From contig NZ_CP032551.1 of the NCBI RefSeq assembly GCF_009734345.1, positions 420,001 through 452,000 on the forward strand: a stretch of 32,000 nt of DNA, read 5' to 3'. Below, piece by piece: positions 1 through 32,000 of this stretch. The position numbers and the translations under genes are program-made. Below the pieces are notes generated by a model. The model was not told the DNA's origin, did no database searches, and saw only the letters and a program-made list of their open reading frames with translations. Numbering within the stretch: position 1 is the stretch's first letter; each line of letters begins with the position of its first letter. Source of the stretch: Pseudidiomarina andamanensis. Lineage in GTDB: Bacteria; Pseudomonadota; Gammaproteobacteria; Enterobacterales; Alteromonadaceae.

Positions 1-1
1 T

Positions 2-1075
2 GCTTTAAAAGGAAGTGACGGCGCCGACACTGCAAAGCGCGCTCTTGAATTAGGTGCAACACCCAAAGCACAGTTACGTGTAGGCCAGGCACTAAAGGTT
101 ATTCAAGCTTATTCGGATCAAATCCAGTTTGTGACCGGTGCTGGTGGCCTCGGTGAAGATATCGTGCGTGATCTTGGTTATGTTTGTGACGTCATATATA
201 CCCCTCAACAGTCGCTCACATCGGCGGACGATACGCGTGAGCTAGCGAAGTTATTAGCCGAGCGAGATGATATCGATTTACTGTTATTTGCTGGCGGCGA
301 TGGTACTGCGCGAGATGTATGTGCCGTCTATCCAGCACAACGCCCTGTGCTTGGTATTCCTGCAGGCGTGAAAATTCATTCAGGTGTTTACGCGATATCA
401 CCAACTGCTGCGGGTAAGGTACTTGAGCAGCTTATACTGGGCCAGCTGACCAGTGTGACCAATGCTGATGTGATGGATATTGATGAAGATGCATTTCGTC
501 AGGGCACTGTGCGAGCGCGTCGCTATGGTGAGATGTTGGTGCCAGCTGAGCTGCGTTACGTTCAGGCAGTAAAGATGGGCGGTAAAGAAAGTGATGAGCT
601 TGTACTTGCCGACATTGCTGCCGATGTTATTGAAAGTATGGACGATGATACGCTTTATGTGATGGGCTCAGGTTCAACGGTCGCGTTTATCATGGAAGAA
701 TTGAGCCTACCCAATACTCTATTGGGTGTTGATGTGGTACTTGCTGGCCAGGTAATTGCTAGTGATGCGACGGCGACACAGCTCGAAAAACTCATTGATG
801 AGCATCAGGGCCCAGTGCAGATGATTATTACGGTAATCGGTGGGCAAGGGCATATTTTCGGGCGTGGTAATCAACAACTTAGCCCAGCGGTGATTCGCCG
901 CGTCGGCAAAGATCATATTCAAATTGTGGCAACCAAGGCAAAACTACAAGCGCTAGGGCAACGCCCGCTGCTGGTTGATACCGGTGAACCTGAGTTAGAT
1001 GCCGAGTTGTCGGGGCTTATGCGCGTGACAACCGGCTATCATGATGAAGTATTTGTGCGGGTAGAAAGCGCTTAA
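2..1075 (+). CDS. ATP-NAD kinase family protein (COG3199-type), 5'-truncated by the window edge
   Basis: The frame is open from base 2 (ALKGSDGADTAKRALELG...) into the listed ORF 131..1075, so the real start lies upstream of the window. GGDGT kinase signature present (LLFAGGDGTARDV). Stop TAA at 1073-1075. Confidence 0.8.
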   Translation, partial: ALKGSDGADTAKRALELGATPKAQLRVGQALKVIQAYSDQIQFVTGAGGLGEDIVRDLGYVCDVIYTPQQSLTSADDTRELAKLLAERDDIDLLLFAGGDGTARDVCAVYPAQRPVLGIPAGVKIHSGVYAISPTAAGKVLEQLILGQLTSVTNADVMDIDEDAFRQGTVRARRYGEMLVPAELRYVQAVKMGGKESDELVLADIAADVIESMDDDTLYVMGSGSTVAFIMEELSLPNTLLGVDVVLAGQVIASDATATQLEKLIDEHQGPVQMIITVIGGQGHIFGRGNQQLSPAVIRRVGKDHIQIVATKAKLQALGQRPLLVDTGEPELDAELSGLMRVTTGYHDEVFVRVESA

Positions 1076-1392
1076 AACTGCGATTTCGGTAAACGTACAA
1101 CAATCCCATCTAATTCTTCGGTCATATCGATTTGGCAACTTAAACGACTGTTTTCTTGCGGGTCGACCACCATATCGAGCATGTCTTCTTCCATTTCACT
1201 CGCTGCTGGAATTTTGTTTACCCACGCCGGATCAACATAACAGTGGCAGGTTGCACATGACATGACGCCACCACACTCACCAAGAATACCATCAATCATA
1301 TGATCAACAGCACCTTCCATCAGGTTTTGACCAACTTCGACTTCAGCTTCAAATTCGCCACCTTGGGCATCAATGTATATGACTCGAGGCAT
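1072..1392 (-). CDS. 2Fe-2S ferredoxin (adrenodoxin/putidaredoxin type)
   Basis: 106 aa. Cys pattern C-x5-C-x2-C (CGGVMSCATCHC) plus a distal Cys (RLSCQI). SD-like GGAG (rc of CTCC) lies upstream of the ATG at 1392. Confidence 0.85.
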   Translation of the reverse strand: MPRVIYIDAQGGEFEAEVEVGQNLMEGAVDHMIDGILGECGGVMSCATCHCYVDPAWVNKIPAASEMEEDMLDMVVDPQENSRLSCQIDMTEELDGIVVRLPKSQF

Positions 1393-1527
1393 AACTAAAA
1401 ACTCCTTGAATAATGGTTGCCGAGTGCATTAAAGGCAATCAGGTTACCACAGATTAGTGCGGCAAAAGCGATGAAATTATTGTAGAATACCGCAATTTTT
1501 TAATCAGCAGAGCAAGAGTGGGGGCTT

Positions 1528-2829
1528 ATGCAGGCTTTATTGGAGCGGTTGTTTCAAATCAAAGCGCAGGGAAGTACGGTAAAACGTGAAATTGTTGCAG
1601 GTATCACCACGTTTTTAACCATGGCGTATATTATTTTCGTAAATCCATCGATGCTGAGCGAAGCGGGCATGGATTATGGCGCAGTGTTTGTCGCCACCTG
1701 TTTAGCTGCCGCCATTGGCTGTTTGGTGATGGGCCTGTGGGCGAATTACCCAGTGGCTTTAGCACCTGGCATGGGTCTGAATGCGTTCTTCACCTATAGT
1801 GTTGTTCTTGGTATGGGCTATACGTGGCAAACAGCGCTCGGCGCCGTGTTTTTCTCGGGTATTTTATTCTTCTTACTCTCAGCTTTGCGCGTGCGTTCAT
1901 GGATCATTAATGCGATACCGGTAACACTGCGCTTAGCGATAGCTGCAGGTATCGGTGCTTTCTTAGCGTTAATTGGCTTAAAGAACGCCAATATCATTGT
2001 TGCGAACAACGCCACGTTAGTGTCGTTGGGCGACATGTCGCAACTATCTGTGCTGCTTGCTGGCGCAGGGTTCTTCTTGATTATTGGTATGGTTGCACGA
2101 GGTATTCAAGGTGCAGCGCTGATTAGTATACTTTTAGTGACCTTGGCCGGATTTTTGCTTGGTGATGTGCAGTACAATGGTATTGTTGCAGCGCCACCGA
2201 GCTTGGCACCAACGTTTATGCAAATGGACATTGCTGCAGCGTTTGATGTGGGCATGTTGAGCGTTATTTTTGCGTTCTTGTTTGTTGATTTGTTTGATAC
2301 GTCGGGCACTTTAATGGCCGTTGCCCAGCGTGCAGGGTTATCGAAGCCGGACGGCTCATTGCCACGTTTAGAACGTGCGTTGATGGCTGATAGTACAGCC
2401 ACAATTGCAGGTGCGGCGTTAGGTACATCAACCACAACCAGCTATGTCGAATCCGCATCAGGCGTTGCCTCAGGCGGTAAGACGGGTCTTACTGCTGTGG
2501 TGGTTGGTCTACTATTTATTTTGGCAATATTTTTCGCGCCATTAGCAGGTATGGTTCCCGCTTATGCAACGGCCGGCGCAATTATTTATGTCTCGGTACT
2601 GATGCTGTTTACGCTTCGTTCAGTAGATTGGGACGATATTACGGAAGCGGCTCCGGTAGCTGTTGTGCTACTGATGACGCCATTAACCTTCTCAATCGCT
2701 GACGGCATCGCGCTTGGTTTTATTAGCTACGTTGTGGTGAAAGCGCTCGGAGGCAAAATCCGTGAACTAAATTGGAGTGTTGCCGTATTAGCAGCGCTGT
2801 TTGTCGCTAAATTTATTTGGTTGGGGTAA
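1528..2829 (+). CDS. NCS2/AzgA-family purine (adenine/guanine/hypoxanthine) permease
   Basis: 433 aa polytopic membrane protein. The N-terminus ([35 protein letters not shown]) is typical of the AzgA/GhxP/AdeQ group. It is followed 5 nt later by gpt. Confidence 0.85.
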
Positions 2830-2834
2830 TCATT

Positions 2835-3320
2835 ATGGGATGGCATTCAAATCGCGAGTTTTTCGTATCGTGGGAAGAGTTGCATCGAGCAACAAAGGAA
2901 CTGGCTCGTCGTCAGTTACCTGCTGAACAATGGCGCGGCATTATTGCCGTTAGCCGTGGCGGGTTAGTTCCGGCGGCAATTGTGGCACGTGAGCTCAATG
3001 TTCGTGTTGTCGACTCGGTTTGCGTGAGTTCATACGATCATGACAGCCAACGCGACAGCGTAACCATGCTGAAAGATGTGAACGCAACCGACGACGGAGA
3101 AGGCTTCTTGGTTATTGACGACTTGGTTGATACCGGTAATACCTTGAAGTTTTTACGTGAGCGTTTTCCAAAAGCGAAATTCATCACAGTTTATGCAAAG
3201 CCAGCAGGTATGCAATTAGTGGATGATTATGTTGCAGACCTTGAGCAAGAAACTTGGATTCACTTCCCTTGGGATATGCATTTGCATTATGTGGAGCCAT
3301 TAGCGGGTTCTGAGAGTTAA
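2835..3320 (+). CDS. gpt: xanthine-guanine phosphoribosyltransferase
   Basis: Near-collinear with E. coli Gpt ([36 protein letters not shown]...[16 protein letters not shown]...AKPAG..LVDDYV). The ATG at 2835 is preferred over the listed TTG at 2817, which would overlap the permease. Confidence 0.92.
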
Positions 3321-3349
3321 TAATTTAACTCTTTGATTGCAATGAAAAC

Positions 3350-3380
3350 AAAAAAGCCCGAATTGAATTCGGGCTTTTTT
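3350..3380. terminator. Bidirectional Rho-independent terminator between gpt (+) and proS (-)
   Basis: AAAAAAGCCCGAATTGAATTCGGGCTTTTTT: a GC-rich inverted repeat (GCCCGA...TCGGGC) flanked by an A-run and a T-run. Confidence 0.85.
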
Positions 3381-3406
3381 ATTCCAACGCTAACAGATGT
3401 GAGCGA

Positions 3407-5113
3407 TTAAAGCTGGTTTTGCAAATGCTGCAGAACTGAATCAATCGCTACTTTTTCTTTCTCGCCACTACGACGCGATTTGTACTCAACCGCTTGCTCA
3501 TCAAGGTTACGCTCACCAATCACGATTTGGTGCGGAATACCGATAAGTTCGAGGTCGGCAAACATCGCGCCTGGGCGCTCTTTGCGGTCATCAAACAAAA
3601 CATCGATACCAGCAGCGGTTAGCTCGGCGTAAAGCTTCTCAGCAACTTCTTGTACGCGTGCCGATTTGTGCATATTCATCGGTACCAACGCGACTTGGAA
3701 CGGCGCTAATGCGTCAGGCCAGATGATGCCGTATTGATCGTGGTTCTGCTCAATTGCTGCAGCAACAATACGAGATACGCCGATACCGTAACAACCCATG
3801 GTCAAGGTTTCGTGCTTACCGGTTTCGGTTAATACGCCAACTTTCATGGCTTCTGAATATTTCTTACCAAGTTGGAAAATATGACCGACTTCAATGCCGC
3901 GTTTAATTTGCAGTGTGCCGTGACCACATGGGCTTGGGTCACCGGCAACAACGTTACGCAAATCAAAGGTTTCTGGCAGAGCGACATCACGCTCCCAGTT
4001 GATATTAAAGTAGTGGAAGCCGTCATCGTTGGCACCGGCAGCGAAATCAGCCATAACCGCAACACTGCGATCAATAATGACAGGCATTGATAGGCCAACT
4101 GGGCCTAATGAACCAGGACCAGCGCCAATCGCTGCACGAATTTCTTCATCCGTTGCAAACACCAGCGGGCTTGCTACCAACTCGTGTTTGGCGGCTTTAA
4201 TTTCGTTGAGTTCGTGATCACCTCGAATGATCAACGCTACCAGTTTGCCTTCTTCAGTGCCGTGCACAATGAGTGTTTTGACGGTTTTCTCAACTGGCAC
4301 CTGGAATTGCTCAACCAATGCTGCAATGGTTTTTGCTTCTGGCGTAGCAACTTTCTCCATTTCCGCCGATGGCGCAGGGCGCGCAGTAGTAGGCGCTACG
4401 GCTTCAGCCATTTCCACGTTAGCGGCGTAATCAGAGCTGTCTGAAAACGCAATGTCATCCTCACCAGAGCTCGCTAACACATGGAACTCATGCGATGAGC
4501 TACCACCAATGGAACCGGTATCTGCAATAACCGGACGATAATCGAGACCGAGGCGCTCGAAGATGCGGCAGTAGGCTGCATGCATCACGTCATAGGTTTG
4601 CTGCAGGCTGTCTTGGTCTAAGTGGAACGAGTACGCATCTTTCATGATGAACTCACGTGAACGCATCACCCCAAAACGCGGGCGAATTTCGTCACGGAAT
4701 TTGGTCTGAATTTGGAACAAGTTCAGTGGCAACTGTTTGTAGCTGCTAATTTCTTTACGTGCTAATTCGCTGATGACTTCTTCATGAGTTGGGCCTAAAA
4801 CGAAGTCACGGTTATTTCGGTCGTGTAAACGAAGTAGCTCAGGGCCGTAGTCATTCCAACGACCAGACTCTTCCCACAAATCAGCGGGCTGAACCATTGG
4901 CATAAGAACTTCTAGAGCACCGGCGCGTTCCATTTCTTCGCGAACAACACGTTCCACTTTGCGCAGCACACGCAATCCGGTTGGTGTCCACGTATAGAGG
5001 CCGGCGGCAACTTTACGAATCATACCGGCGCGCAGCATCAATTGATGGCTGATAACTTCTGCGTCGGCAGGTGTTTCTTTTAATGTTCCTAATAAATATT
5101 GGCTGGTACGCAT
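3407..5113 (-). CDS. proS: proline--tRNA ligase
   Basis: [34 protein letters not shown]... is almost identical to the E. coli ProS N-terminus. The ATG at 5113 is preferred to the listed upstream TTG at 5134. Confidence 0.97.
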
Positions 5114-5183
5114 GTGATCCTCAAATTCCAGCAAAATTCCAATGGTGTAATTAACTTGAAATTCTATCAGTAGCGGCGCTGTG

Positions 5184-5912
5184 TCAAAAGCCTTTACTGA
5201 TACTTATTACATGATTTTCTTGATTCAGCACGCGCCAACGAATATTCACGTTGTATAGCGTCATGCCGTATTCGCGGTCAGCGTCGTCGTGTTGTTGATA
5301 CGCGGGGCGAGGATCTTGTGCTAGCACCTGCGTTATGAGTGCCTGTAATTCCGGATAGTGAGGCATCAACTGTTGCAATTCTTCTCGTGCTTGATCACTA
5401 AAAGTAGTCATCAAATTTTTCTCTGGCGCGGTTGGTGCAAATCCGCCAGTAGCCGCTTGTATAGCATCGGCGTAGGGCACGTAAGGCTTGATATCAATCA
5501 CCGGTGTGTGATTTACCCAATCTGCACCTTGCACCTCAATAATGGTTTGTTTGTCTTGATGTTTGATATCGATAATTTGAACTACCGACATACCAATATT
5601 GTTTGGGCGGAACGTCGAGCGGGTGGCGAACACGCCGCGTTTCTCATTGCCACCAAGGCGCGGAGGGCGTACCAGAGGTTTCCAGCCCTGAGCTGTGGTT
5701 TGGTGAAATAAAAATAAAACCCAAATATGGGAGAACTCTTTTAGGCCGCGAACGCAATCAGGATGTCCATAGTCACCTTGCAACACGATGCGGGCTCTTG
5801 CCGCAGGTACGAGCCCAGGTTGTCGTGGTACGGCAAACTTCTCCGGGTAGGGTGATTCAATGAATCCTATCGGTTCAATGGTATGAGAAGTCATAATCGA
5901 ATGCTCGGACAT
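5184..5912 (-). CDS. trmO: tRNA (N6-threonylcarbamoyladenosine(37)-N6)-methyltransferase TrmO (YaeB/TsaA family)
   Basis: [20 protein letters not shown]...[12 protein letters not shown]...[28 protein letters not shown]...IDIKPYVPY matches E. coli YaeB. Adjacency to proS is the same as in E. coli. Confidence 0.9.
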
Positions 5913-6130
5913 GGTTCGTGTATCTGGTCGAATTAAATTTGTGTTATTTGAGCATAATTTTGTGATTTTGACTAATTTATGATGAGAATCTCAGCATGGA
6001 ATATTGAGTAACGTCTTGAAATTAAAGGGGTAAATAATTGGCATGATAATTGCTTTATAAACTTCGAGTGAATTTTTTACGTCCTATGAAGACGATGATG
6101 ACAACATTAATAATTACGGAGACAACAACA

Positions 6131-6778
6131 ATGAACCGTCAACGCACCACTTGGAGTATTGCTTTAGGAATGATCGCTGGTATTACCGTGATCAGCTTGC
6201 CATTTACAGCTTCTGCGCAACAACACGAAAAGCACATCGCTGCTGAATACACCGTAACCAATGCAACGGAAGTTAGTTTTGACTCTGGCGTAGGAACCAT
6301 TACGTTTGAGCGCACTGAAGGCGATGTGATGGAAGTATCTATTCGTGCCTATAAAGATGATGACACTGTTTTTGACAAAGAAGGTAATGTTGAAGACGCT
6401 GAGCTTATTGCTGAGCAAGCAGGTGATCAATTAACACTTCGTGTGCCAAAGCAAGACGGTATTCAATTGGATTGGGTTGTTAAACTACCGAAAGTTAGCC
6501 GCGTTGAGACCGATCTTGGTGTGGGTGAAATTAGTGGGAATTTGTGGACCACGAACATCAACATTGACCTGGGTGTTGGTGAAGTTGATTTAGATATTTA
6601 CGGCGACTATAAAACAATTAAAACGGATATTGGTGTTGGTGATAGCACAATTAGAGGGTTAGGCAATATTGAAAATAATCGCTTTTTAATGACAGCGAAT
6701 AGCCGAGCTAATTCTGACGGAAAACATCGAGTCAGTGTGGATGCTGGTGTGGGTGATGTGAATATTACCGTTCATTAA
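6131..6778 (+). CDS. secreted DUF4097-like repeat protein (putative beta-helical/adhesin-like)
   Basis: The ATG at 6131 is preceded by GGAG and gives a signal peptide (MNRQRTTWSIALGMIAGITVISLPFTASA). There are five D/x-x-GVG-[DET] repeats (DSGVGTI, DLGVGEI, DLGVGEV, DIGVGDS, DAGVGDV). The listed start at 6050 is an in-frame extension with no SD. Confidence 0.7.
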   Translation: MNRQRTTWSIALGMIAGITVISLPFTASAQQHEKHIAAEYTVTNATEVSFDSGVGTITFERTEGDVMEVSIRAYKDDDTVFDKEGNVEDAELIAEQAGDQLTLRVPKQDGIQLDWVVKLPKVSRVETDLGVGEISGNLWTTNINIDLGVGEVDLDIYGDYKTIKTDIGVGDSTIRGLGNIENNRFLMTANSRANSDGKHRVSVDAGVGDVNITVH

Positions 6779-6796
6779 TTTTAAATAGTGAAATAA

Positions 6797-6822
6797 AAAG
6801 CCCCGCTTAGCGGGGCTTTTTT
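6797..6822. terminator. Bidirectional Rho-independent terminator between the DUF4097-like gene (+) and hns (-)
   Basis: AAAAAGCCCCGCTTAGCGGGGCTTTTTT: an 8-bp GC stem (AGCCCCGC/GCGGGGCT), a 3-nt loop, and flanking A- and T-runs. Confidence 0.9.
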
Positions 6823-6824
6823 GT

Positions 6825-7226
6825 TTAAATGAGAAAGTCTTCTAAAGATTTACCGGAATCGACAGCTGCTTTTAATGCTTTAGGCATGCGACCTTGTCCG
6901 GTCCAAGTTACGCGGTTACCATCGTTATCGGTAATTTCGTATTTTGGTGGTTTTGGCGTACGTTTGGTTTTTACTTTTGCTGTGACTGAAGGCTCACCAA
7001 CTAATTCGGCTAAATCAATTCCAGCTTCATCAATAAAGCGTTTTACTTCTTCGATTTTTCGCTGTTTTTCTACTTCAAGCTTTTTAAGCTCGGCCTCTTC
7101 TTCTTTCCGCTCTTCAATAACTTTATTTAATTTTTCGCGTACTTCTTCTAGTTCAGTGACAGATAGTTCCTTTACTGCTGCCTTTAAACGTCGTCCATGG
7201 TTTAAGATTTTTAAAAACTCGCTCAT
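6825..7226 (-). CDS. hns: H-NS family nucleoid-associated DNA-binding protein
   Basis: 133 aa. N-terminal coiled coil rich in E/K. The C-terminal TWTGQGRMPK motif is the H-NS DNA-binding signature. A very AT-rich 117-bp region lies upstream. Confidence 0.9.
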   Translation of the reverse strand: MSEFLKILNHGRRLKAAVKELSVTELEEVREKLNKVIEERKEEEAELKKLEVEKQRKIEEVKRFIDEAGIDLAELVGEPSVTAKVKTKRTPKPPKYEITDNDGNRVTWTGQGRMPKALKAAVDSGKSLEDFLI

Positions 7227-7343
7227 AGTTAGTCCAAATTATTAACAATGTGTGTAATTAATTTAATACGAAGTTTATTAAGACGACAATCTTAAAAATT
7301 TGTCTTAAATATCTTACACACAAAGTTAATTTAATTAAATGAA

Positions 7344-8987
7344 TTACATATTTGGATAATTTGGTCCGCCAGTTCCTTCTGGTGTTACCCAAGTTATATT
7401 CTGTGACGGATCTTTAATGTCACATGTTTTACAGTGAATACAGTTTTGCGCATTAATTTTAAATACGGCTTCACCGTTTTCCTCAACCACTTCATATACA
7501 CCCGCAGGGCAGTACCGTTGTGCGGGCTCGGCGTATTCTGGAAGGTTTACTGTTAATGGAATTGAGTTATCCTTCAATTGAAGATGACACGGTTGGTCTT
7601 CTTCATGGTTCGTATTCGATAAAAATACCGAGGATAAACGATCGAAGGTTAATTTATTATCCGGTTTCGGATAATCCAACGGTTTGCATTCACTCGCTTT
7701 ACGCATTTGGCTGTGGTCAGTGCTCTCATCTTTAATGGTGAACGGTAATTTTCCACCGAACCAATTTTGGTCAACCGTGTTGTAAGCCCCGCCCAATATG
7801 GTGCCGAATTTGTGAACGGCTGGCCCAAAGTTACGTGAACAATACAGTTCTTCATAGAGCCATGACTTTTCAAAGCGCTCAGCGAAATCTTGCAACTCAA
7901 CAGGGGTTTCATCGTGTTGTAATGCTGCGAAGATGCTCTCGGCGGCTAACATGCCTGATTTCATTGCGGTGTGGTTGCCTTTGATTTTGGCAAAGTTGAG
8001 CGTACCGGCGTTGCAGCCAACCAAAACCCCCCCTGCAAACGTCATTTTCGGTAAGGCATAGAAACCACCTTTGGCAATAGCACGTGCGCCATAGGTGACA
8101 CGTTTGCCGCCTTTGAGCGTTTTTGCTATTTCAGAATGCGTTTTAAATTTTTGGAATTCGCCAAATGGGTTTAAGTACGGATTGCGGTAATTCAAATCGA
8201 CAATTAAGCCCACATACACTTGGCCATCTTCAGCGTGGTACAAGTAGCCACCACCGCTAGCATCGTCAGTAAGCGGCCAACCGGTGGTATGAACAACCAG
8301 TCCTGGCTGGTGTTGTTCTGCTGGAATATCCCATATCTCTTTGAAACCAATTGCGTAGTGTTGCGGTGATTTGCCTTCAGTGAGGTTGAATTGCTCTTGC
8401 AAACGCTTACCTAGATGACCTCGGCAACCTTCTGCGAAAACCGTGTATTTTGCGCGAAGCTCCATGCCAGGTTCAAAACCAGGTTTTTGTTCGCCTTTAC
8501 TGTCTATGCCCATATCGCCGGTAATGATGCCTGCGACACGATCATCTTCTAAAATAATGTCAGCGGCGGGGAAGCCAGGGAATATTTCTACTCCAAGTTG
8601 CTCAGCCTGTTCTGCTAACCAACGACAGACGTTCCCCATACTGGCGATGTAATTGCCTTTATTGTGGAATGTCTTTGGCACCATGAAACCGGGTAACTTC
8701 GTTGCTTTCTCGGCGCTCTTCAATAACATTATGTCGTCGCCAGTTACTTCCGTGTTGAGTGGCGCACCGCGCTCTTTCCAATCAGGGAACAATTCGTTCA
8801 ACGCCCGCGGTTCAAATACGGCACCCGATAAAATATGGGCGCCTACTTCAGAGCCTTTTTCGACCACACAAATCATTAATTCTTGATCGTTTTCTTGTGC
8901 CTGCTGGGCAAGGCGTATGGCGCAGCTTAAACCCGCAGGGCCTGCACCAACTACTACGACATCAAATTCCATACTTTCGCGTTGCAT
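7344..8987 (-). CDS. etfD: electron transfer flavoprotein-ubiquinone oxidoreductase (ETF-QO)
   Basis: 547 aa. FAD fold DVVVVGAGPAGLSCA. C-terminal 4Fe-4S cluster region (CPAGVYE...NCIHCKTCDIKDP...ITWVTPEGTGGPNY) is typical of ETF-QO. Confidence 0.93.
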   Translation of the reverse strand: MQRESMEFDVVVVGAGPAGLSCAIRLAQQAQENDQELMICVVEKGSEVGAHILSGAVFEPRALNELFPDWKERGAPLNTEVTGDDIMLLKSAEKATKLPGFMVPKTFHNKGNYIASMGNVCRWLAEQAEQLGVEIFPGFPAADIILEDDRVAGIITGDMGIDSKGEQKPGFEPGMELRAKYTVFAEGCRGHLGKRLQEQFNLTEGKSPQHYAIGFKEIWDIPAEQHQPGLVVHTTGWPLTDDASGGGYLYHAEDGQVYVGLIVDLNYRNPYLNPFGEFQKFKTHSEIAKTLKGGKRVTYGARAIAKGGFYALPKMTFAGGVLVGCNAGTLNFAKIKGNHTAMKSGMLAAESIFAALQHDETPVELQDFAERFEKSWLYEELYCSRNFGPAVHKFGTILGGAYNTVDQNWFGGKLPFTIKDESTDHSQMRKASECKPLDYPKPDNKLTFDRLSSVFLSNTNHEEDQPCHLQLKDNSIPLTVNLPEYAEPAQRYCPAGVYEVVEENGEAVFKINAQNCIHCKTCDIKDPSQNITWVTPEGTGGPNYPNM

Positions 8988-8990
8988 AAT

Positions 8991-11204
8991 TTACTCCTGG
9001 TAAGGCGTGTCATTATTTGTTTGATCAGGGTGTTCGAGCATACTTTGAACTTGTTCTGCTGGAACAGGGCGCGCGAGGAAATAGCCCTGCGCGGATAAAC
9101 AATCACGCTGCAATAAAAAATCAATCTGTTGCTGTGTTTCTACACCCACCGCACAAATATGAATGCTTCGTTCATGGGCAAATTTTATCATGGTGTCGGC
9201 AATTAGCGCCTGCACTCTATTGTGAGGAATGTCACTCAGAAGTACCTGACTTATTTTAAGTAAATAAGGCGGACATATTTGCATGGCTTTCATGCTAGTG
9301 AAGTTTAAACCAGTACCATCAACCGTTAATTTCACGCCGATAGCTCTTAATTTTGCGAGTACGCCGTCTTTTTGACATGCATGGCTGCAGTACAAGTCTT
9401 CATGAATTTCTATGTACAAGTTTTCCGGCGGCACGTTATAGCGGCGTAGATTTGTCTGTAACAAGTCTGGAAATTCAGGTAAAGCTAATTGCTTACCCGA
9501 TAAATTGATGTGAATGGTCAATTGTGCGTGGTCATCCGCAAGCCATTGCCCATAATCATTGAGAACTTTTTTCAGTAGGTTGTCGGTGAGCGGCACAATC
9601 AAACCGGTGTCTTCAATGAGTGATAAAAACTCTTCCGGTAGCGCTAATTCGCCATCATCTTGGCGCCAACGCATAAGAGCTTCCAATCCTGTCACATCCT
9701 TCGAGCGCAGGTCAAAAATTGGTTGATAATGAACTTCGACGCGGTGTGCTTCAACGGCCTTATGCAATTGCTCTAACAAAAATTGACGTTTTGAGAGCTC
9801 GGACTGGTGTGAACGATTGTAAATATTGATGCCATGATAGTCCGATTTTTTCGCTTGGTTTAAAGCCGCATCGGTATGACGCAACAGATTATCGGCATCA
9901 AAATCGGCATCATTGGCGAAGGCAATTCCCATTGATGCCGACGCATAAACTTCATGACTGTTGATGTAAAACTCCGGTTTCACAATACGAACTAACTGAT
10001 CAGCAATTTCAGTTGCTTGTTGATCGGTTGTCACGCCTTCTTTCACCACTAAAAATTCATCGCCGCCAATACGAGCAATGAAATCAAATTTAACTGGGCA
10101 ACGTTGAATACGGTGGGCAAGACGGCGTAATAATTCATCACCAATTTTATGGCCAAGTGCATTATTAATTTCTTTAAAATGATCGACATTGAGTTGAATC
10201 GCGACCAGTTGCCCTTGTTTAATCGCTAACTCTGGAAGTCGCTCATGTAAATAGCGGAGGAGGGCGTTTCGATTCGGCACCTCGGTTAATGCATCATGCT
10301 CGGATAGATAAGCCAGCTGTTGTTCGACTTCGTCGCGTTTTTGCAACTGCTGCATTAATTCTGCATTGTTGGTTTTCAGTCGCTCATAACGCTGCTGCTG
10401 CAACTTCATACGAAATACCAACAGCATAAAGAAACCAGTTATGAACATGCCTAATAGCGGCACAATGTAGGAATTAATCACATGCATTTCTGAAAATTTT
10501 AATGGTGTTGGCCACACCATAAATTGCCATTGTTGGTTCGCAACGCGAATCGTAAAGTCAGTATTCCAGCTATTTTTGAATTGCTGCTCTCCACTGAAAG
10601 CGTAAATTAAATCGTTATTCTGTTTAACTTCAACTTGATATCCCTCAATGATGTGATGATGAATGGTGCTTTTCAGCAACTCGGGTACATCAATGACCAT
10701 TGCCACGTAATAACGTTGATCAACGTTGATAATTGGCAAGAATAATGCCAAATCGTGGGCGTTCAACGAGAGATTATGAGCAGGCATGAGGGTGGCTGTG
10801 TCAGTTGATTGTTGCAGTTTCATGACCTGTTCAGCGGTACCCTGATAACTATCGACAATAATCTGTTCTGCACCGTTTAAGAGCTCTTGATCAACGAAGT
10901 TTAGTTGTTCATCTAGAACGGTAATGTGTTGAACCGATTGATAGAAGGAGTTCACCGCCCGACGAAGCTGTGGGAGTTGTTGCGCTGGGCCGCTATCACT
11001 CATCTTTAATAGCTCGCCAGCAATTTCGCCTGCATAAAGTAAACGAATTAAGCTGCCGCGCACATTGCCCTCTAAGCTTTGTGCGTCGGCCCGCATGCGC
11101 TCTGCAATGCGTTTGTGATCGTATTGCTCGAGTATCAGAGCTGCAGCGATGGTTATTGACAGCCCTGTTACAGCGGTGATGATCAGAGAACGCCATTGCT
11201 TCAT
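8991..11204 (-). CDS. membrane sensor protein with GGDEF and EAL domains (c-di-GMP signalling)
   Basis: 737 aa. TM1 at about residues 6-25, a periplasmic domain of about 220 aa, TM2 at about residues 245-265, then a coiled-coil linker. GGDEF motif is intact (ARIGGDEFLVV). The EAL domain has EAL (GLEALMRW), but several other catalytic motifs are altered (see findings). Confidence 0.9.
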   Translation of the reverse strand: MKQWRSLIITAVTGLSITIAAALILEQYDHKRIAERMRADAQSLEGNVRGSLIRLLYAGEIAGELLKMSDSGPAQQLPQLRRAVNSFYQSVQHITVLDEQLNFVDQELLNGAEQIIVDSYQGTAEQVMKLQQSTDTATLMPAHNLSLNAHDLALFLPIINVDQRYYVAMVIDVPELLKSTIHHHIIEGYQVEVKQNNDLIYAFSGEQQFKNSWNTDFTIRVANQQWQFMVWPTPLKFSEMHVINSYIVPLLGMFITGFFMLLVFRMKLQQQRYERLKTNNAELMQQLQKRDEVEQQLAYLSEHDALTEVPNRNALLRYLHERLPELAIKQGQLVAIQLNVDHFKEINNALGHKIGDELLRRLAHRIQRCPVKFDFIARIGGDEFLVVKEGVTTDQQATEIADQLVRIVKPEFYINSHEVYASASMGIAFANDADFDADNLLRHTDAALNQAKKSDYHGINIYNRSHQSELSKRQFLLEQLHKAVEAHRVEVHYQPIFDLRSKDVTGLEALMRWRQDDGELALPEEFLSLIEDTGLIVPLTDNLLKKVLNDYGQWLADDHAQLTIHINLSGKQLALPEFPDLLQTNLRRYNVPPENLYIEIHEDLYCSHACQKDGVLAKLRAIGVKLTVDGTGLNFTSMKAMQICPPYLLKISQVLLSDIPHNRVQALIADTMIKFAHERSIHICAVGVETQQQIDFLLQRDCLSAQGYFLARPVPAEQVQSMLEHPDQTNNDTPYQE

Positions 11205-11240
11205 GCCGGAATTCCTATTGTTATTTTTATTGCCTAAGCT

Positions 11241-13184
11241 CTATGACTCAAGTTCGGGGCGATTACGGAACTGCTCTAATGCCTCGGGATTCGCTAAAGC
11301 ATCGGTATTTTTTACTGTTTCACCATGCACCACTTGGCGAACGGCTAGCTCTACGATCTTGCCACTAATGGTGCGCGGAATATCCGTCACTTGGGCAATC
11401 ACCGCAGGTACATGGCGAGGCGTTGCGTTGCGTCGAATAATCTGTCGAATCTCTTGTTGCAAGGCATCGTCAAGCGTTACGCCCTCACGTAAGCGTACAA
11501 ATAACACAACACGTTCGTCATCTTGCCAGCGTTGACCAATGGCAATGCTTTCTAGCACGCAATCAATTTTTTCAACTTGGCGGTAAATTTCCGCAGTACC
11601 AATACGCACGCCACCTGGATTGAGAACCGCGTCAGAGCGACCGTAGATGATCACGCCGTCGTTGGCGGTCACTTCAGCATAGTCACCATGCGCCCACGTA
11701 TTTTCAAAACGAGCAAAATAGGCATTAAAGTAACGTTGGCCATCGTTATCGTTCCAGAACCCTATCGGCATACAAGGGAAGCTATTACAGCATACTAGCT
11801 CGCCTTTTTCTTGCTCGACGGTTTTTCCATCATCATTGAATACTTGTACGTCTAGGCCAAGGCCTTTGCATTGCAGCTCGCCGCGATGTACTGGCAAAAT
11901 CGGGTTACCAAGCGCAAAACAAGAGACAATGTCGGTACCACCTGAAATTGATGATAAGCACAGGTTAGATTTAATGTCGCGATAAACAAAATCAAAGCTT
12001 TCAGGTGCCAGCACAGAACCAGTAGTTAGAATAGATCGCAATGCGTTCAAGTTATGCTTCGTGCGCGGCGTATACTCAGCTTTCTCAAGCGCAGAAAGAT
12101 ACTTGGCGCTCGTACCAAACACACTGATTTGCTCTTGCTCGGCAATATCCCAGAGCACAGCAGGGCCTGGATAAAATGGTGAACCGTCAAACAACACCAG
12201 TGTTGCACCTTGAGCAAGGCCGGAAACCAGCCAATTCCACATCATCCAGCCGCACGTGGTGAAATAGAAAAACACATCGTCGCGATCAATGTCCGTATGC
12301 AAGGCATGCTCTTTCATGTGTTGCAATAAGGTGCCACCAATACCGTGAACAATGCATTTTGGCACACCGGTGGTACCCGAACTAAACATGATGTATAGCG
12401 GCGCATTGAACGGCATACGCACAAATTCTAGCGTGGTTACCGAGCGGTCGAGATAGTCGTTCCAGGCTATCGAGCTAGCGTCATATTGATGCTCAAAACC
12501 TGCAAAATTAACGATAATTGTGGTTTCAACCGAGCTGAGTTCAGCACGAATGGCGTTTACTTTTTCGCTGATGTCGAGTTGCTTGCCGTTATAAAAGTAA
12601 CCGTCAACGGTAATAAAGAGTTTTGGCTCAATTTGGCCAAACCGATCGACCACACCTTGTACGCCAAAATCGGGGGAGCAACTTGACCAAATAGCGCCTA
12701 AGCTTGTGGTTGCCAACATTGCAATAATGGTTTCAATACAGTTTGGCATCATTGCTGCAACACGATCACCGGCAACAACGCCTTGTTGTTTGAAGGCTGC
12801 AGCTAATGCAGCGACCTCATGGCGCAATTCGGCGTAAGTTAATTGTTGTCGCGCGCCATTTTCGCCGCGAAAAACGAGGGCGATATGATCATCTTGATAC
12901 CGCAGAAGATTTTCTGCGAAATTTAGTTTTGCATAAGGAAACCATTGCGCACCAGGAATTTTGTCGCCGTCGATAAGCGTGCGCTCACCGGCATTGCCAA
13001 TCACATCAAAATAGTTCCAAATGCCACGCCAAAAAATTTCATGATGTTGAACAGACCAATCGTGAAGTTGGCTATATGTTTCTAGGTTAGTGCCGTGTTC
13101 GCGGTTCACGCTCTGCATGAAATCGGTCATGCGAGCGGCTGCAATTTGGTTTGCGTCAGGTTGCCACATGATTTTAGTTGTCAT
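11241..13184 (-). CDS. aacS: acetoacetyl-CoA synthetase (acetoacetate--CoA ligase)
   Basis: 647 aa AMP-forming ligase ([15 protein letters not shown]). N-terminus MWQPD...I....MTDFM is typical of acetoacetyl-CoA synthetases. ATGA start/stop overlap with the HMG-CoA lyase gene. Confidence 0.85.
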
Positions 13185-14092
13185 TTTGTGTGTTCCTGTT
13201 TAGCTAATTCTGCGAGTGCAACATTTGAGCGCGGACCATGATTCAAGTGTTGGCAAATTGCCGCGCCAGCATGTACGAGTTGGTTGAGATCAACTCCCGT
13301 ATCAATCCCCATACCATGCAGCATGTACACCACATCTTCGGTCGCGACATTGCCGCTGGCCCCTTTGGCATAAGGACAGCCGCCAAGCCCAGCTACCGCG
13401 CTATCAAGCGTGGCAACCCCCATAGGTAAACAGCTGGCAATGTTCGCCAGCGCTTGGCCGTAGGTATTATGGAAGTGTAATGCGAGTTGTTGCATTGGCA
13501 CTTTATCTGCGACAGCGCTTAACATGCGCTGCGCATGGAGTGGGGTACCGACACCGATAGTGTCGCCAAGAGATATTTCATAACAGCCCATTTGCCAGAG
13601 TTTTTCGGCTACATACGCTACGTCGGTAAGACTGACCTCACCTTGATAAGGACAACCCAGCACACAGCTCACATAGCCGCGTACTTTCATATTTTGTGCT
13701 TGTGCCGCTTCGATTACCGGCGCGAAGCGTTCGAGACTTTCGGCAATGCTGCAATTGATATTTTTTTGGCTAAAGGCTTCTGATGCCGCACCAAATATGG
13801 CCACTTCATCGGCTCCAGCAGCGATAGCCGCTTCGAAGCCTTTTAAATTTGGCGTTAAAGCGGCGTAGGTGCGATTGTCGAGGCGTTCGATACCAGCAAA
13901 TACCGCGGCGCTGTCAGCCATTTGCGGTACCCATTTAGGGCTCACGAAGGCACCAGTCTCAATATACGACAAGCCAGCGCGCGCCAACGCATTCACGAGT
14001 TCAATTTTCGCCTCAACGGGCACTGCTTGCTCGTTTTGCAACCCATCACGTGGGCCAACTTCAACAATTTTCACCTGTTGCGGCAAACTCAT
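13181..14092 (-). CDS. liuE: hydroxymethylglutaryl-CoA lyase
   Basis: [15 protein letters not shown]...[13 protein letters not shown]...[24 protein letters not shown] are HMGL family signatures. It sits in the expected position in the liu cluster. Confidence 0.93.
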
Positions 14093-14101
14093 GGGGTATC
14101 C

Positions 14102-16060
14102 TTATTCATCTTTCAAACTAATCAATTCAGCGCCATCACTGACAAGATCACCAGCTTGATAGAATACTTGGGCAATTTCACCGTCGCGTGGTGCACGAAT
14201 GGTATATTCCATCTTCATCGCTTCCATAATCACCAGTGCTTGGTCTGCAGTGACAGTATCGCCAGCTTTAACCATCACCTGAACGACTGTACCATTCATT
14301 GGTGCAGTGAGGCTGCCAGCTGCAGTCTCTTGCTCAAGTGTATCAGTGACATTATGGCGATTGAAACGCAAGCTCGCGTGCTCGGTCATCACGACAATAT
14401 CGTGCTCTGCACGTAAAATGTGGGCTTGGAAGCGGTGGCCATTCTTGCTAAAGAACCACTGCTCGCCAATACGATCAACTTGCCACGCGTCGTTGCTGTC
14501 AACTTGATACCAAGATTGCTTGCGCTCAACCAACTGAATATCGTGAATAGTGTCACCATATTGCAGGTTGAGGCCGAATTGCCGCGGTTGGTTTAAACGA
14601 AAACTATGTTGGGTAAACCATGGATTTTGGTTGCCCACTGATTTTTCATCAAAGCGTTCAGCCAAAGTTGCCATTACCGCATAGTCGTTCACCAAATGGC
14701 TTGTGTCTGGGAACAAGTCCGCTTCATATTTTTCAATAAAGCGAGTGGTTAATTCTGCTTGGCCAAATTTCTTGTGGCTGGCAATACGTCGTAAGAAATC
14801 AATATTGGTGCGTACACCAGCAACGCGATAGTCGTTTAGTGCTTGAATAAGTCGACGCAGCGCAACGGTGCGGTTCTCACCCCAAACAATGAGTTTGGCG
14901 ATCATTGGATCATAGTATGAGCTGACTTCATCGCCAGCGATAACGCCGCTATCGATGCGCACATAATCGTTACTTGCAGGTGGTTGCAGCACGTGCAGCG
15001 TTCCGGTGCTTGGCAAAAACTCATGATCGGGGTCTTCGGCATAAATTCGTGCTTCAAATGAATGGCCGTTCACTTCAATCTGATCTTGAGCTAGGGGCAG
15101 GGGTTCGCCACTAGCCACCATAAGTTGCCACGCAACCAAGTCTTGACCCGTCACCATTTCAGTGACTGGATGCTCCACTTGCAAACGCGTATTCATTTCC
15201 ATGAAGTAGAATTTGTTGTCAGTATCCAGTAAGAACTCAACGGTACCGGCGCCAACATAATCAATCGCTTGCGCAGCACGCACAGCGGCTTCGCCCATCG
15301 CTTGACGGGTATTGGTGCTCATGGATGGTGCTGGTGCTTCTTCAATGACCTTTTGATGGCGACGTTGTACCGAGCAGTCGCGCTCAGCTAGATAAACAGC
15401 GTTGCCGTGCTCATCACAAAATACTTGAATTTCGACATGGCGTGGGTTGCCGATGAATTTTTCCACGAGCATTTTGTCATTGCCAAACGAGGCTTGCGCT
15501 TCGCGTTTAGCTGAGCTCAAGGCTTCATCAAATTGTTTTGCGTTCTCGACCACGCGCATGCCTTTACCGCCACCACCATAAGCTGCCTTTAACAGCACTG
15601 GGTAACCAATTTTTTCGGCTTCGGTACGCAATTTTTCAGCGCTTTGCTCACTACCGTGATAGCCCGGCACCAGCGGTACGCCAGCTTCGCTCATAATTGC
15701 TTTGGCGGCGCTCTTCGAACCCATTGCAGCAATGGCACTGGTTGGTGGCCCAACAAAGATAATATTGTTGCTAGCACACGCGTCGGCAAAATCTTCGTTC
15801 TCTGATAAAAAGCCATAACCAGGGTGAATGGCATCGGCGCCGGTTTGCTTTGCGGCGGCAATAATTTTATCGATGACCAGATAACTCTCCGCACTTGGCG
15901 CGGCGCCAATATGAATACTCTCATCGGCTAACTGTACGTGTTGGGAGTGACGATCTGCATCAGAGTAAACCGCTACAGTACGCACACCCAGTTCTCTAGC
16001 CGTTTTGATAATGCGGCAAGCAATTTCGCCGCGGTTAGCAATTAGCAATTTTTGCAACAT
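14102..16060 (-). CDS. liuD: 3-methylcrotonyl-CoA carboxylase alpha (biotin carboxylase + BCCP) subunit
   Basis: Biotin carboxylase N-terminus (KLLIANRGEIACRIIKTARELG). C-terminal biotinyl-Lys motif EAMKME. Liu cluster context. Confidence 0.93.
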   Translation of the reverse strand: MLQKLLIANRGEIACRIIKTARELGVRTVAVYSDADRHSQHVQLADESIHIGAAPSAESYLVIDKIIAAAKQTGADAIHPGYGFLSENEDFADACASNNIIFVGPPTSAIAAMGSKSAAKAIMSEAGVPLVPGYHGSEQSAEKLRTEAEKIGYPVLLKAAYGGGGKGMRVVENAKQFDEALSSAKREAQASFGNDKMLVEKFIGNPRHVEIQVFCDEHGNAVYLAERDCSVQRRHQKVIEEAPAPSMSTNTRQAMGEAAVRAAQAIDYVGAGTVEFLLDTDNKFYFMEMNTRLQVEHPVTEMVTGQDLVAWQLMVASGEPLPLAQDQIEVNGHSFEARIYAEDPDHEFLPSTGTLHVLQPPASNDYVRIDSGVIAGDEVSSYYDPMIAKLIVWGENRTVALRRLIQALNDYRVAGVRTNIDFLRRIASHKKFGQAELTTRFIEKYEADLFPDTSHLVNDYAVMATLAERFDEKSVGNQNPWFTQHSFRLNQPRQFGLNLQYGDTIHDIQLVERKQSWYQVDSNDAWQVDRIGEQWFFSKNGHRFQAHILRAEHDIVVMTEHASLRFNRHNVTDTLEQETAAGSLTAPMNGTVVQVMVKAGDTVTADQALVIMEAMKMEYTIRAPRDGEIAQVFYQAGDLVSDGAELISLKDE

Positions 16061-16073
16061 TGCTGTTCCTTAA

Positions 16074-16859
16074 TTATTGAGTTGTTTTCCAGTTCGGCGC
16101 GCGCTTTTCTAAAAATGCACTGAGGCCTTCTTGGCCTTCTGCCGAAACCCGAATTTCTGCGATACGTTCAATGGTCACGCGTCGTGTATTTGCGTTGAGC
16201 GGCTGTTGATCGATATCTAATGCAAGCTGCTTGGCCGCGCTAACTGCCGCCGGACTGTTGGTAACCAAACTGTCAATTAATGGACGTACAGCAGTTTGTA
16301 GATCGTCAACGACTTCGTGTACCAAACCAATTTGGTGGGCTATTTCCGCACCAAAACGCTCAGCCGTAACCATATAACGACGTGATTGACGAGTGCCGAT
16401 GGCGCGCATGACGTATGGGCTGATGACAGCCGGAATCAAGCCGATTTTCACTTCGCTTAAGCAGAAGCTACTAGCAGGCGTTGCGAGCGCGATATCACAA
16501 CAGGCCGCTAAGCCAACGGCACCACCAAATGCTGCCCCTTGCACTAGGGCAATGGTGGGCTTTGGTAACTCGTCAAGCTCTTGCATAAGGCGTGATAGTT
16601 CACCCGCGTCAGCAATATTCTCATCGTAATTTTTAGCGGCCATGGAGCGCATCCAGCCTAAATCAGCGCCCGCTGAGAAGTTTTTGCCATTTGATTGCAG
16701 AACGAGGACGCGAACATTGTCATTGGCGCGAACGTCATCGAGAGCATGTAAAAGTTCGGCGATCATGCTGTCATCAAAGGCATTATGAACCTCTGGTCGA
16801 TTTAAAGTCAGATACGCCACGTGACCACTGATCGTGAGATCGATTGCTTGGTATGCCAT
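16074..16859 (-). CDS. liuC: methylglutaconyl-CoA hydratase (crotonase family)
   Basis: 261 aa enoyl-CoA hydratase fold (NGKNFSAGADLGWM). Located between the two MCC subunit genes, as in characterised liu clusters. Confidence 0.85.
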   Translation of the reverse strand: MAYQAIDLTISGHVAYLTLNRPEVHNAFDDSMIAELLHALDDVRANDNVRVLVLQSNGKNFSAGADLGWMRSMAAKNYDENIADAGELSRLMQELDELPKPTIALVQGAAFGGAVGLAACCDIALATPASSFCLSEVKIGLIPAVISPYVMRAIGTRQSRRYMVTAERFGAEIAHQIGLVHEVVDDLQTAVRPLIDSLVTNSPAAVSAAKQLALDIDQQPLNANTRRVTIERIAEIRVSAEGQEGLSAFLEKRAPNWKTTQ

Positions 16860-16868
16860 AACGCCTCC

Positions 16869-18476
16869 TTACATCCGGAATACGCCGAACTTGGTGTCGG
16901 CAATTGGTGCATTGTTGGCAGCGGCTAAGCTGAGCCCTAAAACAGTGCGTGTTTGCGCCGGATCGATAATGCCATCGTCCCATAGCCGTGCCGAAGCATA
17001 GTAGGGATGACCCTGTTTTTCGTAGGTATCGATAATCGGCTGTTTAAGCTTCTGCTCGTCTTCGGCGCTCATGGTTTCGCCTTTACGTGCCAAGTTATCT
17101 TTGGTGACTTGCGCCATAACGCCGGCAGCTTGCTCACCGCCCATCACAGAAATACGAGCGTTTGGCCACATGAACATTAAGGTTGGGTCGTAGGCGCGGC
17201 CACACATACCATAGTTACCTGCACCATAACTGCCACCAATGAGAACAGTGAACTTAGGTACTTGGGCACAGCTTACTGCGGTCACCATTTTGGCGCCGTG
17301 TTTTGCAATACCTTCAGCTTCGTACTTTTTACCAACCATGAAGCCGGTAATATTTTGCAAAAACACTAACGGAATTTTCCGTTGCGCGCACAGCTCAATG
17401 AAGTGCGCGCCTTTTTGTGCTGACTCTGAGAACAAAATACCGTTGTTGGCAACAATTCCGACCGGATAGCCGTGAATACGAGCAAAGCCAGTAACCAACG
17501 TATTACCGTAATTCTGTTTAAACTCGTCGAAATCAGAGTCATCAACAATGCGCGCAATCACTTCACGCACGTCGTATGGTTTACGTAAATCGGTACCCAC
17601 AATGCCGTATAGCTCTTTGGCATCGAAGCGAGGTTCTTTCACTTCGCTTGGCTGAACCGGTTCTGCACCGCGATAATTTAATCGAGCAACAGACCGACGC
17701 GCGAGCGCCAAAGCATGTTCATCATTCATTGCAAAATGATCGGCGACGCCAGACACGCGGGTGTGAACATCGGCACCGCCAAGCTCTTCCGCGCTTACTT
17801 CTTCACCTGTCGCCGCTTTAACTAACGGTGGCCCAGCTAAGAAAATGGTGCCTTGCTCTTTAACAATGATACTTTCATCTGCCATCGCCGGCACGTAGGC
17901 GCCACCTGCAGTACAAAGACCCATAACCACAGCAATCTGTGGAATGCCCTTCGCAGACATGTTGGCTTGGTTAAAGAAGATACGACCGAAGTGATCACGG
18001 TCTGGAAATACTTCGTCTTGGCGCGGCAAGTTTGCGCCACCTGAATCTACTAAATAGATACAGGGTAGGTGACAGCGCTCGGCTATTTCTTGCGCACGAA
18101 GGTGTTTTTTCACCGTCAACGGGTAGTAAGTACCACCTTTTACCGTCGCGTCGTTGGCAACAATCATACATTGCACACCTTCAACACGACCAATTCCGGC
18201 AACCACGCCCGCAGCAGGAACGTAATCTTCGTAACAATCCCACGCTGCAAATTGGCCAATTTCAAGAAATGGCGAACCGCTGTCGAGTAATTTTTCGATA
18301 CGTTGGCGCGCTAATAACTTACCGCGAGATAGATGGCGTTCTTGGTATTTCGGGCCGCCACCTTGTTTAATTTGTTCTGCTTTAGCAAATAAATCGTCAA
18401 CCACTTCTTGCATGGCTTGTTGATTCGCCAAAAACGTCTCGTCTTTTGGGTTCACTGTGCTGGTTAATACCGTCAC
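16869..18476 (-). CDS. liuB: 3-methylcrotonyl-CoA carboxylase beta (carboxyltransferase) subunit
   Basis: 535 aa carboxyltransferase, with an N-terminus typical of MCC beta subunits. Cluster context. Confidence 0.93.
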
Positions 18477-18508
18477 GATTGCGACTCCTGATAATTAGTT
18501 GCGCAAAA

Positions 18509-19678
18509 TTAAGCTGATTCGCTGAATAGCTCGCGGCCAATCAACATACGACGAATCTCTGAGGTGCCGGCGCCAATTTCATACAATTTTGCGTCGCGCA
18601 ATAAGCGCCCGGTCGGATACTCGTTAATGTAACCGTTTCCGCCCAGTAATTGAATGGCATCAAGAGCCAATTGTGTCGCTAATTCAGCAGCATACAATAT
18701 GGCTCCAGCAGCATCTTTACGCGTAGTTTCACCGCGGTCGCATGACTGCGCAACGGCATAAACATAAGCACGAGCCGCGTTGGTACGGGTGTACATGTCT
18801 GCAACTTTCCCTTGCACTAATTGGAACTCCCCGATGGCTTTGCCGAATTGCTTGCGGTCGTGAACGTAGGGAACTACCACATCAAGACAAGCTTGCATGA
18901 TGCCGCATGGTCCTGCCGCAAGCACAGCGCGCTCATAATCGAGACCGCTCATTAGCACTTCAACACCGCAGTCGACTTCGCCTAGGACGTTTTCAGCAGG
19001 AACTTTGCAGTTTTCAAATACTAGTTCACAGGTATTCGAACCACGCATACCTAATTTATCCAGCTTCTGAGCGGTGCTAAAACCAGCAAAATCTTTTTCA
19101 ACAATAAACGCAGTAATACCGCGTGAGTTTTTATCAGGCGACGTTTTCGCATAAACCACAAGTACATCGGCATCAGGACCGTTGGTGATCCACATCTTAT
19201 TACCGTTAAGCACGTAGTGGTCGCCTTGCAGTTCAGCGCGTAGTTTCATGCTGACCACGTCAGAGCCCGCATTCGGTTCGCTCATTGCTAACGCACCAAC
19301 ATGCTCGCCACTGCATAATTTCGGTAGATATTTTTCTTTTTGTGCCTGATTACCGTTGCGGGCAATTTGGTTTACACAAAGATTTGAGTGTGCGCCGTAA
19401 CTTAATCCAACTGAAGCAGATGCGCGGCTGATCTCTTCCATCGCGACAACGTGTTCGAGGTAACCAAGACCAGAACCACCGAACTCTTCAGGAACCGTCA
19501 TACCGAGTAAGCCGAGGTCACCCATTTTGCGCCACAAATCAGCAGGGAATTCATTTTTCTCATCAATTTCCGCAGCACGTGGTGCAATTTCATCACGAGC
19601 AAAGGCATTGACTGATTCGCGAATCATTTCCGCGGTTTCACCAAGGCCGAAATTAAAGGTGGTGTACTGACTAATCAT
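18509..19678 (-). CDS. liuA: isovaleryl-CoA dehydrogenase
   Basis: 389 aa acyl-CoA dehydrogenase ([13 protein letters not shown]...[20 protein letters not shown]). It follows liuR after a 2-nt gap. Confidence 0.9.
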
Positions 19679-19680
19679 AA

Positions 19681-20106
19681 CTACTCCTGATTTGCTACTG
19701 CAGAACTTGTTGTCGATTGATCTGCTCCAATTTCAGCAAGTTCATCGCGACAACGATCTTCTAAGTTGGTGAGCTCTACTAAAAGAACCTTAATATCTTC
19801 AAGTTGTTGCTTGAGTGACATTTTCTTGTCATCAATCAACGCTAAAACGGTATGCAGCTGACGTGCGCTGCTATTTTCCATGTCATACAAGTCAAACAAA
19901 TTTTTGGTTTCTGCCAACGAGAACCCAAGCCGTTTACCCCGTAAAATAAGCTTCAAACGTACACGATCTTTATTCGTATAAAGCCGTGTTTGCCCCTGTC
20001 GCTTGGGCGATAGTAGGCCTTGGTCTTCGTAAAACCGGATGCTACGAGTGGTAATGTCGAATTCGCGGGCTAATTCGCCGATGCTGTAGATGGTTGTTGC
20101 GTTCAT
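19681..20106 (-). CDS. liuR: MerR-family transcriptional regulator of leucine/isovalerate catabolism
   Basis: 141 aa. MerR HTH ([26 protein letters not shown]) plus a coiled-coil dimerisation helix. First gene of the liu array. Confidence 0.88.
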
Positions 20107-20150
20107 TTTTGCTTGCTTGTCATGGTTGAGAGCGTTAAGCTTAAAACAAG

Positions 20151-20166
20151 TTGACGTTAACGTAAA
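20151..20166. promoter_or_regulatory. Candidate LiuR (MerR-type) operator, overlapping a putative liuR promoter
   Basis: Imperfect 16-bp palindrome TTGACGTTAACGTAAA, 45 nt upstream of the liuR ATG. On the minus strand TTTACG (-35-like, 20161-20166) is followed 17 nt later by TAAGCT (-10-like, 20138-20143). The assignment to LiuR is inferred from position and family habit. Confidence 0.55.
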
Positions 20167-20180
20167 GGTAAGAAAAGCCG

Positions 20181-20350
20181 AAAAGCGTTATTCGTTATTC
20201 GTTATTCGTTATTCGTTACTGGTTATTCGTTCGCTCAGCTCGCTCAATGGTTATTTCGTATAAAATCGGAAGTAGCGCGATGCGATAGTTTGAAAGCTAG
20301 ACGTCATTGTATTCTCGAATAACGAATAACGAATAACGAATAACGTTTTT
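20181..20350. repeat. Heptamer-armed palindromic element, copy 1 (6 left units / 4 right units, 86-bp core)
   Basis: Left side: AAAAGCG (20181-20187), then TTATTCG x4, TTACTGG, TTATTCG (20188-20229). Core: 20230-20315. Right side: CGAATAA x4 (20316-20343), then CGTTTTT. Confidence 0.9.
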
Positions 20351-20370
20351 GGGTCTTCAAGGGAGTATTT

Positions 20371-21549
20371 ATGTCTGATGCAGTAGTGATTGTTGCCGCC
20401 AAACGCACCCCAATGGGTGGCTTTCAAGGCAGTTTGACCGAAGTGAGCGCCCCCAATTTAGGCGCCATCGCCATCAAAGCAGCGCTTGCAGAGAGCGGGT
20501 TGCGTGGCGACGACGTGCAGGAAGTCATTATGGGCAACGTGTTGCCGGCCGGTTTAGGGCAGGCGCCTGCGCGTCAGGCAACATTGTATGCAGGGCTACC
20601 GCGCAGTGCTGGCGCGACAACCATTAATAAAGTGTGCGGTTCTGGCTTGAAAGCGGTGATGTTCGCGCATGATTTAATTCATGTTGGTTCGGCCGATGTG
20701 GTGGTAGCTGGTGGCATGGAAAGCATGTCGAATGCGCCTTATTTGCTGAAAAAAGCGCGCGCAGGTTTCCGCATGGGCCACGATGCCATTTATGATCACA
20801 TGATGTTGGATGGTCTTGAAGATGCTTACGAAGGCAAGGCTATGGGCTGTTATGCACAGAGCACTGCTGATGACTATGGTCTTGGTCGTGAAGCGATGGA
20901 TAACTTTGCTTTGGCTTCATTAAGCCGCGCTCAAACAGCAATTAAAGACGGTTTGTTCAAAGATGAAATTGTGCCGGTCACCTACAGCACGCGTAAGGGC
21001 GATGTTACCGTTGAAATTGATGAGCAACCAGGCAAAGCCATGCCGGATAAAATTCCAGGTTTACGCCCAGCGTTTGCCAAAGATGGCACGATTACGGCAG
21101 CGAACTCGAGCTCAATTTCAGACGGTGCTGCCGCATTGGTATTGATGCGTGAAAGCGAAGCGAAAGCGCGAGGCTTAAAACCGTTAGCACGTGTTGTCGG
21201 GCATGCGACGCACTCACAAGCGCCAGCTGAATTTACCGTGGCGCCAATTGGTGCGATGAACAAATTGCTCGATAAGGTTCAATGGAATAAAGACGACGTT
21301 GACTTGTGGGAAATTAACGAAGCCTTCGCGATGGTGACCATGCTCGCTATGCAGCAAATGGATATTGACCATGACAAAGTGAATGTTCATGGCGGCGCTT
21401 GCGCACTTGGTCACCCAATTGGTGCCAGCGGCGCACGTTTGCTCGTTACGTTGCTGCACGCGCTGAAACAGCGCGGCAAGCAACGTGGTATTACGTCGCT
21501 TTGTATTGGTGGCGGCGAAGCCGTAGCTGTCGCTGTTGAAATGATCTAG
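20371..21549 (+). CDS. acetyl-CoA C-acetyltransferase (thiolase II; likely the 2-methylacetoacetyl-CoA/acetoacetyl-CoA thiolase of BCAA catabolism)
   Basis: 392 aa. Active-site Cys (NKVCGSGLKAV), plus GGACALGHPIGASGAR and LCIGGGEAVAV. SD GGGAG lies before the ATG. Confidence 0.92.
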   Translation: MSDAVVIVAAKRTPMGGFQGSLTEVSAPNLGAIAIKAALAESGLRGDDVQEVIMGNVLPAGLGQAPARQATLYAGLPRSAGATTINKVCGSGLKAVMFAHDLIHVGSADVVVAGGMESMSNAPYLLKKARAGFRMGHDAIYDHMMLDGLEDAYEGKAMGCYAQSTADDYGLGREAMDNFALASLSRAQTAIKDGLFKDEIVPVTYSTRKGDVTVEIDEQPGKAMPDKIPGLRPAFAKDGTITAANSSSISDGAAALVLMRESEAKARGLKPLARVVGHATHSQAPAEFTVAPIGAMNKLLDKVQWNKDDVDLWEINEAFAMVTMLAMQQMDIDHDKVNVHGGACALGHPIGASGARLLVTLLHALKQRGKQRGITSLCIGGGEAVAVAVEMI

Positions 21550-22394
21550 CTTGATCGTTTTGACGCGAGCCATACTGAGCTAATCAGAATGGCACCGCCG
21601 AGGGCAAGCCGTGGCCAGTCTACGGCTTGACCCCAAAACGCATAGTTAATCAGCAAGCCCGCTGGAATAAGCATATTATTCATGGTGGCAAGTTGGGCAA
21701 CGTTAACGCGCTTCGCACCAAGGTTCCATGCCAGATAACCAAGGCCGGATGCGCCGAGACCAAGCCACAGTAAAATACCCCATTCTAGCTGGGTTGTTGG
21801 TACTTTAGAGAAATCGGCAAAGAGTGCCATCGCAATACCAGATGCAGCGGTGGCGCCAATGAAGAATAGGGCGAAGGCGTGTACTTGATTACGAGCATCA
21901 CCAAGTTCGAGTCGTTTATAAAAGACTTGCCCAGCCGCGAAACATAGGTTGGCTGCTTGAATCAATAAGAAGCCAATGACAAATGAATCGCTAAGTGTTT
22001 CAAAGCGGATGACGGCGGCACCAATGACGGCGACAACCGCTGCAAGCCACCAACGAGCCGGTAAATGTCGACGTTGGAAAATCACGTCGTCGATAAGCGT
22101 CACATAAAGTGGCGTAAAAATCGTAAATAAAAGTACTTCAGGAACGGATAGATAAAGAAATGCGTGGTAGAGGAAAAGATACATCACGCCAATTTGAATG
22201 GCACCAATAACGGCGAGCTGCCATTGCTGTCGAAAAGCAAGACGAGCAGGGCGCCAAAGCGGTAAAAACAAAGCAAGCGCAAGGATCATGCGGATAAATA
22301 CGGCAATATAACCGTCGACATGGCCGGCAAGAAACTCCCCGATGAGTGAAAAGCTTGCAGCCCATAGTGCGGTCACAGCCCAAAGTATCCACAT
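21546..22394 (-). CDS. EamA/DMT-family transporter
   Basis: 282 aa, about 10 predicted TM helices, two-EamA-repeat architecture. Sits 15 nt downstream of the AraC-family gene on the same strand. Confidence 0.8.
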   Translation of the reverse strand: MWILWAVTALWAASFSLIGEFLAGHVDGYIAVFIRMILALALFLPLWRPARLAFRQQWQLAVIGAIQIGVMYLFLYHAFLYLSVPEVLLFTIFTPLYVTLIDDVIFQRRHLPARWWLAAVVAVIGAAVIRFETLSDSFVIGFLLIQAANLCFAAGQVFYKRLELGDARNQVHAFALFFIGATAASGIAMALFADFSKVPTTQLEWGILLWLGLGASGLGYLAWNLGAKRVNVAQLATMNNMLIPAGLLINYAFWGQAVDWPRLALGGAILISSVWLASKRSS

Positions 22395-22409
22395 AGTTAT
22401 TTTCCTTTT

Positions 22410-23297
22410 TTAATTTGCGCTTTTGGTTGCAGAACTTTCGCGATAGTACTGCGGTGATATACCCATCGTTTTCTTAAACAGTCGCGAAAAATAATACGGG
22501 TCATCGAAACCGAGTTGTTGACTGATTTGACGAATTGAATCGGTTGAAGCATCTAACAACTGACAGGCTATTTTAACCCGAATTTGATTAAAGTAACGCA
22601 TCGGGCTAGTACCAGTGAATTGTTTGAATTTTTTGCTGAAATGAAAGCGCGATAACCCAGCAAAATCAGCAAAATCGTCTAGGCTTAAGTCGCGATGCGA
22701 GTTGTCGTACATAAAGCGTTCGAGTGCCGGTAAATCAAAGCCTTGTGGCGCCTGCATGGTTGCCGTTAAGCGCGGTAATTCAGCAATAATTCGCTGCAGT
22801 AAACTGGCGGCGACCACCGCCGCGGCAAACTGATGACGTTGGGTTTGCAAATTGAGTAGGTCGGTAACCACTGGAATAAGTTGTCGCCAGCGAGCTAGCG
22901 TTAATACCGGTTGCTGGTCGGTTAATTCAAGAAATTCAGGGCATGCCGCTGCTGCGGAACCTTGAAAGTGTGCCCAGTAAATGCTCCAGGGCTGTTCGGC
23001 GTGCGCTGCATAAGCGTGAGCCTGCCCAGCTGGTAATAGCAATAATTGTCCAGCACGGAGCGTGCCGCTGGCCGTCTCGGTTCGATACCAGCCGCTACCG
23101 CGATGGCAAAATATGAGTAGGTAATCGGTGTGTTGCTGGCGTTCTACTTGGTGCCCTTGGGCATCGACATAATGTCCGTATGCAAGCGGATATAAATGTT
23201 TCGTCAGTGGATGGCGAGCTAGTTGTCGGGTCAATTGTAATGGCAAAACAACGCGTGAACTTCCCGTTGGAAGTGGCCACGATGAAGGTTGGCTCAT
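22410..23297 (-). CDS. AraC-family transcriptional regulator (MmsR-like, divergent from mmsA)
   Basis: C-terminal AraC HTH (SLDDFADFAGLSRFHFSKKFKQFTGTSPMRYFNQIRVKIACQLL...GFDDPYYFSRLFKK) and an N-terminal cupin-like domain. The ATG at 23297 (MSQPSS...) has GGAG 6 nt upstream. The listed start at 23375 is a TTG with no SD and is probably an over-extension. Confidence 0.8.
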   Translation of the reverse strand: MSQPSSWPLPTGSSRVVLPLQLTRQLARHPLTKHLYPLAYGHYVDAQGHQVERQQHTDYLLIFCHRGSGWYRTETASGTLRAGQLLLLPAGQAHAYAAHAEQPWSIYWAHFQGSAAAACPEFLELTDQQPVLTLARWRQLIPVVTDLLNLQTQRHQFAAAVVAASLLQRIIAELPRLTATMQAPQGFDLPALERFMYDNSHRDLSLDDFADFAGLSRFHFSKKFKQFTGTSPMRYFNQIRVKIACQLLDASTDSIRQISQQLGFDDPYYFSRLFKKTMGISPQYYRESSATKSAN

Positions 23298-23325
23298 GGA
23301 AGGCTCCGAGATCGCAATTTTGTCC

Positions 23326-23331
23326 ATTATA
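23326..23331 (-). promoter_or_regulatory. Candidate -10 box (TATAAT) for the AraC-family gene
   Basis: A perfect TATAAT on the minus strand, about 29 nt upstream of the preferred ATG at 23297. A weak -35 (TTTAAC) sits 17 nt upstream. Sequence-only prediction. Confidence 0.3.
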
Positions 23332-23387
23332 GGGGCAAAATCGTCGATGTTAAAGGACTTCGAAAACAACGACAATGAATGAACGGC

Positions 23388-23571
23388 AAAAGCGTTAGTC
23401 GTTATTCGTTATTGGTTATTCGTGAGCGTTGTTTGCTCGTTAACTCTGTATCGAGGTTTGAGCGCTTTTCGATGTGTGAATTTTTGAACCATTTTTGATT
23501 GGTTTTTGTCTTTTTCGAATAACGAATAACGAATAACCAATAACGAATAACGAATAACGAGTAACGAATTC
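23388..23571. repeat. Heptamer-armed palindromic element, copy 2 (4 left / 8 right units, 93-bp core)
   Basis: Left side: AAAAGCG (23388-23394), then TTAGTCG TTATTCG TTATTGG TTATTCG (23395-23422). Right side: CGAATAA x3, CCAATAA, CGAATAA x2, CGAGTAA, CGAATTC (23516-23571). Confidence 0.9.
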
Positions 23572-23589
23572 AATAAAGAGGTTATACAG

Positions 23590-25089
23590 ATGAGCAAGAA
23601 AGTTCCTTTATTTATCGACGGCGAATTCGTGCAGTCGAACACCAGTAACTGGATTGACGTGACCAACCCAGCCACGCAAGAAGTGATTGCACAAGCACCT
23701 TGCGCGACACAAGACGAGATGAAAAAAGCGGTTGAGAGCGCGAAAAAAGCGTTTTTGACTTGGAAAGAAGTGCCAGTTTCTGAGCGTGCGCGTGTGATGA
23801 TGCGTTATCAAGCGTTGCTGAAAGAGCACCATGATGAAATTGCTGAGATTCTTGCCAGCGAAACCGGCAAAACCTTTGATGATGCGAAAGGCGACGTATG
23901 GCGTGGTATCGAAGTAGTTGAGCATGCAGCGAACATTCCATCATTGCTGATGGGTGAAACGGTTGAGAACGTTGCGCGCGGCATTGACAGCTACAGCTAC
24001 ACACAGCCACTTGGTGTTTGTGCGGGTATTACACCATTTAACTTCCCTGCGATGATTCCACTTTGGATGTTCCCACTGGCGATTGCCTGCGGTAACACAT
24101 TCATTTTGAAACCATCTGAGCAAGATCCATTAACGCCAACGCGTTTGGTTGAGTTGTTCGAGCAAGCAGGCGCTCCAAAAGGCGTGTTGCAAGTTATTCA
24201 CGGCGGTAAAGAGCAGGTTGACTTCTTATTAGACGAACCTGCCGTACGCGCGATTTCGTTTGTTGGTTCAGTGGCTGTAGGTCAATACATCTATCGCCGC
24301 GGTACTGAAAACATGAAACGCGTTCAAGCATTTGCTGGTGCGAAAAACCACTGCGTGATCATGCCTGATGCCAACAAATCACAAGTGATTAGCAACCTGG
24401 TTGGTGCTTCGGTAGGTGCTGCGGGTCAGCGTTGTATGGCGATTTCTGTTGCGGTATTCGTTGGTGCGGCACGTGAGTGGATTCCGGAAGTTGCTGCTGA
24501 ACTTGCGAAAGTGAAGCCAGGCGCGTGGAACGATAAAGATGCAGCTTACGGTCCAGTGATCAGTCCGCAAGCGAAGCAGCGCGTTGAGAACTTTATTGCG
24601 CAAGGCCAAAAAGAAGGTGCTGAGCTGTTAGTTGATGGTCGCAACTGTAAAGTTGAAGGTTTCCCGAACGGTAACTGGGTTGGTCCAACTATGTTTGGTA
24701 AAGTGACCACCGACATGGAAATCTACAAGAATGAGATTTTCGGTCCAGTATTGTGCGCCACTGAAGTTGAAACACTCGATGACGCATTAGCCATGGTCAA
24801 TGCGAACCCATACGGCAACGGTACGTCAATCTTTACGGCAAGCGGTGCAGCGGCGCGTAAATATCAGCACAACGTTGAAGTTGGTCAAGTGGGTATCAAC
24901 ATTCCAATTCCGGTACCACTGCCGTTCTTCTCATTCACCGGCTGGAAAGGGTCATTCTTTGGTGACTTGCATGCTTATGGTAAGCAAGCGGTGCGCTTCT
25001 ACAGTGAAACCAAAACCATTACAGCTCGTTGGTTTGAAAGCGATATCGCTGATGCCAATGGTCCAAATATGACGATTCATTTGAAGTAA
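23590..25089 (+). CDS. mmsA: methylmalonate-semialdehyde dehydrogenase (CoA-acylating)
   Basis: 499 aa aldehyde dehydrogenase with catalytic Cys in [10 protein letters not shown]-terminus [12 protein letters not shown] is typical of MMSDH. SD AGAGG. Confidence 0.93.
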
Positions 25090-25101
25090 TAGGACGTTGT
25101 C

Positions 25102-26259
25102 ATGAACTTTAATTTAACTGACGACCAACAAGCTTTTGTCGATACGGCAAAAGCTTTTGCTGAGAAAGAACTTGCGCCATTTGCTGCGCAGTGGGATGAA
25201 GAATCACACTTCCCAGTTGAAGTATTCCGTAAAGCCGGTGAAATGGGCTTTATGGGTATGTACACCCCAGAAGACGCCGGCGGCTTCGGCATGAGTCGAT
25301 TAGACGCGGCGTTGATTTTTGAACAATTATCGATGGGTTGTACCGCCACCACCGCCATGATGACCATTCACAACATGGTAACTTGGATGATTGGCTCGTT
25401 CGCGAAACCAGATGTGATTGAACAGTGGGTTCCAGAATTAGTGACGGGTGAGAAGTTAGGTTCTTATTGTTTGACTGAACCTGGTGCTGGGTCTGATGCG
25501 GCAAGCTTGCGAACCACTGCGAAAAAAGATGGCGATGAGTACGTGTTAAACGGCTCGAAAATGTTCATCTCAGGTGCCGGTAGTACCGACGTACTCGTTG
25601 TTATGGCGCGCACTGGTGAAGCTGGGCCGAAAGGTATTTCTGCATTTGTCGTACCAGCTGATGCAGCTGGTATTAGCTACGGCAAAAAAGAAGCGAAGAT
25701 GGGCTGGAATGCTCAGCCAACTCGTTTGGTTACTTTTGAAGATGTTCGTATTCCGGCTGATAATTTGCTTGGCGAAGAAGGCGAAGGCTTTAAGTTTGCC
25801 ATGATGGGACTAGACGGCGGCCGTATTAATATCGCGGTATGCTCAGTCGGCACTGCGCAAGCAGCGTTAGAAACAGCAACCAACTACATGCACGAACGCA
25901 CGCAGTTCGGTAAAGAGCTAGGCCACTTCCAAGCGTTGCAGTTTAAGCTAGCTGATATGGCTACCGAGCTTGTTGCTGCGCGTCAGATGGTTCGCTTGGC
26001 GGCATTCAAAGTTGATAGCAACGATCCAGATAAAACCACCTATTGCGCGATGGCAAAACGTTTTGCCACCGACGTTGGCTTCCAAGTGTGTAACGAAGCG
26101 CTGCAAATTCACGGCGGTTACGGTTACATCAAGGAATACCCGCTTGAACGTCATGTGCGCGATGTACGCGTGCATCAAATTCTTGAGGGCACCAACGAAA
26201 TTATGCGGGTGATTATCGCACGCCGCCTACTCGCCGATATGGACCGAGCCATCCTTTAA
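25102..26259 (+). CDS. acyl-CoA dehydrogenase (probable isobutyryl-/2-methylbutyryl-CoA dehydrogenase)
   Basis: 385 aa ACAD family (CLTEPGAGSDAASL...ILEGTNEIMRVIIARRLL). Substrate is inferred only from its position after mmsA. Confidence 0.85.
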   Translation: MNFNLTDDQQAFVDTAKAFAEKELAPFAAQWDEESHFPVEVFRKAGEMGFMGMYTPEDAGGFGMSRLDAALIFEQLSMGCTATTAMMTIHNMVTWMIGSFAKPDVIEQWVPELVTGEKLGSYCLTEPGAGSDAASLRTTAKKDGDEYVLNGSKMFISGAGSTDVLVVMARTGEAGPKGISAFVVPADAAGISYGKKEAKMGWNAQPTRLVTFEDVRIPADNLLGEEGEGFKFAMMGLDGGRINIAVCSVGTAQAALETATNYMHERTQFGKELGHFQALQFKLADMATELVAARQMVRLAAFKVDSNDPDKTTYCAMAKRFATDVGFQVCNEALQIHGGYGYIKEYPLERHVRDVRVHQILEGTNEIMRVIIARRLLADMDRAIL

Positions 26260-26291
26260 GGGTGGCTTTTCTGTCTTAAAAGGAGGTCATT

Positions 26292-27416
26292 ATGGATCCA
26301 GTAGTATTGTTCGACGAGCTTGAAGCAAGTAACGGCAAACGCATTGGTATCATCACCCTAAACTCAGAAAAATCATTGAACGCGTTAAGCTTACCTATGA
26401 TTCAGCTGTTGCAACCACAGCTGCAGCAATGGGCAAACGATGACGCTATTGCCTGCGTATTTATGCAAGGGGCGGGTGAGAAAGCTTTCTGCGCTGGTGG
26501 CGATATTGTGGCCATGTACAAAGCCATGCAAGCGAAGCCAGGCGTGTTGGTTGATGAGGTTGCTGACTTTTTTAGCCAAGAATACCGACTTGATTACGCC
26601 ATTCACACCTTCCCAAAGCCGCTTGTGCTTTGGGGGCACGGCATTGTGATGGGCGGTGGTATGGGCCTCATGAACGGTGCCAGCCATCGTATTGTGACTG
26701 AGCGCTCGTTGTTGGCTATGCCGGAAGTGACGATTGGTTTGTACCCTGATGTTGGCGCGACCCACTTTTTGAATCAAATGCCTGAGGGCTGTGGCCTATT
26801 CTTAGGGCTCACTGGCGCGCACATGAACGCGACAGATGCGCTGTATTTGAAACTGGCGGATCATTTTGTGGCAAGCACCAGTAAAGACGACGTACTCGCA
26901 GGCTTGAAAGACGTGAAGTGGGGCGATACCGCTGCATTGAATCACCAAAAAGTGACTGATGTTCTCAATGGCATTGGCATGCGCGATAGCAATCAGCGTC
27001 CTGCTGGACAAGTGGAAGCCCACCAGCAATTGATTAAAAAGTTGACGCAAGGTGCTGACATCGAAGCCGTTGTTAATGCAATTGTGAATGATACGACCGA
27101 TGACAAATGGCTAGCTCGCGCCCGTCAAACCCTGGCGGCAGGTTGTCCAATGACTGCTCATATTGTGTGGAATCAATTACAACACGGCGCTGATTTGAGT
27201 TTAGCTGACTGCTTCCGTCTTGAATTAACCTTATCGGTTCAATGTGCGATGCGCGGCGATTTCGCAGAGGGTATTCGCGCGCTGTTAATTGATAAGGATA
27301 AGCAGCCGAAGTGGCAGCATGGTTCGGTTGGTGAGGTTTCGGCTGAAGAGGTTGATGGCTTTTTCACGTCGCCATGGGCGGCAGCTGATCACCCACTCGC
27401 AACTTTAGGTAAGTGA
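26292..27416 (+). CDS. 3-hydroxyisobutyryl-CoA hydrolase (long crotonase-family enzyme)
   Basis: 374 aa. GAGEKAFCAGGDIV and AMPEVTIGLYPDVGATHFL motifs, with the C-terminal extension typical of HIBCH rather than a 260-aa hydratase. Strong SD AAGGAGG. Confidence 0.82.
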   Translation: MDPVVLFDELEASNGKRIGIITLNSEKSLNALSLPMIQLLQPQLQQWANDDAIACVFMQGAGEKAFCAGGDIVAMYKAMQAKPGVLVDEVADFFSQEYRLDYAIHTFPKPLVLWGHGIVMGGGMGLMNGASHRIVTERSLLAMPEVTIGLYPDVGATHFLNQMPEGCGLFLGLTGAHMNATDALYLKLADHFVASTSKDDVLAGLKDVKWGDTAALNHQKVTDVLNGIGMRDSNQRPAGQVEAHQQLIKKLTQGADIEAVVNAIVNDTTDDKWLARARQTLAAGCPMTAHIVWNQLQHGADLSLADCFRLELTLSVQCAMRGDFAEGIRALLIDKDKQPKWQHGSVGEVSAEEVDGFFTSPWAAADHPLATLGK

Positions 27417-27418
27417 TA

Positions 27419-27576
27419 AAAAGCGTTGTTCGTTATTCGTGCGTTCGCTTTGCTCACTGTTCGTACGTGCTTCGCACTGTTCGAATAGCGCAGCGGACGA
27501 ATAATGAACAACGAATAACGAACAACGAATAACGAACAACGAATAACGAACAACGAATAACGAGCAACGAATAACG
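27419..27576. repeat. Heptamer-armed palindromic element, copy 3 (2 left / 11 right units, 58-bp core)
   Basis: Left side: AAAAGCG (27419-27425), then TTGTTCG TTATTCG (27426-27439). Right arm at 27498-27574 alternates CGAATAA/CGAACAA (14-nt superperiod), then CGAGG supplies the mmsB SD. Confidence 0.9.
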
Positions 27577-27584
27577 AGGTTCTT

Positions 27585-28478
27585 ATGGCGAATGTTGGAT
27601 TTATTGGGCTTGGCAATATGGGCGGCCCGATGGCTGCAAACCTTTTCAAAGGCGGCCATCAGGTTAAAGTTTTTGATTTAGCAGAAGTAGCATTGCAGGC
27701 AGCGAAAGACGCCGGTTGCAGCGTGGCCGGCTCGGCCAATGAAGCGGCGCAAGGCGTTGATTTCGTGATTACCATGTTACCTGCAGATAAACACGTTGAG
27801 AGTGTTTACTTGGGTGATAATGGCTTGATTCACGAATTACCAAGCAGCACACTCGTGATTGACTGCAGTACGATTAGCGCAGAAACAGCACGTAAGGTTG
27901 GTCAAGCATTAGCAGCGGAAGGTATTTCGTTTATTGATGCACCAGTTTCTGGTGGTGTTGGTGGCGCGAAGGCCGGTACGCTGACCTTTATCTGTGGTGG
28001 TGATACAACCGCAGTTGATCGTGCGCGCGATGTATTGCAACACATGGGCAAAAACATCTTCCGTGCCGGTGATACAGGCGCTGGTCAAGTTGCGAAAATC
28101 TGCAACAATATGTTGCTGTCGGTGTTAATGATTGGTACTTCGGAAGCGTTGCAGTTGGGCATTGCTCATGGTCTTGATCCGAAAGTGCTGTCGGAGATTA
28201 TGTCGAAGAGTTCCGGTAGCAACTGGACTTTAGATGTATATAATCCTTGCCCTGGTGTGATGGATAATGTGCCTTCAAGCAACGGCTACCAAGGTGGCTT
28301 TTTAGTTGACTTGATGAGTAAAGACCTTGGCCTGGCACAGCAAGCGGCGTTAGCTAGCGGTGCGGCGACCCCAATGGGTGGTTTAACTCACAACTTGTAT
28401 CGCAGTTGGTCACAGCTTGGACACGGTCGTGAAGACTTCTCCAGTATCTTTAATTTCGTTAAAGCGAATAAAAAATAA
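27585..28478 (+). CDS. mmsB: 3-hydroxyisobutyrate dehydrogenase
   Basis: 297 aa. NAD-binding VGFIGLGNMGGPMAANL. Family core (DAPVSGGVGGAKAGTLTFICGG, GAGQVAKICNNM). Confidence 0.92.
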   Translation: MANVGFIGLGNMGGPMAANLFKGGHQVKVFDLAEVALQAAKDAGCSVAGSANEAAQGVDFVITMLPADKHVESVYLGDNGLIHELPSSTLVIDCSTISAETARKVGQALAAEGISFIDAPVSGGVGGAKAGTLTFICGGDTTAVDRARDVLQHMGKNIFRAGDTGAGQVAKICNNMLLSVLMIGTSEALQLGIAHGLDPKVLSEIMSKSSGSNWTLDVYNPCPGVMDNVPSSNGYQGGFLVDLMSKDLGLAQQAALASGAATPMGGLTHNLYRSWSQLGHGREDFSSIFNFVKANKK

Positions 28479-28492
28479 CCGATAACGAACGG
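28465..28492. repeat. Degenerate solo right arm of the heptamer element (about 4 units)
   Basis: CGAATAA AAAATAA CCGATAA CGAACGG spans the mmsB stop (TAA 28476-28478) and runs into the SD-like GGGG before the SDR ATG at 28500. No left arm is present. Confidence 0.4.
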
Positions 28493-28499
28493 GGAAATT

Positions 28500-29264
28500 A
28501 TGAAAATTGCTGAAAGTACCATTGTTATTACCGGTGGCGCCCAAGGTTTGGGCCGCGCGATGGCTGAACATTTTGCCGCAGAAGGCGCGCAATTGGCGCT
28601 GATTGATATGAATGCCGACACGCTGACTGAAGCTGAAGGTATTTGTACGGCTAAAGGTGCCAAGAAGGTTAAAGGCTACGTTGTGAACGTAACCGACGAA
28701 GCAGCTGTTGAGCAGGTATTTAATGACATCGTAGCAGACTTTGGCGCGGTGAACGTGTTGATTAATAACGCGGGTATTTTGCGCGACGGTATGTTGATTA
28801 AGTGCAAAGACGGTGAGATTACTCACAAAATGCCGTTACAACAGTTCCAATCAGTATTGGATGTTAACTTAACCGGTAGCTTTTTATGTGGCCGCGAGGC
28901 ATCGGCTCATATGGCAAAAGCTGGCAACGGCGGCGTTATCATTAATATTTCAAGTGTTGCTCGTGCCGGTAATATTGGCCAGACCAACTATGCGGCAACG
29001 AAAGCCGGCGTGGTTGCGATGACGGTCACATGGGCACGTGAGCTAGGTCGCTTTGGTATTCGTTGTGGTGCCATTGCACCAGGATTTATCGAAACGCCAA
29101 TGACTGCACAAATGAAGCCTGAGGCAGTTGAACGTGCATTGAGCATGGTGCCGTTACGCCGTTGGGGGCAGCCAGAAGAGATAGCCCACAGTGCGCGTTA
29201 TATTATTGAGAATGACTTCTTTAGCGGACGTGTGATAGAAATAGACGGTGGCGTTCGACTATAA
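28500..29264 (+). CDS. SDR-family oxidoreductase (FabG-like; possibly 3-hydroxy-2-methylbutyryl-CoA/3-hydroxyacyl-CoA dehydrogenase)
   Basis: 254 aa. TGGAQGLG cofactor motif and YAATKAG catalytic Y-x3-K. The insertion (KCKDGEITHKMPLQQFQSVLDVNLTGSF) and C-terminus (IIENDFFSGRVIEIDGG) resemble type-2 hydroxyacyl-CoA dehydrogenases. Substrate is inferred. Confidence 0.75.
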   Translation: MKIAESTIVITGGAQGLGRAMAEHFAAEGAQLALIDMNADTLTEAEGICTAKGAKKVKGYVVNVTDEAAVEQVFNDIVADFGAVNVLINNAGILRDGMLIKCKDGEITHKMPLQQFQSVLDVNLTGSFLCGREASAHMAKAGNGGVIINISSVARAGNIGQTNYAATKAGVVAMTVTWARELGRFGIRCGAIAPGFIETPMTAQMKPEAVERALSMVPLRRWGQPEEIAHSARYIIENDFFSGRVIEIDGGVRL

Positions 29265-29273
29265 CGAGTACTG

Positions 29274-30173
29274 ATGCGTAAATTACCCCCATTAAATGCC
29301 TTAAAAGCGTTTGAAGCTGCTGCCCGACACCTGAGTTTTACTAGGGCAGCTGATGAATTGTTTGTTACCCAAGCAGCGGTAAGTCACCAAGTAAAAGCGC
29401 TTGAGGAATTTTTGGGGGTTCAATTATTTTTACGCCGCAATCGGTCACTGTTACTTACCCCAGAAGGTCAATCCTATTATCTTGAACTAAAAGAAATTTT
29501 CGATCACATTGTTCAAGCGACTGAAAAGGTGAAATTTGCCAGTCAGCGTGGCTCGCTAACCATTTCATTACCGCCAAGTTTTGCCATTTTATGGTTCGTG
29601 CCGCGCTTAAGCCGGTTTCGTGAAGCTTATCCGGATATCGATGTCCGCATTCGTGCCGTTGATGAAGTGGACGGTTCATTAACTGATGACGTTGACGTTG
29701 CTATTTATTACGGCGCGGGTAAGTGGCCAGGTTTAAAAGCTTATAAATTACACAATGAATACCTGATTCCGGTGTGTTCTCCATTACTATTAAATGGCAC
29801 CAAACCACTGCGTGAACCACGTGATTTGTTGAATCATACGTTACTGCACGACGAAACTCGCAATGCTTGGAAAGACTGGTTTAAGCTGGTTGGTATAGAT
29901 AAAGACAAGGGCGACAACGGGCCAATTTTTAGTCATTCCAATTTAGCACTGAAAGCAGCCGTGCACGGGCAGGGCATTGCGTTAGCTAATAATGTATTGG
30001 TCAAGCCAGAAATTGATGCAGGACATTTAATTCAAATATTCCCTGATGCCTTACCACGGCAGAAATCTTTTTATCTTGTTTGTCGTGACTCTCAGTCAGA
30101 AGTCGGTAAAATCGCCACCTTCCGAAATTGGCTACTGCAAGTGGTCGAAGAAGAAGAGGATAGTTATGAGTGA
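29274..30173 (+). CDS. gcvA: LysR-family glycine cleavage system transcriptional activator
   Basis: Collinear with E. coli GcvA along its full length (LPPLNALKAFEAAARHLSFTRAADELFVTQAAVSHQVKALEEFLG...RRNRSLLLTPEGQSYYL...PIFSHSNLALKAAVHGQGIALANNV...FYLVCRDSQSEVGKIATFRNWLL). Lies close to rlmM, as in E. coli. Confidence 0.9.
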   Translation: MRKLPPLNALKAFEAAARHLSFTRAADELFVTQAAVSHQVKALEEFLGVQLFLRRNRSLLLTPEGQSYYLELKEIFDHIVQATEKVKFASQRGSLTISLPPSFAILWFVPRLSRFREAYPDIDVRIRAVDEVDGSLTDDVDVAIYYGAGKWPGLKAYKLHNEYLIPVCSPLLLNGTKPLREPRDLLNHTLLHDETRNAWKDWFKLVGIDKDKGDNGPIFSHSNLALKAAVHGQGIALANNVLVKPEIDAGHLIQIFPDALPRQKSFYLVCRDSQSEVGKIATFRNWLLQVVEEEEDSYE

Positions 30174-30801
30174 TAACCAGCGTGTTGCGATTCATCGCGA
30201 TAACGCCGATGGTCAATATCGAGTGATTTTTGCGCACGGCGCCGGTGCTGGGTTACAAAGCGATTTTATGCAATATATCGCGCTGGCATTAGCACTGAAC
30301 GATATTGAAGTGGTTCGCTTTAACTTTCCTTATTGGCAAAAATTTATGGATTCAGGTGTACGTCGACCACCGAATCGAATGTCTGAGCTGGAGCATTGCA
30401 TGCGCACCGTGGCAAGCCAGTTTAATGACGACAAACCATTGTTTTTAATGGGGAAGTCAATGGGCTCTCGCGTTGCGTTTCGACTTGCCGATGAGCTGAA
30501 TTCAAGAGCCGCCATTGCCTTGGGTTTTCCATTTCACCCAGTTGGCAAACCTGAAAAATTGCGACTGGATGACTTAAATAATCACCGCGAACAGAATCTG
30601 ATTATTCAAGGTACACGAGATAACTTTGGCAAGCCTGAGCAGGTGCGCAGTTATCCGTTGCCTGCAAATGTTGCGGTAAAATGGATTGAGGGTGGTGATC
30701 ACAGTCTTGAACCAACGAAGCGCAGTGGCTATACGCGCGAGCAATTGTGGCAAGCGGCAGTAAACGAAGTAACGAAACTAATAAAAAGCGTTGATCGTTA
30801 G
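30166..30801 (+). CDS. alpha/beta-fold hydrolase (COG3571-like small hydrolase)
   Basis: The ATG at 30166 (MSDNQRVAIH...) overlaps the gcvA stop by 8 nt. HGAGAG motif and nucleophile elbow GKSMGS. The listed start at 30046 would lie inside gcvA. Confidence 0.75.
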   Translation: MSDNQRVAIHRDNADGQYRVIFAHGAGAGLQSDFMQYIALALALNDIEVVRFNFPYWQKFMDSGVRRPPNRMSELEHCMRTVASQFNDDKPLFLMGKSMGSRVAFRLADELNSRAAIALGFPFHPVGKPEKLRLDDLNNHREQNLIIQGTRDNFGKPEQVRSYPLPANVAVKWIEGGDHSLEPTKRSGYTREQLWQAAVNEVTKLIKSVDR

Positions 30802-30902
30802 TCGTTATTGGTTATTCGAAACAGATAAAAGTAAGTCATTAGGTTTGAATCTTTGCTCTACGAATAACCAATAACGAAATTCGAATAACGAATAACGCTT
30901 TT
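30784..30902. repeat. Heptamer-armed palindromic element, copy 4 (4 left / 5 right units, 42-bp core)
   Basis: Left side: AAAAGCG (30784-30790), then TTGATCG TTAGTCG TTATTGG TTATTCG (30791-30818). Right side: CGAATAA CCAATAA CGAAATT CGAATAA CGAATAA (30861-30895), then CGCTTTT (30896-30902). Confidence 0.9.
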
Positions 30903-30917
30903 ACCAAGGGGTTATGA

Positions 30918-32000
30918 ATGACCGGAATTGTGGCCTATTGTCGGCCCGGATTTGAAAATGATTGTGCCGCAGAGCTGCAAGATAAAACCGCAGTACTAGG
31001 CATCTATGGCTATTGCCAAACAAAGCCGCAGCAAGGCTTTGTGGTTTATCGCTGTCAATCGGAAGAAGCAGAGCATTTAGCGAAAAAGTTAATTCTTCGA
31101 GAGTTAATTTTCACGCGCCAGTTCATTGTGATTTTGGCTCATGTCACCGAGCTGCCACAAGAAGATCGGGTAAGTGCGGTGCAAGTGGCGCTGCTTGATG
31201 AGGACGTACAAGAGGCTTTCGCTGGTGTGAAGCCGTGTGGCGATATTCGTGTGGAAACACCCGATACCAATGATGGTAAAGAGCTGTCAAAATTTTGTCG
31301 TAAATTCACTGTGCCACTGCGTCAGGGACTACGTAAAATTGATTGGTTAACGGTGAAAGAAAGCGACCGTCGACCAACGTTGCATGCGTTCTTTTTAAGT
31401 AATCAGGAAGTATATATTGGTTTTTCTTATTCGTTTAACCAATCACCTTGGTTGATGGGTATTCCACGCTTACGTTCGCCAAGTGATGCGCCAAGTCGTT
31501 CAACATTAAAGCTCGACGAAGCGTTTCAAGTGTTTGTGCCAGAGCACGAGCGTGAAGAACGTATCACCTCAGGCATGAACGCCGTTGATCTTGGTGCGGC
31601 GCCTGGTGGTTGGACGTATCAGTTAGTGCGTCGTGGCATGATGGTGCAAGCTGTTGATAATGGTCCAATGGCGCAAAGCTTAATGGATACGGGCCAAGTA
31701 AAACATATTCGCGAAGATGGCTTTAAGTATCGCCCGAAGAAAAAAAACGTGACGTGGTTGGTCTGCGATATGGTTGAGAAACCTGCGCGTGTTGGTGAGC
31801 TGATGACGAGTTGGTTGATTGATGGTGACTGCAAAGAAGCGATTTTCAACTTGAAACTACCAATGAAGCGACGCTATGCCGCAGTGGCAGAATACCTTGA
31901 ACAGATTAAGCAAACGTTAGTTGAACAAGGTCGTGGCCGGTTTGAATTGCAAGCGAAACAGCTTTATCACGATCGCGAAGAGATTACTGTGCATATACGC
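30918..32000 (+). CDS. rlmM: 23S rRNA (cytidine2498-2'-O)-methyltransferase RlmM, 3'-truncated by the window edge
   Basis: Not in the ORF track because no stop is reached. My translation from the ATG at 30918 (SD AAGGGG) is open for 361 codons. It reads MTGIVAYCRPGFENDCAAEL...DLGAAPGGWTYQLVRRGMMVQAVDNGPMAQSLMDTGQVKHIREDGFKYRP...WLVCDMVEKPARV...IFNLKLPMKRRY...LYHDREEITVHIR, closely matching E. coli RlmM (YgdE). Confidence 0.9.
   Translation, partial: MTGIVAYCRPGFENDCAAELQDKTAVLGIYGYCQTKPQQGFVVYRCQSEEAEHLAKKLILRELIFTRQFIVILAHVTELPQEDRVSAVQVALLDEDVQEAFAGVKPCGDIRVETPDTNDGKELSKFCRKFTVPLRQGLRKIDWLTVKESDRRPTLHAFFLSNQEVYIGFSYSFNQSPWLMGIPRLRSPSDAPSRSTLKLDEAFQVFVPEHEREERITSGMNAVDLGAAPGGWTYQLVRRGMMVQAVDNGPMAQSLMDTGQVKHIREDGFKYRPKKKNVTWLVCDMVEKPARVGELMTSWLIDGDCKEAIFNLKLPMKRRYAAVAEYLEQIKQTLVEQGRGRFELQAKQLYHDREEITVHIR

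Follow-up and report, generated by a model that had tools for sequence, protein, structure and literature searches.

What kind of element are the heptanucleotide palindromes found in a 32,000-nucleotide stretch of DNA (the window) of a marine bacterium of the genus Pseudidiomarina, and are they related by descent? The reading we favor, with a probability of roughly 0.55, is that they belong to a superfamily of short noncoding intergenic hairpins in Pseudidiomarina (Idiomarinaceae), each made of inverted heptanucleotide arrays, with a putative effect at the mRNA level.

A first-pass annotation had placed four palindromes in the window, and all four are present at those positions as noncoding sequence of the form AAAAGCG-(TTATTCG)n-core-(CGAATAA)n. 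Tandem Repeats Finder reported period-7 arrays at 20186-20231, 20316-20345, 23393-23423, 23516-23569, 27497-27577, 30795-30818, and 30860-30897. Allowing for at most 2 mismatches, a search with the two-unit pattern CGAATAACGAATAA gave 33 matches in the window, every one within 20188-30895, against a mean of 0.36 and a maximum of 3 in shuffled sequences. The annotation's statement that the first 20 kb lacks arrays of the unit was also correct: between positions 1 and 20100 there is no comparable heptamer array, and the gaps between genes contain ordinary terminators or AT-rich promoter regions.

Copy 1 (20181-20350; no strand is assigned to this or the other copies) lies between liuR (minus strand) and a thiolase gene (plus strand). 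Its clamp, AAAAGCG (20181-20187), leads into a left arm (20188-20229) of four TTATTCG units, TTACTGG, and TTATTCG; the core (20230-20315) is followed by four CGAATAA units (20316-20343) and the closer CGTTTTT (20344-20350). Copy 2 (23388-23571), between an AraC-type regulator gene (minus strand) and mmsA (plus strand), has its clamp at 23388-23394, a left arm (23395-23422) reading TTAGTCG, TTATTCG, TTATTGG, and TTATTCG, a core at 23423-23515, and a right arm of seven units, including CCAATAA and CGAGTAA (23516-23564). Copy 3 (27419-27576) sits within an operon, between the stop codon of the 3-hydroxyisobutyryl-CoA hydrolase gene (27414-27416) and the start of mmsB (27585). Here the clamp (27419-27425) and a left arm of TTGTTCG and TTATTCG (27426-27439) precede a core that we call type A (27440-27497) and an 11-unit right arm (27498-27574), which is a 14-nt higher-order repeat of CGAATAA-CGAACAA (5.8 copies, 97% matches by Tandem Repeats Finder) and directly abuts the ribosome-binding site CGAGG. 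Copy 5 (30784-30902), between an alpha/beta-hydrolase gene and rlmM, comprises the clamp (30784-30790), a left arm of TTGATCG, TTAGTCG, TTATTGG, and TTATTCG (30791-30818), a core (30819-30860), a right arm of CGAATAA, CCAATAA, CGAAATT, and two further CGAATAA units (30861-30895), and the closer CGCTTTT (30896-30902). Thus, as first described, AAAAGCG directly precedes the left arm in all four copies, T-rich closers end copies 1 and 5, and the variant TTATTGG is mirrored by CCAATAA in copies 2 and 5. The intergenic position originally given to all of them stands for copies 1 to 3, but the hydrolase stop codon (30799-30801) falls within the left arm of copy 5, which is therefore not purely intergenic.

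We also considered a solo degenerate arm proposed at 28465-28492 (plus strand). It has 2 mismatches in 14 positions of the two-unit pattern and consists mostly of the last mmsB codons and stop (ending at 28478), followed by a 21-nt spacer; these C-terminal codons are conserved in loci L122 to L124, where there is no array. We regard this arm as a doubtful element.

The arms are reverse complementary over 38 nt in copy 1 (95%), 31 nt in copy 2 (97%, with TTATTGG opposite CCAATAA), 17 nt in copy 3 (100%), and 33 nt in copy 5 (79%). Each copy has a predicted minimum free energy well below that of its dinucleotide shuffles (−42 to −75 kcal/mol, z scores of −3 to −9), namely, −75.0 kcal/mol (z = −9.0) for copy 1, −65.9 (z = −6.1) for copy 2, −50.4 (z = −3.1) for copy 3, and −42.5 (z = −6.6) for copy 5. 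Across 21 folds, sense and antisense RNAs were predicted to be about equally stable, with the stored strand favored in 13, and this comparison gave no G-U signature of RNA-level selection. Modular insertions and deletions made a covariation analysis of the elements uninformative.

The approximately 50-nt core of copy 3 recurs in eight genomes and MAGs of Idiomarinaceae, at nine or more intergenic sites that are not linked to one another. A profile built from an alignment of 10 copies and searched with nhmmer matched L028 (two sites), L058, L066, L119 (two), L122, L123 (two), L125, and copy 3 itself at E values of 1e-11 to 3e-25; one of the two L028 sites was left out of profile building and was matched all the same. 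Among non-Idiomarinaceae loci, nothing scored better than E = 0.7. Type-B and type-C cores likewise recur at separate sites. Because the copy 3 core recurs at unlinked sites, we conclude that the elements form a real repeat family and are not four local accidents. Within the window, however, copy 3 alone bears the family core (E = 5e-19); copy 1 scored a nonsignificant 0.76, copies 2 and 5 gave no score, and the related box said to begin three of the cores is accordingly weak. Copies 1, 2, and 5 have only their arms in common with the family, so common descent of all four window copies, as claimed earlier, is tentative, with the arms and clamp as its evidence.

The genes beside type-A elements vary (a symporter gene, glutaminase/tuf, rplM, hyd/mmsB, hydrolase/rlmM, and liuR/thiolase), and copies outside the window adjoin rplM, tuf, acs, murJ, smr, and a symporter gene. 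This distribution already contradicts the idea that the arrays bind a regulator controlling branched-chain amino-acid catabolism, which we consider highly implausible. All window copies do lie in 10.7 kb of a LiuR-associated liu/mms cluster, ahead of the thiolase gene, mmsA, and mmsB; the fourth junction, though, is hydrolase-rlmM, and sister species with the same operon have no arrays or other units. A further array adjoins smr 3.4 kb beyond the window in the same strain (seen in L252), and contigs of that strain (L121 and L252) break within arrays, both of which indicate that the repeats are multicopy in this strain. In L116, a separate REP-like GTAG hairpin pair adjoins an array.

In sister species, the four window junctions are empty (10- to 30-nt spacers), hold the same element type, or hold sibling types with other heptamers (ATATTAG and CTGTTTG). 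The hyd-mmsB and hydrolase-rlmM spacers measure 10 to 30 nt in L125, L126, L128, L129, and L131. The sites orthologous to copies 3 and 5 are each empty in five sister genomes, and the latter holds a type-A element in L122/L123. At hyd-mmsB, L122 carries type B and L123 type A in loci that are 93 to 95% identical; the liuR-thiolase site holds type A, B, B′, or C across species and is empty in two genomes. Single arrays contain units forming a series by single substitution (TTATTCG, TTATTGG, TTATTAG, and ATATTAG), and unit 3 of L122 has mirrored variants (CTACTAG with CTAGTAG; CTATTGG with CCAATAG). Array length did not differ within three near-identical pairs, L123/L124 (99.5%), L129/L130 (99.0%, substitutions only), and window/L121 (100%), which indicates that these short arrays are not hypermutable on that scale.

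Could each copy instead have arisen locally, from a small preexisting hairpin such as a bidirectional terminator whose palindrome grew while 7-base units were added by slippage, so that the likeness is convergent? Copies 1, 2, and 5 have cores unrelated to one another and to type A, the left A-run (cgaaaac) is already there at the empty L128 site, and AAAAGCG is itself expanded as a heptamer in L129/L130, as is GTAAAAA in L023. The A-run at the empty site also means that the clamp may belong to the flank and not to the element. At least nine other lineages, including Saprospiraceae, cyanobacteria, Anaerolineae, and Acidobacteria, have TTATTCG...CGAATAA pairs, and (CGAATAA)3 is found in viral contigs; the unit by itself is thus no guide to descent. 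Nevertheless, a core of about 50 nt at so many unlinked sites cannot be convergent, the type-B and type-C cores recur too, and the empty hyd-mmsB and hydrolase-rlmM sites offer no starting hairpin. We therefore judge separate local origins unlikely.

About equally improbable is that the elements are classical miniature inverted-repeat transposable elements (MITEs), nonautonomous transposons whose heptamer arrays would serve as multiple sites for a transposase encoded elsewhere, which would cut and paste or copy them. Bacterial MITEs have fixed terminal inverted repeats, target-site duplications, and an IS origin, and we know of no named family (Correia, ERIC, RUP, or others) with microsatellite arms. 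Their size, inverted ends, lack of coding capacity, intergenic position, and presence/absence polymorphism resemble the elements described here, which measure 90 to 185 nt, carry the type-A core at unlinked sites in several species, and reuse identical sites with different subtypes. Still, there is no target-site duplication or fixed terminus among about 20 copies, no sign of IS derivation, and free variation in arm length and unit sequence, with unequal arms (2 versus 11 units in copy 3). As first noted, no transposase or integrase gene, nor a RAYT gene, occurs in the window, and the same is true of the 21-kb orthologous loci; plasmid and phage collections yielded no copy of the elements. The MITE-like reading of the first-pass annotation is therefore unproven.

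Quite remote is a primary role as bidirectional intrinsic terminators or transcriptional insulators, in which the A-run, long stem, and T-run would act together. The clamp and closers of copies 1 and 5 have this form, several other copies finish in CGCTTTT or CGTTTT, and the L028 and L066 copies have convergent genes on either side. Copies 2 and 3, however, have no T-run; copy 3 is inside an operon whose corresponding genes are 14 to 24 nt apart in relatives; copy 1 separates the thiolase start from a conserved LiuR-box region, and termination there would leave the thiolase gene silent; and cores of 40 to 90 nt far exceed terminator loops. A terminator scan reported no copy, but its loops were limited to 3 to 8 nt and it could not have detected them.

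Are the elements new in kind? They matched no Rfam family, and a literature search found no published name for them, so this much of the earlier claim of an undescribed element stands; inverted heptamer pairs, however, have been published. Xanthomonas genomes contain about 185 intergenic GGGAATC arrays each; in 70 to 75 cases per genome, two arrays form a close, convergent inverted pair, one array per strand, with stem-loops or cruciforms possible. At a given gene pair, array length and sequence differ widely among close species (Rehm et al. 2015, PMC4692102). Intergenic 7-nt arrays, inverted pairs, and wide variation between close species are thus common to both systems, but the Xanthomonas unit is G-rich, studied as a quadruplex former, and nearer the upstream ORF, its description includes neither a conserved core nor a clamp, the genus is another, and by eye we noticed no common sequence.

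TAACTGA heptamers of Beggiatoaceae, cyanobacteria, and Bacteroidetes (2 to 43 copies) usually precede a start codon by a few nucleotides; they are AT-rich with in-frame stop triplets, patchy across phyla, and proposed to act in translation, and nearly all are direct repeats (1 of 170 sets inverted) (MacGregor 2015, PMC4679880). In similar phyla, (CGAATAA)n arrays also lie near start codons: among 160 arrays from many phyla, an ORF start followed within 80 nt of (CGAAUAA)n 58 times when the array was in the sense and 22 times when it was in the opposite orientation. The Pseudidiomarina elements differ in being mostly inverted pairs around a core.

REP, BIME, and REPIN sequences are high-copy intergenic palindromes that form part of the transcripts of neighboring genes and influence termination or the stability of the mRNA. 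REPs are described in PMC3733652 as 20 to 40 nt, G+C-rich, marked by a GTAG or CGTC tag, and dependent on RAYT transposases. The elements described here are likewise intergenic palindromes without target duplication, but they are longer, their repeat arms are AT-rich, and they lack a tag.

Cyanobacterial tandem heptanucleotides are called STRR. Mrazek et al. 2007, as cited in PMC4692102 and PMC4679880, found heptamers to be the most overrepresented unit length, and ascribed such long simple-sequence repeats, intergenic and patchy across phyla, to polymerase slippage. Those repeats are described as plain tandem arrays, not palindromes with conserved cores; the likeness lies in the period, as 236 kb of Idiomarinaceae DNA held 23 period-7 arrays and at most 1 of each other period from 4 to 11. 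The elements are thus a local, lineage-specific form of a described 7-base simple-repeat phenomenon, inverted pairs included, and not a new kind of element.

We propose that each element consists of arrays of a general unit NTRTTNG, present here as TTATTCG in the left arm and CGAATAA in the right, around a 40- to 90-nt core, and is often clamped by an A-run plus GCG on the left and by CG(C) plus a T-run on the right. The lineage expands 7-base units only. By analogy with published heptamer repeats, replication slippage would lengthen or shorten the arms by one or two units, with which the 14-nt repeat in copy 3 fits. Inverted duplication or quasi-palindrome template switching, which homogenizes inverted-repeat arms (PMC7202029, PMC5941160, PMC8604942), would keep the arms mirror images, including the order of variant units. 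By whatever route, core type A has spread to many unlinked intergenic sites, and turnover is fast, leaving junctions empty or filled by type A, type B (ATATTAG), or type C (CTGTTTG/AAAAGCG) according to species. The result is a real, fast-evolving, and apparently unnamed repeat family of Pseudidiomarina.

The best experimental model for how these elements could act is the 5′ untranslated region of Haemophilus influenzae hmw, in which a transcribed (ATCTTTC)n repeat is one arm of a long hairpin that RNase III cleaves, with expression set by the number of units (Rapun-Araiz et al. 2025, PMC12721329). That hairpin is a single, nondispersed locus with a host-interaction phenotype, and its right arm is a G-rich nonrepeat region. 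Most Pseudidiomarina copies separate a start codon from the stop codon or promoter region that precedes it and are therefore probably transcribed. In RNA, they would form a nearly perfect stem of 17 to 38 bp, and in many cases unpaired A-rich units would come after the stem and immediately precede the ribosome-binding site. A good number of the copies may be almost neutral passengers. Following the logic of the hmw hairpin, the elements would most likely act on the flanking mRNA, changing how it is processed, how stable it is, or how it is translated, and the number of units would serve as a mutable setting.

Direct reading of positions 20000-31200 bore out the four palindromes, each built as AAAAGCG-(TTATTCG-like)n-core-(CGAATAA-like)m and located at 20181-20350 (copy 1), 23388-23571 (copy 2), 27419-27576 (copy 3), and 30784-30902 (copy 5). 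In the Tandem Repeats Finder output each core is flanked to left and right by period-7 arrays, and copy 3 additionally shows a higher-order repeat of 14 nt (5.8 copies, 97% matches). A two-unit heptamer pattern, allowing up to 2 mismatches, matches 33 times, always within 20188-30895, against a mean of 0.36 in dinucleotide shuffles. The arms are reverse complementary, as the first-pass annotation had claimed, over 38 nt (95%), 31 nt (97%), 17 nt (100%), and 33 nt (79%) in copies 1, 2, 3, and 5, and the predicted folding energies of these copies are -75.0, -65.9, -50.4, and -42.5 kcal/mol, respectively (z-scores of -3.1 to -9.0). A promoter scan found no sigma-70-like promoter inside any element on the + strand.

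The elements lie in a region that begins with a MerR-type, LiuR-like regulator gene (19681-20106, - strand), followed by genes for acetyl-CoA acetyltransferase (thiolase), a DMT-family transporter (-), and an AraC-type regulator (-). Next come mmsA (methylmalonate-semialdehyde dehydrogenase) and genes for an acyl-CoA dehydrogenase and 3-hydroxyisobutyryl-CoA hydrolase (hyd), then mmsB (3-hydroxyisobutyrate dehydrogenase), a short-chain dehydrogenase gene, a GcvA-like LysR regulator gene, an alpha/beta-hydrolase gene, and rlmM (named from the Pfam families of the ortholog in L122, a contig from another genome). The acyl-CoA dehydrogenase has homologs that assign the window to Pseudidiomarina. 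Elements sit upstream of the thiolase gene, mmsA, mmsB, and rlmM; copy 3 is inside a catabolic operon and abuts the ribosome-binding site. Copy 1 is inserted just downstream of a near-perfect palindrome, TTGACGTTAACGTAAA (20151-20166), located between the MerR-type regulator and thiolase genes and conserved in every orthologous locus examined. We take this palindrome to be a putative LiuR operator, as it resembles the operator of the branched-chain catabolic regulon reportedly described by Kazakov et al. 2009.

The description of the copies as intergenic holds for the most part, but the left arm of copy 5 overlaps the hydrolase stop codon (30799-30801). The alpha/beta-hydrolase reading frame continues through the outer AAAAGCG (the clamp) and the first left-arm unit and stops in the second unit (30791-30801); in contigs L122 to L124, the stop precedes the element. 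Judged from these reading frames, the copy 5 element has altered the predicted C terminus of the hydrolase. Predicted open reading frames of 84 to 88 amino acids run along the - strand across copies 2 and 3 (23409-23675 and 27389-27659) and are probably spurious, because (TTATTCG)n is free of stop codons in every frame. A proposed solo arm at 28465-28492 is doubtful: it consists mostly of conserved sequence, the last codons and stop of mmsB. The first 20 kb of the window contain no array of this kind, as first reported, and the intergenic gaps there hold ordinary terminators. This part of the window also holds an imperfect tandem repeat at 5934-5978 (2.3 copies with a period of 21; unit consensus given as TAATTTTGTGATTTTGAC). 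It lies in the 138 nt that separate two divergent genes (5184-5912, -; 6050-6778, +) and possibly represents repeated operator sites. An H-NS-family gene (6825-7226, -; Pfam families taken from the annotation of L252, a contig of the same strain) has a very AT-rich region upstream (7241-7330) that includes a 36-nt imperfect inverted repeat.

We scanned one genome per species for (CGAATAA)3. Matches came from Pseudidiomarina gelatinasegens, P. taiwanensis, P. aestuarii, P. aquimaris, and P. donghaiensis; from three MAGs (one Pseudidiomarina, one Idiomarina, and one gammaproteobacterial); and from many unrelated phyla. In four loci (L028, L066, L119, and L058), the arrays are parts of full palindromes, with a core like that of window copy 3. 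We call this core type A (consensus TTATTCG-TxCGTTCRCTWCGYTCACTGTTCG-TxCGYGCTTCGCRCTGTTCG-loop-CGAACAGYG...GCG-CGAATAA). An nhmmer profile of ten type-A copies recovers copies at E values of 1e-11 to 3e-25, as well as an additional copy outside its training set (L028:7625-7720, E 2e-19), and finds nothing better than E 0.7 outside Idiomarinaceae loci. No type-A copy was found in plasmid and phage collections. A metagenome scan with the core 15-mer GCTTCGCRCTGTTCG, a pattern that proved too short, returned 120 stretches, all of them chance matches with no heptamer arms nearby. The genes flanking type-A copies vary by site (a symporter gene, glutaminase/tuf, rplM, and others), and the type-A core has therefore been dispersed. 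Regulon-specific binding sites are ruled out by the distribution of the elements across unrelated genes. A common family thus stands in the sense that the type-A core recurs across Pseudidiomarina, but within the window copy 3 alone carries it. The related box suggested for three of the window cores is weak; against the family-core profile, the E value is 0.76 for copy 1, and copies 2 and 5 give no score. A consensus fold of eight type-A copies has 10 predicted pairs with 1 compensatory change, in an alignment wrecked by modular indels.

We next compared the same 21-kb region across ten contigs (L122 to L131). In the window, TTATTCG arms with a core of their own occupy the liuR-thiolase, araC-mmsA, and hydrolase-rlmM junctions, and type A occupies hyd-mmsB. 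Contig L122 carries at liuR-thiolase, araC-mmsA, and hyd-mmsB a second type, B, with ATATTAG/CTAATAT arms and the core CTGATGTxTCGxGCxTTTGTGTTT (5232-5325, 8362-8460, and 12318-12405), and type A at hydrolase-rlmM. In L123 and L124, type B fills liuR-thiolase and araC-mmsA, and type A fills hyd-mmsB and hydrolase-rlmM. Type B thus fills the same gene junctions as the TTATTCG elements of the window. P. salilacus (L125) has type A at liuR-thiolase, no element at araC-mmsA, and empty hyd-mmsB and hydrolase-rlmM sites. In the taiwanensis-like L126 and L127 (sites read in L126), the AraC gene is absent, araC-mmsA has no element, and the other three sites are empty; L128 likewise has none at araC-mmsA and empty sites at the other three. 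L129 and L130 carry type C at liuR-thiolase (5218-5375), none at araC-mmsA (read in L129), and empty hyd-mmsB and hydrolase-rlmM sites (in L130 by gene spacing). P. halophila (L131) has at liuR-thiolase a variant, B', of TTATTAG/ATATTAG/TTATTGG units, none at araC-mmsA, and the other two sites empty. Empty hyd-mmsB and hydrolase-rlmM spacers measure 10 to 30 nt.

Type C has three AAAAGCG units, then TTGTTTG/CTATTCG/CTGTTCG units, and GTTTGTTTAAACCT as its core; it recurs in P. aquimaris (L116, 2345-2440 and 3600-3690) and so is present at unlinked sites in two species. L122 and L123 are 93 to 95% identical, yet differ in element type at hyd-mmsB (B versus A), and the window shares about 84% DNA identity with L122 to L124. 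The units TTATTCG, TTATTGG, TTATTAG, and ATATTAG form a chain of single-substitution steps and co-occur within single arrays. All types share one build (an A-run plus (G)CG, T-rich NTRTTNG units, a core, and complementary units), and CG(C) plus a T-run closes many copies across types. The clamp may in part belong to the flank and not to the element, since the empty L128 site holds 'cgaaaac' where filled sites have 'cgAAAA(G)CG'. Together, these comparisons establish at least three core types, each at more than one site, and show that elements are rapidly gained, lost, and replaced at fixed gene junctions; these inverted heptamer arrays, non-coding and hairpin-forming, make up a superfamily specific to the lineage.

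A transposase-driven mechanism of the MITE kind could possibly move cores between sites. The arms are inverted, as are MITE terminal repeats, but they vary in length and in the number and sequence of their units, and the clamp appears to be partly flank. We found no target-site duplication at the junctions of about 20 copies, including the comparison of filled with empty sites, no fixed terminus, and no candidate enzyme in the window or the orthologous 21-kb loci, all of which speaks against such a mechanism.

Symmetry between the arms bears on how the arrays arise. The compensated G:C variant noted in the first pass is confirmed, with TTATTGG mirrored by CCAATAA in window copies 2 and 5. At the L122 liuR-thiolase junction, CTACTAG is the third unit on the left and CTAGTAG the third on the right, and at its araC-mmsA junction CTATTGG is mirrored by CCAATAG. 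Independent slippage on the two sides does not account for mirrored variants; judging from the sequences, they fit whole-array inverted duplication or repeated quasi-palindrome template switching, a process known from E. coli and other proteobacteria to homogenize the arms of inverted repeats (PMC7202029, PMC5941160). Left and right arms have 2 versus 11 units in copy 3, 4 versus 7 in copy 2, and 2 versus 7 in L119. These unequal arms and the 14-nt repeat in the long arm of copy 3 suggest that one-sided slippage continues after palindrome formation, and the arms are mirror symmetric with ongoing one-sided expansion. In 236 kb of Idiomarinaceae DNA, a sample partly biased to loci picked for carrying an array, 23 arrays have period 7, versus at most 1 for each of the other periods from 4 to 11. 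Three near-identical genome pairs (L123/L124, L129/L130, and the window with L121) show no array length polymorphism. Slippage combined with template switching would generate such arrays.

Known classes of repeat and RNA fit the elements to different degrees. REP, BIME, and REPIN sequences are G+C-rich imperfect palindromes of 20 to 40 nt with a GTAG or CGTC end tag. The elements are 119 to 184 nt long in the window (90 to 185 nt overall), their arms have 14 to 29% G+C, and their ends read AAAAGCG/TTATTCG, so that, on size, composition, and end sequence, the first-pass annotation was right not to recognize them as REP/BIME. No RAYT (Y1 transposase) gene is present in the window or the orthologous 21-kb loci. 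Separately, P. aquimaris L116 contains at 2100-2205 a REP-like hairpin pair with a GTAG head (GGGTAGCCCGTGGTTCTACCACGGG and its complement) that abuts a (CGAATAA)n array, and Pseudidiomarina may also possess a classical REP/RAYT system. A search of Rfam gave 0 hits at the gathering threshold; its permissive mode gave sub-threshold matches to plant miRNA hairpins alone (34.7 bits versus 74, and weaker), which we discount as generic noise of miRNA-precursor hairpins. As for Rho-independent terminators, a run of 4 to 5 T follows copies 1 and 5 alone, and the non-repetitive cores are 40 to 90 nt long; a terminator consensus scan reports no element but allows loops of 3 to 8 nt and so could not detect these.

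The traits of heptanucleotide repeats are all present: tandem 7-nt arrays far beyond chance, an excess of period 7, a mostly intergenic location, and variation in length and sequence among related genomes. Heptanucleotide repeats were described as the most over-represented class, with polymerase slippage proposed as their origin (Mrazek et al. 2007, as cited in PMC4692102 and PMC4679880). Xanthomonas genomes carry about 185 GGGAATC arrays each, of which 70 to 75 convergent inverted pairs can form stem-loops, and at the same gene pairs the arrays of different species differ widely in length and sequence (Rehm et al. 2015, PMC4692102); convergent inverted pairing is found in all four window copies. 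TAACTGA arrays lie just upstream of start codons in Beggiatoaceae, cyanobacteria, and Bacteroidetes, with a suggested role in translation (MacGregor 2015, PMC4679880), and start-codon-proximal heptamer arrays are reported to affect expression in Nostoc (preprint). In Haemophilus influenzae hmw, (ATCTTTC)n is transcribed as one arm of a long 5'-UTR hairpin that is cut by RNase III, and its unit number sets expression (Rapun-Araiz et al. 2025); the elements here share a predicted long hairpin with a repeat arm upstream of a start codon. Exact-string literature searches found, among searchable papers, no link of Idiomarina to heptamers and none with the unit dimer, a single 7-mer being uninformative as a query, and the Pseudidiomarina family appears to be unnamed. 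On present sequence evidence, the elements are best filed among intergenic heptanucleotide repeat arrays occurring as inverted pairs, rather than as a categorically new element.

Neither the unit nor the architecture is unique to the Pseudidiomarina lineage. More than 120 stretches contain (CGAATAA)3; they come from Bacteroidota (Saprospiraceae, Kordia), cyanobacteria, Chloroflexota, Acidobacteriota, Deltaproteobacteria, and others, and viral stretches number 20 with (CGAATAA)3 and 39 with (CTAATAT)3. A TTATTCG...CGAATAA pair lies within 250 nt in 17 of 120 loci, versus 4 of 120 for the opposite order. The build of stop codon, T-rich array, loop, A-rich array, and start codon is common to Pseudidiomarina, Saprospiraceae, filamentous cyanobacteria, Anaerolineae, Acidobacteria, and Deltaproteobacteria; cores at the inspected loci of other phyla are unrelated. 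Among 160 arrays, 58 lie in the CGAAUAA sense and 22 in the opposite orientation no more than 80 nt upstream of where a long ORF starts, a count made with a crude ORF caller on arrays that are not independent. These regularities could reflect a selected cross-phylum, RNA-level expression module instead of a side effect of slippage, for example a device for RNase III or ribosome standby in which the number of units sets the strength, or else the product of a dedicated enzyme or mobile-element mechanism, which if true would explain subtype swaps at the same site; we consider this reading improbable.

The stop-(TTATTCG)n-loop-(CGAATAA)n-start layout was seen in L006, L012, L019, L051, L059, L084, and L091, with Saprospiraceae, Oscillatoriales, Tychonema, Anaerolineaceae, and Pyrinomonadaceae genomes as carriers, and in one Saprospiraceae MAG two copies share the core ends TGTGATAA...TTACCACA. 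At another locus (L023, 4855-4969), two heptamer arrays, (GTAAAAA/GTGAAAA/GGGAAAA)n and then (CGARYAA)n, stand back to back upstream of an acetyl-CoA synthetase-like gene, and the second runs into the ribosome-binding site.

Further copies in the window strain's genome do exist. Two public short-read contigs belong to this strain: L121 matches the window at 100% identity, and L252, with an identical permease and the same gene order, reaches 3.4 kb to its left. L121 starts inside the copy 3 right arm (L121 1-26) and L252 with CGAATAACGAATAACCAATAACGATTAACG adjoining the smr 3' end (L252 1-30), placing one more copy about 3.4 kb outside the window and indicating that arrays break short-read assemblies.

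By analogy with hmw, elements co-transcribed with their flanking genes, as we infer these to be, would affect mRNA processing, stability, or translation. Predicted RNA stability favors the stored strand over its antisense in 13 of 21 cases (mean difference, -2 kcal/mol), with gene orientation checked for some loci. The CGAATAA and CTAATAT right arms contain stop codons in all three frames because 7 is not a multiple of 3; as a purpose of the right arm this is not general, since type-C right arms (CGAACAG/CAAACAA) lack stops.

In practice, the arrays disrupt short-read assembly, as the two contigs ending inside them illustrate, and create spurious ORFs on their stop-free strand. These elements also provide a clean, well-bounded example of the poorly understood bacterial heptamer-repeat phenomenon. 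The genomes of the genus are small, the same four junctions allow a comparison among empty, type-A, type-B, and type-C states, and one copy lies in a catabolic operon against a ribosome-binding site. Two questions therefore become testable: whether heptamer hairpins alter mRNA processing or translation, as in Haemophilus hmw, and how expanding inverted arrays stay mirror symmetric.

Follow-up and report, generated by a model that had tools for sequence, protein, structure and literature searches.

Heptamer arrays before start codons in a Pseudidiomarina gene cluster are probably the 3′ arms of dispersed foldback repeats

Why do tandem heptamers of one sense stand directly before one start codon after another in a cluster that includes BCAA-catabolic genes? 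[quoted passage not shown] When we searched the window with CGAATAACGAATAA, allowing up to two mismatches, we found 33 matches where 0.36 were expected, far above chance, and TRF located period-7 arrays at 20316-20345, 23516-23569, 27497-27577, and 30860-30897. The array ends lie 25 nt from the thiolase ATG (20371), 18 nt from the mmsA ATG (23590), 8 nt from the mmsB ATG (27585), and 15 nt from the rlmM ATG (30918), and the distances first given for these genes were correct. Four of the five arrays are thus real, and the fifth is not an array, which makes the count four of four. We rejected this candidate (28465-28492) since it has neither a left arm nor an inverted repeat and lacks two canonical units; the last mmsB codons (K-A-N-K-K-stop) occupy 28465-28478, and the remainder is the 21-nt spacer between mmsB and the SDR gene, which measures 9-21 nt in orthologous loci.

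Each real array proved to be one half of an inverted repeat, forming its right arm opposite a left arm of (TTATTCG)n. All four copies follow the layout AAAAGCG-(TTATTCG)n-centre-(CGAATAA)n-CGCTTTT, a foldback of 120-190 nt. The copies (E1 to E4) and the features next to them are as follows.

20148..20166, no strand assigned: palindromic box TTGACGTTAACGTAAAGG, presumed LiuR (MerR-family) operator/promoter block, upstream of E1
20178..20353, no strand assigned: E1, in the divergent spacer between liuR and the thiolase gene; arms of 38 nt, 95% complementary
23385..23575, no strand assigned: E2, in the divergent spacer between araC and mmsA; arms of 31 nt, 97% complementary
27418..27577, no strand assigned: E3, at the junction from HIBCH to mmsB; short left arm, expanded right arm
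27573..27587, plus strand: mmsB Shine-Dalgarno (CGAGG) with its ATG, immediately next to the last heptamer unit
28465..28492, plus strand: the proposed fifth array, not an element; mmsB ORF at 27585-28478, no inverted repeat
30784..30902, no strand assigned: E4, at the junction from the abhydrolase gene to rlmM; arms of 33 nt, 79% complementary

In E1, a left arm (TTATTCG)6.6 at 20186-20231 and a right arm (CGAATAA)4.3 at 20316-20345, both detected by TRF, enclose a degenerate centre and end in the termini AAAAGCG and CGTTTTT. E2 has its left arm at 23393-23423 and its right arm, (CGAATAA)7.7, at 23516-23571; the distance to the true araC ATG (23296) is 88 nt, and E2 lies upstream of a promoter-like site of araC at 23353-23326. 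The left arm of E3 (27424-27440) is followed by a GTTCGCT-type inner palindrome (27441-27496) and the right arm (CGAATAACGAACAA)5.8 at 27497-27577. Lastly, the upstream ORF has its stop codon (30799-30801) inside the left arm of E4 (30789-30818), and the right arm of E4 (30860-30902) ends in CGCTTTT. Stop codons occur in each of the three reading frames of every array. An Rfam search gave no match at gathering thresholds, with only plant miRNA precursors below them, and the heptamer-armed family appears to be undescribed. All four copies lie in an 11-kb part of the window, whose remaining 20 kb contain none, a clustering that counts against the reading given below.

This anatomy bears directly on the orientation of the arrays. 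Because the arms are reverse complements, the arm nearest a downstream gene on either strand reads CGAATAA, and because the element reads identically on both strands, an orientation score is uninformative. The sense of the arrays toward start codons, which had been taken as a signal, therefore follows automatically from the symmetry. Their distances to the ATG are also largely forced by geometry. Two of the elements occupy junctions that in element-free relatives measure 13-31 nt in one case and in the other 8 nt or less than nothing, the genes overlapping, and these same two elements touch or overlap the upstream stop codon. The original caveat, that proximity might be trivial where elements fill short spacers, proves to be the main explanation. 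Fusion of the Shine-Dalgarno with the last unit was found at mmsB (aataaCGAGGttcttATG) and at none of the other arrays. Strain WS423, which lacks the element, has the same mmsB leader ACGAGGTTnTT-ATG, so the ACGAGGTT Shine-Dalgarno is ancestral. The box TTGACGTTAACGTAAAGG is likewise conserved in all syntenic loci, with or without an element; from its context we presume a putative LiuR operator and promoter block.

The source of the window is a Pseudidiomarina with P. marina as a close relative, and comparison with ten related loci of identical gene order showed that the elements come and go. They are absent from all junctions in loci L124/L128 and L125 and from two junctions in L127, with the junctions of P. 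terrestris and strain WS423 (L124) element-free, and elements with orthologous flanks are present in L122, L123, L126, and L151-153. For instance, the E1 site holds an ATATTAG-type element in L122 and L123 and is empty in L124, L125, and L127, and the E2 site is empty in L124, L125, L127, and L128. At the E3 junction, an ATATTAG-type element stands instead in L153, L122, L126, and L123; without an element, this junction is 31 nt long in L124/L128 and 13 nt in L125. The E4 junction is 8 nt long in L124, and the genes overlap in L125. Judged by these comparisons, the insertions are lineage-specific and belong to one Pseudidiomarina branch.

Where an orthologous site is filled, the heptamer may differ (TTATTCG, ATATTAG, ATATCCG, or a GTTCACT-core) with the arms still 79-100% complementary. 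In the closer relatives the junctions are filled, often with the alternative heptamer ATATTAG/CTAATAT, and both arms have changed together. Unit number varies as well. L151 and L152, which are 97%-identical strains, carry the same E3 element as a complete 44-nt palindrome, 91% complementary, with only ∼3 units in the right array; the window has 11.6 units at this mmsB junction, and mmsB itself is 97% identical. The mmsB junction therefore shows the unit-number polymorphism between close strains that characterizes phase-variable simple-sequence repeats. One 28-nt arm common to two different L122 junctions indicates copying between sites. In L142, a TTATTCG element adjoins, apparently from inside, an ATATTAG left arm, and the locus ends before the outer right arm. 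Mobility is suggested only by presence and absence and by identical arms shared between sites; we found no direct repeat around any of the four copies, no target-site duplication on comparing empty with filled sites, and no transposase or RAYT gene in the 32 kb of genome covered. It would be unusual for neutral repeats that the same four junctions are filled by different arm types across species, and the sites could be selected.

Taken together, we consider it likely that the arrays are the 3′ arms of four dispersed REP/MITE-like foldback repeats of Idiomarinaceae, inserted in spacers and passively carried in mRNAs. How the elements are built, their polymorphism in insertion and in unit number, the complementarity of their arms, and their genomic contexts are direct observations; we infer transcription through the elements, effects on RNase III processing or stability, and the mechanism of spread. 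In one Pseudidiomarina sub-lineage, copies would have entered the spacers between genes of this cluster, after which the arm arrays would have grown and shrunk through slippage, and whole arm types would have been replaced, probably via nesting of one element in another or via recombination. Insertion would be tolerated only between promoter and Shine-Dalgarno, which together with element symmetry and tiny spacers would account for the nearness to start codons. The elements very probably lie in mRNAs, given the conserved promoter/operator blocks upstream and the 8-31 nt operon junctions in relatives.

In such mRNAs the upstream (UUAUUCG)n arm is predicted to pair with (CGAAUAA)n, as first proposed, in hairpins with ΔG of about −47 to −78 kcal/mol and z of −4.2 to −7.4. 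The predicted stems are ∼36 bp for E1 (−78.2 kcal/mol, z −7.4), ∼30 bp for E2 (−69.2 kcal/mol, z −5.5), and ∼33 bp with bulges for E4 (−47.5 kcal/mol, z −5.8), with the right arm fully paired in all three. E3 is predicted to form a stem of ∼17 bp plus an inner helix, leaving ∼7 units unpaired. The Shine-Dalgarno and AUG fall outside the predicted stems, and these stems provide the ∼20 bp or more of near-perfect dsRNA that marks an RNase III substrate. Elements carried in mRNA would hence place AU-rich hairpins of 17-36 bp just 5′ of an unpaired Shine-Dalgarno/AUG. The likeliest effect would be that of a REP-, Correia-, or hmw-like mRNA hairpin, either an RNase III processing site or a stabilizing stem-loop that uncouples operon segments, with repeat number as a drifting tuning parameter. 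We infer that the elements probably act as REP-like mRNA hairpins and are possibly RNase III targets.

Among known systems, the closest parallels are repeats of several kinds. Like REP/REPIN sequences (RAYT; Pseudomonas, enterobacteria), the elements are short, dispersed, intergenic inverted repeats that form hairpins, often just after stops; they persist at orthologous sites, come in genome-specific sequence types, and are presumably co-transcribed. Paired inverted repeats forming a hairpin, intergenic and dispersed in many copies, are thus found here as in REP/REPIN, with more than 25 independent copies in Idiomarinaceae-like contigs. Unlike the fixed REP palindrome of ∼25 nt, however, the arms consist of tandem heptamers whose number varies, and the arm type switches at orthologous loci. 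By inspection we saw no REP-type 5′ GT(A/G)G tetranucleotide, the termini being AAAAGCG and CGCTTTT. Correia (Neisseria) and ERIC/IRU (Yersinia, enterobacteria) MITEs are similar in their 100-190 nt, inverted ends, and location in 5′-UTRs and operon junctions, and their transcripts form hairpins that are cut by RNase III or alter mRNA stability. In Correia elements the terminal inverted repeats are 26 bp long and the duplicated target is TA, whereas the present elements have simple-sequence repeats as arms and show no target-site duplication. The intervening sequences (IVS) of 23S rRNA, with or without the IVS protein (PF05635), are also AU-rich extended hairpins, which RNase III removes, but the elements of the window are in spacers of mRNA, not in rRNA, and carry no ORF. 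Foldback transposons share inverted arms of short tandem repeats and differ in being eukaryotic and kilobases long. For cyanobacterial STRR arrays, unlike our elements, no bounded palindromic form with conserved termini has been described.

According to Mrazek 2007, as cited in PMC4679880, long bacterial simple-sequence repeats most often have a heptamer as their unit. TAACTGA heptamer direct repeats are known from marine Beggiatoaceae, cyanobacteria, and Bacteroidetes (MacGregor 2015, PMC4679880). With these, the arrays share tandem heptamers, stops in all frames, a mostly intergenic and forward placement a few nt from start codons, and 7-nt-step indels between strains, the unit being TAACGAA here and TAACTGA there; for our paired elements the forward orientation is automatic. 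TAACTGA sets are direct repeats, inverted in only 1 of 170 sets (PMC4679880), while Pseudidiomarina arrays are mostly inverted pairs that form hairpins. In the 5′-UTR of hmw1A/hmw2A of Haemophilus influenzae, an (ATCTTTC)n hairpin sets expression through RNase III cleavage and repeat number (PMC12721329). There, too, a heptamer simple-sequence repeat is one arm of a long 5′-UTR hairpin; its opposite arm is a G-rich non-repeat at a single phase-variable locus, whereas here both arms are repeats, the elements are dispersed, and they are known from sequence alone. The family thereby links heptamer simple-sequence repeats, REP-like hairpins, and start-codon-proximal heptamer repeats in a culturable gammaproteobacterium. 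What sets it apart is that its inverted arms consist of tandem heptamers, that the same operon junctions are filled in several species by different, always self-complementary units, and that unit number changes between near-identical strains.

A bolder extension, which we regard as speculative and rather improbable, would make the foldbacks self-renewing hairpin cassettes, an mRNA/intergenic counterpart of the rRNA IVS. RNase III would excise or process these cassettes, which could carry a gene for the four-helix-bundle IVS protein in the loop and would spread by nesting into hairpins, with unpaired sense units co-opted as initiation or standby elements by the Shine-Dalgarno (compare the Beggiatoaceae TAACTGA network). 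On such a model, nesting in existing hairpins would produce the wholesale TTATTCG/ATATTAG switches with arms kept complementary.

We also placed ∼25 independent copies relative to genes in Idiomarinaceae-like contigs, using crude ORF calls (ORFs ≥80 aa). Of these, ∼13 begin no more than 12 nt from a stop codon, convergent junctions hold at least 3, and several stand beside terminators or between tRNA genes; in only ∼4 does the element end fall within 25 nt of a start codon. Five single arrays in Idiomarinaceae-like loci all read in the sense direction, with 10-25 nt between the array end and a start codon.

L023: single sense array
L071: single sense array
L088: single sense array
L116, 6797-6845: single sense array
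L134, 6349-6369: single sense array

Unpaired or excess units in Idiomarinaceae-like tandem contexts likewise read CGAAYAA on the mRNA strand in 8 cases versus 1, a small sample with crude gene calls in which the L116 context was corrected by direct reading of the sequence. Across phyla, unpaired arrays are sense in 24 cases versus 10. The idea of sense arrays near start codons thus keeps some ground for unpaired units at independent loci, while for paired elements orientation is automatic. The bias of excess units toward the mRNA strand and toward positions next to the Shine-Dalgarno hints at selection or at a transcription-linked mechanism. One could suppose that single-stranded (CGAAYAA)n 5′ of the Shine-Dalgarno is itself selected, as an A-rich ribosome standby site or enhancer and a three-frame stop, with the foldback secondary; a similar role has been proposed for the Beggiatoaceae repeats (PMC4679880), and the stops in all frames of each array would fit. 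We think this unlikely, since the samples are small, 3 of the 4 window copies have no unpaired units, and most family copies lie near gene 3′ ends. Slippage of a native leader CGAACAA-CGAGG may, moreover, give sense orientation and Shine-Dalgarno fusion without function.

The control module that had been proposed, in which (AAUAACG)n serves as an Hfq distal-face or Hfq/Crc ligand on catabolite-repressed BCAA mRNAs and (UUAUUCG)n as an anti-ligand, now seems very doubtful. The arrays are indeed A-rich, adjoin Shine-Dalgarno sequences, have arms able to pair, and in E3 are predicted to leave ∼7 units free. A regular-expression search of the four right arms and leaders, however, found neither AAnAAnAA nor AAYAAYAA, and no run of three or more consecutive A-R-N triplets; the longest run was 2 in all four leaders because the 7-nt period breaks the triplet register. 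E1, E2, and E4 would offer no free A-rich tract because their right arms are fully base-paired. P. terrestris, WS423, and partly L127 have the same operons without an element, and specificity for BCAA genes is contradicted by family copies that follow stops, adjoin terminators, separate tRNA genes, or occupy convergent junctions, as well as by the noncatabolic targets rlmM and murJ. The "five of five" pattern thus reflects palindromic symmetry and very short spacers and gives no evidence for Hfq/Crc control of BCAA catabolism.

We give equally little credence to a bidirectional intrinsic terminator or attenuator (AAAAGCG...CGCTTTT) that insulates neighboring transcription units. A-tract and T-tract termini flank the hairpin, UUUUU follows E1, and many family copies come directly after stop codons. 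Yet a terminator scan found none on any element, the stems are AU-rich and the loops large instead of a short GC-rich stem, a 3-8 nt loop, and a U-tract, and a separate canonical GC-rich terminator lies directly beside copies in L066, L133, L138, L141, and L142. Efficient termination would also silence mmsB or rlmM, since two window copies sit in operon junctions that are ancestral. Hardly credible, lastly, is a DNA-level role as heptamer iterons binding a regulator, nucleoid protein, or transposase, or as a phase-variable promoter-gene spacer: unit number does differ between close strains and three heptamers make 21 bp, two helical turns, but complementarity is conserved at orthologous sites and unit sequence is not, which favors structure over a sequence-specific site, and LiuR, the AraC-type regulators, and their boxes are conserved in species without elements.

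Dispersed foldback repeats, as we read these arrays, also call for care in annotation, because they break assemblies, lengthen upstream ORFs (the abhydrolase ORF ends inside E4), and mimic regulatory leaders. Elsewhere, in L058, L154, and L092, heptamer-armed hairpins enclose an IVS-protein gene in their loop.

We located the period-7 arrays with TRF and by direct reading of the five sites at which the original prediction had placed CGAATAA-sense arrays ahead of start codons. Four of these sites hold real arrays at the correct distances, and an inverted-repeat search of the window found a TTATTCG partner upstream of each. The arm pairs are 79-100% complementary over 17-38 nt and lie 42-119 nt apart, with AAAAGCG at the left boundary and CG(C/T)TTTT at the right. 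The paired arms and shared termini thus define four foldback elements, E1 to E4:

20178-20353: foldback element E1, thiolase junction; left array 20186-20231 (CGTTATT, 6.6 copies), right array 20316-20345 (CGAATAA, 4.3 copies)
23385-23575: foldback element E2, mmsA junction; left array 23393-23423 (4.4 copies), right array 23516-23569 (7.7 copies)
27418-27577: foldback element E3, mmsB junction; right array 27497-27577 (11.6 copies of 7 nt; better described by 5.8 copies of the 14-mer CGAATAACGAACAA)
30784-30902: foldback element E4, rlmM junction; left array 30795-30818 (3.4 copies), right array 30860-30897 (5.4 copies)

A 14-mer search of the window allowing at most two mismatches gave 33 matches versus 0.36 expected, all within 20188-30895. 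The claimed fifth array (28465-28492) proved spurious: the inverted-repeat search of the window found no partner array for it, and the stretch consists of the final five codons and stop of mmsB followed by a 21-nt spacer. This spacer between mmsB and the short-chain dehydrogenase (SDR) gene (28479-28499) is 21 nt long in the window and in the related loci L122 and L151-L153, and 9-10 nt long in L123-L128. The extra 11 nt in L122 look like a tandem duplication (cggataattag-cggataaatt), and the L153 spacer, TAACGAATAACGAG, holds one canonical heptamer unit. A 2.5-kb contig with an identical mmsB from a public short-read assembly breaks exactly within the E3 right array, showing that such repeats fragment assemblies.

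The score of five correctly oriented arrays out of five turned out to be meaningless. Left and right arms are mutual reverse complements, so that an element is identical from either strand and a gene downstream of either end meets a CGAATAA-sense arm. With orientation automatic, distance alone could inform, and distance is itself limited by the spacers.

The genes of the window, whose identities agree with those originally assigned, are arranged around the elements as follows:

Minus strand: MerR-type regulator (LiuR-like) and liu operon
Downstream of E1: thiolase
Minus strand: EamA transporter and AraC-type regulator
mmsA, acyl-CoA dehydrogenase, 3-hydroxyisobutyryl-CoA hydrolase (HIBCH) and mmsB (mmsB ORF 27585-28478)
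SDR, GcvA-like LysR regulator, abhydrolase and rlmM (abhydrolase ORF 30046-30801)

The protein product of mmsB shares 96% identity with its Pseudidiomarina marina counterpart. From exact-protein look-ups, we assembled ten syntenic or partly syntenic comparison loci (L122-L128 and L151-L153), in all of which the gene order is identical.

Junction lengths (nt) in the window and four comparison loci; the window value for araC<>mmsA is counted from the ORF-list TTG at 23375
liuR<>thiolase: window 264; L122 191; L123 230; L124 131; L125 144
araC<>mmsA: window 214; L122 216; L123 243; L124 128; L125 122
HIBCH>mmsB: window 168; L122 100; L123 107; L124 31; L125 13
abhydrolase>rlmM: window 116; L122 128; L123 93; L124 8; L125 overlapping

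No element was found at any junction in strain WS423 (L124), its near-identical contig (L128) or P. terrestris (L125), and the leaders of these relatives are ordinary (for instance, aagaACGAGGttgttATG). At L127, only the mmsB junction is occupied. The empty orthologous junctions imply that the elements were gained in particular lineages by operons that function in their absence; on this sequence comparison, they are insertions and not an ancestral module. One relative, L123, alone carries two extra genes after rlmM (14507-15891), one for a TEN/YD-shell plus peptidase M23 protein, the other a 172-aa ORF.

The positions of the elements within the junctions are tight. The start of E3 is 2 nt past the stop codon of HIBCH, and its end is 8 nt ahead of the mmsB ATG. 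The abhydrolase stop codon (TAG, ORF end 30801) falls within the E4 left arm, so the last few abhydrolase codons are element-derived; the orthologues in element-free relatives end earlier, abutting or overlapping rlmM. This geometry, together with the small ancestral junctions, bears out the caveat attached to the original prediction that the elements nearly fill short spacers and that their proximity to start codons could be trivial. In both divergent spacers, the element (E1 or E2) has a conserved block upstream of it and the Shine-Dalgarno sequence downstream. The block upstream of E1 is a palindromic LiuR-type box, TTGACGTTAACGTAAAGG (20148-20166), in the spacer shared by thiolase and the MerR-type regulator gene; it is kept in every species examined, at all syntenic loci, and is presumably the LiuR operator and divergent promoter block. 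At E2, an araC promoter-like site (23353-23326) is accompanied by a conserved CGACAAT block; araC truly starts at the ATG at 23296, and not at the TTG at 23375 in the ORF list. A promoter/terminator scan placed no site on any of the four elements, and the araC promoter left of E2 was the only site it found.

Occupied sites have orthologous flanks (at the thiolase junction, gaaaagccgAAAAGCG on the left and gggtcttcaagggagtatttATG on the right), and the arm type they carry varies. All four junctions of the window have TTATTCG/CGAATAA arms. ATATTAG/CTAATAT is found at the mmsA and mmsB junctions of L122 and L126, and at the thiolase junction of L122 only; at rlmM, both loci have a GTTCACT-core type whose ends are CGAATAA or CGAACAA. 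In L123, the mmsA junction is of a TTGTTCG-core type and the other three carry ATATTAG or ATATCCG. Similarity of mmsB is no guide to the arm type found at its junction: ATATTAG arms are present in L153 (98% identical), and the window's own type is found in L151 and L152 (97%) and L127 (87%). Nevertheless, the arms are complementary in every occupied locus (pairs of 16-44 nt, 79-100%), and variant units are matched between arms as well, such as CTATTGG with CCAATAG. One 28-nt arm was found at two separate L122 junctions, which indicates copying between sites. At L142, a TTATTCG element adjoins an ATATTAG left arm and is apparently nested inside it, the locus stopping short of the outer right arm; replacement of arm type could plausibly proceed by nesting of one element in another and subsequent loss of the outer arms. 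Unit number also shifts readily: the mmsB-junction element of L151 and L152 has about 3 right-arm units in an intact 44-nt palindrome (91% complementary), and that of the window has 11.6 and has lost part of the inner right arm.

We next consider the family outside the window. Scanning the genome collection for (CGAATAA)3 returned over 120 loci, and six named Pseudidiomarina species, one Pseudidiomarina MAG and one Idiomarina MAG are among the genomes hit; a right-terminus scan of metagenomes gave 22 loci, 13 of them Idiomarinaceae-like. In a tally of our own based on crude ORF calls (≥80 aa), about 25 independent copies were positioned against neighboring ORFs and tRNAs. About 13 start no more than 12 nt past an upstream stop codon, at least 3 lie at convergent-gene junctions (L028, L066, L116 3607-3691), and several directly adjoin canonical terminators (L066, L133, L138, L141, L142/L150). 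Only about 4 of the 25 have a start codon within 25 nt of their end. The family is REP-type in behavior and not leader-specific. Several copies sit between or after tRNA genes, namely in tandem tRNA-Glu spacers (L147 1880-2433, with three tRNA-Glu genes), after tRNA-Val (L130 450-730) and after a tRNA-Leu/Gln/Met operon (L133 2530-3215); given this placement, they are probably co-transcribed with pre-tRNAs.

The presence of (CGAATAA)n in many phyla was rejected as evidence of common descent through a shared, horizontally transferred system: in viral contigs, (CGAATAA)3 occurred at 20 loci versus 10, 21 and 4 for composition-matched control heptamers, a similar frequency that fits generic heptamer slippage, and the cross-phylum occurrence of the unit is probably convergent. 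We found no description of such heptamer-armed elements in the searchable literature, and a search on the unit sequences returned nothing relevant.

When each element was folded as RNA together with its leader, long hairpins were predicted for all four (ΔG -78.2 kcal/mol, z -7.4 for E1; -69.2, z -5.5 for E2; -59.7, z -4.2 for E3; -47.5, z -5.8 for E4), in line with the arm pairing originally proposed. The predicted stems include neither the Shine-Dalgarno sequence nor the AUG. The CGAAUAA arm is predicted to be wholly paired in E1, E2 and E4; E3 alone has about 7 units predicted single-stranded. The original prediction had further read the arrays as Hfq/Crc targets controlling branched-chain amino acid catabolism. 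However, neither AAnAAnAA nor AAYAAYAA occurs in the four leaders, and A-R-N runs stop at two triplets because the period is 7 nt, so the leaders lack the sequence features by which Crc/Hfq targets are defined. Only the arm pairing and the proximity caveat survive from that interpretation. An Rfam search at gathering and E-value thresholds gave no match except sub-threshold plant miRNA hairpins. Judging by weak promoter-like matches read by eye, E1 and E2 may start a few nucleotides past the predicted transcription start and would then form 5′-terminal stem-loops, a known stabilizing arrangement. The predicted near-perfect double-stranded RNA of 17-36 bp is of the kind known to be cleaved by RNase III in rRNA intervening sequences (IVS) and Correia elements. 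A heptamer-repeat hairpin in the Haemophilus influenzae hmw 5′-UTR is cut by RNase III, and its repeat number tunes expression (PMC12721329). Taken together, we consider it quite probable that E1 to E4 are copies of a dispersed heptamer-armed foldback repeat, inserted at tolerant sites of the cluster and probably having no effect beyond that of a generic mRNA hairpin.

A residual orientation signal can be defined only where arms are unequal or an array is single. In 8 of 9 Idiomarinaceae-like tandem contexts, the coding strand carried CGAAYAA in the longer or sole array (after the L116 context had been corrected from the sequence itself), and all five single arrays end 10-25 nt ahead of a start codon. 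For unpaired arrays in tandem contexts of other phyla, a crude tally of about 38 sense versus 3 antisense before start codons was partly an ORF-calling artifact, because sense arrays have stops in all frames; stop-to-stop analysis gave 24 versus 10. Sense-biased arrays ahead of start codons resemble the TAACTGA repeats of Beggiatoaceae (PMC4679880). The bias could stem from slippage of a native leader: CGAACAA-CGAGG is already present there in element-free relatives, and its slippage would yield both the sense orientation and the Shine-Dalgarno fusion without further cause. It could instead reflect selection favoring A-rich leaders with translational stops in every reading frame. At L023 (4855-4969), two unlike arrays abut upstream of one gene, in the order (GTAAAAA)7.6, (CGAAYAA)7.6, CGAGG, ATG.

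Lastly, inverted heptamer arms enclose a PF05635 (IVS protein) four-helix-bundle gene, placed exactly in their loop, at L058 4809-5262, L154 2433-2922, L156 2330-2910 and L092 1880-2330. This is similar to the arrangement of rRNA intervening sequences, here in mRNA spacers. In Idiomarinaceae, the gene occupies the conserved rpsT<>murJ spacer, with the ORF ending within the right array; this gammaproteobacterial locus is a single one, passed on vertically. The Kaiserbacteria contig L092 is independent. We did not adopt the view that arrays generally flank such genes, as only 2 were found when all ORFs at about 120 loci were searched with an iterated HMM. The link is real but rare. In L092 (1080-2900; candidate phyla radiation), heptamer arrays (ACGAATT, CGAATAA and complements) fill every intercistronic spacer, forming hairpins with a right-type arm followed by a left-type arm that abut start codons. 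Within the window, a separate tandem repeat at 5934-5978 (21-nt period, 2.3 copies, consensus TAATTTTGTGATTTTGAC) sits in the divergent spacer between an ORF ending at 5912 (minus strand) and one starting at 6050 (plus strand), and may be a regulator binding site.

Follow-up and report, generated by a model that had tools for sequence, protein, structure and literature searches.

The repeat tract upstream of mmsB in Pseudidiomarina andamanensis as one copy of a dispersed family of modular intergenic palindromes

The valine/leucine catabolic operon of Pseudidiomarina andamanensis contains, between the gene for 3-hydroxyisobutyryl-CoA hydrolase and mmsB (the housekeeping gene for 3-hydroxyisobutyrate dehydrogenase), a palindromic element whose long right array of heptanucleotide repeats abuts the Shine-Dalgarno sequence of mmsB and sits in the 5′ leader of this gene. 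This position raises the question of whether the number of repeat units sets the expression of mmsB, as a preliminary description of the locus had proposed, or whether the array belongs to a repeat that happens to lie there. We addressed this question in a 32,000 nt stretch of contig NZ_CP032551.1 (positions 420,001 to 452,000 of the forward strand; hereafter called the window) and in related genomic and metagenomic sequences. Our favored reading, to which we assign a probability of about 0.7, is that the element (E3) is one copy of a dispersed, non-coding and modular intergenic palindrome family of Pseudidiomarina and related Idiomarinaceae, and that the growth of its heptad array is incidental and not an evolved dial for mmsB.

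The genes named in the preliminary description, encoding MmsA, an acyl-CoA dehydrogenase, 3-hydroxyisobutyryl-CoA hydrolase, MmsB (96% identical to MmsB of P. marina) and an SDR, were confirmed, and they follow an order that is found genus-wide: the liuR operon, thiolase, EamA transporter, AraC-family regulator, mmsA, acyl-CoA dehydrogenase, 3-hydroxyisobutyryl-CoA hydrolase, mmsB, SDR, gcvA-like regulator, alpha/beta-hydrolase and rlmM. Upon re-reading the sequence, the earlier account of two left and 11 right heptads with a native CGAGG-N5-ATG after the array turned out to be accurate as well (Table 1). The inner segment on the left consists of two related blocks, each with a CTGTTCG end, and the right array has the unit order CGAATAA TGAACAA CGAATAA CGAACAA CGAATAA CGAACAA CGAATAA CGAACAA CGAATAA CGAGCAA CGAATAA, a count of 11 units that comes from one assembly. 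Tandem Repeats Finder returned 11.6 copies with 81% matches at period 7 and 5.8 copies with 97% matches at period 14, in agreement with the higher-order period of 14 nt that had been noticed by eye. When reverse-complemented, the left arm matches one 14 nt block of the right array exactly, and it has five pairing registers; the inverted repeats detected in E3 are 17 nt long and 100% complementary in three registers. Heptad arrays of this kind break short-read assemblies: a short-read Logan contig with an identical MmsB ends inside the array, which fits a long 14 nt-periodic tract whose length stays unconfirmed by that contig.

Table 1 Features of the mmsB element (E3), its sister copies in the window and the orthologous hydrolase-mmsB spacers (strand: +, forward;., none assigned)
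Feature	Position in the window, or genome	Strand	Basis
Hydrolase (hibch) stop codon TGA	27414-27416	+	sequence read
A-run and GCG head TAAAAAGCG, left boundary, directly 3′ of the hydrolase stop	27417-27425	+	sequence read
Left outer arm, two heptads TTGTTCG and TTATTCG	27426-27439	+	inverted-repeat search
Left inner arm, TTCG-punctuated modules TGCGTTCGCTTTGCTCACTGTTCG, TACGTGCTTCGCACTGTTCG, family-conserved, 44 nt	27440-27483	+	blastn and half-element HMM
Centre and right-inner-arm remnant AATAGCGCAGCGGA, 14 nt	27484-27497	+	alignment with L042
Right outer arm, 11 heptads, mainly alternating CGAATAA/CGAACAA	27498-27574	+	Tandem Repeats Finder, alignment with L042
Native ribosome-binding region and mmsB start, CGAGG TTCTT ATG	27575-27587 (CGAGG 27575-27579, ATG at 27585)	+	comparison with L040
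Sister copy E1, 6 left and 4 right heptads, unique 84 nt core; flanked by the LiuR-box promoter region and the thiolase gene	20179-20353	.	
Sister copy E2, 4 left and 8 right heptads, unique 92 nt core; flanked by the conserved araC-mmsA control region and the ribosome-binding site of mmsA	23386-23569	.	
Sister copy E4, 4 left and 5 right heptads; between the alpha/beta-hydrolase ORF and rlmM	30784-30902	.	
Hydrolase-mmsB spacer empty, 31 nt (...gataaaaatgataagaacgaggttgttATG)	Pseudidiomarina sp. WS423 (L040)		
Hydrolase-mmsB spacer empty, 13 nt	P. terrestris (L045)		
Hydrolase-mmsB spacer with a ~100-107 nt palindrome of another heptad, (GATATTA)n...(CTAATAT)n	P. marina (L002), L003, L038/L039, L041		
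Hydrolase-mmsB spacer with a CGAATAA-type element	L044, L042/L043, window		

A dispersed family with modular arms

A two-unit pattern with ≤2 mismatches gave 33 matches in the window compared with 0.36 in shuffled sequences (shuffle maximum 3), and 32 of the 33 fall in four elements, namely E3 (27417-27579) and the sister copies E1, E2 and E4. The left/right unit counts that had been given for the four copies (6/4, 4/8, 2/11 and 4/5) could all be reproduced. Inverted heptad arms are common to all four, an AAAAGCG head precedes the left arm in each of them and in most metagenome copies, and two have a CG(C/T)TTTT tail. The elements are AT-richer than the window (32-44% GC vs. 47%), and three of the four lie in one catabolic gene cluster. 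The upstream alpha/beta-hydrolase ORF ends within the left arm of E4, which supplies its final codons and its stop. For the cores of E1, E2 and E4, blastn found no match elsewhere in the sequence compared, including one another.

Using an exact 20-mer from the element end, AAAGCGTTATTCGTTATTCG, we retrieved 14 metagenome loci, several with two or three copies; at several loci from one metagenome assembly, two or three copies occur within ~14 kb. The metagenome copies have inner arms of TTCG-terminated modules, such as TGCGCTTCGCTGTTCG and TCCGTTCGGCTGCGCCTCACTGTTCG, with the complements CGAACAGCGAAGCG... on the opposite side. The inner segment of E3 matched copies in L034, L035, L037, L027 and L024 at 88-100% identity, with E values down to 2e-12 (blastn). 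A half-element HMM scored 55 bits on positions 27419-27483 (E = 9.5e-16) and yielded paired +/- matches across the metagenome loci, while the element-free relatives L040 and L045 gave no match. E3 is a member of this family, and the segment that the preliminary description took for the core's own imperfect duplication is not a local event but the family-wide inner arm, matched at 88-100% in other copies.

The architecture of the family can be written as an A-run/GCG head, (TTATTCG)n, a TTCG-punctuated inner arm, a centre, a (CGAANNN) inner arm and (CGAATAA)m. Each half has the GCG head and heptads (TTATTCG and variants) in varying number, and long copies add inner modules that are also TTCG-ended. 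In P. marina, the copies at the thiolase and mmsA sites (E1′ and E2′) have identical 29 nt arms with the same order of variant heptads, and their cores are mutual reverse complements; one element is thus present twice there, in opposite orientations.

Family copies were located right behind tRNA genes and in tandem-tRNA spacers (L024, L034), in the interval from stop codon to canonical terminator (L026, L028, L030), just 5′ of promoter-like sequences (L029, L031/L037, L032) and immediately before start codons (L025, L035). Arm lengths vary across these copies, including those after stop codons, before terminators and beside tRNA genes, and identical arrays adjoin tRNA and other housekeeping genes. 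Literature searches on repeat sequences, on REP/RAYT in Idiomarina and on repeats in Idiomarina genomes returned nothing relevant, and the family is apparently undescribed in the searchable literature.

Occupied and empty sites in relatives

Comparison of orthologous sites revealed presence/absence polymorphism. All four element sites are empty in L040 and L045; at the E4 site the former has an 8 nt spacer, and in the latter the two genes overlap (abhydrolase end 13206, rlmM start 13203). The L044 contig covers three of the sites, ending before rlmM, and only its mmsB site is filled, with those of E1 and E2 being empty as in L040 and L045. Several lineages have elements at these same four sites. 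We speak of insertion solely on the comparison of empty with filled sites, because neither a transposase (none in the window) nor a target-site duplication or another mobility signature was found.

At the position of the ribosome-binding site and start codon, the element-free L040 has ...aacgaggttgttATG, and its spacer has an A-run too. The CGAGG TTCTT ATG region in the window is, by this comparison, retained from the element-free ancestral spacer, and a native Shine-Dalgarno sequence that was left intact is as expected from purifying selection in spacers of just 13-31 nt.

Two metagenome contigs from separate assemblies (L042 and L043), with an MmsB that is 97% identical to that of the window, have the same element at the same site, with a single mismatch in 79 nt in the left half. 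These contigs, which are identical to each other over the whole element, have two left and three right heptads (CGAATAA CGAACAA CGAATAA) and an intact right inner arm, reading ...aatagcgcagcgcacgaacagcgaagcggacgaataacgagcaaagcgaacgcacgaataa... where the window has the remnant. Their element is a near-perfect 155 nt palindrome at -82.7 kcal/mol, compared with -55 kcal/mol for the window form, from which ~33 nt of the right inner arm is missing. The number of right units thus differs between lineages, three in L042/L043 and 11 in the window, and the difference therefore represents lineage-specific growth in 14 nt blocks with loss of the right inner arm. The preliminary description had anticipated that the array grew in two-unit blocks, in line with the 97% match at period 14. 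It had also proposed a change of length by slipped-strand mispairing; here, a slippage-type change is supported by the 3 vs. 11 units and the 14 nt blocks, but this support does not extend to programmed or high-frequency variation, L042 and L043 being identical. By these alignments, unit number is evolutionarily labile, and the asymmetry of 2 vs. 11 heptads is a recent local rearrangement of a common repeat.

We propose that an ancestor acquired a copy in the short spacer between the hydrolase gene and mmsB, with the native Shine-Dalgarno sequence kept. In the lineage of the window, the right half would have been rearranged, with most of the right inner arm lost, and a two-heptad block of 14 nt would have been amplified from ~3 to 11 units, with replication slippage or unequal exchange between tandem units as the likely cause.

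Predicted RNA structure and alternative readings

The four copies of the window fold better than shuffled sequences, with z values of -8.1 for E1 (-75.9 kcal/mol), -5.1 for E2, -4.0 for E3 and -6.4 for E4. In the minimum-free-energy fold of E3, the left arm pairs with two units and ~47-60 nt of the array is unpaired, close to the ~60 nt of free leader that had been estimated from arm lengths. The element would be transcribed inside the mmsA-mmsB operon, and the RNA would fold into a stem of 17-20 bp with an inner hairpin, immediately 3′ of the hydrolase stop, followed by 47-60 nt of unstructured A-rich tract before the ribosome-binding site of mmsB. Translational coupling could be lost, and the RNA perhaps processed at the stem, and the stem and A-rich tail may influence mmsB processing or translation incidentally. 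Any influence on mmsB is probably minor and a by-product rather than an evolved tuning, and we favor viewing E3 as a palindromic repeat, either selfish or neutral, that shares the transcript of the operon, near-neutrality being inferred.

Several known classes of element were considered and rejected. A scan detected no intrinsic terminator at the elements; the stem of E3 is not followed by a U-run, and E1 and E2 lie between divergent genes. In L026, L028 and L030 a canonical terminator is located 3′ of the element, which means that the two are distinct. No sigma-70-like match was found in the cores of E1-E4, and the single strong promoter match (23353-23326, minus strand) is the promoter of the araC-family gene, outside E2. 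Rfam gave nothing at the gathering score for the element, and at a relaxed threshold two sub-threshold plant miRNA-precursor families appeared, which we regard as chance, generic matches to a long hairpin. An integron attC site, a CRISPR, a riboswitch or an attenuator does not fit the architecture and context either, as cassette genes, a spacer array and a conserved ligand-type core are all missing.

An element with such a fold might have been co-opted as an RNA element. Its stem-loop would then serve as an RNase III/RNase E processing site or as a 3′ stabilizer of the upstream mmsA-acd-hibch RNA, and the single-stranded A-rich array as a ribosome standby or S1 platform that keeps mmsB translated despite the hairpin. 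The folding energies agree with this idea (z = -4 to -8), as do the probably transcribed positions of all four window copies (between promoter region and Shine-Dalgarno sequence or between cistrons) and the predicted consequence of the expansion: the -82.7 kcal/mol hairpin of L042 ends ~16 nt before the AUG, and the stem of the window lies 47-60 nt away. However, left inner arms paired no better with their own right arm (mean -36.0 kcal/mol) than with the right arms of other copies (-40.1 kcal/mol; permutation p = 0.98). No copy-specific covariation of the left and right inner arms was thus found, and therefore no copy-specific compensatory evolution; the complementarity reflects shared modules. 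Viral sequences bear on the same idea, since several viral contigs that are unrelated have (CGAATAA)n arrays 3-24 nt before the start of an ORF. These arrays show no strand bias relative to genes, with ~6-7 of 12 families in leader orientation, and an orientation of about 50:50 provides no evidence for a leader role, which led us to reject a leader-specific function on this basis. Overall, we consider co-option unlikely.

The exchange of heptad types at fixed sites might point to an active process. The alternation of CGAATAA and CTAATAT between lineages is not confined to the mmsB spacer but extends to the thiolase, mmsA and rlmM sites. Between the window (CGAATAA) and L041 (CTAATAT), one of the first 200 bases of mmsB and three of the last 50 bases of the hydrolase gene differ, and despite these near-identical flanks the whole spacer from stop to ATG is unrelated. 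In addition, hybrid elements exist: in L024 and L033 the left arm is of the TTATTCG type and the right arm of the CCAACAA type, and in L031 a CTAATAT arm lies outside the CGAATAA arm. The subfamilies at four spacers, the near-identical mmsB flanks and the hybrids could indicate that a dedicated mechanism rewrites the palindromes where they sit, for example through a hairpin-specific transposase or recombinase, or by conversion with other copies as template. In a weaker variant, the heptads may be read by a heptad-specific nucleic acid-binding protein as a regulon-wide control layer. We regard either as quite unlikely; mmsB is a recombination mosaic among the compared sequences, and allelic exchange by homologous recombination is sufficient to explain the subfamily swap.

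Contingency loci are typically surface or restriction genes, and the repeat tract at mmsB is not specific to surface, restriction or virulence genes. The preliminary description had suggested a repeat-length rheostat, or contingency locus, in which slipped-strand changes in the number of CGAATAA/CGAACAA units tune mmsB and the SDR gene relative to mmsA. The array does abut the Shine-Dalgarno sequence of mmsB and does differ in length (3 vs. 11 units) between lineages, and the precedent that had been invoked, the heptanucleotide repeats of hmw1A/hmw2A in Haemophilus influenzae, is real (PMC2424069, PMC8262952). There, a single direct 7-bp array at each of two paralogous adhesin genes has a graded effect on expression and varies within the host (PMC2424069, PMC8262952). 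Both systems have a variable-number heptanucleotide tandem array between promoter region and coding sequence, but the array at mmsB, a housekeeping gene, forms just one of the two arms of a dispersed palindrome, whereas the hmw arrays are single direct arrays at adhesin genes with demonstrated effects, so the analogy is functional only. Furthermore, arms are equally variable in family copies that have no downstream start codon, the spacer is empty or carries another heptad type in close relatives, and L042 and L043, from separate assemblies, have the same element throughout. A thermodynamic model also gave no graded effect of unit number on the accessibility of the ribosome-binding site, as in a series of 0-20 units the unpaired probability from Shine-Dalgarno sequence to AUG was 0.30-0.55 without a trend. 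With a housekeeping catabolic gene as its target, an mmsB-specific rheostat is thus very unlikely, and we did not retain it.

Most improbable is that the copies are protein-binding arrays at the DNA level (sites for a heptad-reading repressor like the omega repressor of pSM19035, or for H-NS nucleation) whose inverted arms bridge and silence liu/mms: three copies are indeed found in control regions of a single regulon and are retained there in several lineages, the arms of the two P. marina copies share their 29 nt down to the order of variant heptads, the elements are AT-rich and an H-NS gene is present in the window, but the family also occurs at tRNA genes and in 3′ regions, the heptad at one site differs between close relatives (CGAATAA vs. 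CTAATAT), a 7-bp period puts the sites off one helix face, and no candidate binding protein was identified. A functional or active reading is kept alive at low probability by the three copies in one regulon, the occupancy of sites despite subfamily turnover and the AT-richness.

Comparison with described repeats

The nearest described phenomenon to the palindrome family is the convergent GGGAATC heptamer arrays of Xanthomonas, where each genome has ~180 dispersed, mainly intergenic arrays of 2-26 units, 70-75 of which form close inverted (convergent) pairs (Rehm et al. 2015, PLoS One, PMC4692102). Array lengths are not conserved between related species, there is no link to surface genes or insertion sequences, and function and origin are unknown (PMC4692102). 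The arrays in Pseudidiomarina likewise are intergenic heptamer arrays of variable length, here occurring as neighboring inverted pairs. In contrast to the G-rich unit of Xanthomonas, which has been studied as a G-quadruplex former, the AT-rich units CGAATAA, CGAACAA and CTAATAT have no G-tracts and form no quadruplex, and the Pseudidiomarina elements add the GCG head, conserved TTCG-punctuated inner arms and swapping of heptad subfamilies per site. The family can be viewed as an AT-rich counterpart to the Xanthomonas arrays. Heptamer arrays spread over intergenic regions genome-wide, with several sequence types in one genome, are also known as cyanobacterial STRR sequences, with three heptanucleotides in Calothrix PCC 7601 (cited in PMC4692102); as far as that account extends, STRR are mainly solo arrays with few inverted pairs in Nostoc, and they differ from the present family in phylum and unit sequences.

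The REP/BIME sequences of enterobacteria and pseudomonads share with the family that they are extragenic imperfect palindromes with mosaic modules in alternating orientation, that they are located between cistrons or after genes and that they differ in presence and absence. REP superfamilies are defined by GTAG or CGTC tags and occur in high copy, with copy-number differences between strains (Di Nocera et al. 2013, PMC3733652). In a broad sense, the family is REP/BIME-like, with unrelated intergenic sites (in the window and at 14 metagenome loci), a stable stem-loop and site polymorphism. It differs from REP sensu stricto in lacking a GTAG/CGTC tag, its ends being an A-run and GCG followed by TTATTCG, and in its arms of tandem heptads of variable number, compared with a single 20-40 nt stem in REP. 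In the searchable literature, we found no link between RAYT and Idiomarina.

Bacterial MITEs are a further point of reference, and for one type, the Correia elements, processing by RNase III is known. As non-autonomous elements of 100-200 bp, the MITEs (Correia/NEMIS, ERIC) have inverted ends, lie near genes, are co-transcribed and form long hairpins (PMC10969869, PMC2229807). The Pseudidiomarina family has inverted ends, gene-proximal sites and a long hairpin that is predicted to be able to affect mRNA processing. As for internal sequence and orientation, long type-A copies share inner arms and P. marina E1′/E2′ occur in opposite orientations, and the window cores of E1, E2 and E4 are unmatched. 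These three cores are mutually unrelated, and the comparisons of filled with empty sites showed no direct target-site duplication, which MITEs require; the terminal AAAGCG and CGCTTT are inverted and not direct and hence belong to the palindrome.

For annotation, long heptad arrays beside start codons in Idiomarinaceae need comparative evidence before they are read as gene-specific regulators. The main points of note are the modular heptad architecture and the subfamily swapping at fixed sites. Given its TTCG-punctuated modular arms, the exchange of subfamilies at given sites and the sister species in which the sites are empty, the family offers a tractable system for studying the origin, expansion and replacement of small palindromic repeats and whether the expression of operons is perturbed by them.

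Separately, we noticed that the clustering of copies in one regulon and the shared occupancy of sites are unexpected under a purely neutral picture.

Position of the elements relative to promoters and gene starts

A LiuR-type palindrome, gttgacgttaacgtaaag, is conserved in the liuR-thiolase divergent region of the window, of P. marina, Pseudidiomarina sp. WS423 and P. terrestris, and of two further relatives (L038 and L044). E1, the heptad-armed palindromic repeat before the thiolase gene, always starts ~12-20 nt to the right of this palindrome, whichever heptad subfamily it belongs to, and is therefore probably part of the thiolase 5′ leader. Upstream of mmsA, a near-consensus sigma-70 promoter (TTAACA-16-TATAAT) falls inside the TTG-extended ORF, so that the AraC-family gene probably starts at ~23297, matching its 295-aa orthologues, and the true intergenic region probably spans 23298-23589. 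At E4, the copy before rlmM, the alpha/beta-hydrolase ORF that lies upstream takes its last ~five codons and its TAG stop from the left arm of the element; in relatives without E4 this gene overlaps rlmM or stops 8 nt before it. The window also holds an H-NS family gene, which matters here only as a conceivable binder of AT-rich arrays.

Coordinates of the features discussed
Feature	Sequence	Position	Strand
LiuR-type palindrome	window	20150-20168
	P. marina (L002)	2784-2802
	L038, WS423 (L040), L044, P. terrestris (L045)	equivalent place
Sigma-70 promoter	window	23326-23353	minus
TTG-extended ORF	window	22410-23375
E4 left arm	window	30784-30801
TAG stop	window	30799-30801
H-NS family gene	window	6825-7226	minus
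mmsB	window	27585-28478
Hybrid element	L031	14487-14551	plus
Hybrid element	L024	699-738
Hybrid element	L033	1137-1178
Thiolase-site element	L038	2770-2905
Viral array	L017	5274-5294
Viral array	L014	7377-7418
Viral array	L005	3044-3085	reverse complement

Hybrid elements, internal duplication and the mmsB mosaic

Three metagenome loci carry hybrid elements, which suggest arm swapping or nested insertion. The one in L031 has a CGAATAA-type arm with a CTAATAT-type arm directly outside it, while those in L024 and L033 join CCAACAA/CTAATAA-type right arms to TTATTCG left arms. The thiolase-site element of L038 contains an internal duplication of ~50 nt, with ccgatatcaggaaaacctgaaacatcagatctgatatc present twice, together with GATATCC-type heptads. 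The mmsB gene, compared with the relatives L041 and L042, is a recombination mosaic; the window and L041 differ at a single position in nt 1-200 and at none in nt 601-700, but at ~14 positions per 100 nt across nt 201-600.

Arrays in viral contigs

Solo (CGAATAA)n arrays also occur in ~12 unrelated families of IMG/VR viral contigs (L004-L023; GC 26-70%). Ahead of the same gene, related contigs differ in unit number, from 3 to 6, and in 6-7 of the ~12 families the array ends 3-24 nt upstream of an ORF start (for example 'cgaataacgaataacgaataacgaggtgatttaccATG' in L017). Their orientation relative to the genes is ~50:50, and GTGAAGC/GCTTCAC heptad hairpins precede several of them.
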